Positions 1 to 64,000 of a stretch of 64,000 bases of DNA are shown here, one piece after another. The notes beneath the pieces were generated by a model. The model was given only the letters and a program-made list of their open reading frames with translations. It did no database searches and was not told the origin of the DNA. The stretch is from an uncultured Verrucomicrobiota bacterium (lineage in GTDB: Bacteria > Verrucomicrobiota > Verrucomicrobiia > Palsa-1439 > CAYGDP01), in the NCBI GenBank assembly GCA_964348665.1, contig CAYGDP010000002.1, positions 110,033 to 174,032 of the forward strand. Reading direction: 5' to 3'. Numbering within the stretch: the stretch's first letter is position 1; the number at the start of each line of letters is the position of its first letter. A program made the position numbers and the translations under genes.

Positions 1-486
1 GCATTTGAGTTTTTACGGGGAAAAGCGGGGAAGAAAGCGGCGGCGACGGAAGAGACGGGGCCGAATAATGAGGGGGTTTTTCTGGTGACAAAACAGATTG
101 TTGGGAAATTTCCAAACTACAAACAGGTTATCCCATCCGAGACCAAAGAGCGGGTGACAATTGAAAGAGAACAGCTTTTGGGTGCCGTTTCCCGGGCGGG
201 TTTACTGACAACAGAAAAAAACAACGCGGTAAAAATGACACTGGCAAAAAACCAGATCATCATCAGCGCAAACACGCCAGAAGTCGGAGAGGCGAAAGAA
301 ACACTAACAGTGAAATATGGAGGAAAAGAGTTTTCGATAGGATTCAACCCCGGATTTTTATTGGAAGCTTTGCGAGCTCTGGACACCGACGAGGTTTCAC
401 TGGAGTTGACGGATGAACTAAGCCCCGCGATTCTGAAGATCAACGGCCCGTTTCTCTATGTGGTGATGCCGATGCGGATGAACTAG
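1..486 (+). CDS. dnaN: DNA polymerase III beta sliding clamp, C-terminal part (5' end outside window)
   Basis: Reading frame is open from nt 1. The tail '...GKFPNYKQVIP...FNPGFLLEALRAL...YVVMPMRMN' matches the conserved DnaN C-terminus (E. coli '...GRFPDYRRVLP...YVVMPMRL'). Confidence 0.85.
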   Translation, partial: AFEFLRGKAGKKAAATEETGPNNEGVFLVTKQIVGKFPNYKQVIPSETKERVTIEREQLLGAVSRAGLLTTEKNNAVKMTLAKNQIIISANTPEVGEAKETLTVKYGGKEFSIGFNPGFLLEALRALDTDEVSLELTDELSPAILKINGPFLYVVMPMRMN

Positions 487-541
487 TGTGGGCCGGGAAG
501 GTCAAAAGAAGAGCGGCGAGAATACCGAAAGCCGCACACCC

Positions 542-2983
542 ATGAAGCGGCGGATAAAAACAATCGGATGGATCGTCTTGGCGTTGCTTATTTTGGGAGG
601 AATTGGGGTTTGGATTCTGCTCACCCGGCTGCCGTCAATCACGGCGCAAAAACTGTCGAAAAAACTGAATGGAGCAGTGGTCACAGTAAGCACTGCAACG
701 ATTCACACAGGAAGACTGGAGCTTAACGACGTTCGCATCCACCTCCCTGACGAACCCGAGGGGGTGCGGATAAAAAAAATGACATTGGAAGGGAGCATGA
801 CGCAGCTCTATCGGGGAGAACCAGAGCGGGTGAAATTAGATCGCCCGCGAATCAGAGTAAAAGTAGAAGAAGACGGACAATGGAACCTGCAGCGGCTATT
901 CAAGAACGGAGAATCGGGAAAGGGAAAAACATTTCCCGCGATAGCGATGGCCAGCGGAGAAATAAAGCTCGGCAAAAACCCCTGGGAGGTTGAATCGGCC
1001 CCAATCCAAATAGAGACAGCAGAAGTGGAAATGAGGGAGGGAAAATTGGGGGAGATCAAGATTCAGGGAGAAATCAAAAGGGCAACAATCCGGGGGCGGA
1101 AGATCGATGGGGTGCAGATTAGAATGGACACAAAGGGGCGGAAAATCGCAGGCACAGTAAGCGGGGGGATCGAAGGGGGAATGGCGCGCGTGGATTTTTT
1201 GATTGATCCTGAAGCAAAACGAGGAAAGGTGGAAGGCAGGGCAGAAAATATTTCGTTGGAAGGGATAAAGAGCGGCACAGAAACAATGGAGGAAAAAGAG
1301 AAAAGAGCAGGCAGGGTCAATGGCAAAGTGTCGGTGGAAATTAAAAGTGAATTGGATTGGGGAACAGACACAATCAAGATGGACGGCAGTGTTACACTCG
1401 CCAGCCAGGAAGGAATTGAAAGGAGGGAAAGCAGCTTGGAGACCGGTGCAATTACCGCGGAGATTCCATTCACAGTGGAGGGAAAAACCAACGGTGGGGA
1501 AACGGAACTGAAATTAGGGGAGATCACCGCCATGGCCGCGTCACTCAAACTCGGCTGGCCAGTGGAATTTAAAAAGACCATCGTAAAAGGGAGATGGGAC
1601 GGGAAAACAGTCGTGGCGACTCTGCAAACCGAAGTCTTGCCGACAGGACAAATCGAACTGTCAATTCAAGGGCCGCTCTGGCCGGAGCCGAAACTTTCCT
1701 TTGAGGCGGAATTGAAAGAAACAGACCTGGCAAGGGCAGATTCACTCGTTACCGACACAGCGCTGCGCGGCTCGCTGACGGCGACCACAGCGGGCAAGGC
1801 TACGTGGACATGGGAAGAAGGGAAACGATTTTCGATCAATCGGGATGAGCCGCTTCAGTGGGTTGCCACCGGAGAGCTAAAGATAGCACGGGGCGGATTT
1901 TCCACGAAATATGAGGGGGGAGTAGAGGCAGAAGCAATAGACGGACAAATTTCATTTTCGATGGAGGGCATCAACAATCGCGCAAAAAGCCTGCGCCTCG
2001 CAGAGAATCGGCCTGTCAGCCTGAAGATCGGCGCCGCTCGGGTGGGGGGGAAAGAAATTTTGGCCGGGTTGAATATCACAAACGCGAGCGGGGAGTTTCC
2101 GATGCGAGGCGAAGAAAAACTGGAGAGAGCGACGATGAGTGCCGGGTTAAGCGCTGACAGGCTTATCATCGCCGACACAATAGCCACCGGGATTCGCGCG
2201 CCGAAAATCGAGCTAAACGAAGGCGAGTTGAAGTTTGGAGAAACCACCATTGAGATGATATCTATTGGCAAAGACACGAGTGGGGAAAAAATCCAAATCA
2301 AGGAATTGGCGGCCACGCGTGACGGAGAAGGGACATGGCAATCGACTGCAAAAGGATCTGCGCTAACCTCGCTCGGCAGCATCCAGTACGGCAAACTCCG
2401 GCTGTACGAAGTGACGGCGAAACTGGCCGTGGCGAGCGGGGTGCTTCGGGCGAGCGACCTTCGCGCCAAGGGATTCGGCGCGGCCTTCGATGGCGAGGCG
2501 ACGGTGAACTTTTTGGGTGAACCGGTCGTCGAATTGCGGGGAAGCGTGGATAACTTGAATTTGCACCGTTTTATGCAGAAGGAAAAGATTGAGGCATTTG
2601 ACGTGGATGGGCCGCTCCAAGGGACGGTGCGGTTAAAGTTGCACGGAGTTGATTGGGAGGATTTGCACGAAGACAACCTTGAGGTGCATCTCTCTGCCAC
2701 CAAGGCAGGGCAGCTTTATTTTGCCGAGAACGATTGGATCCGCGATTTAAAGAAAAAACAGCCCGCAATGGAAAAGTTACTGCTTGAGGGCGGTAATCAA
2801 ATCGCGTATGAAACCGCTGAAATCTCGCTCCGTCGGCAAGCCCAAGATCTCACCGGCGAATTTTCATTTCGAGGGCCCAAAGTGGCGCTCACCATCCCGT
2901 TGACGTATCAGGGCGGGACACTCGAAAAGTTGGTGAACCGGTTGAAAAGCCTCTCGGGCGCGAAAATCAAAGGAGAATTCTAA
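542..2983 (+). CDS. large envelope protein with N-terminal TM anchor, AsmA/TamB-like (tentative)
   Basis: Long ORF (an alternative GTG start lies at 488). N-terminal 'MKRRIKTIGWIVLALLILGGIGVWILL' TM helix, then a long repetitive beta-rich region. The family assignment is by architecture only. Confidence 0.5.
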   Translation: MKRRIKTIGWIVLALLILGGIGVWILLTRLPSITAQKLSKKLNGAVVTVSTATIHTGRLELNDVRIHLPDEPEGVRIKKMTLEGSMTQLYRGEPERVKLDRPRIRVKVEEDGQWNLQRLFKNGESGKGKTFPAIAMASGEIKLGKNPWEVESAPIQIETAEVEMREGKLGEIKIQGEIKRATIRGRKIDGVQIRMDTKGRKIAGTVSGGIEGGMARVDFLIDPEAKRGKVEGRAENISLEGIKSGTETMEEKEKRAGRVNGKVSVEIKSELDWGTDTIKMDGSVTLASQEGIERRESSLETGAITAEIPFTVEGKTNGGETELKLGEITAMAASLKLGWPVEFKKTIVKGRWDGKTVVATLQTEVLPTGQIELSIQGPLWPEPKLSFEAELKETDLARADSLVTDTALRGSLTATTAGKATWTWEEGKRFSINRDEPLQWVATGELKIARGGFSTKYEGGVEAEAIDGQISFSMEGINNRAKSLRLAENRPVSLKIGAARVGGKEILAGLNITNASGEFPMRGEEKLERATMSAGLSADRLIIADTIATGIRAPKIELNEGELKFGETTIEMISIGKDTSGEKIQIKELAATRDGEGTWQSTAKGSALTSLGSIQYGKLRLYEVTAKLAVASGVLRASDLRAKGFGAAFDGEATVNFLGEPVVELRGSVDNLNLHRFMQKEKIEAFDVDGPLQGTVRLKLHGVDWEDLHEDNLEVHLSATKAGQLYFAENDWIRDLKKKQPAMEKLLLEGGNQIAYETAEISLRRQAQDLTGEFSFRGPKVALTIPLTYQGGTLEKLVNRLKSLSGAKIKGEF

Positions 2984-2985
2984 TC

Positions 2986-3534
2986 ATGCATGCCAAAATC
3001 ATCTGCCTCGCCATTTTTGCGGCGGGCTGCGCCACCGTGACCGTCAAACAAGAAAAACCGATCGAAATCAAGGTGCGCGTGGACATTTACGAACACGCCG
3101 AGCAAGTGGTGGACGACCTGACGACTCCCCTCCCGAAAGGCAGCAAACCCAAGGGCGAGCACCAGCCGCAGCCCGGTCGGGAATCGGTCTTTGTGGCGAC
3201 ATCAGGCGGAGCAGAACGATCGCTGGACGAAATCAAGAACGCGATCCGCGGTCGATCAGCGAAAGTTCGGTCGCTCAAGACCAGCGGGGGGATCGGAGAG
3301 GACAGCCGCGGGTATCTCAAGCAGATGATCCACTTCGATTCCAAACAAAAAGAGGCGGAGTTAAGCGGGATTGTCGAGTCGGAAAACAATGACCGCCGGG
3401 CGCTCTATGAGAAGGAAGCAGCGACGCAGAAAAAAACTCTCGCGGAGATTGAGAGCGCCTTTGCGGCCGCCTGGCAGAAAAAGGCGGAAACAGGCGACTG
3501 GGTCGAGGAAAATGGAAAGTGGAAGAAAAAATAG
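2986..3534 (+). CDS. lipoprotein, function unknown
   Basis: Signal peptide with lipobox 'LAIFAAGCAT', K/E-rich, 182 aa. Follows the upstream gene directly. Confidence 0.6.
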   Translation: MHAKIICLAIFAAGCATVTVKQEKPIEIKVRVDIYEHAEQVVDDLTTPLPKGSKPKGEHQPQPGRESVFVATSGGAERSLDEIKNAIRGRSAKVRSLKTSGGIGEDSRGYLKQMIHFDSKQKEAELSGIVESENNDRRALYEKEAATQKKTLAEIESAFAAAWQKKAETGDWVEENGKWKKK

Positions 3535-3586
3535 GGGGGCGTCCAAGGAAATTCATTCAAAACGATCAGTGAACGCAAAAAATTCA

Positions 3587-4285
3587 ATGCTGGGGTTAGT
3601 TGTTGCCGTTGGTCTCTCCGCGACTGCGGGAGAAACGCCGCCCAACTCACTTTCACCGGAAGAAAAAACCGGTGGATGGCGATTGCTGTTTGACGGCCAG
3701 TCGCTCCAAGGCTGGCGACCCTTCGGTAAGCCCAGCGGCGCGCCGATTGCCAAGGGCTGGAAGGTGGAGGAGGGCGCGCTCCAGAAACTCGCCGGGCAGA
3801 AAGGCGGCGACATCGTGACCGATTCGACCTACGAGAATTACGAGTTCGCGTGGGAATGGCGGGTGGCAAAGGGTGCCAATAACGGTGTGAAATATCTGGT
3901 CATGGAATCCCGGCCGCAGGCGCCAGGACACGAGTACCAGATGATTGACGATGACGCGTTTTCCAAACTTAACGCAAAGAACAAAACAGGCGCGTTCTAT
4001 GATGTGTTGCCCCCAATCGCCGCCAAGCCTTTGCCCGCTGGGGAATGGAATGTCTCTCGAATTGTGGTGCAAGGAAATCGAGTCGAACATTGGCTCAATG
4101 GCACGAAAGTCCTCGAATACGAACTGGGCAGTGAATCGCTCAAGAGCGCGCTGGCGAACAGCAAGTTCAAGAAATATTCCGACTTCGGCACAAAGATCCG
4201 CGGCAACATCTTGCTGACCGATCACAACGACGAAGCGTGGTTTCGGAATCTCAAGATTCGTGAACTGACCGGCCCGAAACCATGA
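3587..4285 (+). CDS. DUF1080 (3-keto-disaccharide hydrolase-like) domain protein, secreted
   Basis: ATG at 3587 gives a signal peptide 'MLGLVVAVGLSATAG' (the ORF track's upstream start at 3371 overlaps the preceding gene). 'GWRLLFDGQSLQGWRPFG...GWKVEEGAL...NILLTDHNDEAWFRNLKIREL' fits the DUF1080 pattern. Confidence 0.75.
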   Translation: MLGLVVAVGLSATAGETPPNSLSPEEKTGGWRLLFDGQSLQGWRPFGKPSGAPIAKGWKVEEGALQKLAGQKGGDIVTDSTYENYEFAWEWRVAKGANNGVKYLVMESRPQAPGHEYQMIDDDAFSKLNAKNKTGAFYDVLPPIAAKPLPAGEWNVSRIVVQGNRVEHWLNGTKVLEYELGSESLKSALANSKFKKYSDFGTKIRGNILLTDHNDEAWFRNLKIRELTGPKP

Positions 4286-4309
4286 GAACGGTGGCGCGAG
4301 AGCAACGGT

Positions 4310-5962
4310 TTACTGGGCGGTAATGGCGAGATGTTCATAGGCAGCCAGCGCAGCTTCATAGTCGCGAATAGCTTCAGGCGACAGCAACGACTTGCTCCGT
4401 TCCAATTCCTTACGGACGCTGGAGATAAACCAGTCGATTTCCTGTTTCTTTGGGCGGAGCGGTTTGTCGGCGACTTCGACCCACCACGGCGCCGTATGGG
4501 CAAACCGGAATCGTTCCCCATCGCGGGGCTCGAAACATCGCAACGCTATCCACGACGAACCGTCGCACGTCCAGTCGCTTGACACGGCCGCCTCATACGC
4601 GCCGCTCTTGGTTTGTTTCGGTTTCAGCGCGACCGTCTTGACCACGTCGCCATTGACGACAATCTCGACCTCGGAAACCGGCCGTTCGCTGACCACCGCG
4701 CCTTTGATGGCAAGCTTTACCGGCTTACCGCGCTTCGACGAGAACTGTTTTCCAGGAAGATCGTTGTTTATTGTTACCAACAGCATCGGACCAGTCGTGA
4801 CAAAACTGCGCCCTGCTTTGAGTCCCCTTATCCATTCGTCGTAGTCGAATCGTTTCCCCGTGTGGACATAGACCCTGCCAAAACCGAGCGGGACAGGATG
4901 CACCCCGTTGGCGGTGCCCGCGGCGGGACTGATGCGAAACCCCGAATTGAGCAGAGCGTAGTAAGTCTGAAAGCCGAACAGCGTCCACTCGCGCTCCGTA
5001 TTCCCACCCGTGCCAATTTTCATCCACGCGGGAGCCGATTCCGCCCAATTCCGGACGGAAAACTCGGTGGCCCAGTGGTGATTATTCGCCAGCTCGAATA
5101 AATCCGGTTTCACCAACGGGACCAACGCCAGTGACCACGGCCAATTATGTTTTTCGAGGTCCAGCAACGCGCCTTCGCTGCGCGCAAGCGCGGCGATTTT
5201 TGTCACGGGCAACGCGGGCAGATCAAATACGGTGCGGTGATTGACCGCCAACAACGCGCCAAGCGTGTGTTGTTTCTTGGCAGTCGTGAAGATCTCATAC
5301 TCGGTGTTGCGCGGCCAAATGACATGCGAATCGTCAACACGCGTCAATTCCGCATCAAATTTGCCCTTGAAGTTTTGCGGGCTTTTGCTGGGCGGAACGG
5401 AATCGGAGGTCGTCCAATACACCATCGGCAACGCCACATTCAAATCTTCCGCCAGCATCACGTTCAGCAGTTCGCGCGGGTCGCGATGATTGTGGGTGTC
5501 GCCGCTAAACCATCCGCGCGCGGCCATATCCACCCACCGCGCCAACGCAAGCTTGATTTGAATCGGCTCGTTGCCGACTGTTACACGCTGGGTCAGCGGC
5601 AGATATTCCTTGCCGCGCTCGACGGTGAATGTGTAGTTGCCTGGCTCCAGCTCGACGCGGAACGGATGCGCGGAGAGCGTGGTGTGCATTTCCACCGCGT
5701 TTTTGTTTGCCCAGTTTTGTTTTTCGTAACGGATCGCCGACCCGTCCGCCGCTTGGGACACAGGGAAAAACCATTTCCCCACGTCATTCTGAATGTAAAT
5801 CCGCGCGGCGACAGGCTTCTGCGTCGCGGCATCCACGATTTCGCCTGTCAACGGGACCGCGCCAAGTGCGGGAAGCGCCAACCCCAAAATTCCTAGCACC
5901 AGATAAATCCAAGGCTGTGAACAAGAAACACGCAGCGGAGACTGCCAATTCATACAAGACAA
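4310..5962 (-). CDS. PHP-like metallohydrolase (CehA/McbA-family-like) with N-terminal signal
   Basis: 550-aa ORF with a hydrophobic N-terminus and a 'WFSGDTHNHRD' metal-binding motif typical of PHP/CehA-type hydrolases. Confidence 0.5.
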   Translation of the reverse strand: MSCMNWQSPLRVSCSQPWIYLVLGILGLALPALGAVPLTGEIVDAATQKPVAARIYIQNDVGKWFFPVSQAADGSAIRYEKQNWANKNAVEMHTTLSAHPFRVELEPGNYTFTVERGKEYLPLTQRVTVGNEPIQIKLALARWVDMAARGWFSGDTHNHRDPRELLNVMLAEDLNVALPMVYWTTSDSVPPSKSPQNFKGKFDAELTRVDDSHVIWPRNTEYEIFTTAKKQHTLGALLAVNHRTVFDLPALPVTKIAALARSEGALLDLEKHNWPWSLALVPLVKPDLFELANNHHWATEFSVRNWAESAPAWMKIGTGGNTEREWTLFGFQTYYALLNSGFRISPAAGTANGVHPVPLGFGRVYVHTGKRFDYDEWIRGLKAGRSFVTTGPMLLVTINNDLPGKQFSSKRGKPVKLAIKGAVVSERPVSEVEIVVNGDVVKTVALKPKQTKSGAYEAAVSSDWTCDGSSWIALRCFEPRDGERFRFAHTAPWWVEVADKPLRPKKQEIDWFISSVRKELERSKSLLSPEAIRDYEAALAAYEHLAITAQ

Positions 5963-5996
5963 TATCCTATCGATTTACCCCTCCAATGACAAACAG

Positions 5997-6836
5997 CTAA
6001 TCCTTCGCGCCATACTGACGAAGCAGATTGGCGATCTCAATTCGTTTGATATCAGATTGCGCGTACTCGTTTGCAATGGATAAAACCGATCGGCCTCCTT
6101 TGAGCCTGGCATTCACGTTCGCGCCCTTGGCAATGAGCACGTTAACGATCTTTTTGTGGCCGAGCGTTACGGCAACGAAAAGCGGCGTTGAGCCGTCATG
6201 ATCGGCTGTTTCGATGTTGGCATCGGAAGCCAATAGCAACTCAACGACCTCTTTCTTGCCCACCATGGTCGCCCAGTAGAGGGGTGTGCGGCTGCCGGCA
6301 TCTTTCACGTTTACGTCCGCCTTGTGACTCAGTAGGAACCGGATAGCTTCTTTGTGACCGCCCACCGCCGCTCGATGAAGGGGAGAAAACGCATTTTTTT
6401 GTCCCTTCGGGTTTTGCACGGCCTCGGCATCAAGGATGTGCTTGATGATTTTTTCGTTGCCGCCAATGGCCGCCATCATTACGGGTGTGACGTCGCCAAG
6501 CCATACATCTGCGCCGCGTTCCAAGAACGCCTTCACAATCGTTTCGCCATTTGCGGTGATAGCGCTGACCAGCGGCGATTGTCCCCAGCGATTCTGTTCG
6601 TTGACGGCCGCGCCATTTGCCAACAACAGACTCACGACCGGCCTGGCGTTTTTGAGCGCCGCCCAATGAAGCGGCGTATTACCGTTGGGGTCTTTGGCAT
6701 TTACCAGGGCGGGATTTGCCGCAAGCAAGTTCTCCACTTTCTCCTTGTTTCCTCGCATGGCAGCGTCATGAATCTCGTCCCCGAAAGCAATCGCACCCAG
6801 CGCAGTAGCCAAGAGGACGGAGATAACCCTTTTCAT
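5997..6836 (-). CDS. secreted ankyrin-repeat protein
   Basis: Signal peptide 'MKRVISVLLATALGAIA', followed by at least seven ankyrin repeats ('GNTPLHWAALKN...', 'GQSPLVSAI...', 'SPLHRAAVGGHKEAIRFLL...'). Confidence 0.85.
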   Translation of the reverse strand: MKRVISVLLATALGAIAFGDEIHDAAMRGNKEKVENLLAANPALVNAKDPNGNTPLHWAALKNARPVVSLLLANGAAVNEQNRWGQSPLVSAITANGETIVKAFLERGADVWLGDVTPVMMAAIGGNEKIIKHILDAEAVQNPKGQKNAFSPLHRAAVGGHKEAIRFLLSHKADVNVKDAGSRTPLYWATMVGKKEVVELLLASDANIETADHDGSTPLFVAVTLGHKKIVNVLIAKGANVNARLKGGRSVLSIANEYAQSDIKRIEIANLLRQYGAKD

Positions 6837-6839
6837 TTC

Positions 6840-8279
6840 TCACGCCAAAATCGGTTTCACTACTTTCCCATGCACGTCTGTGAGGCGGAAATCGCGGCCT
6901 TGGTAGCGGTAGGTTAGCTTTTCGTGGTCAATGCCGGAGAGATGGAGCATCGTGGCGTGGAGATCGTGGACGGGGACGATGTCTTTAACAGCGCGGTAGC
7001 CGAGTTCATCGGTCTCGCCGTAGGTGACGCCGCCTTTGACGCCGCCGCCTGCCAGCCAGATTGAGAAACTTAAGATGTGATGGTCGCGTCCATCGCCTTG
7101 TGCCATCGGCGTACGCCCGAATTCCCCGCCCCAAATGATCAGCGTGTCATCAAGCATCCCGCGTTGTTTTAAGTCTTTGACCAGCGCCGCACAAGGTTGG
7201 TCCACATCGGCGGCGGCGCTTTTCATGCCGCCCTTGATTCCGCCGTGATGATCCCATGCTCGATGATACAACTGAATGAACCGCACCCCGCGTTCGGCGA
7301 GCCGCCGCGCCATTAAACAATTATTGGCAAAACTGCCGTCGCCGACTTTCTTGATCCCGTAAAGGTCGAGAACATTCTGCGGCTCTTTTTTAAAATCGGT
7401 TAGATCAGGCACGCTGGTCTGCATCTTGAACGCCAGCTCGTACTGGCTGATCCTTGTCTGGATTTCGGGGTCCACGCGTTCTTCCGCAAGCAGGCCGTTC
7501 AGTCGTTGCACTTCCTCGACAACCTGCCGCTGTGTGCTTTGGCAAACGCCTGCGGGATTGCCGATGTAATGGACGGGGTCACCCTTCGACTGAAACTGGA
7601 TGCCCGCGAATCGGCTCGGCAGAAATCCGCTCGACCATTGCCGCGCCGAAACGGGTTGCTGGCCTTGTTTGCCTTGTGTGACCATTACGACGAACCCCGG
7701 CAATTCCTCTGTTTCCGCCCCCAGCCCGTAGAGCCACCACGAACCCATGCTTGGCCGTCCCTTGATCGCTGTGCCGCTGTTCATAAACGCGTGCGCGGGA
7801 TCGTGATTGATTTGTTCGGTCTGCATCGAGCGGATGATGGCGATATCGTCGGCAATCGTGGCGATGTTCGGAAAGTAATCGGAAATCTCCTGTCCTGACT
7901 TGCCATATTTCTGGAACGCGGTCTGCGCGCCATAGGCTTTCAGCGTCATGTTTTGCAGTTGCGCGAGCTGCTGGCCTTTGGTGAACGAGTCGGGGAACGG
8001 TTTGCCGTGGATTTTTTGCAACTCGGGTTTGGAATCGAACGATTCGAACTGGGACGGCCCACCCGCCATGCAAAGATGAATCACCCGCTTGGCTTTCGGC
8101 GCGAAATGCAACGGGTTGACAACGCCGCGCCACCCCGCTTTGCGTGACTCTGCCGCGAACAGATCGCGGCTCAACAACGAGCCGAGTGCGATCCCGCCAA
8201 GGCCGAATGCCGCGCGACCGAGAAAGGTGCGGCGATTGATGTCGAGAGCGTAATCGGGGCAATGACATTGGGGTTTCAT
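6840..8279 (-). CDS. DUF1501 (sulfatase-like) protein with Tat signal
   Basis: 'RRTFLGRAAFGLGG' twin-arginine signal. Lies directly next to a PSCyt/DUF1549/DUF1553 gene, the usual Planctomycetota pairing. Confidence 0.8.
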   Translation of the reverse strand: MKPQCHCPDYALDINRRTFLGRAAFGLGGIALGSLLSRDLFAAESRKAGWRGVVNPLHFAPKAKRVIHLCMAGGPSQFESFDSKPELQKIHGKPFPDSFTKGQQLAQLQNMTLKAYGAQTAFQKYGKSGQEISDYFPNIATIADDIAIIRSMQTEQINHDPAHAFMNSGTAIKGRPSMGSWWLYGLGAETEELPGFVVMVTQGKQGQQPVSARQWSSGFLPSRFAGIQFQSKGDPVHYIGNPAGVCQSTQRQVVEEVQRLNGLLAEERVDPEIQTRISQYELAFKMQTSVPDLTDFKKEPQNVLDLYGIKKVGDGSFANNCLMARRLAERGVRFIQLYHRAWDHHGGIKGGMKSAAADVDQPCAALVKDLKQRGMLDDTLIIWGGEFGRTPMAQGDGRDHHILSFSIWLAGGGVKGGVTYGETDELGYRAVKDIVPVHDLHATMLHLSGIDHEKLTYRYQGRDFRLTDVHGKVVKPILA

Positions 8280-8280
8280 C

Positions 8281-11200
8281 TTAGTATTTGGTAATTGTCT
8301 CGTGCAGATTTAAAACCACCCGGCATACCTGTGTCCAAGCGGACAGCTCGGCAACGTCGGTATTTTCGCCCACCAGCTTGGGCAGGGGCGCCAATCCAAC
8401 ACCTAGCAATTGGTCGGCGTCATCCGGCGTGGCCTTGTAATAAGACCGTTGCTCGGCCAGAAATTTCAGCAGCGAATCGCGCTCTTTCGGTTTGACGGGT
8501 CGCAGAAGCGCGCGCTGGTAGATCCAATCCAAACGATCCGAATCGGACTTCACTTTCGCGGCGAGCGCGTTGGCGGCGAAGACGCGCGAAGCTTCGACGA
8601 ACGTCGGGTCGTTGAGCAGCGTGAGCGCCTGCTGCGGCGTGTTGGAGACGAACCGGAACGCCTGACATTCTTCGCGTCCCGGCGCATCGAAGTTGGCCAG
8701 CATCGGTTGCAAAAACGTCCGTTGCCACCATACATACACGCCGCGCCGATATTGCCGTTCGTCCTTGTCCGGCTGATACTCGCGGTCGGGGAACTGCAAG
8801 GCCTCATAATATTTCGGCGGCTGATACGGGCGGGCGCTCGGTCCGCCGATTTCGAGATTGATAAGCCCCGCGATGGCCAGCGCGTTGTCACGCACCGCCT
8901 CGGCTTCCAACCGGCGCGGGTTTTGCGAGGCGAGCAGGCGATTATTGGGGTCAAGGTCGCGCAATTCCGGCCGCAGATTTGCGCTCTGGCGATAGGTCGC
9001 CGACAGGACGATGATTTTGACGACCCGTTTTACATTCCAACCGCTGTCGCGAAACTCGACAGCGAGCCAGTCGAGCAGTTCGGGATGCGATGGCGGGTCG
9101 CCTTGCAAGCCGAGGTCGTCCACAACCCCGGAAAGCCCAGCGCCGAAAAATTGTTTCCAGAGCCGATTCGCGAACGCGCGAGCCGGGAGCGGGTTTTCTT
9201 TCGAGACAAGCCACTTTACCAAATCCAATCTTGTCGGGCGACCACTGTCGGCGGGCTTGGGCGGTTGCGGTAGAAAACCCGGCGGCGCTGGCTCGACCAA
9301 CTCACCGCTTTCATCCTGCCAATTGCCTCGGGGCAACACACGCGTCGGCTTAGGTTTCACGGCGACTGTAACCATTGTCATGGCGCGTCCCCCGCGACAC
9401 TCGGCCAATTCGATTTGGAGCCGGTGCAGTTCCTCGCGCACATTGGGATCGTAGTCTGTGTTCAGGACGTACGTTTGATGGATCAGGGCTAGTTGTGCAG
9501 CGGTCGGTCTTTTTGAGTTCAGAGCATCCATCAACGGCTTGCCGATGCCCGCGTCGAACAAGATTGGAGCAGCGAAGGGCGTGGCCGAGACGCGCACGCG
9601 GCCAAGCGTCTTCGAGCCGAGCAAAATCGTCAGCGTCTCGCCATCCGCGACGCGGACAGGGTTTTTGAGCAACCAAACGGCGGTCTGCGGTTTTTTCCAA
9701 TCAGCTGTCGAGGTCATCCAGGATTGAGTCACGCCAAGGATAGCCGAGCCGTTAAAATATCGTTCGTTTTTGTGGTCGGCTTCGCCGAAGAAAAACGAAA
9801 GCCGACGGGGCTGTTTTCCTGGTCTGGTGATGGTTGCAACAGGGGTGATGGTGGTAGTTTTGGCGCTGTCGCGCAGCGCGCCGCCCTTGTGCGTTTCGTC
9901 CGGGATCAATTCTACGCGAATTGCCGAGAGCCAGCCTCCGGCGAGCGGGAACTGAAATTCAGTCGTCTCGTCCGCGCCGCCCGAGAAGAGAATCGATCCA
10001 TCTCCCTGCAGGACGGCCTGTGCTTTGGCTTGTTTGGCGGCATCAGATAGTTTCGCGGAAGCCGCAGGTTGCCAGCCGGCCGGATATTTATGGAGGAACG
10101 CGAGGCTTTCGGTTTTCCATGCGTCGAAATCAGCGGCGGACGCCTCGTCCGTCGCAAGACCGGGGGATTCCCGCGAGGCGCGCGAATCGGCACGCGAGGG
10201 CGTGTGCGTTCCCATTTTCGCCAGCGATACGGTCGCCTTTACGGCGATGTCACGTGCTTCCTCTTGAATACGCCGGGTGCGTCGTTGGAGCGACGTCGAT
10301 TCGACCGAAATTTCTGGCGGGAACGGGTGATCATTGGACCAGCCCCGCAGGTCGGGGTTCGGAGTATAATTGTAGTCTTGATAGACGCCCCATTCCCGGA
10401 GATCGGCGAAGAAAGCTTTCATCGCGTAGAAATCACGCGTCGAGAACGGATCAAACTTGTGGTCGTGACATTCACAACAGCCCATTGTCGAGCCGAGCCA
10501 CGCGGTCGCAATAGTACGTACCCGGTCGGCGCCGTATTTGGCCAGATACTCTGCCGGCTGCGCGCCTCCTTCACGGGTCATCATATTCAAGCGATTGAAC
10601 CCTGTCGCGATGCGCTGTTCTTGCGTTGGGTTGGGCAGTAAATCGCCGGCGATTTGTTCCAGAGTGAATTGATCGAAAGGTTTGTTGGCATTGAACGAAT
10701 CAATCACATAATCGCGATACGGGAAAATATTCTGGCCTTGATCGCCGTGGTACCCGACCGTATCAGCGTACCGCACGAGATCGAGCCAGCCTGCCGCCAT
10801 GACCTCGCCGAAATGGGGAGAAGCAAGCAACCGATCCACAGCGCGCTCGTAGGATTTATCACTTCGGTCGCGCAGGAACGCGTCCATTTCCTCCGGGGTC
10901 GGCGGCAGGCCGATCAAGTCGAGCGAAAGGCGGCGCAACAACATGCGCTTGTCAGCTTCGGGCGATGGTTTGATTCCACGCGCATCCAACGACGCGAGAA
11001 TAAAATGATCGATCGGGCTTTTTATTTTGGACTTTTGGCCTTGGACTTTCGGCAATGGAGGACGAACAAGCTTCGTGTACGCCCAATGCGGTTCATACTC
11101 CGCGCCTTGATCAATCCATTTGCCGATGATTTCAATCTGTTGCGGAGTGAGCGATTTGTTGCTTTCCGCCGGTGGCATGTGATCGTCGGGGTCGGACGTC

Positions 11201-11481
11201 GTGATCCGCTTCCACACCTCGCTTTTGGCGCGATCGCGCGGAACGATCGGCAGGCCGCTCTCGTGTTCTGCCACGGCGTTCTCGCGCACATCCAACCGCA
11301 GCTTCGCCTTGCGCGCCTTGGAATCGGGACCATGGCATTTGAAGCACGTGTCGGAAAAAATCGGGCGAACATCGCGATTGAACCTGATTTTTTCACTCAA
11401 CGGCCTTTCCACCGCCGTGGCAGCCAACTTCCATCCCAACACTCCCACCAACAGGGAAAGTCCAAGGCAAAAACGCTGCAT
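8281..11481 (-). CDS. PSCyt1/DUF1549/DUF1553 (PSD1) family protein
   Basis: ATG at 11481 gives a signal peptide 'MQRFCLGLSLLVGVLG' (the ORF track's TTG at 11514 lies upstream). 'CFKCHGPDSKARKAKLRLD' is the planctomycete cytochrome-c-like motif. About 1066 aa. Confidence 0.8.
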   Translation of the reverse strand: MQRFCLGLSLLVGVLGWKLAATAVERPLSEKIRFNRDVRPIFSDTCFKCHGPDSKARKAKLRLDVRENAVAEHESGLPIVPRDRAKSEVWKRITTSDPDDHMPPAESNKSLTPQQIEIIGKWIDQGAEYEPHWAYTKLVRPPLPKVQGQKSKIKSPIDHFILASLDARGIKPSPEADKRMLLRRLSLDLIGLPPTPEEMDAFLRDRSDKSYERAVDRLLASPHFGEVMAAGWLDLVRYADTVGYHGDQGQNIFPYRDYVIDSFNANKPFDQFTLEQIAGDLLPNPTQEQRIATGFNRLNMMTREGGAQPAEYLAKYGADRVRTIATAWLGSTMGCCECHDHKFDPFSTRDFYAMKAFFADLREWGVYQDYNYTPNPDLRGWSNDHPFPPEISVESTSLQRRTRRIQEEARDIAVKATVSLAKMGTHTPSRADSRASRESPGLATDEASAADFDAWKTESLAFLHKYPAGWQPAASAKLSDAAKQAKAQAVLQGDGSILFSGGADETTEFQFPLAGGWLSAIRVELIPDETHKGGALRDSAKTTTITPVATITRPGKQPRRLSFFFGEADHKNERYFNGSAILGVTQSWMTSTADWKKPQTAVWLLKNPVRVADGETLTILLGSKTLGRVRVSATPFAAPILFDAGIGKPLMDALNSKRPTAAQLALIHQTYVLNTDYDPNVREELHRLQIELAECRGGRAMTMVTVAVKPKPTRVLPRGNWQDESGELVEPAPPGFLPQPPKPADSGRPTRLDLVKWLVSKENPLPARAFANRLWKQFFGAGLSGVVDDLGLQGDPPSHPELLDWLAVEFRDSGWNVKRVVKIIVLSATYRQSANLRPELRDLDPNNRLLASQNPRRLEAEAVRDNALAIAGLINLEIGGPSARPYQPPKYYEALQFPDREYQPDKDERQYRRGVYVWWQRTFLQPMLANFDAPGREECQAFRFVSNTPQQALTLLNDPTFVEASRVFAANALAAKVKSDSDRLDWIYQRALLRPVKPKERDSLLKFLAEQRSYYKATPDDADQLLGVGLAPLPKLVGENTDVAELSAWTQVCRVVLNLHETITKY

Positions 11482-11535
11482 GGTATTTTTGTTCGCATGG
11501 TTTAGACCACTCAAACCGCCAAATTGCTCGTTGGT

Positions 11536-12042
11536 TCAAGGGGGTGGCGGCATCACTTCAGTGTGGATTTTCGTCACTTCCGAAGTCCCGCACTTCGAGC
11601 AACGCAAAACGGAAACATTCGAAGTTTCGGTGGGCGCGGCGACCCAGGAACCATCGGGGCGCCTGACCTGACGATGTTGCATGAGGTTGATCCATTGTTC
11701 GTCGGGGATGCTGCTCTCTCGGAGCCGATTTTCGGCAATTATTTTTTCCTCAGGCGACCAACGGAAATAGCGAAAGGGAAAGAAAGTTTTGCAAACGAGG
11801 CATTGGGCGAAATCGGCCAGATAACCGGTGTCCTTGCCACACTTCGGACAAGTAAGAGCCGGGAGTTGACCGGGACTCGCCTTGAAGAATTGTCCGCAAC
11901 TTTCGCAGGCCATCGTATAATGCGCCAGCCGGTCTTGGACAGTCTTCACGCCGTTTGCCGATGGCCTCCCGAAAAACCATTGGCCAAGCCAAATCATCAG
12001 CGCCAGACCAATGAGGAGAGATAAAAAAATGGGCTTCTTCAT
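11536..12042 (-). CDS. membrane-anchored zinc-ribbon protein, hypothetical
   Basis: N-terminal TM helix and several CxxC pairs ('CESCGQ...CPKCG...CLVCK...CSKCG'). Confidence 0.5.
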   Translation of the reverse strand: MKKPIFLSLLIGLALMIWLGQWFFGRPSANGVKTVQDRLAHYTMACESCGQFFKASPGQLPALTCPKCGKDTGYLADFAQCLVCKTFFPFRYFRWSPEEKIIAENRLRESSIPDEQWINLMQHRQVRRPDGSWVAAPTETSNVSVLRCSKCGTSEVTKIHTEVMPPPP

Positions 12043-12075
12043 TTCAGGCTGTTCACGATGGAGACGTCTGGCGGG

Positions 12076-12939
12076 TCAATACCAGTCATGGGCGGGCTCT
12101 GGGGCGGTCGATCCGTCCGGCCAGGCGGCAGCCGCAAGGCACCCCCCCGTGGCGGTCCCGGTGCCTTTGTCTCGCACAACATAGCGCACGCTCCCATTGG
12201 CAAAGAGTACATTGCCCTGGGGATAGTCAGGCTTACCCGAGGTGGACGAGGAGCTTTTAAAATGATGTCGCCAGTGGAGATTTACATCGCAATCGCGATT
12301 GATACAAAAGGTCGGCTCGAAGAGAGCAATCTTGCGAGCCGGCGACACCAACGAGGCCATTCGCTTGCCAAAAAGCGGTTCGAGATCGGTCGAAAAACAC
12401 CCCGTTTGTCGCACATACAAATAACTCGATCCCGCCGAGTCCCAACAGGAAGCACCCGGACAACAATAGATCGTTGCTCCTTCGCCGATGTCCGCTGGAC
12501 AGCGGAACGTTTTCAGTTCTTTGATCCCCGAGCCTTGATTTAAAAAAAAGCGGTTCATCGGCCGGTCGTTGGCGGCCCGACTCGCGCCGCCGCAAGTGCT
12601 GGCGGCACCTTTCTTGCCGCCCAGCCCCCAATCGAGAGAGGAGTTGCTCGTGGAAATATCTGCGTCCCTGGGAAAGCCATTGTATTCCTGTTCGTAGAGG
12701 AGCAGTGCGGTGCCGATGTCATGGAGATTGCTCAAACAATTCACGGCCCACGCTTTCCGGCGCACTCCGCGCAGGGCGGGCAAGAGCAAACCGGCGAGGA
12801 TCATGATGATCGTGACAACGATGAGCAACTCGATCAGACTAAAGGCGCGGCGCGCATCGCGCCCAAGCAGAATTCGACTCAAGGCGTTTTCCTTTCTCGG
12901 ATTGTTCTGCCAATTCAAGGCTGGAACTGTGTCTAACAT
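12076..12939 (-). CDS. DUF1559 / prepilin-type N-terminal cleavage-methylation domain protein
   Basis: 'RRAFSLIELLIVVTIIMILAGLLLPAL' is a type-IV-pilin-like N-terminus. The family is expanded in Planctomycetota. The true start may lie downstream of the listed first codon. Confidence 0.75.
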   Translation of the reverse strand: MLDTVPALNWQNNPRKENALSRILLGRDARRAFSLIELLIVVTIIMILAGLLLPALRGVRRKAWAVNCLSNLHDIGTALLLYEQEYNGFPRDADISTSNSSLDWGLGGKKGAASTCGGASRAANDRPMNRFFLNQGSGIKELKTFRCPADIGEGATIYCCPGASCWDSAGSSYLYVRQTGCFSTDLEPLFGKRMASLVSPARKIALFEPTFCINRDCDVNLHWRHHFKSSSSTSGKPDYPQGNVLFANGSVRYVVRDKGTGTATGGCLAAAAWPDGSTAPEPAHDWY

Positions 12940-13027
12940 TGTGCCAACATATAACTACGGGCTTGTAATTAAACAAACGGATTGTTACTGAATCCCTTCA
13001 GTGAAAATAAGAGGAACAGCTCCAACA

Positions 13028-14125
13028 ATGCAAGTCGTGGCCGATCAAGCGGGGATCTCGCTTGCCACTGTCTCGTATGCACTTCGCAACCACCCCAGCA
13101 TTCCGCCTGCCACGTGCAAACGCATCCAAGCCGTCGCCCGTAAACTTGGTTACCGCCCCAACCCATTGATCTCGACACTCATGAGTCACCTGCGAACAAC
13201 TCGTGCAACGGAATACTTCGAAACCCTCGCGTATATCACCTCGCATTCAGCAAACGACGTTTGGCATCACAAACCAATCTACCGGGATTTTTATGCGGGC
13301 GCGCAAGCGCGCGCCGACGAACAAGGTTTCAAACTGGAAGAGTTCTGGCTTCAGGCGCCGGGCATGACCCCCGACCGGATGAATCAAGTCCTTCGCGCTC
13401 GTGGCATCCGCGGCATTTTGATCGCTCCCCTGCCACAGCCCCGCAGCCAATTATCGTTAGACTGGTCACGCTTTTCCGCCGCCACGATCGGTTGGTCTCT
13501 CGCCTATCCGGCATTGCATCGCGCAGTCTGTCACCACTATCATGCTATTCGACAAGCACTGAAACAATTGAGTCATTTGGGGTATCGCCGCATTGGCTTG
13601 GCGGTAAAGTCGGCTTTTGATGAGCGCGTGGATAATAACTGGCAGGCAGGTTTCGCAGTATACCAGCAATCCGTAAGGAAGGCAAATCGCATCCCTATAC
13701 TATTCATGGGTGACTCAAACCAACACTTGTTTGCTCAATGGTTTATGCAGCACCACCCCGACGCCGTCATTGCCGAAACACAGGTCTTGGATTGGCTAAG
13801 AGCAATTGGTCAACGCGTTCCGAAAGATGTGGGCTTTGCAGGCTTGGAGGTCTCTGCGATGCCGCGCGGCACTGCCGCCATTGACCAGCATATTCGTGTC
13901 ATGGCCGCCGCAGCGGTGGATTTGATCGTCGGCCAACTTCATTGCAACGAGTGCGGAATCCCACCCATTCCCAAAATCGTCATGATCGAAACCACATGGG
14001 TAGGCGGTAAAACTGTCCGTAACCTCAACCAACATCCCGCACCGACCAAGAACATCTCTTCACTGCCGGACGATAAACATGCAAGGCGCCCAGTTGCCTC
14101 TGCGACGCAGGAACATTTACGGTGA
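13028..14125 (+). CDS. LacI-family transcriptional regulator
   Basis: N-terminal HTH 'MQVVADQAGISLATVSYALRN', then a periplasmic-binding-like sugar-binding domain. Confidence 0.8.
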   Translation: MQVVADQAGISLATVSYALRNHPSIPPATCKRIQAVARKLGYRPNPLISTLMSHLRTTRATEYFETLAYITSHSANDVWHHKPIYRDFYAGAQARADEQGFKLEEFWLQAPGMTPDRMNQVLRARGIRGILIAPLPQPRSQLSLDWSRFSAATIGWSLAYPALHRAVCHHYHAIRQALKQLSHLGYRRIGLAVKSAFDERVDNNWQAGFAVYQQSVRKANRIPILFMGDSNQHLFAQWFMQHHPDAVIAETQVLDWLRAIGQRVPKDVGFAGLEVSAMPRGTAAIDQHIRVMAAAAVDLIVGQLHCNECGIPPIPKIVMIETTWVGGKTVRNLNQHPAPTKNISSLPDDKHARRPVASATQEHLR

Positions 14126-14371
14126 GTATTGCAATTCAGATGGAGCGCCGGAATTTTACCATTCCCACTCTGTTCAGGAATGATACCCCCTCGGTGGTAT
14201 CGAAAGCATGGAAGGGTTGAAAACTTGGTCGCTGGCTACAGTGCTGCAGGAGTCGTATACCGCCGAGCTGAGCACAGATTAATCGGGCGAACGCGCCGGC
14301 TAAAACGAACGACTTGTTCATCGCGAACCTTAGACTAGCGAATGCGGTGTGGCGTTGCAACGGCCAAAGCG

Positions 14372-17300
14372 TCAAAACGGGTTCGCGGGTTGCGGCGCGC
14401 GCGCGGGGTGTCCCTCGGGCCGGCGCCGGACTTGCGAGGGCGTGGAATGATCGATTTTGAGATAGACGGATTTTTCGCCCAGAAGAGCCTCGAGTTCGTG
14501 GATCAATGCTTCCGTCGGGCTTACGCGAAACTCCTGATCGGTGTTGAGAAAGACAATTTCTCCGCTGGGATACCGGATGCAGAGTAGAAGCGGACACCGA
14601 CCGGAATGGCGACCGATGATTTCGCGGACGCGAGTGAGGTGATCGGGCTTGGCGGTGGCAGCGCTCAACCGCACATGAACTTCTTTGGTGAACCGGTTGG
14701 CCACGTCCGCGAGAGGGAAAATATCCGCTGCGACAAGCTTGGGCTTGTCCTCGCGCAAATCGACTTTGCCGCTCACAAAGATAGCGCGATCCACAGCGAG
14801 ATATTCACTGCAACGAAGGTAGGTTTCCGGAAAGACGAGCACTTCGACAGCCCCGTCCAGGTCTTCGACGGAGAGAATCGCCATCGCGTCGCCTTTCTTG
14901 GTCGTGCGCGGCTGGAACTTGGTGATGATTCCCCCAAGACGGGTGGTGGCGCCGTCGCGCAGTTCCGTGAGATGACCGGTGGATTTCAACTCGTAGCGTT
15001 GCAGCGTGCTTGCATATTGCGTGAGCGGATGGCCAGTCACATAGAACCCGAGCAGCTCCTTCTCAAAGGCGAGCAGTTGATTTTGCGGCCATTCATCGGT
15101 TTTATATTCGGAAGGCTCTTCCTTGGCAATGTCCGCATCGAGCGTCCCAAAGAGCGAGGTCTGACCTTTGGCGCGGTCTTTTTGCAAACTGGCCGTGCGC
15201 GCCATGACCCGGTCGATATTGTCGAACATTTGCTTGCGCGGTTTGCGGGTAAAATCAAACGCCCCGCATTTGATCAGGCTTTCCAGTGTCTTCCGGTTCA
15301 CAACCCGGCTATCCACACGCTCGCAAAACTCTTCCAGCGATTGGAATCTGCCGCCGTCGTTCCGTGTTTTGAGGATGCTCTCGACAGCAACTTCGCCGAC
15401 GTTTTTAATGGCAGCGAGACCGAACCGGATTTGGTTTTGCCCAACGACGGTGAACCGCATCCCGCTTTCGTTGATATCCGGGGGGAGAACCTCGATGTCC
15501 ATCTCCCGCGTTTCCGCCAAAAATATCTGCAGTTTGTCGGTATTAGCCAGCTCGTTGCTCATCAGGGAGGACATGAACTCAACCGGATAATTGGCCTTGA
15601 GCCACGCGGTTTGGTAGGCGATCATCGCGTAGGCGGCAGCGTGGGATTTGTTGAAACCGTATCCCGCGAAACTTTCGAGTTTTTCAAAGATTTTTTCCGC
15701 CTTGGCTTTGGGGATTTTGTTTTTGTCGTGGCAACCTTTCAGGAAGGACTCCCGTTGCTTCGCCATTTCTTCGGGCTTTTTCTTGCCCATCGCGCGTCGA
15801 AGAACGTCGGCCTGCCCGAGGCTGAATCCCGCGAGGGCGCTGGCGGCTTGCATCACTTGCTCTTGATAAACGAGGATCCCGTAGGTTTCGCGCGCGATCG
15901 GCTCGAGAAGCGGATGGTCGTATTCGATTTTCTCCTTGCCGGTCTTGCGCGCGATAAAATGAGGGATCCATTCCATCGGCCCAGGGCGAAACAGCGCAAT
16001 CAGAGCAATGATATGCTCAAATCGCTCGATGCCGAAATTCCGGCAGAGATCCCGCATCCCGCTGGATTCCAATTGGAAGATGCCGATCGTGTTGGCTTTG
16101 CCAAGCAGCTCGAAGGTTTTCGAGTCGTCGAGCGGAAAATCGTGGACGGTCAGTTTTTTGTGTTTCGTTTGTTCCACGATGCGCAGGGCTTCGTCAATGA
16201 CAGTCAGGGTTTTCAATCCCAGAAAGTCCATCTTGAGCAGGCCCAGTTCACCAAGCGGATTCATCGAGTATTGGGTGACAATTTCCTGATTGCTGCCGCG
16301 CGTGAGTGGGACCATTTCGGTGAGGGGGCGGTCGCTGATGACGACACCCGCGGCGTGCGTGCTCGCGTTGCGAGCCAAGCCCTCGAGGACTTTGCCGGAA
16401 TCGAGGACCTGCTTGGTTTGCGGTTCGTTACGGTAGGCGGCTTTGAGTTCGGCGCTCATTTCGAGGGCGCGGTCGAGCGTCATATTGAGGTCGGGCGGGA
16501 TCATTTTCGCGATGCGATCGGCCTCCCCGTAGCTCAACCCCAACACACGCCCGACGTCGCGAACGACCATTTTGGCGCCGAGCGTGCCGAAGGTGATGAT
16601 TTGGGCGACGCATTCTTCGCCGTATTTTTTTCGCACGTAATCGATCACTTCTCCGCGTCGATAGTAATCAAAATCAATATCGAAGTCGGGCGGGCTGACA
16701 CGTTCCGGGTTTAGGAACCGCTCGAACAGCAATCCGTACCGCATGGGATCGATATCGGTGATCCCGATAAGATACGCGACAATGCTCCCGGCACCGCTGC
16801 CGCGACCCGGCCCGACCGAAATGCCGCGAGTTCGGGCGTAATGGATGAAGTCCCAAACGATAAGGAAATAACTGACGAACCCTGTCTTTTCGATGATTCG
16901 CAGTTCAAATTCCATTCGCTCGATAATCGCCCGATGCTCGGGAGTGGAGGTCGGCTTGTCCAGCTCGATGCCAAACCGTACGCGCAAGCCGTCCGCGCAA
17001 AGTTTTCGAAGATAATTTTCGCGAGAGAGACCATCGGGGGGGCGATAATCCGGGTAACGGATTTTTCCGAACGTGAGCGAAAGGTTGCACTTTTCAGCGA
17101 TCTCCATCGTGTTGCGCAGCGCAACGGGATGATCGGCGAAAAGTTTGGCCATCTCCTCCGGCGATTTGAAGAAGAATTGCTCGCTCGGATACCGCATTCG
17201 GTTCGGGTCGGAGATGTTCGACTGGGTTTGCAGGCAGATGATAATGTCGTGCGGCTTGGCGTGTTCCGGCCGGAGATAGTGAACGTCGTTGGTAGCCACC

Positions 17301-17911
17301 AGCGGCAAGCCGAACTCCTTTGCAAACGCAAGGAGCTGGACGTTGACGGTCTTTTGCAGCTCGACCCCATGGTTTTGCAGTTCGAGGTAGAAATCGCCGG
17401 GCGCAAAGATCGCCTTGTAATCGGCGACGGCCTTGCGCGCCTCGGCGAGCTGGCCGTGTTGCAGGCGGAAATTGATTTCACCCTTAAGACACGCCGAAAG
17501 GCCGATGAGACCCTGACTGTGTTGCGCGAGGATTTCCTTGTCAATCCGCGGTTTATAATAAAAACCGTCCAAATGGGCGGCGCTGATGATTTTGACGAGG
17601 TTTTGATAGCCGACTTCGTCTTTTGCCAGCAGAACGAGATGAAACGACGCTTCTTTCAGCGTGGCGGCCTTTTTTTCGCGGCGATCTCCCGGTGCAATGT
17701 AGGCTTCGCAGCCAATAATCGGTTTCACGCCGCGTTCGCGCGCGGTTTTGTAAAAATCAATCGCTCCATAGAGATTGCCATGGTCGGTGATCGCAAGGGC
17801 AGGGAAATGCAAATCCCGAGCCTTGTTCAGCAAAGGCTCAATCCCACAAATGGAATCAAGCAGGCTGAAATCTGTGTGCTGATGCAAATGAACAAACTCC
17901 GCGCGAGGCAT
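14372..17911 (-). CDS. dnaE: DNA polymerase III alpha subunit
   Basis: ATG at 17911 gives 'MPRAEFVHLHQHTDFSLLDSICG' (PHP domain) and 'ITDHGNLYGAIDFYK'. About 1180 aa with colinear DnaE motifs throughout. Confidence 0.95.
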   Translation of the reverse strand: MPRAEFVHLHQHTDFSLLDSICGIEPLLNKARDLHFPALAITDHGNLYGAIDFYKTARERGVKPIIGCEAYIAPGDRREKKAATLKEASFHLVLLAKDEVGYQNLVKIISAAHLDGFYYKPRIDKEILAQHSQGLIGLSACLKGEINFRLQHGQLAEARKAVADYKAIFAPGDFYLELQNHGVELQKTVNVQLLAFAKEFGLPLVATNDVHYLRPEHAKPHDIIICLQTQSNISDPNRMRYPSEQFFFKSPEEMAKLFADHPVALRNTMEIAEKCNLSLTFGKIRYPDYRPPDGLSRENYLRKLCADGLRVRFGIELDKPTSTPEHRAIIERMEFELRIIEKTGFVSYFLIVWDFIHYARTRGISVGPGRGSGAGSIVAYLIGITDIDPMRYGLLFERFLNPERVSPPDFDIDFDYYRRGEVIDYVRKKYGEECVAQIITFGTLGAKMVVRDVGRVLGLSYGEADRIAKMIPPDLNMTLDRALEMSAELKAAYRNEPQTKQVLDSGKVLEGLARNASTHAAGVVISDRPLTEMVPLTRGSNQEIVTQYSMNPLGELGLLKMDFLGLKTLTVIDEALRIVEQTKHKKLTVHDFPLDDSKTFELLGKANTIGIFQLESSGMRDLCRNFGIERFEHIIALIALFRPGPMEWIPHFIARKTGKEKIEYDHPLLEPIARETYGILVYQEQVMQAASALAGFSLGQADVLRRAMGKKKPEEMAKQRESFLKGCHDKNKIPKAKAEKIFEKLESFAGYGFNKSHAAAYAMIAYQTAWLKANYPVEFMSSLMSNELANTDKLQIFLAETREMDIEVLPPDINESGMRFTVVGQNQIRFGLAAIKNVGEVAVESILKTRNDGGRFQSLEEFCERVDSRVVNRKTLESLIKCGAFDFTRKPRKQMFDNIDRVMARTASLQKDRAKGQTSLFGTLDADIAKEEPSEYKTDEWPQNQLLAFEKELLGFYVTGHPLTQYASTLQRYELKSTGHLTELRDGATTRLGGIITKFQPRTTKKGDAMAILSVEDLDGAVEVLVFPETYLRCSEYLAVDRAIFVSGKVDLREDKPKLVAADIFPLADVANRFTKEVHVRLSAATAKPDHLTRVREIIGRHSGRCPLLLCIRYPSGEIVFLNTDQEFRVSPTEALIHELEALLGEKSVYLKIDHSTPSQVRRRPEGHPARAPQPANPF

Positions 17912-17994
17912 GAGGCGAATATACGAAGCGCGGCATTCGCAAGCAAGACCGCAATGAACTTGCGCAAGGATTCCTGACATGCTAGATTTGCCGC

Positions 17995-18561
17995 ATGAAC
18001 AAGGGGTTGGCCGTCTTTTTTATCGTCCTCGTGTTGGGACTCTGGTTCGCCGTCTCGGTGGGTGGCGCTTTCGCCCGCAAAAATGACCTCGCCGAGCGAG
18101 TTGCCAAAAAACTCGTGGACATCACAAAAGACAATCACGACGAGATCAAGAATTGGGTTGTCGCGGAAGCGCAATCGCTGAATATCCCCCTCACCGCCGC
18201 CGACGTGCGGGTTGGGTTTGAGCCGACAGCCCAAACCACCGTCGCGCAGAATTTTGTCAGCAAACTCGCCGACTTCGAAAACTACCGCGCCGAAATCATC
18301 GTCTATGCTCCCGCGCGTGCTTGGGGAATCACCGTCTCGAGCGAACCCATCAATCGTTGGCAAACCGTTCAAGTCCGCGCAACATCCAAACGCAATGCGG
18401 AGCTTGAAAAAGCGCTCCGAGACACGGATGAAGCCGTTTCGGGAGCGCAGCAACCCGCCGACCAACAACCCGCGCCACCGCCGGCGCGAGGAGATCCGCT
18501 GGGACGGGCGCGGGAGCTGCAAAATCTGCAGAATAAACAAGTCCAGCAACTCGACCAGTAA
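17995..18561 (+). CDS. hypothetical membrane-anchored protein
   Basis: N-terminal TM helix 'LAVFFIVLVLGLWFAVSVGGAF'. Divergent from dnaE. Pro/Gln-rich C-terminus. Confidence 0.5.
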   Translation: MNKGLAVFFIVLVLGLWFAVSVGGAFARKNDLAERVAKKLVDITKDNHDEIKNWVVAEAQSLNIPLTAADVRVGFEPTAQTTVAQNFVSKLADFENYRAEIIVYAPARAWGITVSSEPINRWQTVQVRATSKRNAELEKALRDTDEAVSGAQQPADQQPAPPPARGDPLGRARELQNLQNKQVQQLDQ

Positions 18562-18587
18562 CCATCCTCTTTTGTCAGGAGGTCCCG

Positions 18588-19532
18588 ATGCCGTTCGATT
18601 ACGCACTCGCCCGATTCATCCCCTATCGCGACACAAGCCAATGCGCCCGCGTCCGCGCAATTACGAAAGCCGACATCACCCGGCCCCAGCGCTGGGCGCA
18701 CCGGGATTTCCGCATCCGCGTCATTGAGGACATGGGCGAATTCTACGCCGCCTTCGCCACCGATATTGTCACTCGGATCCAGCAGGCGCGTGATCGGCGC
18801 AAAAAATTTATCGGCATCTTCCCCGTCGGTCCTATGCCGCAGTACGCCATCGCCGCCGAGATGATCAACAAACTCCGCCTCCCCCTGCATCATGTTCACT
18901 CGTTCAATATGGACGAATATGCCGACCAGGACGGCAACACGGCGCCACTCAATTGGCCCGGCAGCTTCCAGCGCGCGATGTGGGAAAGTTTTTTCAGCAA
19001 GATCGACCCCAAACAGCGTCCACCGACCAGGCAGATTCATTTTCCCACCAAAAAAGTCATTCGCGAGTACGGGCGAAGAATCGCCGACCTCGGCGGCGCG
19101 GATGTTTGTTACGGCGGGATAGGCTGGTGCGGGCACATCGCATTTTGGGAGGCGCATCTCGGCTACGAATTCGGAAGCGATCCCTACGACCCCCGCGCTC
19201 TTGCCGCCTACAAAAAAGCAAGCGCCCGATTGGTCGAACTCAATCCCATGACCATCATGCAAAACGCGCTCCATAGCTTCGGCGGCGATTGGTCGTGGAC
19301 ACCACCCAAGGCGAATTCGATCGGCCCCGCCGAAATCCTCGGTGCCAAACATCGAAGTTTCTGGCTCGACGGAGCTTTCCCCGGTGGCGTAAGCTGGCAG
19401 CGATTCATCGCCCGCCTAGTCGCGCACGGGCGGGTGAATACGCTTGTCCCCGGCTCGATTCTGCAGACCGCTCCAACCGATTACAATATCTTCGGGCCGG
19501 TTGCCGACAATGTCGAAATCCACATGGCGTAA
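18588..19532 (+). CDS. glucosamine-6-phosphate deaminase/6-phosphogluconolactonase-family (NagB-like) protein
   Basis: 'GIGWCGHIAFWE' resembles the NagB/Pgl 'GIG.DGH.A' motif. Adjacent to a GlcNAc-deacetylase-family gene. Confidence 0.55.
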   Translation: MPFDYALARFIPYRDTSQCARVRAITKADITRPQRWAHRDFRIRVIEDMGEFYAAFATDIVTRIQQARDRRKKFIGIFPVGPMPQYAIAAEMINKLRLPLHHVHSFNMDEYADQDGNTAPLNWPGSFQRAMWESFFSKIDPKQRPPTRQIHFPTKKVIREYGRRIADLGGADVCYGGIGWCGHIAFWEAHLGYEFGSDPYDPRALAAYKKASARLVELNPMTIMQNALHSFGGDWSWTPPKANSIGPAEILGAKHRSFWLDGAFPGGVSWQRFIARLVAHGRVNTLVPGSILQTAPTDYNIFGPVADNVEIHMA

Positions 19533-19563
19533 TTCGTTCCCAACGCCCGATGATCCAACACGG

Positions 19564-20322
19564 ATGAAATTGAAGCGAACAGCCCTCGCCGTCCTGGCGC
19601 ATCCTGACGATGCGGAGTTTCTCTGCGCCGGGACACTGGAACGATTGCGAACGCGCGGCTGGACAATTCACATCGCGACGATGACGGCCGGCGATTGCGG
19701 CAGCAAAACGCACCCGCCGAAAACGATCGCCCGCATCCGAATGCGCGAAGCCGAACGCGCCGCAAAGGTTCTTCGCGCGAAACTTACGTGCTTGGGTTGC
19801 CTCGACCTGCAGATTTTTTATGACGCTCCCACGCTCCATGCCGTCACGGAACAAGTGCGGCGCGTGAATCCGGCGGTTGTTTTCACCCATTCCCCCGACG
19901 ATTACATGGTGGATCATGAAACCACATCGCGACTGGTTCGCACCGCGGTGTTCGGCGCGCCCATGCCGAATTTTCACACCGGCGCCGACCGACCCGCCCG
20001 CCCGACGGCGTGCGTGCCGCATCTGTACTATGCTGACGCCATCGAAGGGAAAAACATCTTTGGCGAACCAATCCAGCCCTATTTCTATGTGGACATTACG
20101 CGTGTGATGAAGACCAAGGAACGAATGCTTCGGTGCCACGCCAGCCAACGTGCCTGGTTGCGTGCGCAACACGGACTCGATGAATATATCGCGGCCATGC
20201 GCCGCTGGTCAGCCACGCGCGGACGCGAGGCCAACGTGGCTTTTGCCGAGGCATTCCGCCAACATCGCGGTCATGCCTTCCCACAGGACAATCTGGCGGG
20301 CAAAATCCTGGGCGGGGAATGA
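19564..20322 (+). CDS. PIG-L/LmbE-family N-acetylglucosaminyl deacetylase
   Basis: ATG at 19564. 'LAVLAHPDDAEFLCAGTLERL...HIATMTAGDCG' is the LmbE signature. Confidence 0.8.
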   Translation: MKLKRTALAVLAHPDDAEFLCAGTLERLRTRGWTIHIATMTAGDCGSKTHPPKTIARIRMREAERAAKVLRAKLTCLGCLDLQIFYDAPTLHAVTEQVRRVNPAVVFTHSPDDYMVDHETTSRLVRTAVFGAPMPNFHTGADRPARPTACVPHLYYADAIEGKNIFGEPIQPYFYVDITRVMKTKERMLRCHASQRAWLRAQHGLDEYIAAMRRWSATRGREANVAFAEAFRQHRGHAFPQDNLAGKILGGE

Positions 20323-20370
20323 TTTTCATTTACTTTCCGGGGTTTACGCGTAGATTGTCCGCGCTTCGGT

Positions 20371-20444
20371 CGGGGCGTAGCGTAGCTTGGTAGCGCGCTT
20401 GGTTCGGGACCAAGAGGTCGCGGGTTCAAATCCCGCCGCCCCGA
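20371..20444 (+). tRNA. tRNA-Pro (anticodon CGG)
   Basis: Hand-folded cloverleaf: acceptor stem CGGGGCG/CGCCCCG plus discriminator A; D arm GCGT-AGCTTGGTA-GCGC; anticodon stem CTTGG/CCAAG with loop TTCGGGA (U33, anticodon CGG, G37); T arm GCGGG-TTCAAAT-CCCGC. No encoded CCA. Confidence 0.85.
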
Positions 20445-20454
20445 TTTTTTTCAT

Positions 20455-20480
20455 AGGGAGAAGTGGGTCCCCCACTTTTT
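20455..20480 (+). terminator. hairpin plus T-run downstream of tRNA-Pro
   Basis: AAGTGGG-tcc-CCCACTT stem-loop (20461-20477) followed by TTTTT. Confidence 0.4.
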
Positions 20481-20517
20481 CCGTGACAAATCCGTGACAA
20501 ATTTGGTAGTGTCACGG
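20481..20517. promoter_or_regulatory. tandem direct repeats CCGTGACAAAT x2 plus an inverted half-site, candidate integrase arm-type sites
   Basis: 'ccgtgacaaat' at 20481-20491 and again at 20492-20502. An inverted 'gtcacgg' at 20511-20517. Lies between the tRNA 3' end and the integrase start. Confidence 0.35.
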
Positions 20518-20522
20518 GTGTT

Positions 20523-21743
20523 ATGAAGCGTTCCTTTCTTGTCAGCGTTGGTTCCGTTAAAGTCCCTGTTTACGGATTTTCCGGGGGACGGTGGTGCATT
20601 AGTTATTATCAGGAAGGACGGCGACGCCGAGAAACTCGATCTTCCCGTGATGAGGCTCTCCGCCGCGCCAAAGAGGTCGCCGCCGCAATCCACAACCAGA
20701 AAGCTTCTGGGATTGCGCTCACGGGTGCTGACCGTGACGCCTATATGCGCTCGCTGGAAGTGCTCAAACCCTTCGGCGTAAGTCTCCATGAAGCGGTGGA
20801 AACGTATGCGAAGACCAGAGCCAAACTCCAAGCCGTATCGCTCAACGACGTGGTGGATTTTTATCTACGCCACAATCCGACTCGCTTGCCTGCAAAAACC
20901 GTCTCGGAAGTTGCCCAGGAGCTACTGGCCGCCAAGCAACGTGATCACGTAAGCGCCGCCTATCTGAAAGACCTTCGATCACGGCTGCCTCGCATCGGTG
21001 CTGCCTTCGCAATGCCGATCGGGCGAGTGACGCAAGGACAAATCGAGGATTGGCTGCGCTCTTTGCCGAGTTCATTGCGGACACGAAACAATTATCGCAA
21101 CCTCATCGTTATGCTTTGGCGGTTCGCGCGCCAGCGCGGATATCTATTAAGGGATCGGTCCACGGAAGCCGATTCGTTGCCGCGCGCCAAAGACAAAGGA
21201 ACTGAGATCGAGATTTTCCGTCCAAAAGATTTTGCGAAACTGATCTACAAAGCCGATGCGAAATTGGTACCCTTCCTTACCATCGGGGCATTTACGGGTC
21301 TTCGTCACGCCGAGTTGCTTCGCCTTGAATGGGAAGACATTCGTTTTTCTCAGGGGTTTGTCGAAGTAAAAGCGAGTAAAGCAAAGACGGCACAACGGCG
21401 ACTGGTGCCCATCCAATCCAACTTGGCAGCATGGCTCTCACCGTATCGGGAGCGGAAAGGAAAAGTCTGCCCATGGATTCGCGTCGGTCGCACCGTATCA
21501 AAGTTGGCGAAAGATATTGGCATCCGTTGGCCGCAGAATGGTTTGCGGCATTCGTATGCGAGCTATCGCCTTGCTCAATGTCAGGACGCCGCAAAGGTCG
21601 CATTGGAGATGGGGAACACTCCACAGGTAGTTTTCCGTCATTATCGAGAACTGGTCATGCCGCAAGATGCAGCTGCGTGGTGGAGTATTGTCCCCGAGCG
21701 AGCGGCGAATGTGGTATCAATGAGACGTCACCAAATCGGCTAA
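20523..21743 (+). CDS. int: tyrosine-type site-specific integrase
   Basis: C-terminal catalytic motifs 'GLRHAELLRL', 'LRHSYASY', 'VVFRHYRELV' (R..H..R..Y). Begins 79 nt after the tRNA-Pro. Confidence 0.9.
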   Translation: MKRSFLVSVGSVKVPVYGFSGGRWCISYYQEGRRRRETRSSRDEALRRAKEVAAAIHNQKASGIALTGADRDAYMRSLEVLKPFGVSLHEAVETYAKTRAKLQAVSLNDVVDFYLRHNPTRLPAKTVSEVAQELLAAKQRDHVSAAYLKDLRSRLPRIGAAFAMPIGRVTQGQIEDWLRSLPSSLRTRNNYRNLIVMLWRFARQRGYLLRDRSTEADSLPRAKDKGTEIEIFRPKDFAKLIYKADAKLVPFLTIGAFTGLRHAELLRLEWEDIRFSQGFVEVKASKAKTAQRRLVPIQSNLAAWLSPYRERKGKVCPWIRVGRTVSKLAKDIGIRWPQNGLRHSYASYRLAQCQDAAKVALEMGNTPQVVFRHYRELVMPQDAAAWWSIVPERAANVVSMRRHQIG

Positions 21744-21962
21744 TCTCAAAAGGCGCGTGTTTTGAAAAAAGTCTGGCTCGGCTGGATTCGGATTTGAACA
21801 ATACTCATCTGCACGAGGGCAAACCGCTTCCCGCTCGATTGGCAGTCATCGTGAAGTATTTTGCGTGAGGATTTATCTTGTGGCCGGTCTAATTTTCAAG
21901 AACACATTGCCGCATACCGAATGAACGTGATACTTTGAGCGCTCATCGCAGAGAGAATTATC

Positions 21963-22505
21963 GTGACTACCTCGACCAAGGAAGCAGGCGCGTTTCCCAC
22001 TGGGATCCACTGGTTTTGCGTCCATACCCGACCTCGCCAGGAAACGCTGGCCAAGGCCGCGCTGGAAGCCGACGGGATTGCGACCTTCTATCCGAGGTTC
22101 AAGATCAAAAAACGGAGTCGTCATTGGAAAATCTCCTCTCTGTTTCCCAGTTATATTTTCGCCCGTTTCGACGCGGTGGCGCAACTCTCGTGGGTGCGCT
22201 CGGCGCGAGGCGTTTTATACGTGGTAAGTTTCAAAAACTGGCCGGTGGCGGTCAGCAATGAGGTCATCGAAACAATTCGCTCCCGCTGCAAGAACGAGGT
22301 GGTGGATTTGACGGAGGTGGTCAATGAAAACTATCACACACTCCAGTCGGGCGACCGGGTGGAGGTCGAAGACGGGCCGCTCCGGGGAATGCGCGGGATT
22401 TTCCAGAGAAAAACTTCCGATGACGAGCGAGTGGTGATCCTGCTTAAGATTTTGGGATTGTCAGTCGAGGCGGAGTTGCAGCGAGAGGCGGTGGAACGGC
22501 TTTAG
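21963..22505 (+). CDS. specialised NusG-family transcription antiterminator paralog (RfaH/UpxY/LoaP-like)
   Basis: GTG start. N-terminal NGN-like 'IHWFCVHTRPRQETLAKAAL...FYPRF', C-terminal KOW-like 'GDRVEVEDGPLRGMRGIF'. 180 aa, no other transcription genes nearby, immediately upstream of an 18.5-kb gene. Confidence 0.7.
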   Translation: MTTSTKEAGAFPTGIHWFCVHTRPRQETLAKAALEADGIATFYPRFKIKKRSRHWKISSLFPSYIFARFDAVAQLSWVRSARGVLYVVSFKNWPVAVSNEVIETIRSRCKNEVVDLTEVVNENYHTLQSGDRVEVEDGPLRGMRGIFQRKTSDDERVVILLKILGLSVEAELQREAVERL

Positions 22506-22865
22506 ACGACGCGCCGATTGCTTTGAGCGCTAGAAAAAGCTTGTGTAGTTGTGATGGGTTGAAGTAGTTTCGCAGCCTTGTTGGGGCTGGAAGAAAGCCC
22601 AACAAAAAAAGAGCGTCCCTATTGCCGAGGGATGTGGACAGTGAGGTCTAGAGGAGATCGTGAGCAACGCACGAAATCGAAAGACTGGGGGTTGGCAGCC
22701 CGATGGAAATACGGGCGCGCCAATTTTGGCGGGAGCTTTTCCCTTTTTCACTCAGGCCATTGGTTAACGTAGTCCTTCATTTTTCTTCCACCCCCAAGAA
22801 TCCACCAGAGACAGGCAACAATGAGCGTGTGTGCCGGGAGCATGAATTAGACTGTAGAAGCGACA
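22506..22865 (+). promoter_or_regulatory. 360-nt untranslated leader between the NusG paralog and the giant gene
   Basis: No credible ORF. Long leaders carry the recruitment sites of specialised NusG paralogs in characterised systems. Confidence 0.3.
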
Positions 22866-25800
22866 ATGGAAACGGGTCAGAACAATCGGGATCAAGCGGT
22901 GGCTATTGCGCTGAAGGCGTTCGAGGAGAACGCCTTGCGCGAGGCCGTCGCCGTCTCTACGCCACCGGCAGAAGCGGGGATCACGCTGCGGTCAATGTTC
23001 CGAGGAACAACGACCTTCCGGGCGCTGGCCAGAAAGATCGCGACTCTCCTGCCCCGGGTAGCGCCCCGCCGAGAAAGCAAGCTTTTGCGCAAACTTCGCC
23101 ACTTCCAACGTCAGAAGGCTTGCTTGTCGCCGGCTGAAAACCATCTTCAACATCCTTCCTCGACGACGTCTGTTCCTCCAAGAGCGAATCCTAGCGAACG
23201 ACGTGGTATGCCATCACGTTTCACCGCGCCAATCCCACTGACAAGCCGGCTCAAACACCTCGTCTTGGGGAAATGGGGAACGAAGGACAAATCGCCACGG
23301 CGCAAACGCGAGCATCGGTTTCGTCGTGACTTGCGCTACGACCAGTCATTTGTCGCCGAATCGGCGGAACCGCGGCTGATGGCCGGTAGTTTGGCTGGCC
23401 CCAACATCCTAACCGTGATTGACGGCGTGGAAGGAAACGAGGATTGGACGATGGGACTGCCGGAGATCGTCGCCCTTGGAAATAGCCAAGCCGTCCCGCA
23501 AACCAGCGAAGCTCCCCACGCAGCGTCATCCTCCACTAATCATACCGAACCTATAGCCTCAAATGTAACGCTCCCGGCAAATGCCGAGACGACTGCGCAA
23601 GCGATCCAGAGCCTTCAGGAAACAGGGGAGTTTAACCCAGAAGAAGATATTGGATTGCCGTTTCTTAGCTCCGATTCTACATCTAGCGCTTGGAATCCAC
23701 TGAACCCTGATGTGACGGAGGCGTTGCTGTTCCAACTGGCTGAACTGCAACAGCTATTTGCATCTCGGAACGCCTTGGATACAGTAGCGCCCAAGACCCT
23801 CATTGCGCCTTTGGCTCTCGAACCGACGAGCGCCCAAACTGATTCTCAAATTGACCCGTCTCTATTGGCCGGTGATTCGCAAACATCGAACAGTGAGCCG
23901 ACAACGACCGGTTCCGGGTCAACGCCCCAGACAATTTCTCCCGTAACCAATCCCCAATCCTCTCCGACCGGTGATTCACCCGGAAATCGGGACCCTCCGC
24001 CTGATCCTCCTCCACCGGGATTGATTCGCATGGCTTGCTCCGGCTGGACGCTGGTGGAAAGCGGCGGCTCGGAGAGCGGTCGCGGGAGTTTCACGTCTGA
24101 ATCCGGAAGTCTGGCCTTACGAGAAGGAGATTCGTTCCTGGTCTCCATCCAGCGAGCTTTCACCATTCCGCCCAATCCGGCCACGCTGACCTTCACTCTG
24201 GACGAGCTTACCTTTGATACGACCGATCCTGATTTTATCAATGACGCCTTTGAAGCGGCGTTCCTGGACGCGAGCGGGATTTCGCTAGTCCCCGTTATTG
24301 CGAGCAGCCGCGATTCCTTCTTTAACGCCACCGAAGGCGAGCCAGTTGCGCTCGGTTCAAAGACAACCTTCTCCGACCCAACTGTTACGCTCAATATCTC
24401 TTCCTTGCCAGCGGGCAGCACGGGCATTTTGGCCCTCCGTCTGGTCAATAACGACAGCGACGTCAACACGCTGGCCCGCATCCATTGCAATACCCCGCCT
24501 CAAGTAACGGCCAACGACGGTGCGGCCAACGAAGGACAATCGCTGGAGTTTGTCGGCACGTTTATTGATCCGGACATCGGTGACACCCATACGGCGCTCA
24601 TTTCTTGGGGGGATAACACCACCAGCGAAGGAGTTGTCACCGCAACTCAAGACGGTGGGACGGTGACGGCCAGCCACGTTTATGCCGATAACGGCAACTA
24701 CACCATCACCCTGACCGTTTCTGACAACAATGAGGGAGTCGGTAGCGACTCCGCGACCGCCACGATTGCCAACGTAGCGCCTGCCGTCACCGTCGGTCCG
24801 AACCAAACCCACAAAGACAAGGAACTGGCGTTGGATTTTACCATCGGCACGTTTAGCGATCCGGGCTTCACCAGTCCTACCGCCGGCACCGAGGAGACGT
24901 TCACCGCTCTGATTGATTGGGGTGACGGCACCACGCCAAGTGAAGGAACTCTCACCGTTGTGCAAGGCTCAGAGGGCGTGCTTACCACCGGCACGGTTAC
25001 GGCCAACCACGTTTATCAAGGTGGAGGTGTTTACACGGTAACTCTCACGGTCACCGATGACGACCTTGACTCTGGTTCGGCCAGTTTCCAAATTACGATC
25101 CTGCCCACCAAATTCTTCGTTGTGGATCAGGATCGTCGCTCCACGTTCCGTTATGACCGCGACGGCGGATTTGTCAGCGAGTCTGATCTGGGCCAGTTTG
25201 ATTCCCGCCCCCGTGGCGTCGCCAGCGACAGCACAGGCGATACTCTTTGGGTGATTGACGCCAATAAGACCGTCTATGTTTATACCGGCGAGGGTGCCTT
25301 GCTGGGTTCCTGGCAGGACCCCGGCTTAAACCAACCGCAGGACATCACGACTGACGGCACCGACATCTGGATTATCGACACTCCCGACAACGTTGTTTAC
25401 CGCTACTCCGGCGCCGCCAGCCGTCGTTCAGGTTCGCAAGCTCCTGACGCCAGTTTCCCCTTGGTCGTAGAGGATCGCAATCCCACCGGGCTGGTCACCG
25501 ACGGATCGACGTTTTGGGTGACGGATAATTTCGATCATCTAAACAAAGTTTTCGTGTATGACATGACCGGTCAGCTTCTTGGTTCGTGGCTATTGGACCC
25601 CCTCAATGTTGACCCTAGCGGCATTACCCTCAATCCCAACGGGGGCAGCGACCTCTGGGTGGTGGATCGTCTGCGGAATGCGGTTTTCCACTACGCTGAG
25701 TCGCAAGATGTGCGAAGCGGCTCTCTTCTTGTCACGGATACGTTTGCCCTGGCAAATAACAACCGTCACCCGGAAGGCATCGCCGATCCGGAAGTTTTCT

Positions 25801-28800
25801 GGAACGTGGATAGCGATGGATTTTGGGACGATGCCGCCAATTGGGATACCGGCACGGTTCCCAGCCCCACCGATGATGTCATTATTGATCGGCCCACCGC
25901 AAACCCAACCGTTACTATTCGATTTGGCGCTCAATCAGTCAATAGTGTCACCAGCCATGAAGCTCTTGTGTTGTCGGGCGGCACTTTGAGTGTTGCCGCT
26001 CCTTCCGAAGTTAATAACACCTTTACTTTGAGCGGCGGCGATCTGACTGGCGCAGGTCCATTTACAATTAATAACACCATGGATTGGATTGCAGGCCGCC
26101 TGGTCAGCGGCGGTACACTCGTCATTGCCAACACCGCCACGCTCAATCTCATCAACAGCAATGATAAAGACGTTGTTGGTTCTACGCTCAACAATTTCGG
26201 GACGGCCAACTGGAACACTGGCCGCATCCGCACTGGCTCCGGCTCGCTGATTGCCAACAGCGGGCTTTGGATCGCCCAAGCCAACAATCAGATCTCTAAT
26301 GATTATGGTAATGCGCAATCTACTTTCTCCAATAGCGGCAGCTTCCAACACATCGGTAGTTCTAGCAGCCACATCTTTATTGTATATGATAACAACGGCA
26401 GTACCGATGCCACCAACGGCACGCTGCACTTGCGTGCTGGTGGCACTTCCAGCGGCAGCTTCAATGCTGCCAGCCCCGGTGCTCTCTTCTTTGGCGAAGG
26501 CACTCACATCTTGAACGCCTCCTCCTCGGTCAGCGGGAGCGGCACGGTGGGGATTTTCTCAGGCAGCACCATTGTCAACGGCACGTGGAGCGTCAGTGGC
26601 ATCACTGATTTGCAGGGTGGCACCATTGCCTTTAACACCGCCGCCAGTACTGCCACTGGCATCTTCCGCGGTAGTGATCTAGCCGGCAGCGACAGTCTCA
26701 CCGTCACTGACACGATGGACTGGAGCAGCGGTCGGATCGTCAGCGGCGGCACGCTCATCATCGCCAACACCGCCACGCTCAATCTCATCAACAGCAATGA
26801 TAAGGACGTCGTCGGCTCGACGCTCAACAATTTCGGCGCGGTCAACTGGTTCGTTGGTCGCATCCGCACTGGCTCTGGCTCGCTGATTAGCAACAGCGGG
26901 CTTTGGATCGCCCAAGCCAACAACCAGATTTCTAACGACTACGGCAACGCCCAGTCCACCTTCTCCAACTCCGGCAGCTTCCAACACAGCGGCAGCGGCG
27001 ACAGCCACATCTTCATCGTCTATGACAACAACGGCAGTACTGATGTCACCAGCGGCACTTTGCATTTACGCGGCGGGGGCAACAGCAGCGGCAGTTTCAA
27101 CGCGCCGACCCCGGGCCGACTCCTCTTTGGCGAAGGCACGCACACTTTGAGCGCCAGTTCCTCCATCAGCGGCTCAGGCACGCTTGGCATCTTCAGTGGT
27201 AGCGCCGTTGTCAACGGTTCCTGGACAGTCAGCGGCATCACTGATCTGCAAGGCGGCACGATCAGCTTCAATACGGCGGCTTCTACAGTGACAGGCATCT
27301 TCCGTGGCAGCGATCTGGCTGGCAGCGGCAGCCTGACGGTGAGCAATGCGATGGACTGGAGCAGTGGTCGGGTCGTCAGTGGCGGCACGCTCATCATCGC
27401 CAACACCGCAACGCTCAATCTCATCAACAGCAACGACAAAGACGTCGTCGGTTCGACGCTCAACAATTTTGGGACTGTCAATTGGAATGCTGGCCGCATT
27501 CGCACTGGCTCCGACTCGCTGATTGCAAACAGCGGCCTCTGGATCGCCCAGGCCAATAACCAGATTTCTAACGACTATGGCAACGCTCAGTCCACCTTCT
27601 CCAACTCCGGCAGCTTCCAACACAGCGGCAGCGGTGATAGCCATATCTTCATCGTCTTTGACAACAACGGCAGTACTGATGTCACCAGTGGTACCTTGCA
27701 TTTACGCGGCGGGGGCAACAGTAGCGGCAGTTTCAACGCGCCGACCCCAGGCCGACTCCTCTTCGGCGAAGGCACTCACACCTTTAGCGCTTCCTCCTCG
27801 GTCAGTGGCAGTGGCACGCTTGGCATCTTCAGCGGTAGCGCCATTGTCAACGGTAGTTGGATGGTCAGTGGCATCACTGACCTACAAGGCGGTACAATCG
27901 CCTTTAACACAGCAGCCAGCACCATCACTGGCATCTTTCGTGGCAGCGATCTCACCGGCACTGGTTCTCTGACGGTGAGCAATACGATGGACTGGAGCAG
28001 CGGTCGAATCGTCAGCGGCGGCACGCTCACTATCGCTAACACCGCCACCCTCAGTCTCATCAACAACAATGACAAAGACATCGTCGGTTCAACGCTGGCC
28101 AATTTCGGGACGGTCAACTGGCTCGCTGGCCGCATCCGTACTGGTTCTGGTGCGCTGATTAGCAATAGCGGTCTCTGGATCGCCCAAGCCAACAATCAAA
28201 TCTCTAACGATTACGGCAATGCCCAATCCACTTTCTCCAACTCTGGCGGCTTCCAACATAGCGGCAGCGGCGACAGCCACATCTTCATCGTCTATGACAA
28301 CAACGGCTCTACCGATGTCCCCAGCGGCACGCTGCACCTGCGCGGTGGCGGCAATAGCAGTGGTAGTTTCAGCACCACCTCACCCAGCGCGCTCTTCTTT
28401 GGCGAAGGCACCCACACTCTAACCGCCACTTCCTCGGTCAGCGGATCAGGCACAGTGGGCATCTTTAGCGGCAGCGCCATTGTCAACGGTTCTTGGGTGG
28501 TCAGCGGCACGACAGATTTACAGGGCGGCACCATCGCCTTTAATACAGCCGCTTCCACGGTGACAGGAATCTTCCGTGGTAGCGATCTCACCGGCTCCGA
28601 CTCTCTCACCGTCACAGATACGATGGACTGGCAGCGAGGTCGAGTAGTCAGCGGCGGCACGCTTGTCATTGCCAACACCGCCACGCTCAATCTCATCAAC
28701 AGCAATGACAAAGACATCGTCGGTTCGACGCTCAGCAATTTCGGGACTGTCAATTGGAACGCTGGCCGCATCCGCACTGGTTCTGGTGCGCTGATTGCCA

Positions 28801-31800
28801 ACAACGGGCTTTGGACAGCCCAGGCCAACAACCAGATTTCTAACGACTACGGCAACGCTCAGTCCACTTTCTCCAACTTCGGCAGCTTCCAACACACCGG
28901 CACGTCCAGCAGCCACATCTTTATTGTCTATGACAACGATGGCAGCACGCAAGTCACCAGCGGCACTTTGCATTTGCGAGGCGGGGGCAACAGCAGCGGC
29001 AGCTTCAACGCCACCAGTCCTGGCGCGCTCTTCTTTGGCGAAGGTACTCATACTTTGAGTGCCACTTCCTCGGTCACCGGCAGTGGCACGCTTGGCATCT
29101 TCACCGGCAGCACGGTGGTCAACGGCTCCTGGACAGTCAGCGGCACCACCGATCTGCAGGGCGGCACCATCAGCTTCAATACGGCGGCTACAACGGTCAA
29201 CGCCTTGCTCCGTGGCAGTGATGTTGCGGGCAGCGGCAGCCTCACGGTAAGCGGGACGATGAGTTGGACCGCGGGCCGGATCGTAAACGGAGCGACCTTG
29301 ATTGGGACTCACGGAGCGACCTTGAATCTGATCGGCGGGAATGAAGACATCGTTGGTTCGACCTTGAATAACGATGGAACTGTCAACTGGACCAGCGGCC
29401 GCATCCGGACCGGTTTCGGAACGCACATCAACAACGACGGCCTTTGGATCGCCCAAGCCAACAACGCCATCGTCAACGACTACGGCGGCGCGCAATCCAC
29501 TTTCTCCAACAGCGGCATCTTCCGCCAACAGGGCAGCGGCACAACCACGATTGCGATTGATTTTATCAACTTTGGCTCGGTCGAGATTCTGACCGGCACG
29601 CTTAGTTTCACCGGCGCTTATACCCAGACTGGCGGCGTCACCGCGTTGGAGGGAGGCAGTCTGAGTTCCACTCAAACTCTCACCATTCAAGGCGGCGTCT
29701 TGACCGGCATCGGAACGATCTTTGCCAACGTCGTAAACGGCGGCGAACTTGGACCGGGCGCTTCAATTGGGATGGACGTCGGCATCCTCAATCTCGCCGG
29801 CAATTATACCCAGACGACCACCGGCTCGCTGCATATTCAGCTCTTCGATGTTGGCGCGGGGATCGGGTTCGATCAATTCCGGGTCGCCGGCGCGGTGACT
29901 CTGGAAGGGGGCATCAACCTCGCCCTCGAATCCACGATACCCCTATCGGGAGAAATCATCTTCCTCGACAACGACGCGACCGACGGTGTGACGGGAACCT
30001 TCGTGGGTTTGCCCCAAAACACCTTTGTGATGCTCAACGACGACCTGTATCAACTTAGCTACAGCGGGGGCAGCGGCAACGACGTGAGCCTCCAACGCGT
30101 CGTGGGTATTACCATCACCAACGTCAGTCTTCCCGAAGGCGATTTGGGGATAACCGATTTCATCTTCACGGTCAGTCTGGACCAACCCGGCACCACGTCG
30201 CTAACTCTCGACTACGCCACCAAGGATGGCACGGCCACCTCCGCGCATGATTACGTGGCGACCACCGGCTCGCTCACCTTCGCGCCGGGCGAAGTCACCA
30301 AGCCGATCACCGTCCCGGTCAACGGCGACAACGCCAGCGCGACCGACGAGACGTTCTTTGTGGAGATCGTCAATCGCATCCTGGTGTTCTCGCCCAACAC
30401 CACCCGAATCGGCATCGGAACGATCCTCAATGACGACAACGAACTTTACGACGCCGAAGAACGATTCCTCTTTACCACGACGGAGGATTTCCACGAAGGA
30501 ACGCTCTCCTCCAACCTCACTGCGACCCAGGTGCCCGATGAAATGGGACTGATGGCGCAATTCCCCTTCTTCCCTTACGTGAACATCGCCGCATCCGCCC
30601 GGGGCACGATCATCCGTCTGGATGCCAACACGGGTGAGATTCTCGGCGAATACCTCACCGCGCCCGATGGGATGGGACGCAATCCCTCCGCGACCGCGGT
30701 GGACCTCTTGGGCAACGTCTGGGTCGCCAATCGCGATGAATCCTCGGATGGCAAAGGATCGGTGACCCGAATCGCCCTTGTCATCGGCGGCACGCGCGGC
30801 ATCAAAAATCCCGACGGCAGTTTCACGCCCGATCCCGGCGGCCAATATCTTCAAGGACCCTTCCTCTATTCCACGGCCATTGACCGCGATGGCGACGGCC
30901 TGATTAAAACCTCCTTTGGTCTGGGCAACATACTTGCCTGGAACAACGCCGGCGGGACGGATTCGCTGGGCGGCGTTTTCACGGCGGAAGACGAACTCAT
31001 CATCAATTACACCCGCGTCAGCGGCACCAGGACGGGCACCGTCGCCATTGACGGCAACAACGATCTCTGGGTGGGCGGCGTGGGCGATCACGACCACGAA
31101 AAAATCAGCGGCGTCACCGGTCAGCCGATTCCCGGCACCCAGTTTAACACCGGTCGCGCCGGCTTCGGCGGTCTGGTGGATCGCAACGGCGTGCTCTGGT
31201 CATCGAACTCGCTGATCCGCTTCGTTCCCAACGTCAATCCGCCGCCGGCGGGCACCAGCGCCAGCATCGGCAACAATTACGGAATCGCGACCGACCCGCG
31301 CACGGGTCACATCTGGATCACCAACGGCGGGATTGGATGCAGCTACGGTCTCTTCGAGTTGGATTCGGATGGCCGCGTGCTGAACCGCTACCCGCAACCA
31401 TTCCCCTCCCAAGGAGTGGCGGTGGACGCCAACAGCCACGTCTGGGTGGCGCAGATGTTTGGCTCGAAGGTTTGGCATCTTGCACCCGACCCCAACGATC
31501 CGACCCGACACATCACGGTCGGGTTTGTCACCGGCTTTCACGAGGTCAACGCGCTGGCGGTGGACCCGAATGGCAAGATTTGGGTCGCCGAACGAGGCAA
31601 TCGCGCCAGCCGCATTGATCCCAGCGCGGGCGACATCGGCGCAGGCGGTTACCCGGTGGGCGCGATTGAATTGAGCGTTGCTCTGGGTCTGGGGGCGGGT
31701 CCTGACAACTACAGCGACATGACCGGCTTTGTCTCGCACAGCTTGGTCCCGCAAGGCGTCTGGACGCACACCATTGACGGCGAACAAGACCGAACGGGCT

Positions 31801-34800
31801 GGGGAGTTGTCGTTGTGGACGCGACCATCCCCGTGGGGACAAGCATGGTGGTGCAAGTGCGCGCCGCCGACAGCTTGAGTGATCTGGCGAGCCTGCCCTA
31901 CATCACGATCCAGTCCGGCCAAATCCTCCACGACGTCGCCGGTCGGTTCTTGCAACTCAAAGTCACCGTCGTCTCCGAGGACGACGCCACTCGTCCGAGC
32001 GTGCAAGCGATCTCCATTTATAAATTGCCGCCGCCGACCATCACGGTCTCCAGCCCCGCCAACGGCGAGCGATTCGACGCGGGCAGTTCGATTCTGATTA
32101 CCGGCCTAGCCGCTTCCGGCCGTCCCTTTATCGCCGAGACGGGAACGCAGATTCCCAATCGGATCGCCACGGTCACCGCCAATGGAACGACCGTCGAGGC
32201 GCTGGACTTGATTGGGAATTTCTTCACCCGAGTCACGCTTTTGCCCGGCGAGAATGTTTATGAGTTTACCGCGTATGACGCCTTCGGCCAGAGCGTCACC
32301 GCAACGCTGACTCTCACCGGCGTGCAAGTGACGGCCGGCGACGTTGATTTCGCGCAGTTGACCGATGTTAGCCGCAGCTTCGTCAGTGAATATGGCCGCA
32401 CCTCGTTTACCGAGAGCGCCGACGTGTTGTATGCCGACCTTGACTCGATTCGCAGCATCGGCTCGTTTTACGTGGATGCGCCTTTCCTGCTCGGGGTGAC
32501 CAACTTCAGCGATTCAAGCGTGCAACTGGCCGACAGCGACGGGGTGACTCCCGATGGTATCGCGTACTACGACCTGAGCAGTCTGGTCATTGACGGCTCG
32601 ATCGCGCCCGGAGAACTGCTCGGCTCGCAAACGCTGGCCTTCTTCAATCCCAACCGCGTTCGGTTCACCTACGATCTGGTCTTCTTGGGTCGCCTCAATC
32701 GCGCGCCCGCGTTTACCACCGTTCCCGATCTTTCGGTTGCCCTGGGCCAGACCTATTCCTACCTCGCCGACGCTGCGGATCCTGATGTGAACCCGCTGAG
32801 CTTCTCGATTCTCTCCGGCCCCGCCGCGATGACCATCGAGAGCGCGACCGGCGCGGTGACGTGGACGCCGATCACAAGCGACCTCGGAACCCATTCCATT
32901 ACCCTTCAAGTCGCCGATGGCCGGGGCGGGTTTGGCCGGCAACATTACTTGCTCTCGGTCACTGCCGTTCCGCCGAATCGTCCGCCGGTCTTCACCTCGA
33001 TTCCAACGGTTGTTGGCAACGTCAACCTCACCTATAATTATTTGGCCACCGCAACCGACACGGACAACGACGCGCTGATCTTCTCCCTGCTTAGCGGGCC
33101 GCAAGGCTTGAGCGTCCATGCCAACGGTCTTGTCACTTGGACGCCCACCGCCGACCAGCTCGGAGTTCAAAATGTGGTTCTCACTGTTTCCGATGGCCAC
33201 GGCGGCGACGCCTTCCAAAGCTTCGCCATTTTCGTCAGCCAGGAACCGGGCAATCACCCGCCCGTGATCGTCACCCAACCGATCACCACGGGGTTCGCGG
33301 GAACCGCTTACACCTACGACGTGGATGCCCTTGACGCGGACAACGATTCTTTGACCTATTCCCTGACGACCTTCCCAGCGGGGATGACCATTGACGGAAT
33401 GACGGGATTGATTTCATGGAATCCAACGTTGAGCGACGTGGGAAATCACGTCGTCACCGTCCGCGTGAGCGAGAATCGCGGCGGGATCGGCGAACAGAGT
33501 TTCTTCCTCTCGGTTCAAGGGCAAGCCCCCGCCCAAATCCGCGGCGCGAAATTCAACGATCTGGACGGGAACGGCGTCCGCGCTTCCGAAGAACCCGGTC
33601 TTGCCAATTGGGCGATCTATCTAGATCAAAACGGCAATGGCCGGCGCGACTTTGGCGAGTCGGTCAGGCTTACCGATGTCAACGGAAACTATTCCTTCGA
33701 TAATCTTCTGCCCGGCGATTATCTCGTCGCCGAGGAAGCTCAGCGCGGGTTTAGCCAGACGGCTCCCCTGGGCGGAACATACGCGGTCAGCGTCGCCAAC
33801 GGCCAGATCGTCGCGGGACTGGATTTCGGCAACAAGCAGGTGGCGGTTGTGGAAGAGCAGCCGCCCTTCTTCGTGACCGAGCCGATTACTGAAGCGATTG
33901 CAAGCCAGACCTATCTCTACGAAGCCGCCGCGACCGATCCCAATTTCGATGCGCTCAGCTTCGATCTCCTGGTCAAACCCGCCGGGATGCTGGTGGATCC
34001 CGTAACCGGCGTCGTGATCTGGGAACCCACCGCCGCCCAGGTCGGTGTGCACGACGTCGTGCTGCGAGTTTCGGACGGCAACGGCGGCAGCGACGAGCAA
34101 TCCTTCCAAATCATCGTCAGCCCCGCCAATAACCCGCCTTCCATCACTTCGGTTCCATTCGGTCCCGCCTTGGTCGGCCTGCTCTACCAATATCAAGTCC
34201 GCGCGCAAGACGCCGACGGCGACGCGCTGACGTTCCAATTGGTGACTGCGCCCTCCGGAATGACCCTCTCTTTCCTCACTCCTCAATCCTCAATCCTCTC
34301 CTGGACGCCAACCTTCAGTCAGATTGGGACTCACGCCGTCGCCATCACCGTCGCCGATGGTCGTGGCGGAATGGACGCGCAGAGCTTTGATCTCGCCGTG
34401 GCCGTTGCCAATGACGCTCCTGCCATCACCTCGACGCCGACTGCCCCCGCCGTTGTCGGGTTCCCGTATCAGTATCAAGCGCGAGCTTCCGATCCCAATG
34501 GCGATCCGCTCACCTTCCGCTTGGACGTCGCCCCCTCGGGCATGGTGATTGATCATTTGAGCGGCCTTTTGACGTGGACGGCGACCGCCGATCAGGTCGG
34601 TACCAATCAAGTCAGCATCGCCGTGACCGATGGCCGGGGCGGGATCGCCACCCAGTCGTTTGGATTGCCCACCGTCACTGAAGCGGTCAACGACGCCCCT
34701 CAAATCACTTCCTCGCCTCCCGCGCCCGCCGTTGTCGGCTTCCCTTATCGGTATCAGGTGGAAGCATCCGATCCCAATGGCGATCCGCTCACTTTCAGTC

Positions 34801-37800
34801 TCGATACCGCTCCCAGTGGGATGACGATGGATAGCCAGACAGGGCTTGTCTCGTACACCGCTACCGCCGGTCAGGTCGGCAATCAACCCGTCGCCATCAC
34901 GGTCGCCGACGGTCGCGGCGGATTCTTTACGCAGTCGTTTGATTTGCCCGTGGTGACCAGCGCCCCAAATGACGCGCCAACCATTGTCTCCGAGCCGCTC
35001 GGCCCCGCCGTCGTGGATGCGCCCTATCGTTACCAAGTGGAAGCCACAGACGTAAATGGCGACCTGATTACGTTCCAACTCACCACCGCTCCCAGCGGAA
35101 TGCTGATTGACTCCGCCACGGGACTGATCTCATGGACGCCGACCGCCGCCCAGGTGGGAACCCAGAATGTCGCCGTCTCGGCTAGCGACGGTCGGGGCGG
35201 CGTCGCCACGCAGTCGTTTGGGCTGCCCGTCGTGACGCAGACGATCGCCAATGAGCCGCCTTCCATCAGTTCCACGCCGCGCATCAATGCCGCTGTTGGT
35301 TCGCTCTATCTCTATGCGGTCGTGGCCACCGATCCCAATCATGACGTCCTGACTTATTCTCTGCCAATCGCCCCCGCAGGCATGACGGTGGATGCCGATG
35401 GTTTGATCCGTTGGACGCCGACGTCCGCTCAACTCGGACCGAACTTTGCGCGGCTGGAAATCTCTGATGGCCGAGGCGCTATTGTGGGACAAGAGTTTAA
35501 CGTCAACGTCACCACCGAGTTCACCAATCAGCCGCCGATTATCGTTTCCAACCCGACGGGTTCAGCTCTTGTGGGTGATCTCTATCGTTATGACGCTGTC
35601 GCCTCCGACCCCGATCATGACCCGCTCACATGGACGCTGGTCAGCGGCCCGGCGGGAATGTCCATGGATTCGCAGCTTGGCTCGCTGCGTTGGACGCCCA
35701 ACGCGGATCAAGCAGGATTCCAACCCGCTGTCATCCAAGTCAGCGATCCCTTCGGCGGTTCTTCAACCCAAAGCTTCACGGTGGCGGTTCGCTTGGTCAA
35801 TATCGCCCCCAGCATTACTTCCACGCCGCTGACCAGCGCCGTGGTCGGCAAGACGTATGTTTATGCCGTCCGCGCCACCGACCCTGAAAACGATCCGCTG
35901 GCCTTCTTCCTGACCAGCGCTCCGGCGGGAATGACCATGGACGCGGGGACGGGATTGATCCTGTGGACGCCGACCAGCGCGCAGGCGGGCAGCGCGAGCG
36001 TCTCGGTGGCGGTTTCCGACGGGCAAGCCTTCTCTTCCCAAAATTATTCCATCACCGTGCTGGCCACGGCGGAGAATGCCCCGCCGGTGGTGACCTCCAC
36101 CCCGCCGTTCTTTGCGACGGTGGATACGCTCTACACTTATATTGTCACCGCCGTTGACCCGGAATCCGAGCCGATCACGTTCACGCTGACCGAAGCTCCT
36201 GCGGGAATGACGCTCACCCCAGTCACCAATAACGAGTCACAAATCACTTGGACGCCGTCTGCGGCGGACATTGGTTTCCACACCGTCTCGATCGTGGTGA
36301 CCGACCCGCATGGCGCGCCGAGCGCGCAGCGCTTCACCATCGGTGTGGCTGATCCCAACAATCCCAATCCGCCGATTGCGGATATTTCCAACATCGCGGA
36401 GAACCAAGTGGTGCGGGATGGATTGTTTGATCTGGTTGGCATCGCCAATGATCTCGACCCGACCGACGCGGTCTCTTACCAGTTGAGCCTTTTCCTGCCC
36501 GATGGCACGTTTGTCCGAGACATGACGCCCGCTCCGCTCAACGCGCAAGGCTTCCATGTGGGTCGGGTTTCCGGCGGTGACAATCTTGCCACGCTGGACT
36601 TCACGATGTTGGAGAACGGCGTTTACCAACTCGATCTGACGGTGAGAGGCGGCAACGATTTCGACTCGGACACCGTCACCTTCGCGTTGGACAGCAATCT
36701 CAAGGTCGGCCAGTTCGGTTTCTCACAGCAAGATTTGGTGATTCCTGTCAGCGGCATCCCGCTCTCGGTGATTCGCACGTACAACTCGCTCAATCCGAGA
36801 GACGGAGATTTCGGGTTCTCGTGGACATACTCGATCAGCGACGTGGAGTTTACCACCGATGAGTTCCGCGTCCCTGCCGAGGACATTGATGGCACAAACT
36901 TTAGCCTGCGCGACGGTGGCGGGCGCAACATCACTCTCACGCTCCCCGATGGGCGGCGGACAACGTTCGCGTTCTCGCTGACGCCCGGTCTTTCGGACGC
37001 TTCGGGTGTGTCTTGTTTCTGTTACCAAGCTTTCTGGACGGCCCCGCCCGGCGTCTATTACACCCTCCAACCGACCGTCTCCAATAAGCTCATCCAACTC
37101 CCCGGCCTAACGCCGTTCTGGGAAGCGGCGGGCTTGGGCACGCCGATGGATGCGTTTGATTTCAAGAGCTTCATCCTGACGGGCAAAGACGGCGCGCGGG
37201 TTGATCGTTCCGGCCACCGCACCGACGGCTTCCCGCTGGGCCACACCGCCACCGGCGGCACGCGCTACGTCATCGAGCGGGAAGATTTGGGTGAACACTT
37301 TGTCCTCACCGAGGAAGGCGCGAGCCTCTTCGTCCACACTTATGGCGAGGGGAAACTCACACAAGTCATTGATCGAAATGGGAACACGACGGTTATTAGC
37401 AACGATCAAATCGCTTCCTTTAATGCCTTGGGTGACCCAATACGTTTGATTACATTCGACCGGAATCCTGAAGGTCGCATCGTAGCCATTACTGACCCAC
37501 TGGGCGCACAAATGACTTATGAATATGACTCTTTGGGCAACCTCACCTCCGCAACCGACCGAGTTGGCAATACCACCCAATATGTCTATGGAAATCCCAG
37601 TTTATCGCACTACATTACAGAGATAATAGATCCACTTGGCCGAACAACCGCTCGGACGGAATATGATGATAACGGACGCATCATCGCTACGATTGACGCG
37701 AAGGGCAATCGTGTGGAGTTCAACTACGACTTGTCGGGACACACGCAGACAATTTTCAACGGGCTTGGTATCCCGGCAATTTACACCTATGACACGCGTG

Positions 37801-40800
37801 GGAATGTAACGGAGAGAACACAGTTCCTCGATGGCATGGCGGTTGTCAATCATTGGATTTACGACGGCAACAATAACTTACTCACCCACGTTGACCCTCT
37901 GGGCAATACGCGCAACTACACATACGATTCACAAGGGAACGTGCTATCGGTGACTGATCCTCATGGCGCAGACCAGAATCCTGAGGAGTTCACAATACGT
38001 TACACCTATGACGAGTTCGGTAATAGCACCAGCGTCATGCTGCCGACTGGAGCAGCGGAATTTTCGACGTATGACTCCAATGGGAATCTGCTGGCAATCA
38101 CCAATGAGGACGCCGTGGTGTTGAGTTCATGGACGTTCGACGCGGTGGGAAACACGACCTCCGAGACCGATGCGTTCGGGACATTCTCCTACCAATATGA
38201 TTCGGTCGGCAACAATATCAGCTTCACTGATTCCATAGGCAATACGATCACCAGCACCTACGATGCGAACGGCCAGATCACGACGATGACGGATAACGGG
38301 GTGACCTCGACATTCCAATACGACGAAAATGGTCGGGAGACATCCTCGGATTACGGCAATGGTATCACGGCCAACTATGGTTACAGTTTCCAAGACGAAT
38401 GGACGACGCTGGATGCACCGACAATCGGACATCTTGGGCGCGAGTTTGACGAAACAGGGCGGTTAGGCGGCTGGGAGTTGACGAACGGCAGCACGATAGA
38501 TTTCGATTACAACGCGGCGGGGCAATTGACCCAACAGGTTGATCCAATGGGGAACGTGACGCAATATGAATATGATGATCTAGGTCGTGTGGTTAGCGTC
38601 GTAGACGTGGCGACGGGTGCCGTGACGACGAAGGAATATGATCTCGCAAACCGCGTGATTCGGACTACGGATGCAGAAGGAAACTCGCAAACTTTCAGCT
38701 ACGGACCGGATGGCCGGCTCGCAGCGACGAGTGATGCGAATGGAAATGTCTTATTATACAGCTACACATTATTCACCACGTCTGTGACCGATCCGTTGGG
38801 ACGGACGACGACAACGGAGTTCTCGGAGCTTGGTGTGCCGATCCGCACGATCAATCCCGATGGGACGGAATCGAGCGCGAGCTACTTGGATGGGGTGATT
38901 GATGACCCCGATGAGTTCCCCACGTCACTGGTGGATGAAGGCGGTCATGTGCGGTCGTACACGTATGACGACGTTGGCCGACTTTCGACGGCAACGGATT
39001 TAGGCGGGAGCGTTTACAATTATAATTACGGGTTAGATGGTCTTTCTTCTATCCTTGGTCCCACCAGCGAGACGCTTGGCTTCACGTACGATATTATTGG
39101 AAATCGCAGCACGATGACCTTTGGGGATGGGGGCGTGCAGAGCTATTCCTACGGGGCGAACAATTTACCTTCTGTGGTAACGCTGCCGTCGGGCGAAACG
39201 ATTAGCCTCCTCTACGATGACGCAGGTCGCACGACCTCGCGTATGACTTCCGAGGGAGAATCTGCAACATACTCCTACAACGCCAATGACCAAGTTACCG
39301 TGCAGCAGGATAACACGGGCATTACCAGTTACACGTATGACGAAATCGGAAATTTGCAGCGCATTGATTATCCGACCACTGCGAGCGTCGAATACGGATA
39401 TGATTTGCTGGGACGCGTGATCTCTGTGACGGCCAAGGAATCTCCGACTGCGTTAGGTTACACAACGCTTTATCACTATAACGAAATCGGGAATCTCGAC
39501 CAAGTGACCGACCCGTTGGGTGGGGTGACGACGTATGAATATGATGAGGTTTATCGGCTAGGCAAACGAACATTGCCCAACGGAATCGAGACGACCTACG
39601 AATACAATGACAGCGATCAAGTGACAGTCATCATCCACAAGGATAGCGGCAGCAATGTGATTGCATCGCTGCGCTACGAGCGTCAGGGAATCGGTGAGCC
39701 AAGCAAGATCACGCGCGAAGACGACTCGTATGTGTTGCTCGGTTACGATAACGCGCTACGCATGACCAGCGAAGCCTATTTTGATCCCAACAACGTGCTT
39801 ATCGAGCAAATCACTTATCAATATGACGACGCGGGAAATCGGGTCGGCAGAACGACGGCGTTGGGAGCGAGCACATACAACTACCAGACGGGCTTCCGTC
39901 TCACAGCGGTGGACGGGCCAGGCAGCGATGATGAATCCTACAGCTATGATTCGGATGGAAACACAACCGCGATCAGCCGCGACGGATTGAATCTGATGCT
40001 AACTTATGACAGCTACGGACACGTGACAGGTGTGCAAGGGCTGGCGGGCGGCGCGACAGAAACGTATACCTATGACGCTATGGGTCGGCGCGTGGGAATA
40101 GCAAACGGAGCGGGTGACATTAGGAACTTCCTCGTCGCGCCGACATTGGCAGATGGACTTGAACAACCGTATCTGGTGACCGACGTCAGCGGCGCGGTTC
40201 AGATGGGCTACGCGTACGTAGGCGAGACGCCGTTGCTGCGCTTCGATGCCAGCGGCCAGCCAGTTTATTACCTTGACGACGCGATGGGATCAGTGATCGG
40301 ATTGGCGAACGCCAGCGGTCAAGGTGTTGCAAGCTTCCAATACGACGGCTTCGGAAATCCGCGAGTGGTAACCGGCGACTCTGCTGCACCCGCGACCATC
40401 GGTGGCGACTTCCGTTTTCACGGACAATGGCTTGACATCTCCACTCAGCTATATTCCATGCGTGCTCGCACTTACGACCCACAGACCGGTCGATTCCTCA
40501 GTCGCGACCCCATCGAAATGGACCAGTTCACACCCGAGATGATGAATTTCTACATCTTCGCAAACTCAAATACGCACCTCTTTCGCGATCCGAGTGGGTT
40601 GTTTTCACTAATCGAATTAAATTTGACGACACTAATCCAAGGTTTTCTACAAGGTATACGCGCGCTAGCTGTACATGAAGCTAAGCAGTATGTTAAGCAA
40701 CAGGCGTTTGGAGCGGCTGGTAGTTTTTTTGTTAACTCGATCGCTTCGTTCGTGCCAGGGCTCCATGAATTTGGAAGTAACCTGTCTTCGATAACTGGCA

Positions 40801-41399
40801 CGGACTTTGAAGGGATAATCAAGAATACGATCTGTGGTTTAGCCGAGCCGATTTCTTCTATTATTCCAATCGGGGTTAGATTCCAAGTGAAGGTCCTTGC
40901 ACAAAATACGCCTTCTCCCGAGGGGATTCTTCGTGCAGGAACACCGGTTTCACCAGGAATAGGTTGTAGCGGTTCCTCTGAAGCTTATAGGAATGCTTCA
41001 AATCCATTTCTTAGGCTCTCGTTTACGGGAGGGAAAAAGCAAAGGTTCAACTCCGCCGATTTTGTATTTCGGAATGGCGATGTCGTTAGATACTCTACGA
41101 GAAACCATCCCGTACCCCAGAGGCCTAAAGGCTGGGCAATAGGTGATTCAAAACGAACCGCGGTGACTGCCTATCTGTCAGCGAAAACGAATTCAACGCA
41201 GTGGCGCGCTATCACGGCCTACGCTAGTTTATATGGTAGCCAACAATACATACCTTTCGCTTTTTACGTGACTTTGTTACGAAACAGCCAGAATGCAACC
41301 TTTGGAAGGCCACAGGCAATTATAATGCAGAGTAGTGCTCTGCGTAGTGGGACGGTAGTTTCAGTTTTTAGCTTATTCCCCGTGCCAAGTATTTATTGA
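22866..41399 (+). CDS. giant 6177-aa multidomain adhesin-like RHS/YD-repeat polymorphic toxin
   Basis: Single uninterrupted ORF of 18,534 nt. Domain order: P/S/T-rich N-terminus; PKD-like domains; beta-propeller-like region; 6 x 212-aa tandem repeats; Calx-beta ('DYATKDGTATSAHDYVATTGSLTFAPGE'); second propeller-like region; 12 cadherin-like/putative-Ig repeats; one SdrD-B-like domain; YD repeats ('YEYDSLGNLTSATDRVGNTTQYVY...'); RHS core 'YSMRARTYDPQTGRFLSRDP...RDPSGL'; about 265-aa C-terminal module. Confidence 0.9.
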   Translation: METGQNNRDQAVAIALKAFEENALREAVAVSTPPAEAGITLRSMFRGTTTFRALARKIATLLPRVAPRRESKLLRKLRHFQRQKACLSPAENHLQHPSSTTSVPPRANPSERRGMPSRFTAPIPLTSRLKHLVLGKWGTKDKSPRRKREHRFRRDLRYDQSFVAESAEPRLMAGSLAGPNILTVIDGVEGNEDWTMGLPEIVALGNSQAVPQTSEAPHAASSSTNHTEPIASNVTLPANAETTAQAIQSLQETGEFNPEEDIGLPFLSSDSTSSAWNPLNPDVTEALLFQLAELQQLFASRNALDTVAPKTLIAPLALEPTSAQTDSQIDPSLLAGDSQTSNSEPTTTGSGSTPQTISPVTNPQSSPTGDSPGNRDPPPDPPPPGLIRMACSGWTLVESGGSESGRGSFTSESGSLALREGDSFLVSIQRAFTIPPNPATLTFTLDELTFDTTDPDFINDAFEAAFLDASGISLVPVIASSRDSFFNATEGEPVALGSKTTFSDPTVTLNISSLPAGSTGILALRLVNNDSDVNTLARIHCNTPPQVTANDGAANEGQSLEFVGTFIDPDIGDTHTALISWGDNTTSEGVVTATQDGGTVTASHVYADNGNYTITLTVSDNNEGVGSDSATATIANVAPAVTVGPNQTHKDKELALDFTIGTFSDPGFTSPTAGTEETFTALIDWGDGTTPSEGTLTVVQGSEGVLTTGTVTANHVYQGGGVYTVTLTVTDDDLDSGSASFQITILPTKFFVVDQDRRSTFRYDRDGGFVSESDLGQFDSRPRGVASDSTGDTLWVIDANKTVYVYTGEGALLGSWQDPGLNQPQDITTDGTDIWIIDTPDNVVYRYSGAASRRSGSQAPDASFPLVVEDRNPTGLVTDGSTFWVTDNFDHLNKVFVYDMTGQLLGSWLLDPLNVDPSGITLNPNGGSDLWVVDRLRNAVFHYAESQDVRSGSLLVTDTFALANNNRHPEGIADPEVFWNVDSDGFWDDAANWDTGTVPSPTDDVIIDRPTANPTVTIRFGAQSVNSVTSHEALVLSGGTLSVAAPSEVNNTFTLSGGDLTGAGPFTINNTMDWIAGRLVSGGTLVIANTATLNLINSNDKDVVGSTLNNFGTANWNTGRIRTGSGSLIANSGLWIAQANNQISNDYGNAQSTFSNSGSFQHIGSSSSHIFIVYDNNGSTDATNGTLHLRAGGTSSGSFNAASPGALFFGEGTHILNASSSVSGSGTVGIFSGSTIVNGTWSVSGITDLQGGTIAFNTAASTATGIFRGSDLAGSDSLTVTDTMDWSSGRIVSGGTLIIANTATLNLINSNDKDVVGSTLNNFGAVNWFVGRIRTGSGSLISNSGLWIAQANNQISNDYGNAQSTFSNSGSFQHSGSGDSHIFIVYDNNGSTDVTSGTLHLRGGGNSSGSFNAPTPGRLLFGEGTHTLSASSSISGSGTLGIFSGSAVVNGSWTVSGITDLQGGTISFNTAASTVTGIFRGSDLAGSGSLTVSNAMDWSSGRVVSGGTLIIANTATLNLINSNDKDVVGSTLNNFGTVNWNAGRIRTGSDSLIANSGLWIAQANNQISNDYGNAQSTFSNSGSFQHSGSGDSHIFIVFDNNGSTDVTSGTLHLRGGGNSSGSFNAPTPGRLLFGEGTHTFSASSSVSGSGTLGIFSGSAIVNGSWMVSGITDLQGGTIAFNTAASTITGIFRGSDLTGTGSLTVSNTMDWSSGRIVSGGTLTIANTATLSLINNNDKDIVGSTLANFGTVNWLAGRIRTGSGALISNSGLWIAQANNQISNDYGNAQSTFSNSGGFQHSGSGDSHIFIVYDNNGSTDVPSGTLHLRGGGNSSGSFSTTSPSALFFGEGTHTLTATSSVSGSGTVGIFSGSAIVNGSWVVSGTTDLQGGTIAFNTAASTVTGIFRGSDLTGSDSLTVTDTMDWQRGRVVSGGTLVIANTATLNLINSNDKDIVGSTLSNFGTVNWNAGRIRTGSGALIANNGLWTAQANNQISNDYGNAQSTFSNFGSFQHTGTSSSHIFIVYDNDGSTQVTSGTLHLRGGGNSSGSFNATSPGALFFGEGTHTLSATSSVTGSGTLGIFTGSTVVNGSWTVSGTTDLQGGTISFNTAATTVNALLRGSDVAGSGSLTVSGTMSWTAGRIVNGATLIGTHGATLNLIGGNEDIVGSTLNNDGTVNWTSGRIRTGFGTHINNDGLWIAQANNAIVNDYGGAQSTFSNSGIFRQQGSGTTTIAIDFINFGSVEILTGTLSFTGAYTQTGGVTALEGGSLSSTQTLTIQGGVLTGIGTIFANVVNGGELGPGASIGMDVGILNLAGNYTQTTTGSLHIQLFDVGAGIGFDQFRVAGAVTLEGGINLALESTIPLSGEIIFLDNDATDGVTGTFVGLPQNTFVMLNDDLYQLSYSGGSGNDVSLQRVVGITITNVSLPEGDLGITDFIFTVSLDQPGTTSLTLDYATKDGTATSAHDYVATTGSLTFAPGEVTKPITVPVNGDNASATDETFFVEIVNRILVFSPNTTRIGIGTILNDDNELYDAEERFLFTTTEDFHEGTLSSNLTATQVPDEMGLMAQFPFFPYVNIAASARGTIIRLDANTGEILGEYLTAPDGMGRNPSATAVDLLGNVWVANRDESSDGKGSVTRIALVIGGTRGIKNPDGSFTPDPGGQYLQGPFLYSTAIDRDGDGLIKTSFGLGNILAWNNAGGTDSLGGVFTAEDELIINYTRVSGTRTGTVAIDGNNDLWVGGVGDHDHEKISGVTGQPIPGTQFNTGRAGFGGLVDRNGVLWSSNSLIRFVPNVNPPPAGTSASIGNNYGIATDPRTGHIWITNGGIGCSYGLFELDSDGRVLNRYPQPFPSQGVAVDANSHVWVAQMFGSKVWHLAPDPNDPTRHITVGFVTGFHEVNALAVDPNGKIWVAERGNRASRIDPSAGDIGAGGYPVGAIELSVALGLGAGPDNYSDMTGFVSHSLVPQGVWTHTIDGEQDRTGWGVVVVDATIPVGTSMVVQVRAADSLSDLASLPYITIQSGQILHDVAGRFLQLKVTVVSEDDATRPSVQAISIYKLPPPTITVSSPANGERFDAGSSILITGLAASGRPFIAETGTQIPNRIATVTANGTTVEALDLIGNFFTRVTLLPGENVYEFTAYDAFGQSVTATLTLTGVQVTAGDVDFAQLTDVSRSFVSEYGRTSFTESADVLYADLDSIRSIGSFYVDAPFLLGVTNFSDSSVQLADSDGVTPDGIAYYDLSSLVIDGSIAPGELLGSQTLAFFNPNRVRFTYDLVFLGRLNRAPAFTTVPDLSVALGQTYSYLADAADPDVNPLSFSILSGPAAMTIESATGAVTWTPITSDLGTHSITLQVADGRGGFGRQHYLLSVTAVPPNRPPVFTSIPTVVGNVNLTYNYLATATDTDNDALIFSLLSGPQGLSVHANGLVTWTPTADQLGVQNVVLTVSDGHGGDAFQSFAIFVSQEPGNHPPVIVTQPITTGFAGTAYTYDVDALDADNDSLTYSLTTFPAGMTIDGMTGLISWNPTLSDVGNHVVTVRVSENRGGIGEQSFFLSVQGQAPAQIRGAKFNDLDGNGVRASEEPGLANWAIYLDQNGNGRRDFGESVRLTDVNGNYSFDNLLPGDYLVAEEAQRGFSQTAPLGGTYAVSVANGQIVAGLDFGNKQVAVVEEQPPFFVTEPITEAIASQTYLYEAAATDPNFDALSFDLLVKPAGMLVDPVTGVVIWEPTAAQVGVHDVVLRVSDGNGGSDEQSFQIIVSPANNPPSITSVPFGPALVGLLYQYQVRAQDADGDALTFQLVTAPSGMTLSFLTPQSSILSWTPTFSQIGTHAVAITVADGRGGMDAQSFDLAVAVANDAPAITSTPTAPAVVGFPYQYQARASDPNGDPLTFRLDVAPSGMVIDHLSGLLTWTATADQVGTNQVSIAVTDGRGGIATQSFGLPTVTEAVNDAPQITSSPPAPAVVGFPYRYQVEASDPNGDPLTFSLDTAPSGMTMDSQTGLVSYTATAGQVGNQPVAITVADGRGGFFTQSFDLPVVTSAPNDAPTIVSEPLGPAVVDAPYRYQVEATDVNGDLITFQLTTAPSGMLIDSATGLISWTPTAAQVGTQNVAVSASDGRGGVATQSFGLPVVTQTIANEPPSISSTPRINAAVGSLYLYAVVATDPNHDVLTYSLPIAPAGMTVDADGLIRWTPTSAQLGPNFARLEISDGRGAIVGQEFNVNVTTEFTNQPPIIVSNPTGSALVGDLYRYDAVASDPDHDPLTWTLVSGPAGMSMDSQLGSLRWTPNADQAGFQPAVIQVSDPFGGSSTQSFTVAVRLVNIAPSITSTPLTSAVVGKTYVYAVRATDPENDPLAFFLTSAPAGMTMDAGTGLILWTPTSAQAGSASVSVAVSDGQAFSSQNYSITVLATAENAPPVVTSTPPFFATVDTLYTYIVTAVDPESEPITFTLTEAPAGMTLTPVTNNESQITWTPSAADIGFHTVSIVVTDPHGAPSAQRFTIGVADPNNPNPPIADISNIAENQVVRDGLFDLVGIANDLDPTDAVSYQLSLFLPDGTFVRDMTPAPLNAQGFHVGRVSGGDNLATLDFTMLENGVYQLDLTVRGGNDFDSDTVTFALDSNLKVGQFGFSQQDLVIPVSGIPLSVIRTYNSLNPRDGDFGFSWTYSISDVEFTTDEFRVPAEDIDGTNFSLRDGGGRNITLTLPDGRRTTFAFSLTPGLSDASGVSCFCYQAFWTAPPGVYYTLQPTVSNKLIQLPGLTPFWEAAGLGTPMDAFDFKSFILTGKDGARVDRSGHRTDGFPLGHTATGGTRYVIEREDLGEHFVLTEEGASLFVHTYGEGKLTQVIDRNGNTTVISNDQIASFNALGDPIRLITFDRNPEGRIVAITDPLGAQMTYEYDSLGNLTSATDRVGNTTQYVYGNPSLSHYITEIIDPLGRTTARTEYDDNGRIIATIDAKGNRVEFNYDLSGHTQTIFNGLGIPAIYTYDTRGNVTERTQFLDGMAVVNHWIYDGNNNLLTHVDPLGNTRNYTYDSQGNVLSVTDPHGADQNPEEFTIRYTYDEFGNSTSVMLPTGAAEFSTYDSNGNLLAITNEDAVVLSSWTFDAVGNTTSETDAFGTFSYQYDSVGNNISFTDSIGNTITSTYDANGQITTMTDNGVTSTFQYDENGRETSSDYGNGITANYGYSFQDEWTTLDAPTIGHLGREFDETGRLGGWELTNGSTIDFDYNAAGQLTQQVDPMGNVTQYEYDDLGRVVSVVDVATGAVTTKEYDLANRVIRTTDAEGNSQTFSYGPDGRLAATSDANGNVLLYSYTLFTTSVTDPLGRTTTTEFSELGVPIRTINPDGTESSASYLDGVIDDPDEFPTSLVDEGGHVRSYTYDDVGRLSTATDLGGSVYNYNYGLDGLSSILGPTSETLGFTYDIIGNRSTMTFGDGGVQSYSYGANNLPSVVTLPSGETISLLYDDAGRTTSRMTSEGESATYSYNANDQVTVQQDNTGITSYTYDEIGNLQRIDYPTTASVEYGYDLLGRVISVTAKESPTALGYTTLYHYNEIGNLDQVTDPLGGVTTYEYDEVYRLGKRTLPNGIETTYEYNDSDQVTVIIHKDSGSNVIASLRYERQGIGEPSKITREDDSYVLLGYDNALRMTSEAYFDPNNVLIEQITYQYDDAGNRVGRTTALGASTYNYQTGFRLTAVDGPGSDDESYSYDSDGNTTAISRDGLNLMLTYDSYGHVTGVQGLAGGATETYTYDAMGRRVGIANGAGDIRNFLVAPTLADGLEQPYLVTDVSGAVQMGYAYVGETPLLRFDASGQPVYYLDDAMGSVIGLANASGQGVASFQYDGFGNPRVVTGDSAAPATIGGDFRFHGQWLDISTQLYSMRARTYDPQTGRFLSRDPIEMDQFTPEMMNFYIFANSNTHLFRDPSGLFSLIELNLTTLIQGFLQGIRALAVHEAKQYVKQQAFGAAGSFFVNSIASFVPGLHEFGSNLSSITGTDFEGIIKNTICGLAEPISSIIPIGVRFQVKVLAQNTPSPEGILRAGTPVSPGIGCSGSSEAYRNASNPFLRLSFTGGKKQRFNSADFVFRNGDVVRYSTRNHPVPQRPKGWAIGDSKRTAVTAYLSAKTNSTQWRAITAYASLYGSQQYIPFAFYVTLLRNSQNATFGRPQAIIMQSSALRSGTVVSVFSLFPVPSIY
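26079..29894 (+). repeat. six near-identical 636-nt (212-aa) tandem coding repeats inside the giant gene
   Basis: The motif 'atggactggagcag[c/t]ggtcg[g/a]atcgtcagcgg' recurs at 26715, 27351, 27987 and 28623, always 636 nt apart. Diverged copies sit at 26079 and 29259. Confidence 0.85.
32700..36355 (+). repeat. 12 cadherin-like/putative-Ig domain repeats (about 92 aa each), interrupted by one SdrD-B-like domain at about 33530-33840
   Basis: Recurrent '..PP.ITS.P...A.VG..Y.Y...A.DPD.D.L.F.L...P.GM.ID..TGL.SWTPT..Q.G...V...V.DGRGG...Q.F' units starting near 32700, 32985, 33255, 33860, 34130, 34420, 34690, 34965, 35250, 35530, 35800 and 36075. Confidence 0.7.
36596..36679 (+). repeat. 84-nt segment duplicated at 43110-43193 (one mismatch)
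   Basis: 'gacttcacgatg[t/c]tggagaacggcgtttaccaactcgatctgacggtgagaggcggcaacgatttcgactcggacaccgtcac' occurs in both places. Flanks are about 80% identical (36360-36440 vs 42906-42990). Confidence 0.85.
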
Positions 41400-41601
41400 A
41401 AGGCGGCTTATGTCGGTAACACTATGGACATCGGTAGCACTCGATTTTTGGACATACGAGCCGGGCCATGGTCACAATGACAAATTTACCGAATTAAAAT
41501 CCGGTTCGTTGGATGCCCTCATAAGGTAAGGACAAAGAGCATGCAGCACATAAATGCAGAGTATCTTTGTAAAGATTAACCGTACTAAGGATAAAATAAG
41601 A

Positions 41602-42138
41602 ATGAATACGAATGATCCTTTCGGGAAAGTCATTTGGCAGGCTCAACAAGCGATAGACGACAGTGATTTCAATAAACTGAAAGACCTAATTGTTGAAAAC
41701 CTCTGGCTGAAAAATCCTTTGGAAGACACGGGGGGATCGCTCTTACACTACGCGGTAACGAACCGAAACCCTGGGGCTGTAGAATTCCTAATTTCCGAAG
41801 GTCTAGACGTAAACATGAAAGACCTAGAAAGTGTTAACACACCGCTCTTAATAGCGGTTGAAGAAGAAGACGCAGAAATAACAGAGTTACTCCTCCAGCT
41901 CGGCGCGGATGTAAACTGCCGAAATCCAAACGGGTGTACTCCTCTACACCTCGCAGCGAAGAGTGGGAATACTGAAATCGCAAAAATCCTGATTTTTTAC
42001 GAAGCGGATGTAAATGCTCGAGATATTTTCGACGGGTGGTCTCCCCTTGACTACGCGTTGGCAGAAGAACGATCAGGCGTTGCGGACATGCTTCGTAGGA
42101 GCGGGGCAAGACAGTTTGGCAAAGGGACCGACAAATGA
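41602..42138 (+). CDS. ankyrin-repeat protein, candidate immunity protein 1
   Basis: ATG at 41602 with RBS 'aagga'. Ankyrin repeats ('GGSLLHYAVTNRNPGAVEFLISEGLDVNMKD...', 'GCTPLHLAAKSGNTEIAKILIFYEADVN'). Immediately downstream of the RHS C-terminal module. Low GC. Confidence 0.7.
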   Translation: MNTNDPFGKVIWQAQQAIDDSDFNKLKDLIVENLWLKNPLEDTGGSLLHYAVTNRNPGAVEFLISEGLDVNMKDLESVNTPLLIAVEEEDAEITELLLQLGADVNCRNPNGCTPLHLAAKSGNTEIAKILIFYEADVNARDIFDGWSPLDYALAEERSGVADMLRRSGARQFGKGTDK

Positions 42139-42776
42139 GATTCCTGAAAAATTTTTTTGGATCGGTAAAAAAAACAGAGTCGCCGGCGGGTGGCACTGTT
42201 TTGGGGACGTTACTTCAAGCGAAGGAGGCGATTGACACGGAAAACGTTGTGACACTTGAGTCATTGTTGCGTAAACATCCCTCACTCGGCGAGGAACTTG
42301 ATGACTTGGGCTGGTCGCTATTGCATTATGCAGTGGCTCATTACAAGCTTCAGTCGATAGCGCGAATGCTCTCATGCGGATTGAACGTTAATATTTCCAC
42401 AAAGAATGGAAATTGTACGCCTTTGTTTTTTGCGTGTGCTGGGAATGGTCCAATAGAAATGGCACAACTGCTGATTGAACACGGAGCAGACGTTAATTGG
42501 AGAGACGAAGAAGGTGGAACAGCGCTTCATGCGGCAGCAAACCATAACCGAACAGACCTAATTACTCTTCTGATAGCAAAGGGATCTGAGGTAAATGTAA
42601 AAAGGAAGGCCGATGGATGGACTCCACTACATTGTGCAGATAATCTTGAGACGGTAAAGTTGCTCATAGAAAAAGGGGCAAATTCAGCAGCACGGGACAG
42701 GTGTCGACGCACGCGGATGGATATTGCAAGGGGAGCAAAGCAAAACGACATAGCCGAATTTTTGCAGAGATTGTAA
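42135..42776 (+). CDS. ankyrin-repeat protein, candidate immunity protein 2
   Basis: Start overlaps the previous stop (ATGA). Ankyrin repeats ('GWSLLHYAVAHYKLQSIARML', 'GNCTPLFFACAGNGPIEMAQLLIEHGADVN', 'GGTALHAAANHNRTDLITLLIAKGSEVN'). Confidence 0.7.
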   Translation: MRFLKNFFGSVKKTESPAGGTVLGTLLQAKEAIDTENVVTLESLLRKHPSLGEELDDLGWSLLHYAVAHYKLQSIARMLSCGLNVNISTKNGNCTPLFFACAGNGPIEMAQLLIEHGADVNWRDEEGGTALHAAANHNRTDLITLLIAKGSEVNVKRKADGWTPLHCADNLETVKLLIEKGANSAARDRCRRTRMDIARGAKQNDIAEFLQRL

Positions 42777-42830
42777 TTGTTGTTGTGGCTCAGGAGATTG
42801 TGGTGCGGTGGCAGTTTTTGAGATAACGCG

Positions 42831-43202
42831 ATGCAAACGAGATTGAATACGACGCCGTTGTTGTTGTGGCTTCTCTTGCAAAAGCAAGAGCAGCGGGAAG
42901 TTGCGCCGATTGCGGATATTTCCAATATCGCGGAAAACCAAATCGTCCGTGATGGACTCTTCGATCTCATCGGTGTCGCTGACGACGCTGACCCAGCGGA
43001 CATAGTTTCCTGGGAAGTCACTGTTCAATCGGTGGCACAGGCGTCCCTGCCTGTGGTTCTATTGACAGGTTCAAATCGGGTTTCAGGGGGAGATTCCTTT
43101 GGCATCCTCGACTTCACGATGCTGGAGAACGGCGTTTACCAACTCGATCTGACGGTGAGAGGCGGCAACGATTTCGACTCGGACACCGTCACTTTCTGTT
43201 AA
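42831..43202 (+). pseudogene. orphan fragment homologous to an internal segment of the giant toxin gene (pre-YD-repeat region), with its own N-terminal hydrophobic leader
   Basis: 123 aa, 'MQTRLNTTPLLLWLLLQKQEQREVAPIADISNIAENQIVRDGLFDL...FTMLENGVYQLDLTVRGGNDFDSDTVTFC'. Matches giant-gene aa about 4500-4610. Stops 3 codons after nucleotide identity ends. Confidence 0.6.
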
Positions 43203-43403
43203 AGGCCGAATTGACGTCGTACGCGATGACCGAATTCTGATCATACGATTTTTCCGAGTTGACCGCGCTCTCATCATATTTTGCGCCCGATTTCGTCATA
43301 GCGGCATCGCGAGTTATGACCGTGCTGGTCTTTCGCCCACTCACGCGATTTCGGCTGCGCTCTCATCATAGCGATAGGACGGTAGCGGCTCTTTTCTGTT
43401 ATC

Positions 43404-43712
43404 TCACCGTTTCCCGGTGAGTTCTTTCATGGCTTGGTCGAACGACAGTCCGAGCACTTTCATGTAGAAATCAATGGCGTTGCCCGCCTGATTTTGCTCC
43501 GGCCAGCGCCAATACGACGATTTGAGGATCAAGCCCTTGTACTGTTGGACCTCGTAGTTGCCGCCGGTCAACCGATCAATGCCCTGATTGGGCGTTGAGT
43601 TCGACAAACCTAACAGCCATAACGTCTTTTCGATCAAGTCCGTCTCTTCATCCCGATACCTTGAGACTACACTCGCTCCCCTCATAGAGAAAATTTCTAG
43701 CACAGCTACCAT
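43404..43712 (-). CDS. hypothetical protein
   Basis: 102-aa ORF, last in a three-gene minus-strand arrangement with overlapping boundaries. Hairpin CTCACCG/CGGTGAG sits at its 3' end. Confidence 0.3.
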   Translation of the reverse strand: MVAVLEIFSMRGASVVSRYRDEETDLIEKTLWLLGLSNSTPNQGIDRLTGGNYEVQQYKGLILKSSYWRWPEQNQAGNAIDFYMKVLGLSFDQAMKELTGKR

Positions 43713-43900
43713 CGCGCCTCGACAAGGTAGAGGGGCATCCCATTCTGTTCATACTGGAGGATATCCGATTCTTCCAGATTGTCGTACACCATGATTCGGT
43801 TCGTTTTGGTAATGACGGCACGGTGCCCGAGTCGGCGATGTTTCTCCGCTTTGACTTGCGCATCCCGTTCATTATCGAAAACGTCTATTTCAATGTTCAT
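43706..43900 (-). CDS. hypothetical small protein
   Basis: 64-aa ORF overlapping both neighbours. Could be a frameshifted part of a longer gene together with 43404-43712. Confidence 0.25.
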   Translation of the reverse strand: MNIEIDVFDNERDAQVKAEKHRRLGHRAVITKTNRIMVYDNLEESDILQYEQNGMPLYLVEARW

Positions 43901-45165
43901 GGTGAGTTACCTTTCTTTCGCGGCAGATTCCGTCCGATCGCTGGCACGCTAGTGCCGTGCACACTTTTCAAATCGGTTTTCAACACACTAAGTGGCTTGC
44001 CAGCAAACCTGCTGACCCAGTTCGGCGGTGTTCGGTCCAAACCCGTGTTTTCGACTAAAACTTTCAGTTTATTCCCATCAACTTTTCCAGTCCCGTCGTT
44101 CACGTAGTCAAGAATCTCTTTTAGAATGATCTCCTCTTGGCGAAGCTGCCTTAACGCTTCCTGTCGTACCGTTAGAGTCTGGCTGAGTAGCGATTGTGTT
44201 GGAATGGGATCACCCAGTTCACCATCTTCCATAATCTGCAGGTCAAACCCGATATAACCGACAACCAGCGGCTGCGGAAACTTTTCTATTAGAGATACCG
44301 TACGTCCGGAAGCAGATGCCAGTTTAAGCGTGCCTCCTGGGATCGCAGTATCTACTGATTTACTGAGCGCTTCCATTGCTTCGGTGTATCTTTTTCCTGG
44401 CTCATTGGGATCAAGCCGCAGAAGATCAACAGGTTTTGGTGCTCCGCCGGAAACCGACCCAGCATACGATTCGGCACTTGAAACCATAATGTTTACCTTA
44501 CCGGTTAGATATACTCGATTGACTACACGCAGATAACTGGCTCCCCTCTCCGTCGGAGCATAATTCTGAAGAAATTGACGGTGTTTTTCTCCCCATACCT
44601 CGACCTGCTCACGCAGCGACAGTAAGTCCACCCCGTATGTGTAAGCGTCCTTAATTGTAATACTGCCATGCGCTTGGCCGGCGCCTAAGAGATTCAAGGC
44701 GACGGGCACACCTTGAACCGGCAAAGCCAGACTCAAACCCGCGCCGCGCTGCACGCTAAACGAGTAGGAGGGAAATGCGGCGTGAGGAGCCTCGTCCCAG
44801 CCATCTTTCTTGGACTGCCAATGGAGCGGTGGACGATTCTCACCGTTGACTCCAAATGCGCCGCGATAAAATGCCTCATACCCAAGCGGGCGCAGTCGGG
44901 CCACAAGATTCTCCAGCGGCAGAAAGCCTTTCGCTTCGTAAAGCTTAATCTGCTTTTCAATCGGCGTCTGCACCAAGAACACGTCTCCCGGCTGCAAATC
45001 CTCCGTCAAAGGATAGACGGGAATGACTTGGCTGGCACGAATGACCAGCGACCAGTCTTTGGCCACCCGCGCCAGTTGTGTGCTTGTAGCGCGTGTCGTG
45101 CCGCATCCCGATAAACCAAGCAATGTCGCAACAAGGATAATTCCGCTGACAATATGCCAATGCAT
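43897..45165 (-). CDS. lipoprotein, function unknown
   Basis: ATG at 45165 with RBS 'aaggaggg'. Lipobox 'ILVATLLGLSGCGT'. About 420 aa. Confidence 0.6.
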   Translation of the reverse strand: MHWHIVSGIILVATLLGLSGCGTTRATSTQLARVAKDWSLVIRASQVIPVYPLTEDLQPGDVFLVQTPIEKQIKLYEAKGFLPLENLVARLRPLGYEAFYRGAFGVNGENRPPLHWQSKKDGWDEAPHAAFPSYSFSVQRGAGLSLALPVQGVPVALNLLGAGQAHGSITIKDAYTYGVDLLSLREQVEVWGEKHRQFLQNYAPTERGASYLRVVNRVYLTGKVNIMVSSAESYAGSVSGGAPKPVDLLRLDPNEPGKRYTEAMEALSKSVDTAIPGGTLKLASASGRTVSLIEKFPQPLVVGYIGFDLQIMEDGELGDPIPTQSLLSQTLTVRQEALRQLRQEEIILKEILDYVNDGTGKVDGNKLKVLVENTGLDRTPPNWVSRFAGKPLSVLKTDLKSVHGTSVPAIGRNLPRKKGNSP

Positions 45166-45303
45166 CAAATCCCTCCTTGCATGGTTCTCTAGCAACTTAA
45201 TTTTCTGCCTGCAACTACAATTCGTTTTCCAAAATCAATTGTGTTCTCACCAGTTTTTTAGTAGAGACGAGTCGCAACCAAGAGATCGGTTCGAAAGGAG
45301 GCG

Positions 45304-46632
45304 TTGATGCCAATCGTTTTACTTCACGGATGGAATGGGACCTCGGATAGCCTTCAAGCACTTGCCAAGTGGCTTTCGAGGCAGGGATTTACCACGGTGG
45401 ACATTTTTCTTGGCGATTATCTCTCCATGAACGACGAGATCACGCTCTACGATCTCGGCTTTGCGTTCCAACGGGCGTTGCGAGATAAGAAAATACCGCA
45501 AACCCGTCACAGCTTCGATTTGATCGTCCACAGCACAGGCGGGTTGGTTGCTCGCGAATACCTTCGGCAGATTTGTCAGGGCGATGCCACCAAAACTCCG
45601 ATTAAGCATCTTTGCATGCTCGCACCGGCGAACTTCGGATCTCCCTTGGCAAAGAAGGGAAAATCGCTTTTGGGGAGAGTTCTCTTAGGCTGGGACTGGG
45701 ACCACCTTTTCCAGACCGGTGAGAAAATCCTTGATGCCCTGGAACTCGCATCTCCTTATACTTGGCAGCTGGCTGATGACGATCTCTTTACTCCTCGTTT
45801 TAAGATATTTTCACCCGAGCACACATTGACAACGGTGTTAGTGGGCACACGCGCGTTTGAATCTGGCATTGGCAGAACCCAGCATGAGAATGGCTCGGAT
45901 AACACCGTGCGCGTTTCCACGGCCAATTTGAACGCTCACAAGATTCAGTTGGATTTTTCAGAACCAACCTCGCCGAAAATGTCCAATATCCCCCGGAATG
46001 TCGGCAAGATCGCCTTCGGCGTTTTCGACCGAAGTCACAGTTCAATTTTGGACCCGAATGCAAAACTACAACGAGAGGACTGGACGAAAGCTCTGCTGGG
46101 ATCCCTTCGCGTGTCCGCCGAGAGTTACGAAACGCATGTTCAGCTTTGTGAGAAAATCACCGGCGAAACTTTCTCAGGGAAGAAAAAGGACAACCCCGAG
46201 TGGTATCATGAATACATGCACGTCGTCTTCCGATTGCGCGACCAGCACGGTCATCCGATTGACGATTATTTTATTGAGTTTTATCAGGAAAAAAATGACC
46301 CCAAGGACGCCGTGTTTGCGAAGATTCACTCGGAAATCTTGGAAAAAGTGGCTGCGAACTCGACCGACAAGAGCTGTCGAAGCTTCCTTTTCGACATCAC
46401 CGACTTAACGACATATCTCTCGAAGAGCCACGCCAAGGTGAAGATGAGCCTATGCGCTGCCCATCTTTCGGAGAGGATCCGGTTCAGAAACCCTCCGAAC
46501 GAACCTACTGCCGGAATTGATGTTTTCAGTAATACAGACCGCAGCCTTGTCTTCCCCAACGAACCTGTGCTCGTTGAAATTACTCTCTATCGAGACCCCA
46601 GTGAAAAGGTCTTCCGGCTAAAGAAGCTGTGA
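45304..46632 (+). CDS. alpha/beta-hydrolase-fold lipase/esterase-like protein with C-terminal extension
   Basis: RBS 'aaaggagg'. 'PIVLLHGWNGTSDS' and nucleophile-elbow 'VHSTGG'. C-terminal 250 aa of unknown fold. Divergent from the lipoprotein gene. Confidence 0.65.
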   Translation: MMPIVLLHGWNGTSDSLQALAKWLSRQGFTTVDIFLGDYLSMNDEITLYDLGFAFQRALRDKKIPQTRHSFDLIVHSTGGLVAREYLRQICQGDATKTPIKHLCMLAPANFGSPLAKKGKSLLGRVLLGWDWDHLFQTGEKILDALELASPYTWQLADDDLFTPRFKIFSPEHTLTTVLVGTRAFESGIGRTQHENGSDNTVRVSTANLNAHKIQLDFSEPTSPKMSNIPRNVGKIAFGVFDRSHSSILDPNAKLQREDWTKALLGSLRVSAESYETHVQLCEKITGETFSGKKKDNPEWYHEYMHVVFRLRDQHGHPIDDYFIEFYQEKNDPKDAVFAKIHSEILEKVAANSTDKSCRSFLFDITDLTTYLSKSHAKVKMSLCAAHLSERIRFRNPPNEPTAGIDVFSNTDRSLVFPNEPVLVEITLYRDPSEKVFRLKKL

Positions 46633-46699
46633 CGACTGATAACGCCCCAAGGCGGCTTTGGTCGCCAAGGACAATACTTTTCAAGGAATTTTCGATTCC

Positions 46700-47734
46700 T
46701 CAACCTCCTCGGGCGAGGCTCTTTAAAAAATCCTTCCGCACACTATCCAACCCTTGCAGAGTTTCGACGCGAACCAACCGGATGTTCAATCGCTGTGCCG
46801 TCGGTCCGAGCAGTACGCCCGTTTCCGGCTGCTTAAACTGGATCTCTTGCGGAACGATTTTGTGTTCCTCGATTAGGTCCAACAATTTGGGGACAAACTT
46901 CTGAGGTGTGGTTCCCGACGATTCGAACTCAATCGCAAGTATGAAATCCGATTCCTGATCCACTACCATGCATACATAAGGGAAGAATGGTCTTGCGTCC
47001 TTCCCCTCTTGAACCGGCGAGGGCGAATAGAAAAAATCCAATTCCCAAATTTGTTTCTGCGGGTAGTTGGCGCGATGGATTCGAGAAATGCGATCTTCGT
47101 CCGGTTGGATCGGCTGAGGTGAGGGAGGTTTCCAATCTGGGAGTTCCAACCATTGATCTGTCCAAACAAGCTGCCCTCCCTCTTTCTGAGGAACCCTCAC
47201 GAGACAACGACCTCGATCAGGCGTCAGAAGGAACGGCGTTTCTTTGGTTCGCCGGCCAATTTCAATGGCTTGCTCAAGAACAACCGCTAGAAATCGTGTT
47301 TCGGAAGCATCTAGGAACCAAGGGAAATATCCCGGCGAGAAACTTCGGAATTGTGGCCACGCATGCTTGCCCGGAAAATTCATCCCGAGCGTTTTGATCA
47401 GATTTCGATTGGTTGAATTCAGCGCACTCCTTTCCTCAAACTCCACCATGAGGCATTTCATTATCACCAATAAATCGGTGTCGTCGTAGCCGAGATCGCG
47501 GGCAAACACCCGACGATAAGAGTGTAGCCCTTCTGCTCCCCGATAGACACTTAAACCAAAAACTTCTCCCAATTGCCCGAGCACACCGCAGTAACCGACC
47601 TCCCCGCTGTCGGGGTCTTGTACTCCGAAGAGATCACCGTCGCTCATCCATTTCCAGCATTCGATCTGGCGGAAGCGGTCCGCCGTCTCGTATAATCTCC
47701 GCCACTCGTCTAAGGATGGTTGCTTGTCATTCAC
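46700..47734 (-). CDS. hypothetical protein (344 aa)
   Basis: Long clean ORF upstream of and co-oriented with the second integrase. No recognised motif. Confidence 0.5.
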   Translation of the reverse strand: MNDKQPSLDEWRRLYETADRFRQIECWKWMSDGDLFGVQDPDSGEVGYCGVLGQLGEVFGLSVYRGAEGLHSYRRVFARDLGYDDTDLLVIMKCLMVEFEERSALNSTNRNLIKTLGMNFPGKHAWPQFRSFSPGYFPWFLDASETRFLAVVLEQAIEIGRRTKETPFLLTPDRGRCLVRVPQKEGGQLVWTDQWLELPDWKPPSPQPIQPDEDRISRIHRANYPQKQIWELDFFYSPSPVQEGKDARPFFPYVCMVVDQESDFILAIEFESSGTTPQKFVPKLLDLIEEHKIVPQEIQFKQPETGVLLGPTAQRLNIRLVRVETLQGLDSVRKDFLKSLARGG

Positions 47735-47807
47735 AGATTCAGAAGGACTCTAGCCTATCGCGAAGACCGAAAAAAGCAACATCTCGCTGAATTACGGCCT
47801 CGCCGCT

Positions 47808-48950
47808 TTAGCGCGCAGTGGTTACCACTTTTCCACGAGTCTTTTGCTCAATCTGGTAAACTGTTTCTAGGTAGCTGCTCTGCATGGCGTTCATTCTATT
47901 TTCCAACCGCTGAATGGTTTCGTTCTTAATCTTCTCGGCTTGTTGGAGTTTAGTGAGCTCGTCTTTCAGGGTACCGATCTCGGTGTTGGTGAATTTGGTA
48001 TCGAGGTTCTTGTTTTCCATCCCCGCGCGTGAAATGTAGACGTCGGGCATGTTGCTGCTGAACCGCCATCCATAACGATAGCAAAGCTCTTGACGATTGA
48101 GTTGCGTTGCGTAGTGCGTCGCCGAGCTGTGGCGGAAGAGATGAGGATGGATTTCCTTTTTCAATATCTCATTGCCGAGCCTGCGTAGAAACATTCTCAT
48201 TCCTCCGTAGGTTGCCTTGAACACGGGATCGGTCGATTTGATTCCTTCGGCGATTCTCTCTTTGAGATATTCCCTGACGGCATCGAGGGAATGTCGCCAG
48301 TAGAGCGAAATCGTCCTGCCCTTGGTCTTGCTGTATTCCTCCTTGAGAGTGATTTTAACGAAATTATCTTTGCTCTCTGGCAAATGAACATCTTCGTAGC
48401 GGATATTGATAAATTCCTCTGCCCGCGCCCCTGAATCGAACAAAACAGCGATGATGAAGCGCTGTTCTGTCGTGCGACAGCCGCTGAATAACTTTTCCAC
48501 CTCTCGCTCAGAGAGATAATCTGGTGTCTTTTCCTTGTAGCGAGTGTCGAGCCAACCCACCAGTTTGATTGCTTTCACCTGCCCAAGTCGCCAGCGCATG
48601 AACACCTTGAACGCCTTTCGCAAATCGACTTTCGTAGAGTGAGAATAGGGAACTTTCTTGAGATGACTTCGGATTTTGTCCTGGCTCAGCGCTTTCTCGA
48701 ATTCTTCCACGTCCTTCAAGGTGATCTGCGCCGTCGGCTTGGCAAAGAATTGGAGCACGACCTTCAAGGAATCGAGATACCTCGCCCGTGAGGACTCCCC
48801 TACCTTTCGTCCCCGATTGATTCTTCCCAGTTCCAACTCCGAGATAAAACGCTGCACGTCTTTTTTGGTGGACTCAGGAACTTTCCACTTTACAACCCCC
48901 TTCAATTTTCCTGCTACCCCTTTGCCGTATGCTTGGATTTTGAGATTCAT
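47808..48950 (-). CDS. tyrosine-type site-specific recombinase/integrase (second copy)
   Basis: 'PHLFRHSSATHYATQ...LCYRYGW' catalytic region. N-terminal SAM-like and core-binding domains. Confidence 0.85.
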   Translation of the reverse strand: MNLKIQAYGKGVAGKLKGVVKWKVPESTKKDVQRFISELELGRINRGRKVGESSRARYLDSLKVVLQFFAKPTAQITLKDVEEFEKALSQDKIRSHLKKVPYSHSTKVDLRKAFKVFMRWRLGQVKAIKLVGWLDTRYKEKTPDYLSEREVEKLFSGCRTTEQRFIIAVLFDSGARAEEFINIRYEDVHLPESKDNFVKITLKEEYSKTKGRTISLYWRHSLDAVREYLKERIAEGIKSTDPVFKATYGGMRMFLRRLGNEILKKEIHPHLFRHSSATHYATQLNRQELCYRYGWRFSSNMPDVYISRAGMENKNLDTKFTNTEIGTLKDELTKLQQAEKIKNETIQRLENRMNAMQSSYLETVYQIEQKTRGKVVTTAR

Positions 48951-49214
48951 GTTTCCGGGCCACGACGGGCGGGTATTTAAGCTTTACGGGATTTGCACGC
49001 TTTTGTTCAATGGCCCCGAAGTACTTTGCACGAAAGCGTTCAAATCCCTGACCGATTCTCGGTCGTCCTCTTTATCCCGCACTGGTGTCGTAGAACCTCG
49101 CACCATTCCAAGTCAGTACTTCCAAGTATAAAAATCTTTCTGCTAAACACGGTCATGTCAATCTGCCAAGCATGGGACAACAATCTTTATAAACTCCGAC
49201 CTCACAGATATGAA

Positions 49215-49547
49215 ATGGCACAGGAACAAATAGATGAATTACAAAGGGCCGAGGAATGCTATCAACAATATCAAGCGCATACTGAAAAAGGCGACATGCG
49301 CTCTGCTCTTGCCGTCTATCACGCTGACCCCGGGCCGCTCTTGTCGGCGATGCCGCAAAACCAAATTGCCTTTCTTTACTTTCTTGTCCTGACTCTGGCA
49401 GGTGTTGACGAGGCGAACCTATTTAGGAAAAGAATCAGCTACGCAATCTCCACAGTGCACGAACAATTGCAATGGGCAGAGGACCAAGCGGCAAAACTAA
49501 ATCCTAAATTGAGTCTTGCCGGATTGGATGACAGCTCAAAGCGATAA
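49215..49547 (+). CDS. hypothetical protein
   Basis: ORF ending in '...LSLAGLDDSSKR'. Its last 30 nt are repeated at 50551-50580. Confidence 0.3.
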   Translation: MAQEQIDELQRAEECYQQYQAHTEKGDMRSALAVYHADPGPLLSAMPQNQIAFLYFLVLTLAGVDEANLFRKRISYAISTVHEQLQWAEDQAAKLNPKLSLAGLDDSSKR

Positions 49548-49551
49548 ATCC
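49521..49551. repeat. 30-nt imperfect direct repeat (copy 1), partner at 50551-50580
   Basis: 'ggattggatgacagctcaaagcgataaatcc' versus 'cattggatgacagcccaaggcgataaatcc' (27/30 identical). They bracket the pRiA4b ORF-3 gene. Confidence 0.7.
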
Positions 49552-49600
49552 ACTCCGTTTTCCCTAAATATGGAAAACAGCTTCCGGCTGGGTTCATGAT

Positions 49601-49768
49601 CTACCCGACCGGAAAATCCTGCTCGAATTTTTTCTGGATGGATTTGAGGATTTTCAAAGCGGCTTCGAGGACTTCCGGGGAATACTGATCGAGATTCAAC
49701 GGGTCGGTAATTTCTGGCTGCACCTTCGGATCGGGCGACATCTTTTCCGGAATCTCTGCCTGCTTCAT
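49601..49768 (-). CDS. small hypothetical protein (55 aa), below the 60-aa ORF-track cutoff
   Basis: Hand translation 'MKQAEIPEKMSPDPKVQPEITDPLNLDQYSPEVLEAALKILKSIQKKFEQDFPVG' (ATG at 49768, TAG at 49601). Helical, protein-like composition. Confidence 0.25.
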   Translation of the reverse strand: MKQAEIPEKMSPDPKVQPEITDPLNLDQYSPEVLEAALKILKSIQKKFEQDFPVG

Positions 49769-49939
49769 AACGGACAAAAAACAAACCAGGTTTAAAAAGT
49801 TTCAACACAAACGATTCGGAAACTGGCGCTTAGGGCCAGATGTTTACCGCGACGCATTTGACTTCGTGCAGACAATTTCATATTCTTCGCACCGTGACCC
49901 TTTGCAAATACGCAGACCAACTCGAACCGGGGACAAGCG

Positions 49940-50506
49940 ATGATCTTACCTCTCAAATCTGACGCAACGGTCTATCAAATCAAGGTCACATTGAAAGACA
50001 CCCGCCCACCGATCTGGCGGCGTTTTCAGGTAACTGGCGAAACCCGCCTATCCAAACTGCACGATACTGTCCAGGTGGTAATGGGCTGGACGAATTCGCA
50101 TTTGCACGAATTTGTCATCGGCGACCGACATTACGGCGAGCCTGACGAGGACAGCCCGGACGAGCTCATCGACGAGAGGAACGTGCTCGTAAGTCAGGTT
50201 GTTGACCAAGAAGGGCAGACGTTTGGTTACGATTATGATTTTGGAGACGATTGGAATCATGAACTTTTGGTGGAGAAGATTCTTCCGAATGAAGCCGGGG
50301 TGCGCTACCCCCGGTGCTTGGAAGGCGCACGCGCGTGCCCTCCCGAAGACAGCGGAGGTCCATGGGGATATGAGGAAAAACTGCAAATTCTCAAGAATCC
50401 AGCCCATCCTAACCATCGCGAGATTGCAACGTGGATGAGGAAGAAATTTGACGCGGAGGCCTTCGATCTTAGCGCGACTAACAAGGCTCTAAAGTCAATT
50501 CGATAG
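49940..50506 (+). CDS. plasmid pRiA4b ORF-3 family protein
   Basis: 'YQIKVTLKDTRPPIWRRFQV...LHDTVQVVMGWTNSHLHEF' is the characteristic N-terminal signature of this family. Confidence 0.75.
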   Translation: MILPLKSDATVYQIKVTLKDTRPPIWRRFQVTGETRLSKLHDTVQVVMGWTNSHLHEFVIGDRHYGEPDEDSPDELIDERNVLVSQVVDQEGQTFGYDYDFGDDWNHELLVEKILPNEAGVRYPRCLEGARACPPEDSGGPWGYEEKLQILKNPAHPNHREIATWMRKKFDAEAFDLSATNKALKSIR

Positions 50507-50620
50507 CAAGGCTCTGGTTCGAAAAAAACTCATACCGCTCTGCCTTCCCGCATTGGATGACAGCCCAAGGCGATAAATCCCTCTTATGTTTGTTGAGATT
50601 ACTGGAAAGGGCATGGTAAT

Positions 50621-50890
50621 ATGGCACCCGTTATGAGCGCAAAATTCAAAGCGATCGAAGCTAAGGCCGACTACGATTCGGCTTGGGTGGATGCTGAACA
50701 ACTCGGTGAAGACGATTTTAAGATCGGCCCCAGTTCCAAGCTGGGAGGTGTTTCAGTTTTGCGATGGTGCAAATGCTCCGCACTGGGAAAGGGTTCGAGC
50801 CCGAATCTCAAAGCGTTTCGGTTCATTCTGAAAAACGCCCGAGATGTTGCAAAATTTCAACCCGACCAAGTGATGGATCTTGAATCGTAA
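50621..50890 (+). CDS. hypothetical small protein
   Basis: 89-aa ORF, no motif. Confidence 0.3.
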   Translation: MAPVMSAKFKAIEAKADYDSAWVDAEQLGEDDFKIGPSSKLGGVSVLRWCKCSALGKGSSPNLKAFRFILKNARDVAKFQPDQVMDLES

Positions 50891-51041
50891 AAGCAGATGG
50901 GTAGTTTTTTTAGCTCAAAAGGTTCGGAAAATTCTAGAAAAATGGGGTTCCCCTTTCTAGCCTGATGTTTGACCGATGCATATCGGTTTATTTTTTTGAG
51001 AATTTCGTGCGATGAACCCCACACATACTACGTATGTGTAT

Positions 51042-51383
51042 TCAGTCATACTTTTTGCGCAAGAAAATCCGATACGGGCGGTGTGTCTTGTTTCTGGCCG
51101 ACTGTGCGCGGTCGTAATAAACCAGCAGCTCGGAGTCTTTCGAGTCGAGCGGGACGGTATTGGCCAAAAAACGCAGGGCTAGGCCAACAGTGGAGGCACT
51201 GCGATTGCAGAGTTTCATGAGCCGTGAAAGGCTCAAAGGATACTGATAGCAAGACCGAGTACGATAGAGGATTTGGTAGTAAAAGACAATTTTTTGGTAA
51301 ACAAGCGCCAGAAGTTTCGCTTGCCGCTGATCGAGTTCCTCCACGATCCCCGACCTAATCCAAAGTCGCTTCTCCATTTCCAC
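51042..51383 (-). CDS. small helix-turn-helix-like protein
   Basis: 113 aa. 'LSRLMKLCNRSASTVGLALRFLAN' is HTH-like. Overlaps the end of the ATPase gene (same operon). Confidence 0.4.
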   Translation of the reverse strand: MEMEKRLWIRSGIVEELDQRQAKLLALVYQKIVFYYQILYRTRSCYQYPLSLSRLMKLCNRSASTVGLALRFLANTVPLDSKDSELLVYYDRAQSARNKTHRPYRIFLRKKYD

Positions 51384-52728
51384 CTCCCGCCAAAAAATCG
51401 TCTCCGACCGTTCCCTTCTTCACGGGCACGAGCGGAAACTTCACGTGAGAGGGCGAGATTCGGCCTTTGATTTTCACAATCCCTTCTCCCACGGCTAAAC
51501 GATCCAGAAATACCTCATCACCGAGCTCAAGAAAAAGAGCACGCTTGGCTGTCATGATGTCATCCTCGTGCTGCAATCCCAGATAAATCTGCGTGTTGGA
51601 ATTACCCAGCACATAGATCGGCAGCAGTGAAGGATGCTGAGTGATCGTGACCAATCCCTCGCCGAATCCACGGATTTCTCGGAAGACGTTTTCGAGGCTG
51701 TTGGACGCCTGTTTTTCAATATATGTCTTAGGAAAAAGATTGTGAACTTCCTCCAAGAAAGTGACGTGCCGCAAGCTTTCGGTCTCGCCCTGTCCCAAGC
51801 GATAGAGATGAATCCAGCGCAGGATGATGTCGCTAAAGAACACACGTAGCGGCTTGGGTAATTCTTGGTCGAGCTCGATGATGATGGGTTTTTCCAGAAG
51901 CTCTTCGAGCTTCAAGGGGTGTCTGGCATTAAACGCCCCACCCGAAGGGCCAAAGATAAAAGTTTTTAGGATTCTTGAACAACTATCCTGCCAGAGCATT
52001 CGACGCCCTCGGAAATGCAGGCGTTGTAGTTCCTCATTGGCGTCGAAGAAATTTGGATAACGCTCGAAAGTATTATCGTAGATTCCTGCTTTCTCGAACT
52101 CTTTGTCGAAAATCTCCATGAAAATATCCGCCACTCCCGGACCGGAAATGTGGGATTTCTCAAGCGCCTCAGCTACGACAGCAATCCAAGTTTTCGGATG
52201 AACACCGGGCGGAGCGCGCAGAGGATTCCAATTGAAAGAGGAAGCCGTTTTTCTACCAACAGAAAATATTTTCATCTCTTTCAGCTTCGGGTGCTCTAAA
52301 GTGAAAAGATCGCGATAGCTACGTTTCCAATCTACGACGAGAAAGGGGATGTCCCTTCCCAAGAGACCGAGCAAGAGAAGCTGTGCCACATTGGTTTTAC
52401 CGGCGCCTGTGATGGAAAAAATCCCAATATGCTTTAAGAAATTCTCTCGCGTCAGGTAGAGTGGATAGCAGGGCTTCTGATCATAAACGACCGTTCCAAG
52501 AAAAATCTCTCCCTTGGCAGCCTCGGCGGGCGGCGGGGGAAGCAGGATGGGCATTTTATCTACGGCTCCTCCCAAATGCTGCGCCGCGAAAATCTGTATC
52601 AACGACTCTGCTTCCCGCTTGGAATCGAGGGTCTCAGCCGTCGCGTAGCCCAGCCAGAGCATATCGGCTCGCTTGCCCACGATGGGTTTCAATTTCTTGC
52701 AAATGTCTTTAAGTTCACGATCCAGCAT
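51355..52728 (-). CDS. HerA/FtsK-superfamily (DUF87-like) P-loop ATPase
   Basis: Walker A 'FSITGAGKTNVAQLLL', Walker B 'IIIELDQE'. 457 aa. Confidence 0.7.
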   Translation of the reverse strand: MLDRELKDICKKLKPIVGKRADMLWLGYATAETLDSKREAESLIQIFAAQHLGGAVDKMPILLPPPPAEAAKGEIFLGTVVYDQKPCYPLYLTRENFLKHIGIFSITGAGKTNVAQLLLLGLLGRDIPFLVVDWKRSYRDLFTLEHPKLKEMKIFSVGRKTASSFNWNPLRAPPGVHPKTWIAVVAEALEKSHISGPGVADIFMEIFDKEFEKAGIYDNTFERYPNFFDANEELQRLHFRGRRMLWQDSCSRILKTFIFGPSGGAFNARHPLKLEELLEKPIIIELDQELPKPLRVFFSDIILRWIHLYRLGQGETESLRHVTFLEEVHNLFPKTYIEKQASNSLENVFREIRGFGEGLVTITQHPSLLPIYVLGNSNTQIYLGLQHEDDIMTAKRALFLELGDEVFLDRLAVGEGIVKIKGRISPSHVKFPLVPVKKGTVGDDFLAGGGNGEATLD

Positions 52729-53182
52729 GTTCGAGGAAAATCGCGCGGCCTTTGGACTGCTGATGGGTTTCCCAGATTTCCAGGAAATCCTTCATGACCA
52801 TCGCCACATCGCGCCAGCACTCGACCTCCTGTTGTCGACGCTCGGTCTGTAGATCGAAAAGCTGCTGATAAAATATGGATTTCTCGCTGTGTTCGCGAAG
52901 ATGGTAATTGGCAGCGTTATCGAGGCGATTTAGCATTTCTTGGACGGCTTCCTGCTGGGAATCCACACCTCGCAGATTGCGTCCCATCACATTCAATCGA
53001 ACCAGAATCTCTGCCGTGAGGACTTCCAGCTTGGTGTGGAGAAGCTTGGATTTCTGGTGGACGAGATTTTCTAAGTCAGATTCATCTAGGGAATCATTTT
53101 CGGGTTGCTGGGTTACATTGCTATACTGCGGTATACCGATTTCCGAAAGCCTTAAATAGGGTGATTTTTCCATGTTTTGCAC
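52715..53182 (-). CDS. coiled-coil hypothetical protein, first gene of the ATPase operon
   Basis: 155 aa, heptad-rich. Its stop overlaps the ATPase start. Confidence 0.45.
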   Translation of the reverse strand: MQNMEKSPYLRLSEIGIPQYSNVTQQPENDSLDESDLENLVHQKSKLLHTKLEVLTAEILVRLNVMGRNLRGVDSQQEAVQEMLNRLDNAANYHLREHSEKSIFYQQLFDLQTERRQQEVECWRDVAMVMKDFLEIWETHQQSKGRAIFLEHAGS

Positions 53183-53201
53183 TCCTAGGAGTACAAAAAC
53201 G

Positions 53202-53954
53202 ATGAATATAACTTCGTTCCCATCAAACAGTTCGGAAATTCAGCATCGGCGATTTTCCCAACCGATTGTATGCCAACTATTTTTATTGAAAATTGTGCGC
53301 CTCGCGATGGGCAAGCTCAACCAGCATCACCAATGGCTTATGCGAGGCAGTCAACGATGGGCAATCGCCGAAGTCTTGGTAAGACCCATGACTGGACTGG
53401 AAATCATGCGGGACTCTAGAAAACGCAATAGTCACATTCAAATGCCCGATGTTTTGTTTATCCTACACCAGCTCGAACAGAAGGGGCTGGCGTACTGCCT
53501 GAATCCGCAGCAAACGACTGGCAAGCTGTATTTTTGGACAAAGTTGGGAAGAGCAGTGATCTCAAAGCAATCTGGCCATATCCTTCGGGCCATCGACCGA
53601 AAAATCAATTGGAACCTCTACTCTTACATTGTACGCGCCAAAGTTCGACGCCGGGTGCTGCTGGAACTGTCAAAACTACAGGAAAACGAGGTGAAGGAGT
53701 TGACCACAACGAGAATCCGCAAATCCTTGAATACGAACTTTCCTATTGGACTGAATCCCACGATCCGAGCCCTGAAAGAGCTTTCGGATCTCATGCTGGT
53801 TCGGTGCGTCGGATTTACCGAGAAACGGAACCTGAAGATTTACCAATTGACGGAAATCGGCGAAAGAATCGCAGACAATTTACGTCAACCAGTCGTCGCT
53901 CTTGCTGTGGATAGGTCATCAGACCTGCGACAACCATTGGGAAAACCTTTTTAA
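53202..53954 (+). CDS. hypothetical protein with two winged-helix-like segments
   Basis: Divergent from the ATPase operon (the ORF track's start at 53172 overlaps it, ATG at 53202 does not). 'WAIAEVLVRPMTGLEIMR' and 'RVLLELSKLQENEVKELT' are wHTH-like. Confidence 0.4.
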   Translation: MNITSFPSNSSEIQHRRFSQPIVCQLFLLKIVRLAMGKLNQHHQWLMRGSQRWAIAEVLVRPMTGLEIMRDSRKRNSHIQMPDVLFILHQLEQKGLAYCLNPQQTTGKLYFWTKLGRAVISKQSGHILRAIDRKINWNLYSYIVRAKVRRRVLLELSKLQENEVKELTTTRIRKSLNTNFPIGLNPTIRALKELSDLMLVRCVGFTEKRNLKIYQLTEIGERIADNLRQPVVALAVDRSSDLRQPLGKPF

Positions 53955-53976
53955 ACAAAAACCACATCTTTAGTGG

Positions 53977-54660
53977 ATGGGTGGGAAATATTATGCGCCA
54001 TTGGCCTACGTCGAGAAATATTACCGCGAGGACGCCGAAGATGATGTCCGCTTTCCAAAGGAAGCGAAGTTTTGGCGGTCGTTTTTGAAGCAAGTGCAAG
54101 GCAAGTCCGTTTTGAGCGTGGGATGCGGACCGCAATTTTACGATGATTGCCAATTTTTCAAGAGCGTGCCGAAGGAATATGTCGGAATGGACGTGAACCG
54201 AGCAGTTTTTGATTTCTTGCGCAGCTCGACTCATACGAGACTGATAAATGGGAAGAAATACGCCGCGCGCCACGGCATTCGGACGAAACTGATCTGCGGA
54301 GACATCACTCGATATTGCATGAGGTTTATGGAGCGATTCGATACAATCCTTGCTGTGGGGGTGTTGGGAAACTTCGGTGAGGAAAAACTTGGCCAACTGG
54401 TAGAATATCTCCATGAGTATCTGAAAAAAGGCGGATTGCTGATTAACGTGGAATGGACGGACTGCCATCTGCCTACTAGGGAATTCCATAAAAAATTGCA
54501 GTACCGTTTTTACGCCGACCGAGTTCCTAGCATGGAGACGATCGCGAAGATTCTCAAGGAGAAAGGCTTCTCAATTGAACGGCAAGCGGTATTCGACGTG
54601 GAGAATCCAAAGGCATACGGCTGGGGAAAAATCTACGGCTACGTTGCCAGGAAGCGATAG
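53977..54660 (+). CDS. class I SAM-dependent methyltransferase
   Basis: Motif I 'SVLSVGCGPQ', acidic motif II 'YVGMDVN'. 227 aa. Confidence 0.65.
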   Translation: MGGKYYAPLAYVEKYYREDAEDDVRFPKEAKFWRSFLKQVQGKSVLSVGCGPQFYDDCQFFKSVPKEYVGMDVNRAVFDFLRSSTHTRLINGKKYAARHGIRTKLICGDITRYCMRFMERFDTILAVGVLGNFGEEKLGQLVEYLHEYLKKGGLLINVEWTDCHLPTREFHKKLQYRFYADRVPSMETIAKILKEKGFSIERQAVFDVENPKAYGWGKIYGYVARKR

Positions 54661-54700
54661 GGGTCTTGAATCGAACGCTTCTCGCTGATACAACGCCAGT

Positions 54701-55552
54701 GTGAAACTCTTGAGTGTATCCCGCGACATTGGCATTGAGATGCGCGACCTCGTGCGGCTAGAGAAGAAGCGGAGCCGATACCACGTGATTAAGCTCTATC
54801 GGCATGCACATTTGGGCAAGATTCTTTTCATGGACGGCCAAATCATGCACGTCGAAGCCTGGGCGCCTCTCTATCACGAACCGCTCGTGCATCTGCCAAT
54901 TGCATTTCAGAAAAGGCCAGTAAGCGTATTGATCCTTGGGGGTGGATCGTTTTTTGCCGCGCACGAAGTTCTGAAATACAAATCTATCAAACGAGTCTTG
55001 ATGGTAGAACATGATGATGCAGTCATGGAACTGACTCGCAAATACTATTCGCACGCAAGAAAATGCTTGGCCGATCCTCGACTGGAGGTGCGTTGCTGCG
55101 ATGCTTATCGGTTTGAAATGACTTCGACTGAAAAATTTGATCTGGTTGTAAACGATGGAGTCGATCTTCTTTCGCTTGTCGGACATAAGGCTATATCATC
55201 GCCCTTTGAGAGGATGGCAGACTTGCTCACACCGACAGGAATCTGTTCGGATGTTATCGATAGGCATTTATTTGAGCGCTCATGGATAGCGAAGACGATT
55301 AAAGAAGTTACCAGTCGGCACCGAGTTTCCGTTTCCATTCTACCTATTCCCGAATACCCAGGAACTTTGCATGCTTTGGTTCTTTGGGGCCGCGACAAAC
55401 AACTTAGTCAGGAGCTCAAGCGTCCTGTTAACCTCGAACAGCGGAAATGGATCGATTCTCCCCAATCAAACCCATGTTCGTATTACGATCCTCGCCAATT
55501 GTCGCATTATTTATTTTTACCGCCTTACGCGCAACGTTTGCTGGCGCGATGA
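54701..55552 (+). CDS. spermidine-synthase (PABS)-like protein with a degenerate signature
   Basis: 'ILFMDGQIMHVEAWAPLYHEPLVHLP' and 'VLILGGGSFFAAHEVLKY' parallel PABS '...YHE...HLP' and 'VLIIGGGDGGVLREVL', but the conserved GGGDGG aspartate is replaced. Confidence 0.55.
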   Translation: MKLLSVSRDIGIEMRDLVRLEKKRSRYHVIKLYRHAHLGKILFMDGQIMHVEAWAPLYHEPLVHLPIAFQKRPVSVLILGGGSFFAAHEVLKYKSIKRVLMVEHDDAVMELTRKYYSHARKCLADPRLEVRCCDAYRFEMTSTEKFDLVVNDGVDLLSLVGHKAISSPFERMADLLTPTGICSDVIDRHLFERSWIAKTIKEVTSRHRVSVSILPIPEYPGTLHALVLWGRDKQLSQELKRPVNLEQRKWIDSPQSNPCSYYDPRQLSHYLFLPPYAQRLLAR

Positions 55553-55621
55553 AGGCGGACAATGTCTCCCTCCAAACTGTTTGTAGGCAATCCATATTAA
55601 AATGGCACACTACGATTTCGC

Positions 55622-55792
55622 ATGGCAAAACCTTCCCTCTCCAAAATTTTCCAAGAATTGCGCGATCTCCTCCGCGAGATCCAAGACCACCTGCAACAAG
55701 CCCAGAGCGCGTTTGGCGACATTGACGCCAAGTTGGATTATTTCATCAAGAACCTGCATCGCTATCCCGTGAATCATATTTCCCATGAATAA
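55622..55792 (+). CDS. small coiled-coil protein (56 aa), below the ORF-track cutoff
   Basis: Hand translation 'MAKPSLSKIFQELRDLLREIQDHLQQAQSAFGDIDAKLDYFIKNLHRYPVNHISHE'. Followed by the CTGACTT/AAGTCAG hairpin. Confidence 0.3.
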   Translation: MAKPSLSKIFQELRDLLREIQDHLQQAQSAFGDIDAKLDYFIKNLHRYPVNHISHE

Positions 55793-55981
55793 TTTGAAGC
55801 AAGCCTAGAGCCTGACTTTTTCAAGTCAGCCGCTCTCTTGTTTCGCCTTTTCACGTTCTCACGTGAAAAGAACCTAGAAATGTCCAGCCAACCCACGGAA
55901 TCACCTGGGTTGTGTAGCTGGGCGTTTAACCACGATCGTTTTGCATTTGTGCAGAGCGATCGCAATCGAAAGGAGAAAACC

Positions 55982-56344
55982 ATGAACGTATGTACTCTCT
56001 CCGGGAAACTCGTGGATAATGCCGTGGTCAATGGAGCAGAATTCAAAGCTCTGTTTTTCACGGTGCTCACGAAGTACGGATACAACACAACGGAGAAGAA
56101 GGATCGCGTGGCGTATGTACCCTGCGTCATGTGGAATCCAAACCAGGAGATTGAAAAACTCCTCGTCGAAAACGGCAAAGGCCTATGGATCGAAGTCGAA
56201 GGTAGGGTCGCTCGTTCCAGTTATGAAGAGAACGGTCAGCGTAAATTCAACACTGAAGTCGTTGTGAAGAATCGGACGTTGAACGTGCTCAAGAGAAACG
56301 GAACGGGACACGGTGAGTCTATCGAGAAAGGAGCATCGCAATGA
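55982..56344 (+). CDS. SSB-like OB-fold protein 1
   Basis: ATG at 55982 with RBS 'aaaggagaaaac'. 'MNVCTLSGKLV...LWIEVEGRVARSSYEENGQRKFNTEVVVKN' parallels SSB 'IEGRL..R.W.D..G.KR..TEIVV'. No acidic C-terminal tail. Confidence 0.6.
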   Translation: MNVCTLSGKLVDNAVVNGAEFKALFFTVLTKYGYNTTEKKDRVAYVPCVMWNPNQEIEKLLVENGKGLWIEVEGRVARSSYEENGQRKFNTEVVVKNRTLNVLKRNGTGHGESIEKGASQ

Positions 56345-56694
56345 ACGTGTGTATCCTTTCTGGATGGCTCATGAACAACGCCCTCGCTCCAAAAACAGAA
56401 TCCCATGCCTTGTTTTTTACCTTGGTCACAAAATTCGGGTATGACAAGGCGGCTAGGAGGAATCTGATTACTGGTGTGCGGTGCGTGATGTTCGATCCGT
56501 CGCCTGAGATCGAGAAACTGCTGGTTGAGAAGGGAAAGAAGCTGGCAGTGGAAACAGAGGGTTACGTTCGCTTTTGGCGCTACAATGCCAAGGGCGGGTG
56601 TAAACTCGAAGCGGAAGTTGTCGTCAAAAACGACAGCTTTACGGTGTGGAGGCGGTTTCAAGGTCGAGCTTCCCAGAAAGGAGGCTCGCCATGA
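56341..56694 (+). CDS. SSB-like OB-fold protein 2 (paralog of the upstream gene)
   Basis: Start overlaps the upstream stop (ATGA). 'MNVCILSGWLM...LAVETEGYVRFWRYNAKGGCKLEAEVVVKN'. Confidence 0.6.
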   Translation: MNVCILSGWLMNNALAPKTESHALFFTLVTKFGYDKAARRNLITGVRCVMFDPSPEIEKLLVEKGKKLAVETEGYVRFWRYNAKGGCKLEAEVVVKNDSFTVWRRFQGRASQKGGSP

Positions 56695-57152
56695 ATGCGC
56701 TAGCGCAGCCCAAGGAATACAAAGTAGTTGCCTTGCGGGAATGCCCAACACCGATGGAACTGCAATCGTGCGATTGCCCTAGCAAAGCAGCCGAGTATTG
56801 GAATCGGAACGTCATCACGGCGTCTTATTTCAATCCCGACTGCGAGTGCTTTGTAGTGGTGATGCTCAATACCAAGAACCGCGTCAAAGGCCATTATTTG
56901 GTTTCATTTGGCACAGTTAACGCGAGCTTGGTACACGCTCGGGAAGTATTTCGAGCGGCCATCATTGCAGGTTCGACGAGCGTCTTGCTGATGCACAATC
57001 ACCCCAGCGGTGATCCGACACCTTCAAGCGAGGATGTCCGCATCACCAAGCAACTGGTTCAAGCAGGCAAGATTCTCGGCATTGAAGTCATGGACCACGT
57101 GATTGTCGGTTATGACAAGCACGTTTCACTTAAGGAGTTGGGACTGTTGTAA
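56691..57152 (+). CDS. RadC-like JAB-domain (DUF2466) protein
   Basis: RBS 'aaaggagg'. 'LLMHNHPSGDPTPSSEDVRITKQL...GIEVMDHVIV' is the JAMM/RadC signature. Confidence 0.85.
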   Translation: MNALAQPKEYKVVALRECPTPMELQSCDCPSKAAEYWNRNVITASYFNPDCECFVVVMLNTKNRVKGHYLVSFGTVNASLVHAREVFRAAIIAGSTSVLLMHNHPSGDPTPSSEDVRITKQLVQAGKILGIEVMDHVIVGYDKHVSLKELGLL

Positions 57153-57171
57153 GGCAAAAAACCGTAAGAAA

Positions 57172-57203
57172 CGCTGCTCTCTTAGCGGAGAGCGGCTTTT
57201 TTT
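57172..57203 (+). terminator. rho-independent terminator after the RadC-like gene
   Basis: GC-rich hairpin 'gctgctct...agagcggc' followed by TTTTTTT. Confidence 0.5.
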
Positions 57204-57232
57204 GTTTAACCCAAAAAAGAAAGGAGAACTAT

Positions 57233-57736
57233 ATGGGAGCTGATCTTTACATTGTGGAGATTAGCCTGCCAATCCAAGAGTGGTATGAGCCGCTCTTTGA
57301 TAAGGCGGTAAGGCAAAGAAATCTCTGGCCGAAAGGTTCAGAGAGGGAGCAGAAAGCGCACAAGGACGTGGTGAGATATTACAACCTGATGCACGCAGCG
57401 GGATATTTCAGCGATCCTTATGACGCGAGCAGTTTGCTCAAACATCTCGGACTCTCTTGGTGGTCGGACGTCCTGCCCCTGTGCGACCAAGACCGTCGTC
57501 TTGAAGACGAAAGCTTGAGGAAGTTCCGCGCAATGGTAGGGCGCAATCCCGTGCAGTATCCGACCGAGGAAGAGTTCAAGAAAGAACTGGTAGCTCTGGA
57601 AGACGGCAGGAAAAGTCTGGATGCATGGTGCAGATACTTCGCAGCGAAGCACATGACGCTGATGTTGTTTCTGGACCAGGCACTTTTGCTGGATGCCGCC
57701 GTGCATTGCTCCTTTGGAATTCCTGACGGAAGATAG
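57233..57736 (+). CDS. hypothetical protein, 'MGADLYI' family paralog A
   Basis: RBS 'aaaggaga'. 167 aa. Shares 'MGADLYI..L.....YKPLF(D/E)KAV.QR...P.......K.......Y..L....GYF.D.Y...LLK.LGLSWW..V.PL' with the gene at 58514. Confidence 0.55.
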   Translation: MGADLYIVEISLPIQEWYEPLFDKAVRQRNLWPKGSEREQKAHKDVVRYYNLMHAAGYFSDPYDASSLLKHLGLSWWSDVLPLCDQDRRLEDESLRKFRAMVGRNPVQYPTEEEFKKELVALEDGRKSLDAWCRYFAAKHMTLMLFLDQALLLDAAVHCSFGIPDGR

Positions 57737-57850
57737 GGCAACGCTGGGAAGCGACCTGAGCGCCGGCAGGACTGTCACGCCAATGCGGCAAGACAACCTG
57801 CTCCTCGTCTTTCACGGCGGGGAGCAGGTCTGTTTTTCCGTCGCTGGCAT

Positions 57851-57936
57851 CGGAATAAACCCCGGAATTAACCCGGAATAAAGCCAGAATAAACCCGGAA
57901 TTAAGTTTATTCCGGTCTATTCCGAGGAATAAATCC
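57851..57936. repeat. iteron-like array of eight GGAATWAA units (six direct, two inverted) at 10-11 bp phasing
   Basis: 'cGGAATAAAccccGGAATTAAcccGGAATAAAgccaGAATAAAcccGGAATTAAgTTTATTCCggtctATTCCgaGGAATAAAtcc'. Confidence 0.55.
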
Positions 57937-58038
57937 TTCTGTTTGGCACCGCGCTTCCTTACGGGGATGCGACTGCTGGGCAGAATCGCTCGGTATCAGC
58001 CGCGGATCGCAGCGGCAATTCAAGAAGGAGAAACAACC

Positions 58039-58443
58039 ATGAATACAGTAGAGAAGTTGCAGTGTACCCAAGACCCGCTCTCGGTCTATGAAGAAACCGC
58101 GAGAGCTTATGCGGATTGTACAATCGGCGGAAAGGAAGGGGGAAAGTTGCGGAATCTGAATTTCCGCGCTTCCGCTCCTTTGCGCCTGCTCGAATGGATG
58201 GAGTGCATGAAACGCGCTACTCCTGAAGGATACAACCAGTTCAACGCCGTACGAGTCGGACGGGTTCTGGCGCAACTCGGCGTTAGTCTGGATGCGGTGT
58301 TCATTCCCGCTCGGGAGTACAGCGTTTGCGTTTATGTACGGGCCGATGGATGGCTCTTGCAACATATCCTCAACAACGCTGCCGCTCTGCAGGCCGATGA
58401 AGCCGATATCGTGGACGGCGAGTTGCGTTTGTGGTGGGATTAA
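58039..58443 (+). CDS. hypothetical protein
   Basis: ATG at 58039 with RBS 'aaggag'. 134 aa, no motif. Confidence 0.45.
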   Translation: MNTVEKLQCTQDPLSVYEETARAYADCTIGGKEGGKLRNLNFRASAPLRLLEWMECMKRATPEGYNQFNAVRVGRVLAQLGVSLDAVFIPAREYSVCVYVRADGWLLQHILNNAAALQADEADIVDGELRLWWD

Positions 58444-58513
58444 ATGGAGGGTCGCGCAATGCGGCCTCCTCCCACTTTTAATCATCAACAATCGAAAGAA
58501 AGGAGACGTGTGT

Positions 58514-59002
58514 ATGGGTGCAGACCTCTATATCCATCAGCTCTACGATCCGACGAAAGAAAGGTATAAGCCGCTTTTTGAAAAAGCGGTAATGCAGAGG
58601 GATTCATTTCCACGAGATTCGAAGGAATGGAAAGTGGCCCAACGGAAAGTCTGGAAGTACTTCGACCTGATGAATTCCAAGGGCTACTTCCGCGATTCGT
58701 ATAGCACGGCAAACGTGCTTCGGACGCTGGGTTTATCGTGGTGGCGAAATGTGATCCCCCTGCTTAACAAAAAGAACGAACTGGAAGGCAAGAACCTGAA
58801 AAAGTTCCGCAAGATGGTAGCCAATGCAAAACAACGTCTGCCAACGAAAGCGGAGCTTCAGAAAGATGGAGCGCGTGGAAAACGATCGGGAGCAAACCGT
58901 TTGAAGATGTGGCGCAAGTATTACATCAGGAAACGAGCGCGACTCATCGCGTTTCTCGACGAGGCGATCAAACGGAATCACTCGATCCACTGCTCGCTCT
59001 GA
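58514..59002 (+). CDS. hypothetical protein, 'MGADLYI' family paralog B
   Basis: ATG at 58514 with RBS 'aaaggagacg'. Colinear with paralog A over the first 100 aa or so. Basic C-terminal tail. Confidence 0.55.
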   Translation: MGADLYIHQLYDPTKERYKPLFEKAVMQRDSFPRDSKEWKVAQRKVWKYFDLMNSKGYFRDSYSTANVLRTLGLSWWRNVIPLLNKKNELEGKNLKKFRKMVANAKQRLPTKAELQKDGARGKRSGANRLKMWRKYYIRKRARLIAFLDEAIKRNHSIHCSL

Positions 59003-59125
59003 CTGAAAAAACTGGCGTGCGGCTTCGCTTACACGCGCGGCCGCATGACAGAACAGAAACGGGTTTTGTGGAATCCCCCGCAAACCCGAAAAAACCAACA
59101 AACCCCAAAAGAAAGGAACATCAAC

Positions 59126-60202
59126 ATGAAGAATGAAAGTATCACGTTGTATTACCGTGAAGGTTCATCGGACAAAGTTTATCAAGCGGCCATTGAAGAA
59201 AAGAACGGCGGGTTCGTCGTTAACTTCGCCTTTGGCCGTCGGGGCAGCACGTTACAGACGGGGACGAAAACAGCATCACCTGTAAGCTTCGAGGAAGCAA
59301 AGCGGGTCTATGACAAACTGGTAGCTTCCAAGGTCGGAAAGGGTTACACACCGGGCGCAGACGGGACTCCTTACGCGCAAACCGAAGAAGCAGGACGCGT
59401 AAGCGGGTTTCTGCCGCAGTTGTGTAATCCAGTCAGAGAGGACGAGGTTGCGTGCATCCTCCCTGACAAAAGCTATTGGATGGAAGAAAAGTTCGACGGA
59501 AAGCGCATGTTGCTTCGCAAAGAAGGACAGAACGTTGTCGGCATCAATCGGAAGGGTCTGGTTGTTGCATTGCCGCAGCCGTTGATTATGGCAGCGCAAA
59601 AGTATGACGAGAGCTTCCTGCTCGATGGCGAATGCGTCGGAGAGACGCTTCACGTCTTCGACTTGCTCCTCCTGAACGGCGAGAAAATGGTAGGTCTCGC
59701 GATGTGTGAACGGCGACACACATTGGAGGAGCTGCTGCAGATTGACGATCCGCACTTGTTGCTCGTTGAGACAGAGAAATCGGTGGCGGGAAAGGCTGAG
59801 AAGTTTACCTACTTCAAAGCCATGCGAAAAGAAGGCGTCGTGTTCAAGCGATACAACGCCCCTTACGCTCCAGGACGGCCTGCCAATGGTAGCGGATGGT
59901 TCAAGCACAAATTCGTCACAAGTGGATCGTTCATAGTGAGCCGTGTGAACGCCGATCGCCGCAGCGTCGGTCTTGAAGTATTCGAGGAGAGAAAACGCAT
60001 CGGAGTCGGCAATGTCACGATACCCGTTAACGCCGAAGTGCCAATAGTAGGCGACATCATCGAGGTACGTTACCTCTACGCCTATCGTGGTGGGAGTCTG
60101 TTTCAACCCGTGTATCTGGGACCGCGAGATGATCTCTCGTTGCTCGATTGCACGGTGCGAGAGTTGAAGTATCGCGCAGAAGATAGTGAAGAAGAGGCAT
60201 AA
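59126..60202 (+). CDS. WGR-domain / ATP-dependent DNA ligase fusion protein
   Basis: ATG at 59126 with RBS 'aaaggaa'. N-terminal WGR-like domain ('ITLYYREGSSDKVYQA...FAFGRRGSTLQTG...EEAKRVYDKLVASKVGKGY'). Ligase motifs: I 'EEKFDGKR', III 'LLDGE', IV 'EGVVFKR', V 'GWFKHKF', VI 'PVYLGPRDD'. Confidence 0.85.
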   Translation: MKNESITLYYREGSSDKVYQAAIEEKNGGFVVNFAFGRRGSTLQTGTKTASPVSFEEAKRVYDKLVASKVGKGYTPGADGTPYAQTEEAGRVSGFLPQLCNPVREDEVACILPDKSYWMEEKFDGKRMLLRKEGQNVVGINRKGLVVALPQPLIMAAQKYDESFLLDGECVGETLHVFDLLLLNGEKMVGLAMCERRHTLEELLQIDDPHLLLVETEKSVAGKAEKFTYFKAMRKEGVVFKRYNAPYAPGRPANGSGWFKHKFVTSGSFIVSRVNADRRSVGLEVFEERKRIGVGNVTIPVNAEVPIVGDIIEVRYLYAYRGGSLFQPVYLGPRDDLSLLDCTVRELKYRAEDSEEEA

Positions 60203-60301
60203 GCCTTTTTCTTCTGGGATTAGGTCGAGACGCCGTGCCCTGCGGCGTCCGATCTACTTCTCATCTAAAAAATCAGAAATCCAAAACAGAAAGGAAAATG
60301 T

Positions 60302-60697
60302 ATGTGCATCAATTGGAAAATAATTCACAAGTACACTCGTGCTGATGCAATCAGAGACGGAGTGCTTGTGGACTTGCGACAGGGAGAGTTGGCAGAGGTC
60401 GTTGAGAATGCCGGGATCAAAGTTCCAGTGGCAATGACGCGTACTGCATTCGAGCGTTATGTTTCACTAACGCAAGCAGCACAGGAAGCGGGCAACGACA
60501 TAAAGGGTCGGCTCTGGGACATCCTTTGGATGTATCGGTGCGCCGCGCAGAAGAATCCTCATGAAAGCGTGATGTGCTTTTCATTCTACTGCGTCGTGGA
60601 TCAGCCTAAGCCGAAAAAGTGCGAGATCAAGGTAATAGTCGGTCCAGGAGACGATCCTGCGCCCGTATTGACGTTCCTGCTACCCAAAGAAGATTGA
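60302..60697 (+). CDS. hypothetical protein
   Basis: 131 aa, in the same operon between the ligase and ArdC-like genes. Confidence 0.4.
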   Translation: MCINWKIIHKYTRADAIRDGVLVDLRQGELAEVVENAGIKVPVAMTRTAFERYVSLTQAAQEAGNDIKGRLWDILWMYRCAAQKNPHESVMCFSFYCVVDQPKPKKCEIKVIVGPGDDPAPVLTFLLPKED

Positions 60698-60777
60698 GCG
60701 CTAGGCGGCTTAGCTTTCATGCAAGGCCCGGCGGTCATTCAAAATTCAGAAAAAAATCAAACCGAAAGGAAAATACC

Positions 60778-61668
60778 ATGAACAAAGTGTATGAAATTGT
60801 CACGCAACGTATCATCAATGCGTTGGAACAAGGAGAAATCCCGTGGCGACCGCGATTCAGCGTTGACAAAGGCTTGCCACGCAACGCCGTCTCGAAAAAG
60901 CCCTATCGGGGCGTTAATCTCCTGTTGCTCTGGCTTGCTAGATATCAGGACAATCGCTTCCTGACGTTTAAGCAAGCAAAGGAAATGGGCGGGGAAGTAA
61001 AGAAGGGAGAGCACGGTTGGCCGGTAATCTTTTGGAAACTCCAAGAGATAGACGAAACCATCCCAAGCACGGGAGAGTTAAAGCAAGTTCCTGTGTTGAG
61101 ATACTACACCGTGTTCAATGTATCGCAGTGCAGTGGATTGGGCTTGCCAAAGATTATTGAGGTGAGTGAGTTCACGCCTATTGAAATGGGCGAGCGCATT
61201 CTCCTCGGCTATCCCAATCCGCCCTGCGTCTTCTATGGAAAAGGCTGCGGTTGTTATCGGCCGTCCGATGACATTGTGGAGATGCCGCGCCCTGAAACGT
61301 TCCAGAAAAATGAGCACTACTACTCCGTGCTTTTCCACGAGCTAGTGCATAGCACAGGACACGCGAAGCGGCTAAATCGCGAGGAAATAGCCACGCCAAA
61401 GAAATTCGGCAGCGAGCCGTACTCACGCGAGGAACTCGTCGCCGAACTTGGTTCTGCGTTTCTCTGTGCGGAGTGCGGAATCGAGCAAGACACGTTGGAG
61501 GATCATGCCGCCTACATTCAAGGTTGGCTCAAGCGACTCAAAGATGATTCGCGTTTGATCGTGTTGGCTGCTGCCGCTGCACAGCGCGCCGCTGATCACA
61601 TTCTTGCGCGGACCTTTGAGTCAGTGGAAAGCTCCGCTGAAACTGCCGCGCCAATGCTCGTATCGTAA
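60778..61668 (+). CDS. ardC: ArdC-like antirestriction protein (N-terminal ssDNA-binding DUF1738-like + C-terminal zincin metallopeptidase)
   Basis: ATG at 60778 with RBS 'aaaggaaaa'. 'IPWRPRFS...PYRGVNLLLLW' N-domain and HExxH 'FHELVHSTGH' C-domain. Confidence 0.8.
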   Translation: MNKVYEIVTQRIINALEQGEIPWRPRFSVDKGLPRNAVSKKPYRGVNLLLLWLARYQDNRFLTFKQAKEMGGEVKKGEHGWPVIFWKLQEIDETIPSTGELKQVPVLRYYTVFNVSQCSGLGLPKIIEVSEFTPIEMGERILLGYPNPPCVFYGKGCGCYRPSDDIVEMPRPETFQKNEHYYSVLFHELVHSTGHAKRLNREEIATPKKFGSEPYSREELVAELGSAFLCAECGIEQDTLEDHAAYIQGWLKRLKDDSRLIVLAAAAAQRAADHILARTFESVESSAETAAPMLVS

Positions 61669-61676
61669 AGGCCGAA

Positions 61677-61717
61677 ACGCCGCACTAAATCTGCGGCGTC
61701 CTAGCGTCACGCGCTAG
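61677..61717. terminator. two consecutive hairpins between convergent genes
   Basis: ACGCCGCA-ctaaatc-TGCGGCGT (61677-61699) and CTAGCG-tcacg-CGCTAG (61701-61717). Confidence 0.4.
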
Positions 61718-61777
61718 CTGATGAGGTCGATACCGTACCGTGACTATCTTAACAGGCAGTGCTTGTGACGCACGCCA

Positions 61778-61984
61778 TTATCGTTTGCCATTTTTCCGGT
61801 GTGCAATTGAGTTTCGTTGTTTTGTGTCATAGACCGAAGAGTTGATGTCGTAAACCCATCGGGGCCATGTTTCGACTTCGTGCTGCACGCGCATGAGTTG
61901 ACGATGCAGGCTGCCTTTTTCTAGCCGAACCATCTGTCTCCCATCTTTGCCAGTCTGAACACTATTGTATTCTCGCATTGACAT
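61778..61984 (-). CDS. small hypothetical protein, downstream partner of the deaminase gene
   Basis: 68-aa ORF 17 nt after the deaminase stop. Confidence 0.3.
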   Translation of the reverse strand: MSMREYNSVQTGKDGRQMVRLEKGSLHRQLMRVQHEVETWPRWVYDINSSVYDTKQRNSIAHRKNGKR

Positions 61985-62001
61985 ATGTCATCACCTCCTT
62001 T

Positions 62002-63645
62002 TCATTTTTTTCTCCGTGCCGGTCTTTTACCGGAACGAACCAAAGCAAGCCGCTGTTTTTTAAGCGCCATGTGAAATTCGTAATCTTCGCTTGCTTCGCG
62101 CAAGATGTAAGATTGATGCGCTAAACGATCAGGATACCTCGGAAGTGCCTCTTGCTTGCGCTTAGCCCAAGTAATGATTTCGCCTTGCTCTTTTCTCGGA
62201 AGCATTGGGAATAGGTCGAAGTATCGCCGAGAGGAAATACCTGAGAATTGCTTGAAGTGAACAAATCTCGAAAGAGGTTCACTGTCATCGACATCAACTT
62301 TTATCGAGTCAGAATGGTGCTCTTGTGCAAAACTTTTTGGATAAGGTTCCGTATAGATCACCTGACGGATTCCAGCCGCAACGATATGCCTGGCACAAAC
62401 GTGGCAGGGAAAGGTCGTGGTGTATAACGTAGCTCCGTCTACTCGAACTCCGCGCCGTGCCGCATCCATTAACGCGGCCATCTCCGCATGCACCGTACGT
62501 GCAAACTCCCCTACCTGCATAAGTGTTCCATCCCCAATTAAACTTAGAATTTCTTGTTCTTTATTCTTCTTAAATGTTTTGGCATTTAAATCCAAGATTC
62601 CTTTGTGGAGCAGTCTCTTTTTATAAAACTTTTCTAACAACTCAAAGAGCCCGGTTTTTTTAACAGTAGTGCCAACATCTGCCCCCAGACGGAAATCACG
62701 GGCATCGCCTTCGTCGCCATTCCAATATTGACCTCCACCGGCTTTGGGTACTTCGTTTGTTCCAACTGATATTATTGATCCATCAGGATCCACAATGGCT
62801 GCCCCAACTTGGCGTGATAAATCTGCAGAACGGAACGCAGCAGACTGGGCAAAAAACATTCCATACTCCTGCCTCGATGGAGAATGGCTCGGATGACGGA
62901 ACAGAAGTTGAACGTATCTTTGAACCGAGATGCGCATTTCCTCAGGATCTCCTACATCTACGAATAGGTCAGCTTTAGAAAATGTGTCGCGCATATTCTG
63001 GCCGAAATCAGCGTATTCTTCTTTTTCATCGCGTTGAATTAACGATTGGGCGATCGGGCGGGACCGATCAGATCTCGGATCCCGTTTTGAATCTGCGATC
63101 CGTTTCGCGAGTCTTAGAACCCTGGACTCCCGTGGTGAGTACGCTGAGATCAAATGAAAGGCATCGCAGTATACCTGTCGGAGGAGTCTTGCCTCATCCG
63201 GATGCTTCAAAGATCTAAGTAGGAATGCAAGATTCGGTACGGGCTTATTCTCGTATTTCCAAAAATCCCTTGGGCCCTTCGGTTGAGGCGGAGGAATTGG
63301 CCTCTTAAATCTTTTCCTCCAGTAAGAGTATCGAATGTCGCGTATCTGATTTATGGCAACAAGTGCCAAGGCATCTCCGCGCTTAAGGGTTTTCCTTAGT
63401 TTATTGCCTGCGTCCATGTGTAAAGTGATCCTTGTATCCTCAGGACTAAGCGGGAGATTCTTCCACTTCCGGAATTGATGCAATAATTCAGCGAGATGTA
63501 TCTCCTGGGTCTTATATCCTACTTCGGAGAGCGAATCTGTAATGGCTTGAGAAACCTCCGTGAGGCCGGCACCTAACGGACCGGCTAAAGCGAAGAATAA
63601 CTCTGGTCTCTCTGACGTGCTGATTTGTTTTTGTTTGAATTCCAT
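62002..63645 (-). CDS. nucleotide-kinase-like + CMP/dCMP-deaminase-domain protein, resembling anti-phage dCTP deaminase (DCD) defence proteins
   Basis: ATG at 63645 with RBS 'gaaagga'. N-terminal P-loop-like 'FFALAGPLGAGLTEV'. C-terminal zinc-deaminase 'HAEMAALMDAARRG...TFPCHVCARHIVAAGIRQVIY' (H-A-E ... P-C-x-x-C). Confidence 0.6.
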   Translation of the reverse strand: MEFKQKQISTSERPELFFALAGPLGAGLTEVSQAITDSLSEVGYKTQEIHLAELLHQFRKWKNLPLSPEDTRITLHMDAGNKLRKTLKRGDALALVAINQIRDIRYSYWRKRFKRPIPPPQPKGPRDFWKYENKPVPNLAFLLRSLKHPDEARLLRQVYCDAFHLISAYSPRESRVLRLAKRIADSKRDPRSDRSRPIAQSLIQRDEKEEYADFGQNMRDTFSKADLFVDVGDPEEMRISVQRYVQLLFRHPSHSPSRQEYGMFFAQSAAFRSADLSRQVGAAIVDPDGSIISVGTNEVPKAGGGQYWNGDEGDARDFRLGADVGTTVKKTGLFELLEKFYKKRLLHKGILDLNAKTFKKNKEQEILSLIGDGTLMQVGEFARTVHAEMAALMDAARRGVRVDGATLYTTTFPCHVCARHIVAAGIRQVIYTEPYPKSFAQEHHSDSIKVDVDDSEPLSRFVHFKQFSGISSRRYFDLFPMLPRKEQGEIITWAKRKQEALPRYPDRLAHQSYILREASEDYEFHMALKKQRLALVRSGKRPARRKK

Positions 63646-63750
63646 TGTGGTCCTTTCTAAGGGAGCTTTTTGTAATTGTCCTCCACATATCCTGCGGACT
63701 TGCAACTCTCAACGCTCTCCATGAGATTTTCGCTCATGATAAAATTCTCT

Positions 63751-64000
63751 TTAGGCAAAGACCCCTCTTATTCTTGCGCACGGCTCGACTTCAGATGGGG
63801 AAAAAATATAAGCGCTGACAGAGTCAAAATAGCCACATCTAAATCGATTCAATGGCAGCCCAACTCGCTTTGAAAGCATCAGAGCGTAAAGGAATACCTG
63901 AGCATGAGCGTTAGTTTCTTCGGATGCCGATGGTTTGTAATCCCAGATGCCTATCTTCAAATCTTCTTCCAAGCGAAGAATATCAATATGTCCCGTAAGA
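63751..64000 (-). CDS. PD-(D/E)xK (RecB-family-like) nuclease domain protein, C-terminal fragment (5' end outside window)
   Basis: Frame is open to the window edge. '...LTGHIDILRLEEDLKIGIWDYKP...' resembles nuclease motifs II-III ('D...E.K', '(I/V)DYK'). Confidence 0.4.
   Translation of the reverse strand, partial: LTGHIDILRLEEDLKIGIWDYKPSASEETNAHAQVFLYALMLSKRVGLPLNRFRCGYFDSVSAYIFSPSEVEPCARIRGVFA

Follow-up and report, generated by a model that had tools for sequence, protein, structure and literature searches.

Several classes of polymorphic toxins come close to the locus described here. Encapsulated toxins of the Rhs/TcC type (T6SS Rhs effectors, TcB–TcC) share with it the RHS repeats, a DPxG...DPxGL core motif, a variable C-terminal domain, a downstream gene for immunity (a candidate one in the present locus) and a break in composition at the boundary of the C-terminal domain. 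The Tox-REase-1 to -10 domains, whose clades have representatives among cyanobacteria and planctomycetes too, are likewise C-terminal toxin domains of RHS-repeat proteins, and their signatures include ‘GxxxE, IxD, ExK, Q’ for REase-7 and ‘E, D, ExK, Q’ for REase-1 and -6 (PMC3482391, Zhang et al. 2012); the immunity protein of REase-7 is an alpha-solenoid (HEAT) protein. Among the CdiA-CT toxins, those with a PD-(D/E)XK fold comprise the Zn-dependent DNases of E. coli TA271 and Y. pseudotuberculosis YpIII and the tRNases of B. pseudomallei 1026b and E479. Each is a small domain at the C-terminal end of a large surface protein, carries an E / D / (S,D)xK site (E, D, SxK in the DNase 4ZQU) and is neutralised by a small cognate protein whose gene lies immediately downstream (PMC9086364). 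Finally, small ankyrin-repeat proteins encoded right after the toxin form an immunity class, Imm-ank, which was established by comparative genomics and is paired with Tox-AHH, Tox-GH-E and deaminases (PMC3482391); ankyrin immunity has been proven experimentally for Tle/Tli (10.1101/2023.03.28.534661).

The window analysed here, a stretch of 64,000 nucleotides from an uncultured Verrucomicrobiota bacterium, contains an uninterrupted 18.5-kb reading frame for a giant Rhs protein (table 1). According to Pfam and NCBIfam, arrays of PKD, Calx-beta, He_PIG, Big_9 and cadherin-like Ig domains are followed by DUF6531, the RHS repeats, the Rhs core and a C-terminal domain, hereafter CT. The RHS_repeat model is matched over 12 stretches (E=5.5e-98), together with DUF6531, upstream of CT, and the NCBIfam matches are TIGR03696 and TIGR01643. 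Unlike the known Rhs/TcC toxins, the protein devotes its N-terminal 4600 residues to Ig-like, PKD and cadherin arrays and has no link to PAAR/VgrG; a scan of window ORFs revealed no T6SS genes among those covered.

Table 1. Coordinates of the main features, numbered from the first nucleotide of the window.
Feature	Position	Strand	Basis
Giant surface/secreted Rhs protein, 6177 aa	22866-41399	+	ORF list, Pfam, NCBIfam
Rhs-associated core domain	40341-40601	+	TIGR03696, E=4.5e-18, residues 181-267 of the 39801-41396 translation
CT residues 1-61, helical N-terminal extension	40602-40784	+	HMMER alignments from CT residue 1; AF2 helices
CT residues 62-265, predicted PD-(D/E)xK-like catalytic core	40785-41396	+	Column conservation, AF2
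Candidate active-site codons	E70 40809-40811; D153 41058-41060; D182 41145-41147; K184 41151-41153; Q200 41199-41201	+	Codons checked
Spacer between Rhs stop and ank1	41400-41601	+	Sequence; 154 nt long with the alternative ank1 start at 41554
ank1, 178-aa ankyrin-repeat protein (194 aa from ATG 41554)	41602-42138	+	Pfam Ank/Ank_2
ank2, 213-aa ankyrin-repeat protein	42135-42776	+	Pfam Ank/Ank_2
Partial copy of the Ig-like segment 36370-36683, 76-88% identity	42904-43196	+	blastn, repeat search (families D2 and D3), translations

The TIGR03696 (Rhs_assc_core) match terminates exactly at DPSGL (aa 5908–5912, nt 40587–40601), and the translation reads YDPQTGRF...RDPSGL at the end of the core, with the DPxG...DPxGL motif present as YDPQTGRFLSRDP...RDPSGL. 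CT itself covers the remaining 265 residues (aa 5913–6177, nt 40602–41396) and starts with FSLIELNLTT, in agreement with an original prediction, made from the letters of the window, that had placed a module of about 265 aa beyond DPSGL. This motif is the presumed autoproteolytic boundary at which CT is released inside the shell, a cleavage that we assume by analogy with Rhs and TcC proteins. On the same analogy, the RHS repeats would form the shell, the core would cut after DPSGL and CT would stay encapsulated until delivery. Overall, we favour (at a probability of about 0.6) a polymorphic Rhs toxin end with a nuclease CT and ankyrin immunity, in which CT would kill by cleaving nucleic acid in the target cytoplasm, and the producer would be shielded by a cytoplasmic acidic ankyrin protein, probably ank1, bound to the basic toxin domain.

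Taken singly, the CT sequence had no match in Pfam or NCBIfam at E≤1, in PADLOC, or among PDB sequences at E≤10. A word-indexed homology search returned zero matches for it, and only 5 proteins when run with the family alignment. Relatives were collected by an exhaustive HMMER search, which retrieved 31 distant ones (approx. 30% identity, E 2e-10 to 7e-4), every one of them an Rhs C-terminus or a short toxin-core fragment; a further HMMER match (P0031) was discarded as a low-complexity repeat protein. The family thus assembled, of at least 32 members, extends over Planctomycetota, many cyanobacteria, Chloroflexota and metagenomes, and is carried by unrelated Rhs proteins as well as by orphan modules, those of cyanobacteria and Chloroflexota among them, under no other labels than ‘RHS repeat-associated core domain-containing protein’ or ‘hypothetical protein’. 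Its profile found nothing relevant among PDB sequences. All 32 members gave scattered chance-level matches only against Pfam and NCBIfam, with none to nuclease models, Tox-REase included. Judged by its sequence, CT represents an undescribed family of putative toxins that lacks a curated model and belongs to a known type of system. A model of this family would improve the annotation of Rhs loci. The general understanding of Rhs toxin systems is left unchanged by the finding. The occurrence of the family at Rhs C-termini, with ankyrin genes downstream, supports the original proposal of an uncharacterised Rhs C-terminal toxin module accompanied by ankyrin immunity candidates.

That proposal had also stated that CT shows no recognisable catalytic motif, which holds for the single sequence; in the alignment with the 31 relatives, by contrast, a D...(D/E)xK pattern is obvious. 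The motif common to the family reads GxxxE ... PDF ... GDxK ... Q. Column conservation gives, for E70 within G66xxxE70, Glu in 23 of 29 sequences and Asp in 3 more; D153 is present in 30/32 (Glu in the other 2), D182 in 31/32 (Glu in 1) and K184 in 31/32, and both G181 and Q200 are found in all 32 members. P0017, the sole member without K184, is likewise devoid of E70 and of the two conserved cysteines. A G-x-P-x3-G-x2-C loop is conserved as well, and the core is basic, with a pI of 10.3 in the window CT and a family median of 9.3. Upstream of the core, the extension (CT residues 1–61) follows a family-wide pattern, F[TS]IxE[IL]N...K[DQ]Y..DKA.G..G...LLP; it is modelled as helices at low confidence (pLDDT about 43–65) and could serve as linker, plug or entry segment. 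The result is an uncurated family of predicted toxin domains with a clear active-site hypothesis, namely E70, D153, D182, K184 and Q200.

The C-terminal residues of CT, about 200 in number, most likely adopt a PD-(D/E)xK (restriction-endonuclease-like) fold. Indeed, the AF2 model of the core (residues 62–265; pLDDT 80.6, pTM 0.79) has the order a1-b1-(hairpin)-b2-b3-a2-b4-a3-b5. E70 lies on a1, D153 falls within the N-terminal half of b2 (strand 150–157), D182 and K184 within the C-terminal half of b3 (strand 177–186), and Q200 lies on a2 (helix 187–208). With E, D, (D/E)xK and Q on a1, b2, b3 and a2, the layout is that of a canonical REase, and these residues, from helix 1 through strands 2 and 3 to the next helix, would make up a metal-dependent nuclease site. 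Alternatively, CT could be a true Rhs toxin with ankyrin immunity that is not a PD-(D/E)xK enzyme, having a new fold or another activity in which the D/D/K/Q residues serve other chemistry or binding. Foldseek searches with the CT models, twice against PDB and once against BFVD, returned nothing at E<1e-3 despite a fairly confident model, which speaks for this alternative, as do the failure of all profile searches to match any nuclease family, the unusual pair of cysteines with the G-x-P-x3-G-x2-C loop, and the 60-residue helical extension. A further point for it is that the best PDB match (E=7.6e-3) was a non-enzyme, the ribosomal protein uS11; the match itself was judged uninformative. The best nuclease matches are non-significant (E 0.05–0.25, TM 0.2–0.37); however, known PD-(D/E)xK nucleases recur in these weak lists (CdiA-CT YpIII 4zqu, Mus81 4p0q/2ziw, XPF 2bhn, NucC 7zgw, SgrAI 7s8d, and one protein resembling T7 endonuclease I). 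PD-(D/E)xK domains can escape sequence searches and fast structure searches. Given this, the strongly basic core and the canonical placement of the candidate residues, a fold outside the PD-(D/E)xK class seems rather unlikely to us. As the nuclease matches are weak and non-significant, the assignment of CT to a PD-(D/E)xK nuclease fold and activity is probable and not proven.

The two conserved cysteines, C78 and C122, vanish together in two members (P0017 and P0024), as would be expected of a structural disulfide, and their co-variation suggests a putative disulfide pair. Such a bond is unexpected in an enzyme that acts in the reducing cytoplasm, and counts against the reading of CT as a nuclease in that compartment. 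A Cys-His enzyme or one with a Cys nucleophile was considered and rejected, as the family has neither a conserved His nor a single conserved Cys nucleophile. One might go further and see in CT a disulfide-braced toxin domain of new fold and new activity, served by repeat-protein partners (mostly ankyrin, WD40 in some cases), with the roles of ank1 and ank2 split so that one neutralises the toxin and the other loads or activates it, as Tli does for Tle; this we consider improbable.

If CT is a nuclease, how does it stand to the described ones? Its pattern, a Glu after Gly in helix 1, then D, (D/E)xK and Q, is the same as in REase-7 and in REase-1 and -6. Pfam models presumably exist for Tox-REase-2, -3, -5, -7 and -9, and we know of none for Tox-REase-1, -4, -6, -8 and -10, with which the CT family was compared by motif strings only. 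The window CT has no Pfam family at E≤1 and the 32 members no nuclease family, so that CT is not filed under the Tox-REase entries of Pfam; in the Pfam copy used, where these models should be present, no member of the family scores at E≤1 against them or against any other model. The CT family further differs from the Tox-REase domains in its larger core, in a beta-hairpin/Cys loop between b1 and b2 and in the conserved 60-aa helical N-terminal extension, and ankyrin immunity is listed for no REase clade in the survey of PMC3482391. The nuclease assignment, if true, would add an eleventh or divergent REase toxin clade and extend ankyrin-repeat immunity to toxins of the REase fold. As regards the CdiA-CT toxins, 4ZQU appears at rank 4 (prob 0.54) in one Foldseek list and at rank 25 in another search, but its structural similarity to the window CT is weak (TM 0.25–0.38, E>0.1) and the sequences are not similar. 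Moreover, CdiA-CT toxins are delivered by CdiB/CdiA (T5SS) instead of an Rhs shell, and their immunity partners, the alpha/beta CdiI proteins, are unrelated.

Downstream of CT, both ankyrin genes yield strong repeat scores (Pfam Ank, E=1.8e-28 for ank1 and 1.6e-27 for ank2; Ank_2, E=6.8e-24 and 1.1e-27, respectively). They were originally described as two translationally coupled genes of low GC immediately following CT. The low GC, the ankyrin repeats and the overlap of ank1 with ank2 (ATGA at 42135–42138) stand, whereas the coupling of ank1 to the Rhs gene does not: ank1 starts 154 nt (ATG 41554) or 202 nt (ATG 41602, the ENA gene call) past the Rhs stop, so that only ank1 and ank2 overlap. 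The spacer holds a 39-codon ORF (41410–41529), called by one gene caller and without known relatives, and a promoter/terminator scan of 40400–43400 found promoter-like matches there at no more than chance frequency. In BLASTP, the top match of either ankyrin protein is the other one, at 36% identity across 155 aa, and the aligned stretch takes in the non-repeat N-terminal cap. By this comparison ank2 is a diverged paralogue of ank1, which fits the earlier suggestion of a duplicated immunity gene. Homologous CT loci have one ankyrin gene (sometimes with two ankyrin modules), instead of the two tandem paralogues found here.

The association with ankyrins is not peculiar to this genome. In 21 of the 32 family members, the toxin domain is directly followed by an ankyrin ORF of the same strand (22 loci; gene calls, Pfam check), and the placement of ank1 right behind CT recurs in 20 homologous loci. 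The search for related loci made use of degenerate DNA patterns, which are biased by the Asp codon chosen and cover part of the family only. Very distant members (24–31% identity) also have it, as does a 116-aa orphan CT fragment in Nostoc (L003) that has neither an Rhs shell nor a secretion part. Ten of the 32 have no ankyrin neighbour, and the ankyrin is thus not obligatory for the family; in other subclades, unrelated small proteins or WD40 proteins take its place. The frequency of 21/32 strongly supports, at the level of gene neighbourhoods, the ankyrin as the cognate immunity protein of the CT family, and the original prediction was right to treat ankyrin-repeat proteins as an established class of polymorphic-toxin immunity (Imm-ank, PMC3482391; Tle/Tli, 10.1101/2023.03.28.534661). 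What sets ank1 and ank2 apart from Imm-ank proteins is their partner, a putative REase-like toxin, and from Tli of Enterobacter cloacae, a periplasmic lipoprotein directed against a phospholipase, the lack of a visible signal peptide in their sequences.

It could be argued that the ankyrins are not immunity proteins at all, and act instead as accessory factors of the Rhs protein (chaperone, stabiliser or activator) or as co-delivered effectors against eukaryotic cells. For some Rhs toxins, a role as chaperone-associated partner has been suggested for ankyrin proteins (10.1101/2025.05.08.652813), Tli activates its own toxin besides conferring immunity (10.1101/2023.03.28.534661), and ankyrin repeats are common in anti-eukaryote effectors, with partial NCBIfam matches of the present proteins to Legionella Ank effectors. 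Yet the gene, where present, always lies directly 3' of CT, even with orphan fragments such as that of Nostoc, and the ankyrin varies in step with CT and is swapped for small or WD40 proteins elsewhere; position, travel with orphan CTs, co-variation and replacement are the behaviour of immunity genes. An acidic ankyrin facing a basic toxin fits an inhibitor, the family immunity ankyrins having a pI of 4.1–4.9, and the missing signal peptides likewise speak against such other roles. Non-immune roles are therefore improbable in our view, and we hold it very probable that CT and the ankyrins constitute a toxin/immunity module. As to which ankyrin is the cognate partner of CT, we lean slightly towards ank1 (pI 4.4), which is like the acidic immunity ankyrins of the family, rather than ank2 (pI 7.7). 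From its sequence, ank2 would be a second immunity protein or else an orphan: it might give extra protection against related toxin variants, or be a relic. The range of partners in the family (ankyrin, WD40 or small unknown proteins), together with the tandem arrangement of ank1 and ank2, may illustrate how immunity specificity can diversify.

The drop in GC that had been noted for CT relative to the rest of the gene is real: the ORF before CT has a GC content of 0.579, versus 0.456 for CT, 0.456 for ank1 and 0.460 for ank2, and GC3 falls from 0.68 to 0.40 at the CT boundary. CT, ank1 and ank2 would form a low-GC cassette gained by recombination at the Rhs core boundary. Such a cassette might be an inactive relic, the function of CT having been lost after transfer and ank2, or both ankyrins, being decaying duplicates. 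In the window CT, several conserved, non-catalytic positions depart from the consensus (P152A, W93R, E95Q and K157R, with Ser at the x of DxK); ank2 is without the acidic character typical of the family immunity proteins, and a degraded family member is known at another locus (L021). Nevertheless, the five candidate catalytic residues have all been retained, as have the two cysteines, the 18.5-kb ORF is unbroken, neither ankyrin ORF is truncated and both score strongly for the repeats, and identical copies are present on independent assemblies, all of which makes a relic very improbable. A 123-aa ORF after ank2 has no similarity to the 123-aa ORF that follows the ankyrin gene of another locus (L013), and corresponds to the partial Ig-like copy. 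The original of this copy (36370–36683) directly precedes the DUF6531/RHS module. The two Ig-like copies bracket the RHS shell, CT, ank1 and ank2, approximately 6.5 kb in all, and the downstream one delimits the low-GC cassette on its 3' side.

Judged from its sequence matches, the CT, the C-terminal region that follows DPSGL in the giant Rhs protein, is not an orphan but belongs to a family with 31 distant relatives. Taken alone, it had no match in Pfam or NCBIfam (E<=1), in PADLOC, among PDB sequences (E<=10) or in a word-indexed search of 5.8 billion proteins. When 1.84 billion cluster representatives were scanned exhaustively with HMMER, 32 proteins were retrieved (E 2e-10 to 7e-4, 26-39% identity), one of which, a spurious low-complexity protein, was discarded; the family set (n=32) is the CT plus the other 31. 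In most of these, the matched region starts directly after the DPxG[LMEG] closing the Rhs core, the remainder being short toxin-core fragments. No meaningful Pfam or NCBIfam model matched any of the 32 sequences, the family profile found nothing among PDB sequences, and source names are no more specific than 'RHS repeat-associated core domain-containing protein' (Kamptonema) or 'hypothetical protein' (Nostoc).

The giant ORF opens with PKD, Calx-beta, He_PIG, Big_9 and cadherin-like Ig arrays (Pfam/NCBIfam), followed by DUF6531, at least 12 RHS repeats and a Rhs-associated core domain (TIGR03696, E=4.5e-18), whose end coincides exactly with DPSGL (aa 5908-5912, nt 40587-40601), which is preceded by YDPQTGRFLSRDP. 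The opening string of the CT quoted in the original prediction matches the translation, and the lower GC claimed for it is indeed found: 0.456, versus 0.579 in the remainder of the ORF, with GC3 going from 0.68 to 0.40. The ankyrin-repeat genes located 3', ank1 and ank2, have values of 0.456 and 0.460 (window: 0.54). The window sequence is identical to the 246-kb ENA ERZ27247820 contig k141_690336.

Features of the cassette, its neighbourhood and the CT family (nt, window coordinates unless a locus is named; CT, residue numbers of the window CT)
Feature	Position	Strand	Detail
PSCyt1/PSCyt2/PSD1 gene	nt 8281-11514	-	indicative of Planctomycetota
Phage-integrase-family gene	nt 20523-21743	+	
NusG-family paralogue	nt 21963-22505	+	PF02357, E=1.5e-14; lies ~360 nt before the 18.5-kb Rhs gene
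Giant Rhs ORF	nt 22866-41399	+	6177 aa
CT	nt 40602-41396	+	265 aa remaining after DPSGL
C78	nt 40833-40835		present in 27/29 sequences
C122	nt 40965-40967		present in 29/31 sequences
ank1	nt 41554/41602-42138	+	Pfam Ank, E ~1e-28
ank2	nt 42135-42776	+	Pfam Ank, E ~1e-28
123-aa ORF	nt 42831-43202		truncated downstream copy of Ig-like segment
DUF7309 (E=3.6e-57) + DUF6930 (E=5.2e-30) gene	nt 46700-47734	-	adjoins integrase gene
Phage-integrase-family gene	nt 47808-48950	-	
WD40 beta-propeller gene, L018	3069-4025 (reverse-complement coordinates), ~3976-4932 (stored locus)	-	
WD40 beta-propeller gene, L024	895-2034		
G-x-x-x-E	CT 66-70		E 23/29, D in 3
P-D-F	CT 152-154		D153: D 30/32, E in 2
G-D-x-K	CT 181-184		G 32/32; D 31/32, E in 1; K 31/32
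Q200	CT 200		32/32
A208	CT 208		32/32
a1, AF2 core	CT 66-85		E70
b1, AF2 core	CT 91-98		
small hairpin, AF2 core	after b1		
b2, AF2 core	CT 150-157		D153
b3, AF2 core	CT 177-186		D182, K184
a2, AF2 core	CT 187-208		Q200
b4, AF2 core	CT 219-226		
a3, AF2 core	CT 232-248		
b5, AF2 core	CT 252-259		

The absence of a recognisable catalytic motif, as originally stated, holds for the window CT alone, for which searches were empty, but not for the alignment of the 32 sequences, in which a GxxxE/PDF/GDxK/Q signature emerges and no His is conserved. The window CT retains every strongly conserved position except P152, which is Ala. This signature matches the motif strings of two Tox-REase clades of the REase fold, REase-7 ('GxxxE, IxD, ExK, Q') and REase-1 ('E, D, ExK, Q') (Zhang et al. 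2012, PMC3482391). The two cysteines, never lost singly, are jointly absent in P0017 and P0024, the only homologues without them, and this joint loss suggests a putative disulfide pair, which would be unusual in a toxin presumed to act in the reducing cytoplasm. P0017, the sole sequence without K184, lacks E70 as well, and because all four residues are gone it looks inactivated.

The AlphaFold2 (AF2) model computed from this alignment (pLDDT 75, pTM 0.73 for the full CT; 80.6 and 0.79 for residues 62-265; low-confidence helices at residues 1-60) predicts a core whose element order and residue placement are those of a canonical PD-(D/E)xK fold. Foldseek searches of the model against PDB and BFVD gave nothing below E=1e-3, the top match, ribosomal uS11 (E=7.6e-3), being non-significant. 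Recurring in these weak lists are known PD-(D/E)xK nucleases: CdiA-CT YpIII (4zqu), Mus81 (4p0q, 2ziw), XPF (2bhn), NucC (7zgw), SgrAI (7s8d), an ERCC4-domain protein and one resembling T7 endonuclease I. The first of them, 4ZQU, is a Zn-dependent PD-(D/E)XK DNase whose active site consists of E, D and SxK (PMC9086364). The strongly basic CT core (pI 10.3; family median 9.3) fits a nucleic-acid substrate, and since CDI toxins of this fold include both DNases and tRNases (PMC9086364), DNA and tRNA cannot be told apart as its target. The reading we favour is that of a Rhs-delivered toxin of an undescribed family, probably a PD-(D/E)xK nuclease, against which an acidic immunity protein built of ankyrin repeats would protect.

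Gene calls place an ankyrin gene directly 3' of homologues P0025, P0033, P0035, P0036, P0001, P0002, P0004 and P0013. A further 11 loci were picked up with degenerate DNA patterns derived from PDFxxK...GDxK...QWxA[IM]; the genome loci among them are from Spirulinaceae, Cyanothece (two loci), a Rivularia plasmid, Argonema, Aphanothece, an Ardenticatenaceae MAG (Chloroflexota) and one uncultured bacterium. Running the core profile on all ORFs of all loci yielded 32 family members, because several loci (L001, L013, L014, L015, L018, L019) hold Rhs-CT modules in tandem sets of two or three, with a separate downstream gene for each; such sets are orphan toxin/immunity cassette arrays that all belong to one family. 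An ankyrin ORF lies directly 3' of the CT in 21/32 members and a non-ankyrin neighbour in 10/32, the last being a degraded fragment (L021). In L018 and L024, a WD40 protein gene in place of an ankyrin gene directly follows the CT and may represent an alternative repeat-protein immunity type; L001 and L002 have proteins of 201/204 aa without Pfam match, and other non-ankyrin neighbours are small proteins of no known kind. In L020 (Ardenticatenaceae) and L023 (a metagenome contig, GC 0.685), Rhs proteins of full length, 1876 and 1793 aa, end in this CT family; a giant secreted-looking protein begins ~60 nt after the Rhs gene, no small gene comes next, and the flanks contain no ankyrin gene. A 116-aa orphan toxin-core fragment of Nostoc still has an ankyrin neighbour. 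Acidity (pI 4.1-4.9) is shared by the ankyrin proteins so linked, except that of L013 (pI 9.1).

The ankyrin genes behave as immunity genes do: they are tightly linked 3' of the toxin, co-vary with it, are kept in orphan modules, and give way to unrelated proteins in sister subclades. Ankyrin proteins are, as originally put forward, an accepted immunity class: Imm-ank partners include Tox-AHH, Tox-GH-E and deaminases, REase toxins not being among those listed (PMC3482391), and Tli ankyrin immunity was experimentally tested against Tle (10.1101/2023.03.28.534661). The comparative evidence supports the toxin/ankyrin-immunity interpretation, a known type of system that is helpful for annotation, testable and unsurprising to a specialist.

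The observation behind that interpretation is confirmed, with corrections to spacer and overlap. The two ankyrin genes were described as coupled and immediately following: the only overlap in the trio is the ATGA shared by ank1 and ank2, but ank1 starts 154 nt after the Rhs stop, or 202 nt after it if ATG 41602, the start in the ENA gene call, is used. The spacer holds a 39-codon ORF (41410-41529, +; MSVTLWTSVALDFWTYEPGHGHNDKFTELKSGSLDALIR), called by one gene caller (L007) and without known relatives. Reciprocal best matches, ank1 and ank2 share 36% identity over 155 aa, in a match that runs through the non-repeat N-terminal cap, and therefore arose by tandem duplication within this lineage. 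To ankyrins of other loci they show generic similarity only (E 1e-8 to 1e-12). Homologous loci have a single ankyrin gene, in six of them a long form (237-314 aa) that appears, by eye, to comprise two ankyrin blocks. Lying next to the CT and being acidic (pI 4.4, net charge -14), as the family immunity proteins are, ank1 is the probable cognate immunity protein; ank2 (pI 7.7, near neutral) would be a second, diverged one or a relic. A Y-L-x-P-[LI]-T motif right after the second repeat is common to cyanobacterial-type immunity ankyrins (L001, L002, L003, L005, L008, L009, L011, L012, L014, L015, L016, L019, L022) and lacking in ank1 and ank2.

GC falls within ~60 nt of DPSGL and recovers near 42.9 kb, where 42904-43196 is a direct repeat (~300 nt, 76-88% identity) of 36370-36683, an Ig-like coding segment just ahead of the DUF6531/RHS module. 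Between the two copies lie the DUF6531-RHS shell, the CT, ank1 and ank2 (6.5 kb). This bracketing and the intermediate GC of the shell (0.54) suggest two exchange layers, namely a RHS-toxin-immunity block between Ig-like repeats and a CT-immunity cassette at the core boundary; the repeat may be the scar of a recombination event, or may offer a handle for swapping the entire toxin module. On a larger scale, the 20-49 kb stretch, flanked by integrase genes, may be an integrated island, and antitermination of the very long Rhs transcript could be the dedicated role of the NusG paralogue.

Follow-up and report, generated by a model that had tools for sequence, protein, structure and literature searches.

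The short ORF that lies behind a giant RHS toxin gene and its two ankyrin-repeat genes in the window (the whole 64-kb stretch of DNA analyzed here) is probably a non-functional, truncated 5′ remnant of a second Ig-plug-RHS toxin gene, the tail of which appears to have been recently converted by the giant gene. This interpretation is drawn from sequence. The ORF, hereafter the orphan, is a mosaic homolog of the giant gene, in which an old divergence under selection is joined to a recently exchanged tract; it ends abruptly, and the remainder of a toxin gene is missing behind it. The first-pass annotation had proposed a second, shorter RHS gene that recombined with the giant gene and was then truncated. 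The diverged homolog, the past selection, the recent exchange, and the abrupt end in unrelated DNA all agree with that proposal, but upstream (22.9 kb) and downstream (about 30 kb) no second plug or RHS sequence was found, and no scar of the truncation was identified.

The 123-aa ORF reported 3′ of the immunity genes was confirmed at 42831..43202 (+) with an ATG start (Table 1); the immunity function of the two ankyrin genes is presumed. The orphan starts 54 nt past the end of ank2 and consists of a non-homologous N-terminus of 24–25 aa followed by one complete Ig-like domain. In the giant protein, the corresponding domain sits between the last Big_9/He_PIG repeat (Big_9 at about aa 4404–4492) and DUF6531 (aa 4611–4685). 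The DPSGL motif and the two ankyrin genes are present with the giant gene, whose toxin tip (40602..41399) gave no match in Pfam or NCBIfam. The surroundings of the locus are recombination-prone and mobile: a tRNA-Pro and an integrase gene lie shortly before the giant gene, another integrase gene is found at 47808–48950, and a defence/mobile island lies downstream. The next ORFs 3′ of the orphan are convergent, on the minus strand (43404–43712, 43706–43900, and 43897–45165). The largest of these (422 aa) belongs to a family of >1,000 members, whose genes occur in unrelated contexts together with a small ORF downstream; this two-gene module is widespread and unannotated and gives no element boundary. 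On the two sides of the homologous stretch, 42777..42903 resembled neither the giant gene nor anything else retrieved, and RHS homology was absent from 43197..43403 in every frame. Each of these flanks contains a 14-nt exact direct repeat, namely TTGTTGTTGTGGCT at 42777 and 42858, the second copy of which encodes the LLLWL hydrophobic stretch, and GCGCTCTCATCATA at 43265 and 43357.

Table 1 Features of the giant gene, the ankyrin genes, and the orphan (positions are those of the window)
Feature	Position	Strand	Remarks
Giant gene	22866..41399		
Ig-like pre-plug domain of giant protein	36372..36683	+	aa 4503-4606; paralog of the orphan; unnamed
Exchange tract, giant copy	36597..36683	+	aa 4578-4606, last strands of Ig-like domain
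DUF6531 plug, RHS/YD shell, and DPSGL (aa 5908, nt 40587)	36696..40601	+	RHS_repeat 1.3e-98, TEN_YD-shell, DUF6531
C-terminal toxin tip of giant gene	40602..41399	+	GC3 about 0.41
Ankyrin-repeat genes ank1 and ank2	41554-42138, 42135-42776	+	overlapping; 36% identical paralogs; GC3 0.42-0.46
ank2 stop to start of homology	42777..42903	+	includes ATG 42831 and 'leader' codons
Orphan ORF	42831..43202	+	123 aa; ATG start; ends ...DTVTF-C-stop
Orphan 5′ homologous part	42904..42979	+	= giant 36370-36445; 82% nt identity
Orphan divergent middle	42980..43075	+	= giant about 36446-36562
Exchange tract, orphan copy	43110..43196	+	87 nt; 2 synonymous mismatches
DNA abutting truncation point	43197..43403	.	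unrelated; reaches stop of convergent 102-aa ORF

A blastn search of 42701–43500 against the window returned only two significant matches, both in the giant gene (22866..41399): 43076–43196 against 36563–36683 (88%, E = 4e-40) and 42904–42967 against 36370–36433 (86%, E = 1e-15). When the giant protein was compared with the rest of the window using tblastn, the orphan alone matched, at about aa 4503–4606 (63% aa identity, E = 2e-30), which is where a match ahead of the YD repeats had been noted (residues about 4500–4610). The mosaic identity described earlier, about 80%, then a divergent middle, then a near-identical end, was recovered by alignment of the 293-nt homologous stretch. In the 5′ part (42904–42979), 62/76 nt are identical (82%), and the longest exact run is 22 nt. 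The middle, about 120 nt, can essentially not be aligned as nucleotide sequence; it falls in that region of the domain family which varies most and is rich in indels (alignment A1, columns 56–90); the offset between the copies goes here from 6534 to 6513, a net in-frame deletion of 7 codons. The 3′ block (43110–43192 = 36597–36679) then has one mismatch (36609) in 83 nt and includes an exact 70-nt run (43123–43192). The next mismatch is found at 36680/43193, and all homology stops at 36683/43196. Three details of the first-pass annotation had to be amended: the near-identical block exists, but it starts at 36597 rather than 36596 in the giant gene, and the 84 nt given for it hold, in orphan coordinates, two mismatches instead of one; and the ORF closes not three codons past the end of identity but after one codon (TGT), followed by TAA (stop at 43200).

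Of the 35 codons of the orphan 5′ part, 15 are identical, 13 differ only synonymously, and 7 are replaced (V/I, V/I, I/V, N/D, L/A, T/A, and A/I), nearly all differences in this part being synonymous or conservative. As 13/28 amino-acid-identical codons differ synonymously, which is near saturation, and the replacements are conservative, the copies must have split long ago under protein-level selection in this frame. At the 82% background, the probability of ≤1 mismatch in 83 nt is 9e-7, and synonymous differences affect 18/35 amino-acid-identical codons outside the block versus 2/29 inside (Fisher p = 1.2e-4). A saturated 5′ part joined to 29 last codons that are almost untouched thus points to an old, once-selected homolog that was later given a recent conversion tract. 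The codons of the tract vary freely across the family, and codon choice in 16 family loci shows no synonymous constraint, so the identity between the orphan and the giant gene in the tract is genome-specific and recent. The absence of synonymous constraint in these 16 loci also led us to reject a conserved DNA or RNA element in the block. That the orphan records recombination between toxin loci, as had been suggested, is borne out by this recent tract shared with the giant gene.

The donor of the tract is probably the giant gene, judging from codon composition. GC3 is 0.79 in the tract, 0.68–0.76 in the giant gene around it, and 0.52 in the orphan-specific part (Fisher p = 0.014, a comparison of 69 and 29 codons only); the tract is therefore like the giant gene and unlike the orphan-specific part, which indicates the giant gene as the donor. 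A compositional junction at the block itself (36,597–36,683) was considered and rejected, as GC3 in the giant gene changes only some 650 nt past the block, at about nt 37,300.

In silent-cassette antigenic variation of the pilE/pilS type, silent copies vary an expressed gene. The first-pass annotation had offered a silent cassette for gene conversion as an alternative. In such a role, the orphan would act as a promoter-less donor, and gene conversion would vary the loops of the pre-plug Ig domain in the giant protein. The orphan does resemble such a cassette in having conserved flanks around a hypervariable middle beside an expressed full-length gene, its variable part covers the most variable, indel-rich columns of the family, and at least one conversion event took place between the two copies. 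Nonetheless, the idea gained no positive support and is very improbable. Unlike pilS, the orphan is single, with no array and no second orphan-like copy in the 64-kb window plus 10 kb, and only its 3′ flank is homogenized: the converted tract lies in a flank rather than in the variable middle, and the probable direction, from the giant gene to the orphan, is the wrong one. Moreover, the 5′ flank, synonymously saturated and with its longest exact run at 22 nt, is a poor substrate, neither a recombinase nor a guide sequence lies next to the orphan (4.6 kb, with unrelated genes, separates it from the closest integrase), and DNA-level conservation across the family is absent. We also rejected a diversity-generating retroelement, in which mismatches would be confined to template adenines, without indels: here, each of the four bases is affected, in either direction, and a net indel of 21 nt is present; no reverse transcriptase was found among the neighboring genes scanned.

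The Ig-like domain, for which there is no Pfam model, belongs to PVC-type polymorphic toxins with the order Ig-like domain, DUF6531 plug, RHS shell, and toxin, a family delimited in this analysis. The domain is ~105 aa long, with the consensus PPxAxIxN...[IV]RDGLFxLxGTADDPD...VSY...LDFT..NGVY.L.L.V, and the orphan retains all 6 invariant columns of alignment A1. A phmmer search of 1.84 billion representatives gave 35 matches, the best non-self match being 49% identical (2e-16). In these 35 database relatives and in about 20 loci, found in Victivallales, Phycisphaerae, Kiritimatiellae, and Verrucomicrobia (PVC bacteria), the Ig-like domain always runs on in the same frame into the plug, RHS shell, and toxin, a downstream part of 1,450–1,790 aa, while the N-terminal extension ahead of it ranges from 38 aa to >3,700 aa. 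The plug motif ALxSxLK[VI]GQFxFSQQD..., which directly follows the Ig domain in the family, is absent after the orphan. By its architecture, the orphan is thus a fragment of a family member and not itself a member: the Ig domain is kept, and the plug and shell, the DPxGL toxin, and the immunity gene are missing. Short forms do exist. P0007 (GCA_049297395.1) has upstream stop codons, an ATG, and a strong signal peptide, followed by the Ig domain, plug, and RHS repeats; P0014 has 1,799 aa. Like the orphan, these forms have a short N-terminus and then the same Ig-like domain starting at a conserved P-[IV]-A-x-I motif; unlike them, the orphan has a far less hydrophobic N-terminus and stops at the end of the Ig domain. 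Their occurrence elsewhere makes a shorter second RHS gene a realistic source of the orphan. The L004/L005 paralog pair, with canonical 3′ shell fragments at 15958–16848 and 17078–18295, respectively, was rejected as an analog of short versus long forms, since the two are homologous also 2.7 kb ahead of the Ig domain; the short frame of L005 is therefore probably a disrupted long gene.

An AlphaFold2 model of orphan aa 23–122, the confidence of which is driven by the family alignment (pLDDT 95.5), shows a seven-strand beta sandwich with the last strand included. A PDB fold search with the Ig-like domain retrieved only generic Ig/FN3-like sandwiches (best E = 0.025) and no specific link, such as to teneurin pre-plug domains. 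It should be noted that for a random truncation the break falls, as a mild coincidence, within 1–2 residues of the C-terminal boundary of the domain; the intact frame through the divergent middle and the confident fold model are further mild coincidences for a dead fragment.

The rest of the putative second gene was not found. A six-frame search of the rest of the window and the next 10 kb with a plug, shell, and toxin HMM returned nothing at E < 0.1 (positive control, 1525 bits). At the 43196/43197 junction, no IS end, IS-like inverted repeat, att repeat, or microhomology was found; no convincing terminator or promoter is seen near 43197, and no copy of the tRNA-Pro 3′ end (a possible attR) occurs in the window. 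Outside the window, 5.8 billion proteins searched through a word index yielded nothing but the orphan itself, and degenerate-pattern scans of metagenome_contigs and genome_contigs with the orphan gave no match. The public collections searched yielded no intact 'MQTRLN...-Ig-plug-RHS' gene; very long proteins may be under-represented in them, as the giant protein was returned by neither protein library. Full-length genes with the orphan leader fused to YD repeats thus did not appear, the best non-self match being the one at 49% identity.

The N-terminus that had been described as a new hydrophobic leader, MQTRLNTTPLLLWLLLQKQEQREVA, is present, but it is weakly hydrophobic. Its hydropathy peak is 1.4, versus 2.6–2.7 in the signal peptides of the short forms P0007 and P0019, and its hydrophobic core, PLLLWLLL, has 8 residues where a Sec-type signal peptide has about 10–15. 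Such peptides also carry small residues at −1/−3 and no Pro after the site, while the sole Ala-ended candidate cleavage site read in the orphan, EVA\|P, has Glu at −3 and Pro at +1. On these features of its sequence, the N-terminus appears to be a poor signal peptide. This weakens another reading, in which the orphan is a selected, stand-alone exported Ig-domain protein, for example an accessory or a decoy of the RHS toxin. The frame is unbroken across a very divergent middle, the ends of the homology match the domain boundaries on both sides, the fold model is confident (pLDDT 95.5, seven strands), and the orphan is called as a gene in an operon position behind the immunity genes. Even so, we find a functional small gene quite improbable: besides the leader, which appears weak and without a usable signal-peptidase site, the AlphaFold2 confidence comes from the family alignment, the selection signal predates the truncation and is not assignable to the fragment, and among about 15 billion proteins there is no homolog of the same architecture with good assembly support. 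Apart from the orphan, a profile search for relatives retrieved just two short ORFs, each on a contig that is scrambled or frameshifted. The breakpoint of the orphan is matched to within about 10 codons by three further Ig-only ORFs, all of them doubtful: L002 lies on a scrambled Logan contig with an internal inversion, L027 on a 667-nt contig at 4x coverage, and L029 on a probably chimeric scaffold that joins the Ig-only fragment to a truncated der/EngA gene. Therefore, we do not claim a recurrent breakpoint at the Ig/plug junction.

The orphan sequence itself comes from a metagenome assembly, on a MEGAHIT-type contig (k141_690336), and the other public Ig-only fragments lie on dubious contigs; a strain variant of the giant Ig segment could thus have been mis-joined by the assembler. 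This is highly unlikely, however, as the exact orphan protein is called on 3 contigs of different length (ENA and NCBI) with mostly the same neighboring proteins, and the flanks (42777–42903 and 43197 onward) are unique and continuous with ank2 and the downstream genes. In addition, a mis-join at the 70-nt block would enter giant-gene sequence and not unrelated DNA, and the final k-mer, 141, exceeds the length of the exact repeat.

The two copies of the tract (36597–36683 and 43110–43196) form an 87-nt direct repeat, 6,513 nt apart, that brackets the plug, RHS shell, toxin, and both ankyrin genes. This geometry would exactly fit a single crossover between a large adhesin carrying an Ig stretch and a short leader-Ig-plug-RHS-toxin operon with two immunity genes, through Campbell-type integration of a 6.5-kb circle or unequal exchange. 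The 87-nt blocks would then be the duplicated crossover region, and the orphan would combine the N-terminus of the donor with the old 3′ end of the recipient. That the orphan begins 54 nt past ank2 and that both copies lose homology at the same base fit as well; the leader, Ig_B, and the present plug-to-toxin part would together make about 1,690 aa, a typical short-form size (P0014, 1,799 aa), and a constant Ig-plug-RHS module behind extensions of 38 to >3,700 aa implies that such swaps must occur. We consider this origin rather unlikely. A crossover alone does not make the copies identical, so heteroduplex repair would still be required; the recipient adhesin would have to end right after its Ig domain, as no clearly genuine relative does, so that a truncation is needed here too; and the GC3 change point lies at about nt 37,300, with the plug and the first 200 aa of the shell at 0.76, as in the adhesin part and not as in the orphan (0.52). 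It is also unlikely that the Ig-like domain serves as a joint for module exchange, where different N-terminal parts, for delivery or adhesion, become attached to a plug-RHS-toxin module that stays constant. If true, the orphan would be the reciprocal product of a crossover by which a short secreted RHS toxin became joined to an adhesin of 4,600 aa, the window would show a giant toxin gene at its birth, the 87-nt repeats would still let the 6.5-kb unit loop out and re-enter as a circle, and the process would be the N-terminal counterpart of C-terminal displacement.

We favor the truncated and converted remnant of a gene from the toxin family to which the C-terminal third of the giant gene also belongs; it may have arisen as follows. 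Its source was probably a short form with the Ig-like domain right behind the N-terminus. This second gene, or an imported piece of it, would have sat just 3′ of the giant gene's two ankyrin immunity genes, and everything past the Ig-like domain would have been lost at 43196/43197, either deleted or replaced by unrelated, island-type DNA. After long independent divergence, homologous recombination would have copied about 87 nt from 36597–36683 to 43110–43196, in a gene-conversion tract that presumably extended as far as homology was available. At present, the fragment most likely has no activity as a protein, and its transcription is probably passive, at the tail end of the toxin-immunity operon. 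Its sole mechanistic effect would be to provide an 87-nt direct repeat (70 nt exact) beyond the plug-RHS-toxin-immunity module, and recombination between the two copies could delete this 6.5-kb module.

Orphan rhs-CT/rhsI and cdiA-CT/cdiI modules are known to sit 3′ of full-length rhs genes, as in the C-terminal displacement model, and a canonical orphan rhs-CT/rhsI is a 3′ rhs fragment with the CT toxin region, followed by its small cognate immunity ORF (Poole et al. 2011, PMC3150448). The ORF described here is, like these (PMC3150448), a fragment just 3′ of the toxin-immunity pair of a full-length RHS gene, which retains homology that permits recombination with the main gene and records rearrangement of a polymorphic-toxin locus. 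It differs in representing the opposite end of the gene, the N-terminus and the pre-shell Ig-like domain, with no RHS repeats, DPxGL motif, toxin tip, or following immunity gene. Lacking both a toxin tip and an immunity gene, it cannot supply a new toxin by recombination. Paralogous rhs genes in one genome undergo concerted evolution by gene conversion, the classical behavior of a 'rearrangement hot spot', and the region that is homogenized is the long RHS core. Our locus shares with them a short near-identical tract between otherwise diverged paralogs, in direct orientation and a few kb apart. Here, with no core left in the orphan, homogenization is limited to the last 87 nt of a pre-core domain.

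The orphan is found in one metagenome-assembled genome, as a lone fragment that is probably dead. It is otherwise ordinary, and its value is as a record of recombination rather than as a new system. The 70-nt exact direct repeat flanks the whole toxin-immunity unit and would provide a testable route to its loss. RHS and other polymorphic-toxin loci diversify through swaps of the C-terminal toxin tip, which leave 3′ orphans behind. The orphan would be a 5′ leftover, and it suggests that the front ends of these genes, which in PVC bacteria range from a bare signal peptide up to a 4,600-residue adhesin, may also be exchanged or lost by recombination at the conserved pre-shell domain.

Searched against the whole window, the region 42701-43500 gave significant matches only within the giant adhesin-RHS gene (22866..41399; 6,177 aa). 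Reciprocally, the orphan was the only match of the giant protein in the rest of the window (aa 4503-4607, 63% identity, E = 2e-30). Base-by-base comparison of the two genes revealed three zones. The 5' zone (76 nt) is 82% identical, its longest uninterrupted match being 22 nt. The middle zone (~100-120 nt) is unalignable as DNA and includes a net in-frame loss of 7 codons in the orphan, the offset between the two copies passing from 6534 to 6513 across it. In the 3' zone, 43110-43192 and 36597-36679 differ at a single base and share 70 consecutive identical nt; position 43193 is a second mismatch, and all homology ends at 43196, after which the orphan continues with TGT TAA. The mosaic with a near-identical block described in the first-pass annotation was borne out, and the description was otherwise accurate, except that the start of the block in the giant gene (36597) had been placed one base off and that one extra codon (TGT), not three, precedes the stop.

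Features of the orphan, the giant gene and their surroundings (nt unless marked aa)
Feature	Position	Strand	Detail
Orphan ORF	42831..43202	+	123 aa
Match to giant gene	42904-42967 vs 36370-36433		86%
Match to giant gene	43076-43196 vs 36563-36683		88%
Exact 14-nt direct repeat TTGTTGTTGTGGCT	42777-42790 / 42858-42871		81 nt apart
Exact 14-nt direct repeat GCGCTCTCATCATA	43265-43278 / 43357-43370		92 nt apart
Giant protein, before the plug	aa ~4404-4492		last Big_9/He_PIG-type repeat, then Ig-like segment
Giant protein, DUF6531 plug	aa 4611-4685
Giant protein, after DUF6531			14 RHS repeats, teneurin-type YD-shell match, DPSGL motif (aa 5908), 265-aa toxin tip
tRNA-Pro (CGG)	20370-20445		immediately upstream of giant gene
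Tyrosine integrase	20523-21743		phage-integrase family, 406 aa, 78 nt past tRNA-Pro
102-aa ORF	43404-43712	-	C-terminal part (…AGNAIDFYMKVLGLSFDQAMKEL) weakly resembles CHC2 zinc-finger region of DnaG-type primases (Pfam E = 0.06)
422-aa protein and 50-75-aa ORF	43706-45165	-	no family annotation
Island genes			tyrosine integrase, PRiA4_ORF3, HerA-like ATPase, ATP-dependent ligase with WGR domain, ArdC, SSB, RadC
Island defence protein			dCTP-deaminase type (PADLOC dCTPase, E = 4e-149)
Island genes, further on			PD-(D/E)XK nuclease, nucleoside deoxyribosyltransferase, SIR2, GIY-YIG, QueC, Vsr
Island genes, also			histidine-kinase-type ATPase with response regulator, DNA methylase

The zones seem to record different histories. 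Of the 35 codons in the 5' zone, 15 are shared unchanged, 13 have synonymous differences only and 7 carry conservative replacements (V/I, I/V, N/D, L/A, T/A, A/I); about half of the codons able to differ silently do so. Because silent differences are common and replacements few, the orphan and the giant-gene segment split long ago and for most of the time since then stayed protein-coding in the present frame; the orphan is not a recent copy of that segment. The last 29 codons of the orphan domain, however, contain only 2 synonymous differences. Silent differences among codons with identical amino acids amount to 18/35 outside the tract versus 2/29 inside it (Fisher p = 1.2e-4), and at the identity of the 5' zone, 83 nt with no more than one mismatch would be expected with a probability of 9e-7. 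Across 16 family loci the tract codons vary freely and several residues are not conserved, which ruled out constraint on a DNA or RNA element; since the same codons vary freely, the identity reflects a recent exchange inside this genome. The GC3 of the tract (0.79) resembles that of the giant gene on either side (0.68-0.76), not that of the orphan-specific part of the domain (0.52; Fisher p = 0.014), and the giant gene is therefore weakly favoured as the putative donor.

No model for the shared segment was found in Pfam, NCBIfam, PHROGs or PADLOC. An exhaustive HMMER search of 1.84 billion representatives returned 35 relatives of the domain, and ~20 further loci were fetched via degenerate-pattern scans of Victivallales, Phycisphaerae, Kiritimatiellae and Verrucomicrobia genomes and of metagenomes. 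In every complete family gene, the domain directly continues into the plug motif (ALxSxLK[VI]GQFxFSQQD...), followed by 1,450-1,790 more residues, while the part ahead of it ranges from 38 to >3,700 residues. A clean short form, P0007 (GCA_049297395.1), has upstream stop codons, an ATG, a strong signal peptide, the domain, the plug and RHS repeats. The toxin tip of the giant protein matches no Pfam or NCBIfam family. Of note, aa ~1030-2180 of this protein (~25900-29400) contain about six near-identical tandem repeats of ~200 aa (…GRIRTGSGSLI[AS]NSGLWIAQANNQISNDYGNAQSTFSNSGSFQH…), another substrate for recombination within the gene and for misassembly.

Residues 23-122 of the orphan, modelled by AlphaFold2 with the family alignment, form a seven-strand beta sandwich (pLDDT 95.5) that Foldseek matched only to generic Ig/FN3-like folds (best E = 0.025). 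The orphan encodes exactly one complete domain copy behind 24-25 unrelated residues. This N-terminus (MQTRLNTTPLLLWLLLQKQEQREVA) contains a single Arg, a hydrophobic stretch of 8 residues and an extended polar tail. Its Kyte-Doolittle hydropathy, averaged over 11 residues, peaks at 1.4, whereas the signal peptides of two short forms, P0007 and P0019, reach 2.6-2.7. At its sole Ala-ended site, EVA/P, position -3 is Glu and position +1 is Pro. The 14-mer encoding the hydrophobic stretch has its other copy right behind the ank2 stop, and the reading frame is open from just 9 nt ahead of the ATG. The N-terminus is at most a candidate export signal, present or past, and may be non-coding sequence open by chance. 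The intact frame, domain-exact boundaries and confident model would suit a functional small Ig protein, which we nevertheless consider improbable given the poor leader and the lack of a well-supported homologue with that architecture. The two 14-nt repeat pairs flank the homologous part of the orphan, and four TCATCATA-like motifs occur within 43238-43370.

A plug-shell-toxin profile derived from 16 members of the family scored 1525 bits on the giant gene, used as control. It detected no second plug, shell or toxin in six-frame translations of the other 43.5 kb of the window or of the next 10 kb, and no tRNA 3' end copy, IS-type inverted repeat or other scar was found at 43196/43197. Three contigs of differing length (ENA, NCBI) encode an identical copy of the orphan protein, with mostly the same neighbouring proteins, and an assembly artefact is very unlikely. 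No close relative of the orphan was found in protein collections, JGI metagenomes or GTDB species representatives; absences from the two protein libraries need care, as neither returned the giant protein with the orphan query (63% identity, 105 aa), though it is recorded as a called gene, and very long proteins appear under-represented there.

No other good-quality locus among those examined carried an Ig-only fragment. Three other Ig-only ORFs (P0032/L002, P0019/L027 and P0006/L029) end at most ~10 codons from the Ig/plug junction. Locus L002 (Logan SRR23143462_13838, 3800-7700) holds a giant-gene relative split by an apparent simple inversion of ~2.9 kb; inverting 4141-7015 restores the gene. 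One breakpoint lies between '...IALNSE' and 'LKIGHFGFSQQD', at the Ig/plug junction, the other within a PKD domain, and no inverted repeats were found at the ends; the inversion may be genuine or an assembly error. L027 is a 667-nt contig at 4x coverage, and L029 joins its Ig fragment to a truncated essential GTPase gene. All three loci being doubtful, we do not claim a breakpoint hotspot at this junction. Assemblers may break there in genomes with several RHS paralogues, because repeat identity among these begins at that point. Canonical 3' RHS fragments do occur in a Victivallales genome, where they lie behind members of the family.

The orphan starts 54 nt past ank1/ank2, two overlapping ankyrin-repeat paralogues (presumed immunity genes) that are 36% identical to each other. 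GC3 is 0.70 in the adhesin part, 0.61 in the RHS shell and 0.41-0.46 in the toxin tip and ankyrin genes, falling from ~0.62 to ~0.41 near DPSGL (nt 40587) and staying at 0.42-0.46 in the ankyrin genes (40500-42776). A toxin tip and immunity genes of low GC3 usually mark a swapped toxin/immunity cassette, and by composition the tip and ankyrin genes here bear the signature of a recent swap. The 3' half of the giant gene has its best single GC3 change point at ~37280-37350, in the early shell (aa ~4805-4825), ~650 nt downstream of the block and not at it; this may mark an older junction formed by recombination in the shell. If the giant gene had arisen by one crossover joining an adhesin gene to a short leader-Ig-plug-RHS operon, with the orphan as reciprocal product, the same geometry would be expected, and the window would show the origin of the giant fusion. 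We regard this as unlikely: the plug and early shell share the composition of the adhesin, not of the orphan; a crossover alone does not render two copies identical; and it requires a recipient ending right behind the Ig domain, as no clearly genuine relative does.

The giant gene may lie inside a tRNA-linked genomic island, but no copy of the tRNA 3' end (attR direct repeat) was found anywhere in the window. Downstream of the orphan are three convergent ORFs without annotation. The 422-aa protein has >1,000 homologues (40-60% identity) in Verrucomicrobia, Planctomycetes, Proteobacteria and Nitrospinae, many on short contigs; genes of this type are always followed by the small ORF, in unrelated neighbourhoods (loci L024, L025 and L026), and the pair is a widespread, uncharacterised two-gene module. 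The 102-aa ORF may be another truncated mobile-element gene beside the orphan. Further downstream are a hydrolase-like gene and a DUF7309/DUF6930 gene, then a second tyrosine integrase (47808-48950), which belongs to a large mobile/defence island spanning 47808-64000 and positions 1-10000 of L030, past the window end. GC content is ~0.50 from 43 kb on, versus 0.56-0.63 in the adhesin part.

The simplest account is a second-gene remnant with later conversion. A second gene of the Ig-plug-RHS family, or an imported piece, would have stood behind the immunity genes, deeply diverged from the RHS module of the giant gene. Everything past the Ig-like domain would then have been removed, or replaced by unrelated island DNA, and in a later homologous exchange a copy of the final 87 nt of the giant-gene domain would have replaced those of the remnant, the tract running out at the end of homology. 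The orphan is probably carried along on the operon transcript without a function of its own. The initial observation is confirmed, while its reading as the truncated start of a second, shorter toxin gene is partly supported. A silent cassette for gene conversion, also proposed, is very improbable: the flank-variable-flank layout is suggestive, but there is a single copy, its 5' flank is a poor substrate, and the converted tract lies in a flank, with the direction seemingly from giant gene to orphan.

Concerted evolution of rhs paralogues is one of the nearest known cases. The other is provided by the orphan rhs-CT/rhsI modules of enterobacterial RHS loci (PMC3150448), which likewise lie behind an immunity gene and share a homology patch. 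Unlike these modules, the orphan holds the opposite gene end and lacks RHS repeat, DPxGL, toxin and immunity gene alike, so that it does not have the traits that define a canonical orphan module and has no toxin to donate. The most fitting description is that of a 5' relic within a polymorphic-toxin locus, a variant form of known recombination debris. Direct repeats of 87 nt (70 nt exact), spaced 6,513 nt, lie on either side of the plug-RHS-toxin-ank1-ank2 unit, and RecA-type recombination between them would delete the unit, leaving an adhesin ending in ...DTVTFC and a stop. The significance of the finding is modest; it would be higher if the Ig domain were a regular exchange joint for N-terminal modules, or if the 6.5-kb unit loops out.

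Follow-up and report, generated by a model that had tools for sequence, protein, structure and literature searches.

The locus studied here raises a simple question: does a three-gene operon built around a HerA-like ATPase, lying on a mobile island of a bacterium, protect the cell or serve the island that carries it? The window, i.e., the whole 64,000-nt stretch of DNA from an uncultured Verrucomicrobiota bacterium, had earlier been described by a first-pass annotation made from the sequence alone, which regarded the operon as a candidate uncharacterised defence or DNA-processing system. Its account of the surroundings, an island of mobile DNA that carries both defence and anti-defence genes but neither a relaxase nor VirB4, was borne out in the window plus 10 kb.

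The operon consists of three minus-strand genes, for a coiled-coil protein, an ATPase and a small winged-helix protein. They overlap as previously annotated, the raw ORFs lying at 52715-53182 (155 aa, GTG start), 51355-52728 (457 aa) and 51042-51383 (113 aa, GTG start). For the first and the last gene, public gene calls and the sequence itself prefer later starts, most likely the ATG codons given in Table 1, that of the small gene preceded by a GGAGG Shine-Dalgarno sequence 5 nt upstream. The ATPase ATG lies inside the last coiled-coil codons (ATGCTGGATCGTGA), giving an overlap of 14 nt, and the ATPase and small genes overlap by 23 nt (29 nt counted from the GTG), with the start of the small gene coupled to the end of the ATPase gene. 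All three genes are translationally coupled. Directly 3′ of the small-gene stop codon stands a hairpin with a perfect 8-bp stem and a 3-nt loop, which likely marks the 3′ end of the operon transcript; judged from its sequence it may act as a terminator, though no T-run follows it. Because homologue clusters exist for each protein (at least 580 for the ATPase, 336 for the small protein and 53 for the coiled-coil protein) and the trio recurs in synteny in 19-20 of 20 related loci, mostly from Verrucomicrobiota, the three genes are far beyond chance ORFs.

Table 1. Features of the operon and its surroundings (positions in the window; aa, amino acids).
Feature	Position	Strand	Basis or remark
Coiled-coil partner, 152 aa from ATG 53173	52715..53173	-	ORF, public call, heptads, homology
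HerA/FtsK-fold P-loop ATPase, 457 aa	51355..52728	-	Pfam DUF87, AF2, Foldseek, invariant motifs
Small basic protein, predicted winged helix, 111 aa from ATG 51377	51042..51377	-	ORF, Shine-Dalgarno, AF2
Hairpin after small gene	51021..51039	-	Read from sequence: ACACATAC-GTA-GTATGTGT
Divergent control region, operon/regulator	53174..53309	.	Upstream regions of 13 loci aligned
Regulator-like gene, two winged-helix regions, 214 aa from M47	53310..53954	+	Pfam sub-threshold, intergenic alignment
Third copy of promoter-like unit (TTCCGAATCGTTTGTGTTGAAACTTTTTAA)	49792..49821	-	Sole strict match in 73.6 kb
Inverted repeat, 23-nt arms, 15-nt spacer	48988..49048	.	Immediately upstream of integrase gene
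Tyrosine recombinase, 380 aa, element integrase	47808..48950	-	Pfam Phage_integrase E 6e-12; PHROG integrase
SSB	55982-56344	+	Backbone gene
117-aa ORF between SSB and RadC	within 55982..57152	+	Backbone block
RadC/JAB	56691-57152	+	Backbone gene
WGR + ATP-dependent DNA ligase	59126-60202	+	Recurs in loci L003 and L112
DUF6573 gene	60302-60697	+	Window neighbourhood
ArdC anti-restriction protein/metallopeptidase	60778-61668	+	Recurs in locus L031

The central protein was annotated as a DUF87/HerA-like ATPase of 457 aa with a GAGKT Walker A motif, and this identification stands: DUF87 scores 40.8 bits against a Pfam cut-off of 23.2, and Walker A occupies residues 108-112. The profile search proposed with that annotation succeeded only in this part, since HerA_C fell slightly under its cut-off and AAA_10 gave no match. 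Walker B (LEE, 325-327), the arginines R350 and R353, and Q364 show, like Walker A, little or no variation among relatives that are 30-78% identical. In the AF2 model (pLDDT 87, pTM 0.86) the N-terminal residues 2-51 fold into a three-helix bundle; then come a Pro-rich linker, a beta hairpin at 75-92 and the RecA-like core, into which four helices (178-258) are inserted. There were 157 PDB fold matches at E ≤ 1e-3; the 50 listed of these 157 all belong to the FtsK/HerA superfamily, and the Foldseek matches include Sulfolobus HerA, the DndH C-domain, defence HerAs, TrwB and VirB4. The features of that superfamily, i.e., RecA-like core, Walker A, Walker B, arginine finger and Q sensor, are all present. 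A hydropathy scan found no membrane segment in any of the three operon proteins; the highest 19-residue score in the ATPase, 1.8, falls on the buried helix after Walker A. From sequence and model, we take the ATPase to be soluble, a P-loop motor of the HerA/FtsK fold whose catalytic motifs are intact.

Placing this motor more precisely is harder. HerA itself, the repair translocase of the archaeal HerA-NurA pair (Sulfolobus 4d2i, Thermococcus 9x1m), gives the best profile match (E ~2e-18) and the best fold match (Foldseek E 6e-15) to the core. The two proteins have all four motifs in common (Walker A, Walker B, arginine and Q), and HerA too carries a helical insert in its core. However, where HerA has a HAS barrel, the AF2 model of the window ATPase has three helices in residues 1-51 followed by the Pro-rich linker, the TM-score is 0.55, and the NCBIfam helicase_HerA equivalog reaches 26 bits against a cut-off of 970. 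Neither the window nor seven annotated neighbourhoods yielded a NurA partner, and we reject the protein as HerA proper on these three counts: barrel, partner and equivalog score. The profile match to FtsK in the PDB is at E 2e-4. Overall, the ATPase cannot be placed in any of the HerA, VirB4, type IV coupling protein, FtsK or packaging clades.

[quoted passage not shown] The superfamily is shared, there are weak PHROG matches (an unknown family at 9e-13, a terminase at 7e-5), and many neighbouring ORFs are unannotated. In the viral fold search, however, the PH1, corticovirus, STIV and ASFV ATPases matched the core only (TMq 0.19-0.38), and the best matches were non-packaging HerA/VirB4-like phage proteins. 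At 457 aa the window protein is also about twice the size of packaging enzymes (about 200-250 aa), no capsid, portal or terminase Pfam family occurs in the seven neighbourhoods, and IMG/VR and INPHARED hold no close relatives. Single-protein scans of viral contigs returned nothing, the profile scan only HerA-like genes at 22-27% identity, and INPHARED phages one match at 22% identity. We rejected packaging after the fold search, and consider it extremely improbable. PLSDB plasmids likewise gave no match.

Two partner proteins are encoded with the motor. The downstream protein, previously called HTH-like and 113 aa long, holds up as a winged helix, probably of 111 aa. It is basic (net charge +12), and its AF2 model (pLDDT 85) has the topology beta-beta-helix-helix-helix-wing, with helices at 17-37, 50-57 and 61-73 followed by strands. 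Its fold neighbours are MepR/MarR, ArsR/SmtB, ScpB and LexA-N, with probabilities up to 0.9 and all at E > 0.07; it has no match in Pfam, PADLOC, PHROG or PDB sequences, nor by profile in the PDB. With its three-helix core, wing and basic character the modelled protein is a winged helix-turn-helix protein predicted to bind DNA. The gene is present in 20 of 21 loci.

The upstream protein is acidic (net charge −8) with a heptad a/d occupancy of 6-7/8 in its centre. The first-pass claim of a 155-aa coiled-coil protein thus receives indirect support, from the heptads and a weak match to the Apg6 coiled-coil family (E 0.057), while its length is more likely 152 aa. The gene occurs in all 19 related loci having upstream sequence. 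Distant relatives of the ATPase, of ~680 aa and fused to a winged helix and a PD-(D/E)xK nuclease, also have an upstream partner, and the two partners are homologous (hhalign probability 98.1%, E 1.2e-13) and share a C-terminal E-x-x-C-W-x-D motif. This homologous partner is found at 54 of 80 distant-relative loci, and, judging from these alignments, the partnership of the acidic coiled-coil protein with the ATPase lineage is ancient. Homology between the small winged helix and the one fused in the long relatives was also considered and rejected, hhalign having found none. Orc1/Cdc6 lies alongside in 26 of the 80 loci and a tyrosine recombinase in 21.

In the window clade, too, the block is linked to a site-specific recombinase, which marks the carrier as a probable integrative element. 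The integrase gene is found in 16 of 21 loci, usually 0.4-2.5 kb 3′ of the small gene and on the same strand. On the other side of the operon lie SSB and RadC, a set that recurs in related loci together with a DnaG-type primase, DUF3150, DUF1257, DUF2997 and an AAA+ gene. This primase combines a Zn-ribbon with a Toprim domain but lacks a helicase domain, nor does the backbone of the annotated related loci conserve a helicase elsewhere; we count this in favour of propagation. The ends of the element were sought in the window plus 10 kb (73.6 kb); neither a copy of the tRNA-Pro 3′ end nor a direct repeat >16 nt was found between the flanks, and the far end lies beyond. The lack of att repeats and of defined ends counts against propagation. 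In locus L029, host glycosyltransferase genes lie no more than ~0.5 kb from the integrase end of the block, with just two short unannotated ORFs between.

How the operon behaves relative to the rest of the element can be measured across the related loci. It is the best-conserved block of the neighbourhood (median identity 71% for the ATPase and 66% for the small protein), most commonly in the order coiled coil-ATPase-winged helix-integrase on one strand, and at 66-74% identity the family spans Verrucomicrobiota, Acidobacteria, Hydrogenedentes and Victivallaceae; two MAGs have two copies each. The divergence of the ATPase correlates with that of the small protein (Mantel r 0.57), the coiled-coil protein (0.63) and a neighbouring regulator (0.69), and also with that of the integrase (0.40, p 0.003) and SSB (0.54, p 0.003), though shared host ancestry could be a partial source of this co-divergence. 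The defence genes near the operon, in contrast, vary from locus to locus and are non-homologous (SIR2, deaminase, Qat, TIR and MmeI-type enzymes); in L113 regulator and operon are split by an inserted Qat set. Because the trio is constant and co-diverges with integrase and SSB while the defence genes vary, our preferred reading, held tentatively and with somewhat less than even confidence, is that the operon is backbone equipment of the integrative element and not cargo. The broader statement, that it encodes a DNA motor for propagation of the element rather than for host defence, with roles in transfer or in assisting recombination included, is probable. The earlier annotation was therefore sound in its anatomy, in the missing conjugation partner and in the term DNA-processing system, and its emphasis on defence is what the constant, co-diverging block argues against.

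A defence role is less probable. On this account the element carries a defence or exclusion system, in which a HerA-type complex senses or attacks incoming phage or plasmid DNA and the fused PD-(D/E)xK nuclease is the effector in the distant relatives; a domain with the restriction-endonuclease fold would indeed suit that role. The operon sits among defence and anti-defence genes, in L114 the block occurs without the other backbone genes, and the closest profile and fold neighbours include DndH/DptH, SIR2-HerA (Nezha), DUF4297-HerA, TdpA and mad8, with which the window ATPase has its fold in common; both the L114 case and these neighbours count against a role in propagation. The DndH C-domain superimposes most tightly (TMt 0.75, rmsd 3.8 Å), and mad8 is the best PADLOC model over the whole core (E 3.6e-9, 34.6 bits for the window protein, down to 3e-15 for relatives). 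The PADLOC search, which had been suggested as a check, yielded only such weak matches, confined to the core, with mad8 or HerA as the models and scores of ≤54 bits; for the two partner proteins no PADLOC model matched. The partners that define the known systems, i.e., SIR2, DUF4297, DndFG and MAD6/7, are absent from the operon, where no known defence partner of the ATPase was found, and the scores are far below family level. MADS is defined by MAD6, MAD7 and MAD8 together (MacSyFinder model; bioRxiv 10.1101/2023.03.30.534895); the partners and the regulator match no other mad model, and membership is rejected with just a weak mad8-like core present. Membership of the SIR2-HerA and DUF4297-HerA systems is rejected as well, the partners here being a coiled-coil and a winged-helix protein with no adjacent co-conserved effector. 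A SIR2_2 gene does lie ~12 kb from the operon, beyond the window end, but it is not conserved with the operon and is absent from the other annotated loci. The window clade has no nuclease or other effector, the operon is constant rather than variable and co-diverges with integrase and SSB, and the genes next to the distant relatives are those for Orc1/Cdc6 and integrase, not restriction-modification or Cas genes. We consider defence unlikely.

Within the propagation readings, the motor could instead serve DNA export or mobilisation, like Streptomyces TraB, Thermus TdtA or a coupling protein, with the winged-helix protein marking the transfer site and the ATPase passing DNA to a helper secretion apparatus or expelling it directly. 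The layout resembles that of actinomycete AICEs, which combine an integrase and replication genes with one FtsK/HerA-family ATPase. TraB of Streptomyces AICEs, TdtA of Thermus ICETh1 and CedB/CedD of the archaeal Ced system (PMC11868833) are, like the window protein, ATPases of the FtsK/HerA superfamily, and the likeness extends to a position on an integrating element beside integrase and replication genes. The backbone genes SSB, ArdC, RadC, primase and orphan methylases are of the type found in leading regions, and are equally typical of DNA entering by conjugation, which favours a transfer role. Similarity in fold to TrwB (1e9s, TM 0.59/0.63) and VirB4 (4ag5, TMt 0.72) equals that to HerA and includes an all-alpha insertion in the nucleotide-binding domain, and relatives show weak Pfam matches to P-loop_TraG, TrwB_AAD_bind and FtsK_SpoIIIE (for the last, 25.7 bits in P0300 and 19.1 in P0352 against a cut-off of 24; the window ATPase is unmatched).

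These likenesses have clear limits. In contrast to TraB, TdtA and the Ced proteins, the window ATPase has no transmembrane or membrane-associated region, the other two proteins also lack membrane segments, and the window neighbourhood revealed no membrane partner, CedA/VirB6-like or otherwise. CedD is the best NCBIfam match (E 6e-20), but at 71 bits against a cut-off of 600 and over the C-terminal core only, and with the three-helix N-terminus and no membrane partners we reject membership of the VirB4/CedB/CedD group. A type IV coupling protein is rejected too: the N-terminal membrane anchor is lacking, and the annotated neighbourhoods have no relaxase or T4SS genes. The VirB4 N-domain is likewise missing, and the profile matches to TrwB and VirB4 are at E 1e-4 to 4e-3. 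More widely, seven Pfam-annotated neighbourhoods and the window plus 10 kb contain no relaxase, T4SS, pilus or membrane-protein genes. Clear homology to a conjugation ATPase with its usual partners nearby, which the earlier annotation had named as speaking against its proposal, was likewise not found, the NCBIfam conjugation models scoring far below their cut-offs. A winged helix is associated with the motor in FtsK-gamma and TraB, whereas here it is a separate and unrelated protein. The hosts, moreover, are diderm, and we know of no single-ATPase transfer of dsDNA in diderms except the Thermus case. Export is thus a possible but rather doubtful role.

A third role would tie the motor directly to the integrase, as an analogue of FtsK acting on XerCD. 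Positioned by the winged-helix protein, it would control the direction or completion of excision, or dimer resolution, and an Hjc-like nuclease would resolve the junction in the relatives. The commonest gene order, with a gap of 0.4-2.5 kb to the integrase, fits such a helper, and excisionases, too, are usually encoded upstream of an integrase, where the small basic winged helix lies here, an analogy that may be relevant. Where the fused nuclease finds weak matches, Holliday-junction resolvase families are the most frequent (Hjc for 5 of 20 members, also AHJR-like), but all are sub-threshold. Furthermore, in L003, L005 and L029 the integrase is found at the opposite flank and on the opposite strand, none lies within 10 kb in 3 of 21 loci, which also weighs against propagation in general, and a promoter-like unit and the hairpin separate operon and integrase. 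We regard this role as quite improbable.

If the operon is instead backbone equipment for propagation, as we prefer, a specific role can be proposed, namely that the motor helps the excised circle to replicate autonomously, by loading and unwinding alongside primase and SSB; we think this possible, at a confidence a shade below that in the backbone reading itself. The ATPase would form a ring, which the winged-helix protein would recruit to a specific site on the element DNA; in distant relatives the fused winged helix and PD-(D/E)xK nuclease would take that protein's position. The coiled-coil protein may be an assembly or regulatory adaptor on the unusual N-terminal helical bundle of the ATPase. 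The complex would pump or unwind element DNA after excision, and replication of the circle would use the element's helicase-less DnaG-type primase and SSB. HerA/FtsK-family ATPases are not known to act as replicative helicases of mobile elements, which argues against this role.

Related arrangements have been noted in archaea. HerA-like ATPases of arCOG00280 recur beside integrases and winged-helix proteins in archaeal integrated elements (Makarova et al., 2014, PMC4158269), and such ATPases have been proposed as the DNA-pumping or helicase enzymes of the element (PMC4158269, PMC6972569). The ATPase of plasmid pT26-2 is accompanied by many membrane proteins (PMC6972569), which are absent from the window, and the likeness is one of description. 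Neither paper mentions a coiled-coil partner or a fused winged helix-nuclease, and literature on the DUF3150/DUF1257/DUF2997 set, on elements with HerA, Cdc6 and integrase, and on DUF87 in defence did not describe the module. More speculatively, and we hold this to be doubtful, a coiled-coil protein and a HerA-like ATPase with a separate or nuclease-fused winged helix could be an unrecognised ancient machine, the core of a large class of integrating elements without relaxase, T4SS or capsid, with an undescribed mode of replication or transfer. Among its members would be the elements of Verrucomicrobiota and those of sediment metagenomes that carry Orc1/Cdc6.

Verrucomicrobiota and related bacteria abound in soil, water and gut, and the replication and spread of their mobile elements are almost unstudied. 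Since the operon is the most conserved part of a family with varied defence and anti-defence cargo, it is a practical marker for such islands and their cargo hot spots. A motor that drove replication or transfer without relaxase, T4SS or capsid would represent a new mechanism of DNA-element propagation, of which few are known, and would link bacterial elements to Orc1/Cdc6-carrying elements that use the nuclease-fused version. If the operon acts in defence after all, it would be a new HerA-type system in an unusual effector-less form.

The regulatory sequences around the operon are also conserved. The divergently transcribed regulator-like gene is present in 15 loci; its start was re-set from the intergenic alignment (the raw ORF starts at 53172, the public call at 53202), its Pfam matches to PadR (E 6e-4) and EarA (E 2e-3) are sub-threshold, and it has no match among sequences of solved structures. 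The control region between the two transcription units contains back-to-back promoter-like units (TTCCGAA-like, N17-19, TTTTAA/TTATAT-like), whose sequences suggest promoter function, and the conserved blocks in the 13 aligned regions are GTTAATAAA, TTCGGA, TTCCGAA and AAGCTTTTAA. A 24-bp palindrome (53175-53198) overlaps the Shine-Dalgarno sequence of the coiled-coil gene; it is specific to the window and not conserved in the other loci, and was rejected as a family operator.

Promoter-like motifs are repeated ahead of the integrase and SSB operons, which we count in favour of element propagation. The third unit faces a 55-aa ORF (49601-49768) and the integrase gene. A consistent set of iterons or origin-like repeats was not found 3′ of the small gene in nine loci, which counts against propagation; what does recur there is limited to the promoter-like unit and to inverted repeats ahead of the integrase. 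The inverted repeat of the window has a sequence-similar copy in L031, a further inverted repeat is present in L007, and the promoter-like unit just 3′ of the small gene is also found in L004, L007, L008, L010, L013, L029 and L030.

All three minus-strand genes proposed in the first-pass annotation were recovered, and so were their overlapping boundaries: the ATPase start codon lies within the final codons of the coiled-coil gene (ATGCTGGATCGTGA), and the ATPase and small genes share 23 nt. This is the classic layout of translational coupling, and the three genes form a coupled unit. The favoured ATG of the small gene has a GGAGG five bases 5' of it, and a perfect 8-bp hairpin stands directly 3' of the operon's final stop codon. 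The trio are not chance ORFs: word-indexed searches, whose counts are lower bounds, found at least 580 clusters of homologues for the ATPase, at least 336 for the small protein and at least 53 for the coiled-coil protein. Public sources name none of the three, and homologues bear generic labels ('DNA helicase HerA-like ATPase', 'ATP-binding protein', 'DUF87 domain-containing protein', 'hypothetical protein').

Features of the operon and its surroundings, in window coordinates unless a locus is named
Feature	Coordinates (nt)	Strand	Remarks
tRNA-Pro(cgg)	20370-20445		
Second tyrosine recombinase	20523-21743		
NusG-like gene	21963-22505		
Giant ORF	22866-41399		6177 aa
Two ankyrin-repeat genes	41554-42776		194 and 213 aa
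DUF7309/DUF6930 gene	46700-47734		adjoins integrase
Tyrosine recombinase (integrase)	47808-48950		left of operon
Inverted repeat	48988-49048		directly 5' of integrase
Third promoter-like unit	49821-49792		ahead of 55-aa ORF and integrase; from motif recurrence
PRiA4_ORF3 gene	49940-50506	opposite	between small gene and integrase
Small gene	ORF 51042-51383; favoured start ATG 51377	minus	111 aa; public gene calls and sequence
ATPase gene	51355-52728	minus	ORF
Coiled-coil gene	ORF 52715-53182; favoured start ATG 53173	minus	152 aa; public gene calls and sequence
24-bp palindrome	53175-53198		overlaps Shine-Dalgarno of coiled-coil gene
SAM methyltransferase and spermidine-synthase-like genes	53977-55552		227 and 283 aa; directly 3' of regulator gene
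Defence-type gene run	62002-63645 and L016:1-9895		L016, DNA beyond the window end

We compared the window with 20 related loci (14 from GTDB genomes and 6 long metagenomic contigs; counts are out of 21 unless noted). Wherever the upstream DNA is available, in 19 sequences, the coiled-coil gene is there; 20 sequences have the small gene, 15 the divergent regulator and 16 a tyrosine recombinase, which most commonly lies 0.4-2.5 kb downstream and shares the strand. The best-conserved genes of the neighbourhood are those of the ATPase (median identity 71%) and the small protein (66%). Around them recurs an accessory backbone of SSB, a DnaG-type primase (Zn-ribbon and Toprim, without a helicase domain), RadC, DUF3150, DUF1257, DUF2997 and an AAA+ protein, joined only sometimes by ArdC and a ligase. 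Backbone proteins without annotation include c18, of about 480 aa. Mantel tests on pairwise divergence (2000 permutations) show that the ATPase co-diverges with the regulator (r = 0.69), the coiled-coil protein (r = 0.63) and the small protein (r = 0.57; p = 0.0005 for each), and with SSB (r = 0.54) and the integrase (r = 0.40; p = 0.003 for both); the regulator, integrase and SSB/primase-type genes are co-inherited with the operon. Two MAGs hold two copies apiece; a full comparison, made for the L010/L013 pair alone, gave 96% identity across 10.3 kb. Family members at 66-74% identity come from MAGs that carry the labels Verrucomicrobiota, Acidobacteria, Hydrogenedentes and Victivallaceae.

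Recognisable defence genes vary by locus: the window has SIR2 and a deaminase, L031 an MmeI-type methylase and an SNF2/PLD protein, and L112 Dam/N4-N6 methylases and a TIR-TPR protein. In L113 a complete Qat-like set (KAP NTPase, QatB, a 446-aa protein and a TatD DNase; L113:4666-9458) lies on the operon strand between regulator and coiled-coil gene, which suggests that the control region contains a hot spot for cargo. Given the constancy of the operon, the varying defence genes, the co-divergence, the copies and the spread, we conclude that the operon belongs to the conserved backbone of a mobile element and that the defence genes are its exchangeable cargo. This bears on the suggestion that the operon is itself a defence or exclusion system. 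The nearest characterised ATPases do include defence enzymes, and distant relatives carry a nuclease, but the operon is the part of the element that stays constant, and the window clade's short ATPases come without an effector, so that such a system is unlikely. Of the earlier proposal of a defence or DNA-processing candidate, the DNA-processing half fits, probably as a motor of the element, and the emphasis on defence is not favoured by the comparison of loci.

Two related loci show further details. In L029, the integrase end of the block is no more than about 0.5 kb away from host genes for glycosyltransferase and Wzy, with two short unannotated ORFs alone in between. In L030 (1044-5649), three consecutive tyrosine recombinase genes adjoin a DnaG-type primase split into two ORFs, an arrangement suggestive of a secondary element that entered the backbone.

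For 13 loci, alignment of the DNA preceding the coiled-coil gene, in the window the control region at 53174-53309, reveals two back-to-back units, TTCCGAA and TTTTAA/TTATTA separated by 17-19 nt, one oriented to the regulator gene and the other to the operon; judged from sequence, they are putative promoters. From the same alignment the likely regulator start in the window was shifted to about 53310, and the gene runs to 53954. A unit of this type recurs closely downstream of the small gene in many loci, as it does in the window. The near-perfect 24-bp palindrome (TTTTGCACTCCTAG|CTAGGAGTACAAAA) is specific to the window, not being conserved among related loci, and could be a local operator or a hairpin masking the ribosome-binding site. 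Inverted repeats with 23-27-nt arms directly precede the integrase in the window, L031 (11940-11992) and L007 (11940-12002), those of the window and L031 being alike (TTGAAC…GTGCAA-type sequence).

Its predicted fold and conserved motifs indicate that the ATPase is a soluble HerA/FtsK-fold enzyme, apparently catalytically competent. As anticipated by the first-pass annotation, DUF87 matches above the Pfam cut-off; HerA_C falls slightly below it, and AAA_10, which that annotation had proposed to search, gives no match. In PADLOC the ATPase matches HerA and mad8 only weakly and partially (E about 1e-9), and the CedD NCBIfam match is likewise weak and partial (71 bits versus a cut-off of 600). 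Against the PDB, the family profile finds HerA-type ATPases best (E 1e-18 to 1e-12), DptH second (E 1e-7), and VirB4, FtsK and IcmO far more weakly (E 1e-4 to 4e-3). The AF2 model (pLDDT 87, pTM 0.86) starts with an N-terminal bundle of three helices, continues through a proline-rich linker and a beta hairpin, and then forms a RecA-like core interrupted by four inserted helices; it has no HAS barrel. By Foldseek it is about equally distant from Sulfolobus HerA, the DndH C-domain, defence HerAs, TrwB and VirB4 (TM 0.55-0.75). Walker A G108, G110 and K111, Walker B E326 and E327, R350/R353 and Q364 are invariant or nearly so in relatives down to 30% identity. The ATPase, like the other two operon proteins, has no membrane segment. 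Virion packaging ATPases match the core only (TMq 0.19-0.38), which makes a packaging enzyme barely credible, and capsid and terminase families are missing from the window and the DNA past its end.

The small protein, described earlier as HTH-like, is strongly basic (net +12) and is modelled as a winged helix with confidence (AF2 pLDDT 85). MarR/ArsR/ScpB-type domains are its neighbours by fold, all with E-values short of significance, and Pfam, PADLOC, PHROG and PDB sequence searches returned no match. The coiled-coil protein is acidic (net -8), and its designation is indirectly supported by good heptad periodicity over the central third and a weak Apg6 coiled-coil match.

An exhaustive search of 1.84 billion cluster representatives gave 4383 ATPase relatives at E <= 1e-3, of which 311 reach E <= 1e-30. 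Those at 30-55% identity are mostly 650-710 aa, with a C-terminal extension that combines a MarR-like winged helix with a PD-(D/E)xK domain whose H, E, D and ExE residues are invariant. This nuclease matches Hjc/AHJR-like resolvases most commonly, and Mrr, CoiA, Cas4 and AF1548 as well, all weakly. The 111-aa protein has no detectable homology to the extension. In 54 of 80 metagenomic loci surveyed, the long ATPase is preceded on the same strand by a 150-200-aa gene homologous to the coiled-coil gene of the window (hhalign probability 98.1%, E 1.2e-13; a C-terminal E-x-x-C-W-x-D motif in common), so that coiled-coil protein and ATPase form the ancient core. Its habitual company is replication and integration genes, since an Orc1/Cdc6-type AAA+ initiator is nearby in 26 of the 80 loci and a tyrosine recombinase in 21. 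PADLOC finds only core matches to mad8, HerA and DndH among the long relatives (<=54 bits) and none for their partner proteins. One nuclease-fused relative, P0352 (996 aa), has an extra C-terminal DHH/DHHA1 (RecJ-like) domain. In L061, L062 and L072 (about 12.7-17.7 kb), the long-type ATPase is followed by a conserved cluster that includes Prok-E2_D, JAB and ThiF/E1-like genes. Upstream, L061 and L062 also have genes for T9SS-tailed proteins, which shows that long relatives occur outside archaea too.

Known conjugation, capsid and defence partners were not found in the window with the 10 kb beyond it or in the seven neighbourhoods annotated with Pfam. Identity with HerA-NurA, SIR2-HerA or DUF4297-HerA, MADS, T4CP, VirB4/Ced and packaging ATPases was rejected, the defining tests having failed in each case. 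For FtsK/TraB translocases the signs are mixed: a winged helix is encoded, but by a separate coupled gene, the PDB profile match to FtsK is weak, and a membrane anchor is absent. The operon is predicted to resemble a HerA/FtsK-type mobile-element DNA motor, an already known kind, and probably acts in the element's own propagation. The ATPase would assemble as a ring, the winged helix would target it to element DNA, and the coiled-coil protein may be the route of its assembly or regulation. An export or mobilisation motor would suit the AICE-like layout and the leading-region-type gene set; however, no membrane link and no relaxase was found, and we regard it as rather doubtful. An FtsK/Xer-like helper of the integrase is very unlikely. 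As the specific step in propagation we tentatively favour loading or unwinding when the excised circle replicates: the backbone's primase comes without a helicase, none is conserved elsewhere in the backbone, and distant relatives adjoin Orc1/Cdc6. The literature searched contains no description of the coiled-coil partner or the N-terminal helical bundle, of a winged helix that is either separate or fused along with a nuclease, or of the element family itself. The operon is a good experimental target, and in principle no surprise.

The first 20 kb of the window are chromosomal (DnaE, PSCyt1/PSCyt2/PSD1, DUF1501, LacI, a set typical for the Planctomycetes-Verrucomicrobia group), and past 40 kb GC drops from about 0.55-0.62 to about 0.48-0.52. 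Left of the operon lie PRiA4_ORF3, the 55-aa ORF and the integrase; PRiA4_ORF3 and DUF7309/DUF6930 are plasmid- or island-associated families. To the right follow the divergent two-winged-helix gene, the methyltransferase and spermidine-synthase-like pair (missing from related loci), SSB and RadC, then WGR-ligase, DUF6573, ArdC and a large deaminase. This 547-aa deaminase (dCMP_cyt_deam_1/MafB19-like) opens a defence-type run that continues past the window end with PDDEXK, nucleoside 2-deoxyribosyltransferase, SIR2_2, DUF6884+GIY-YIG, QueC and Vsr genes, together with a response regulator, HATPase_c_3 and a Dcm-type methylase. ArdC, the deaminase, SIR2_2 and the tyrosine recombinase bear out the mobile island with defence and anti-defence genes, and relaxase and T4SS families are indeed absent from the window and the DNA beyond its end. 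Further upstream, the tRNA-Pro(cgg) is followed by the second tyrosine recombinase, the NusG-like gene and the giant ORF with PKD, Calx-beta, He_PIG, Big_9 and SdrD_B repeats; this stretch (20370-41399) resembles an island of its own, or an adhesin locus, that entered at the tRNA gene. The two neighbouring ankyrin-repeat genes sit at the GC drop, where the giant gene gives way to the element.
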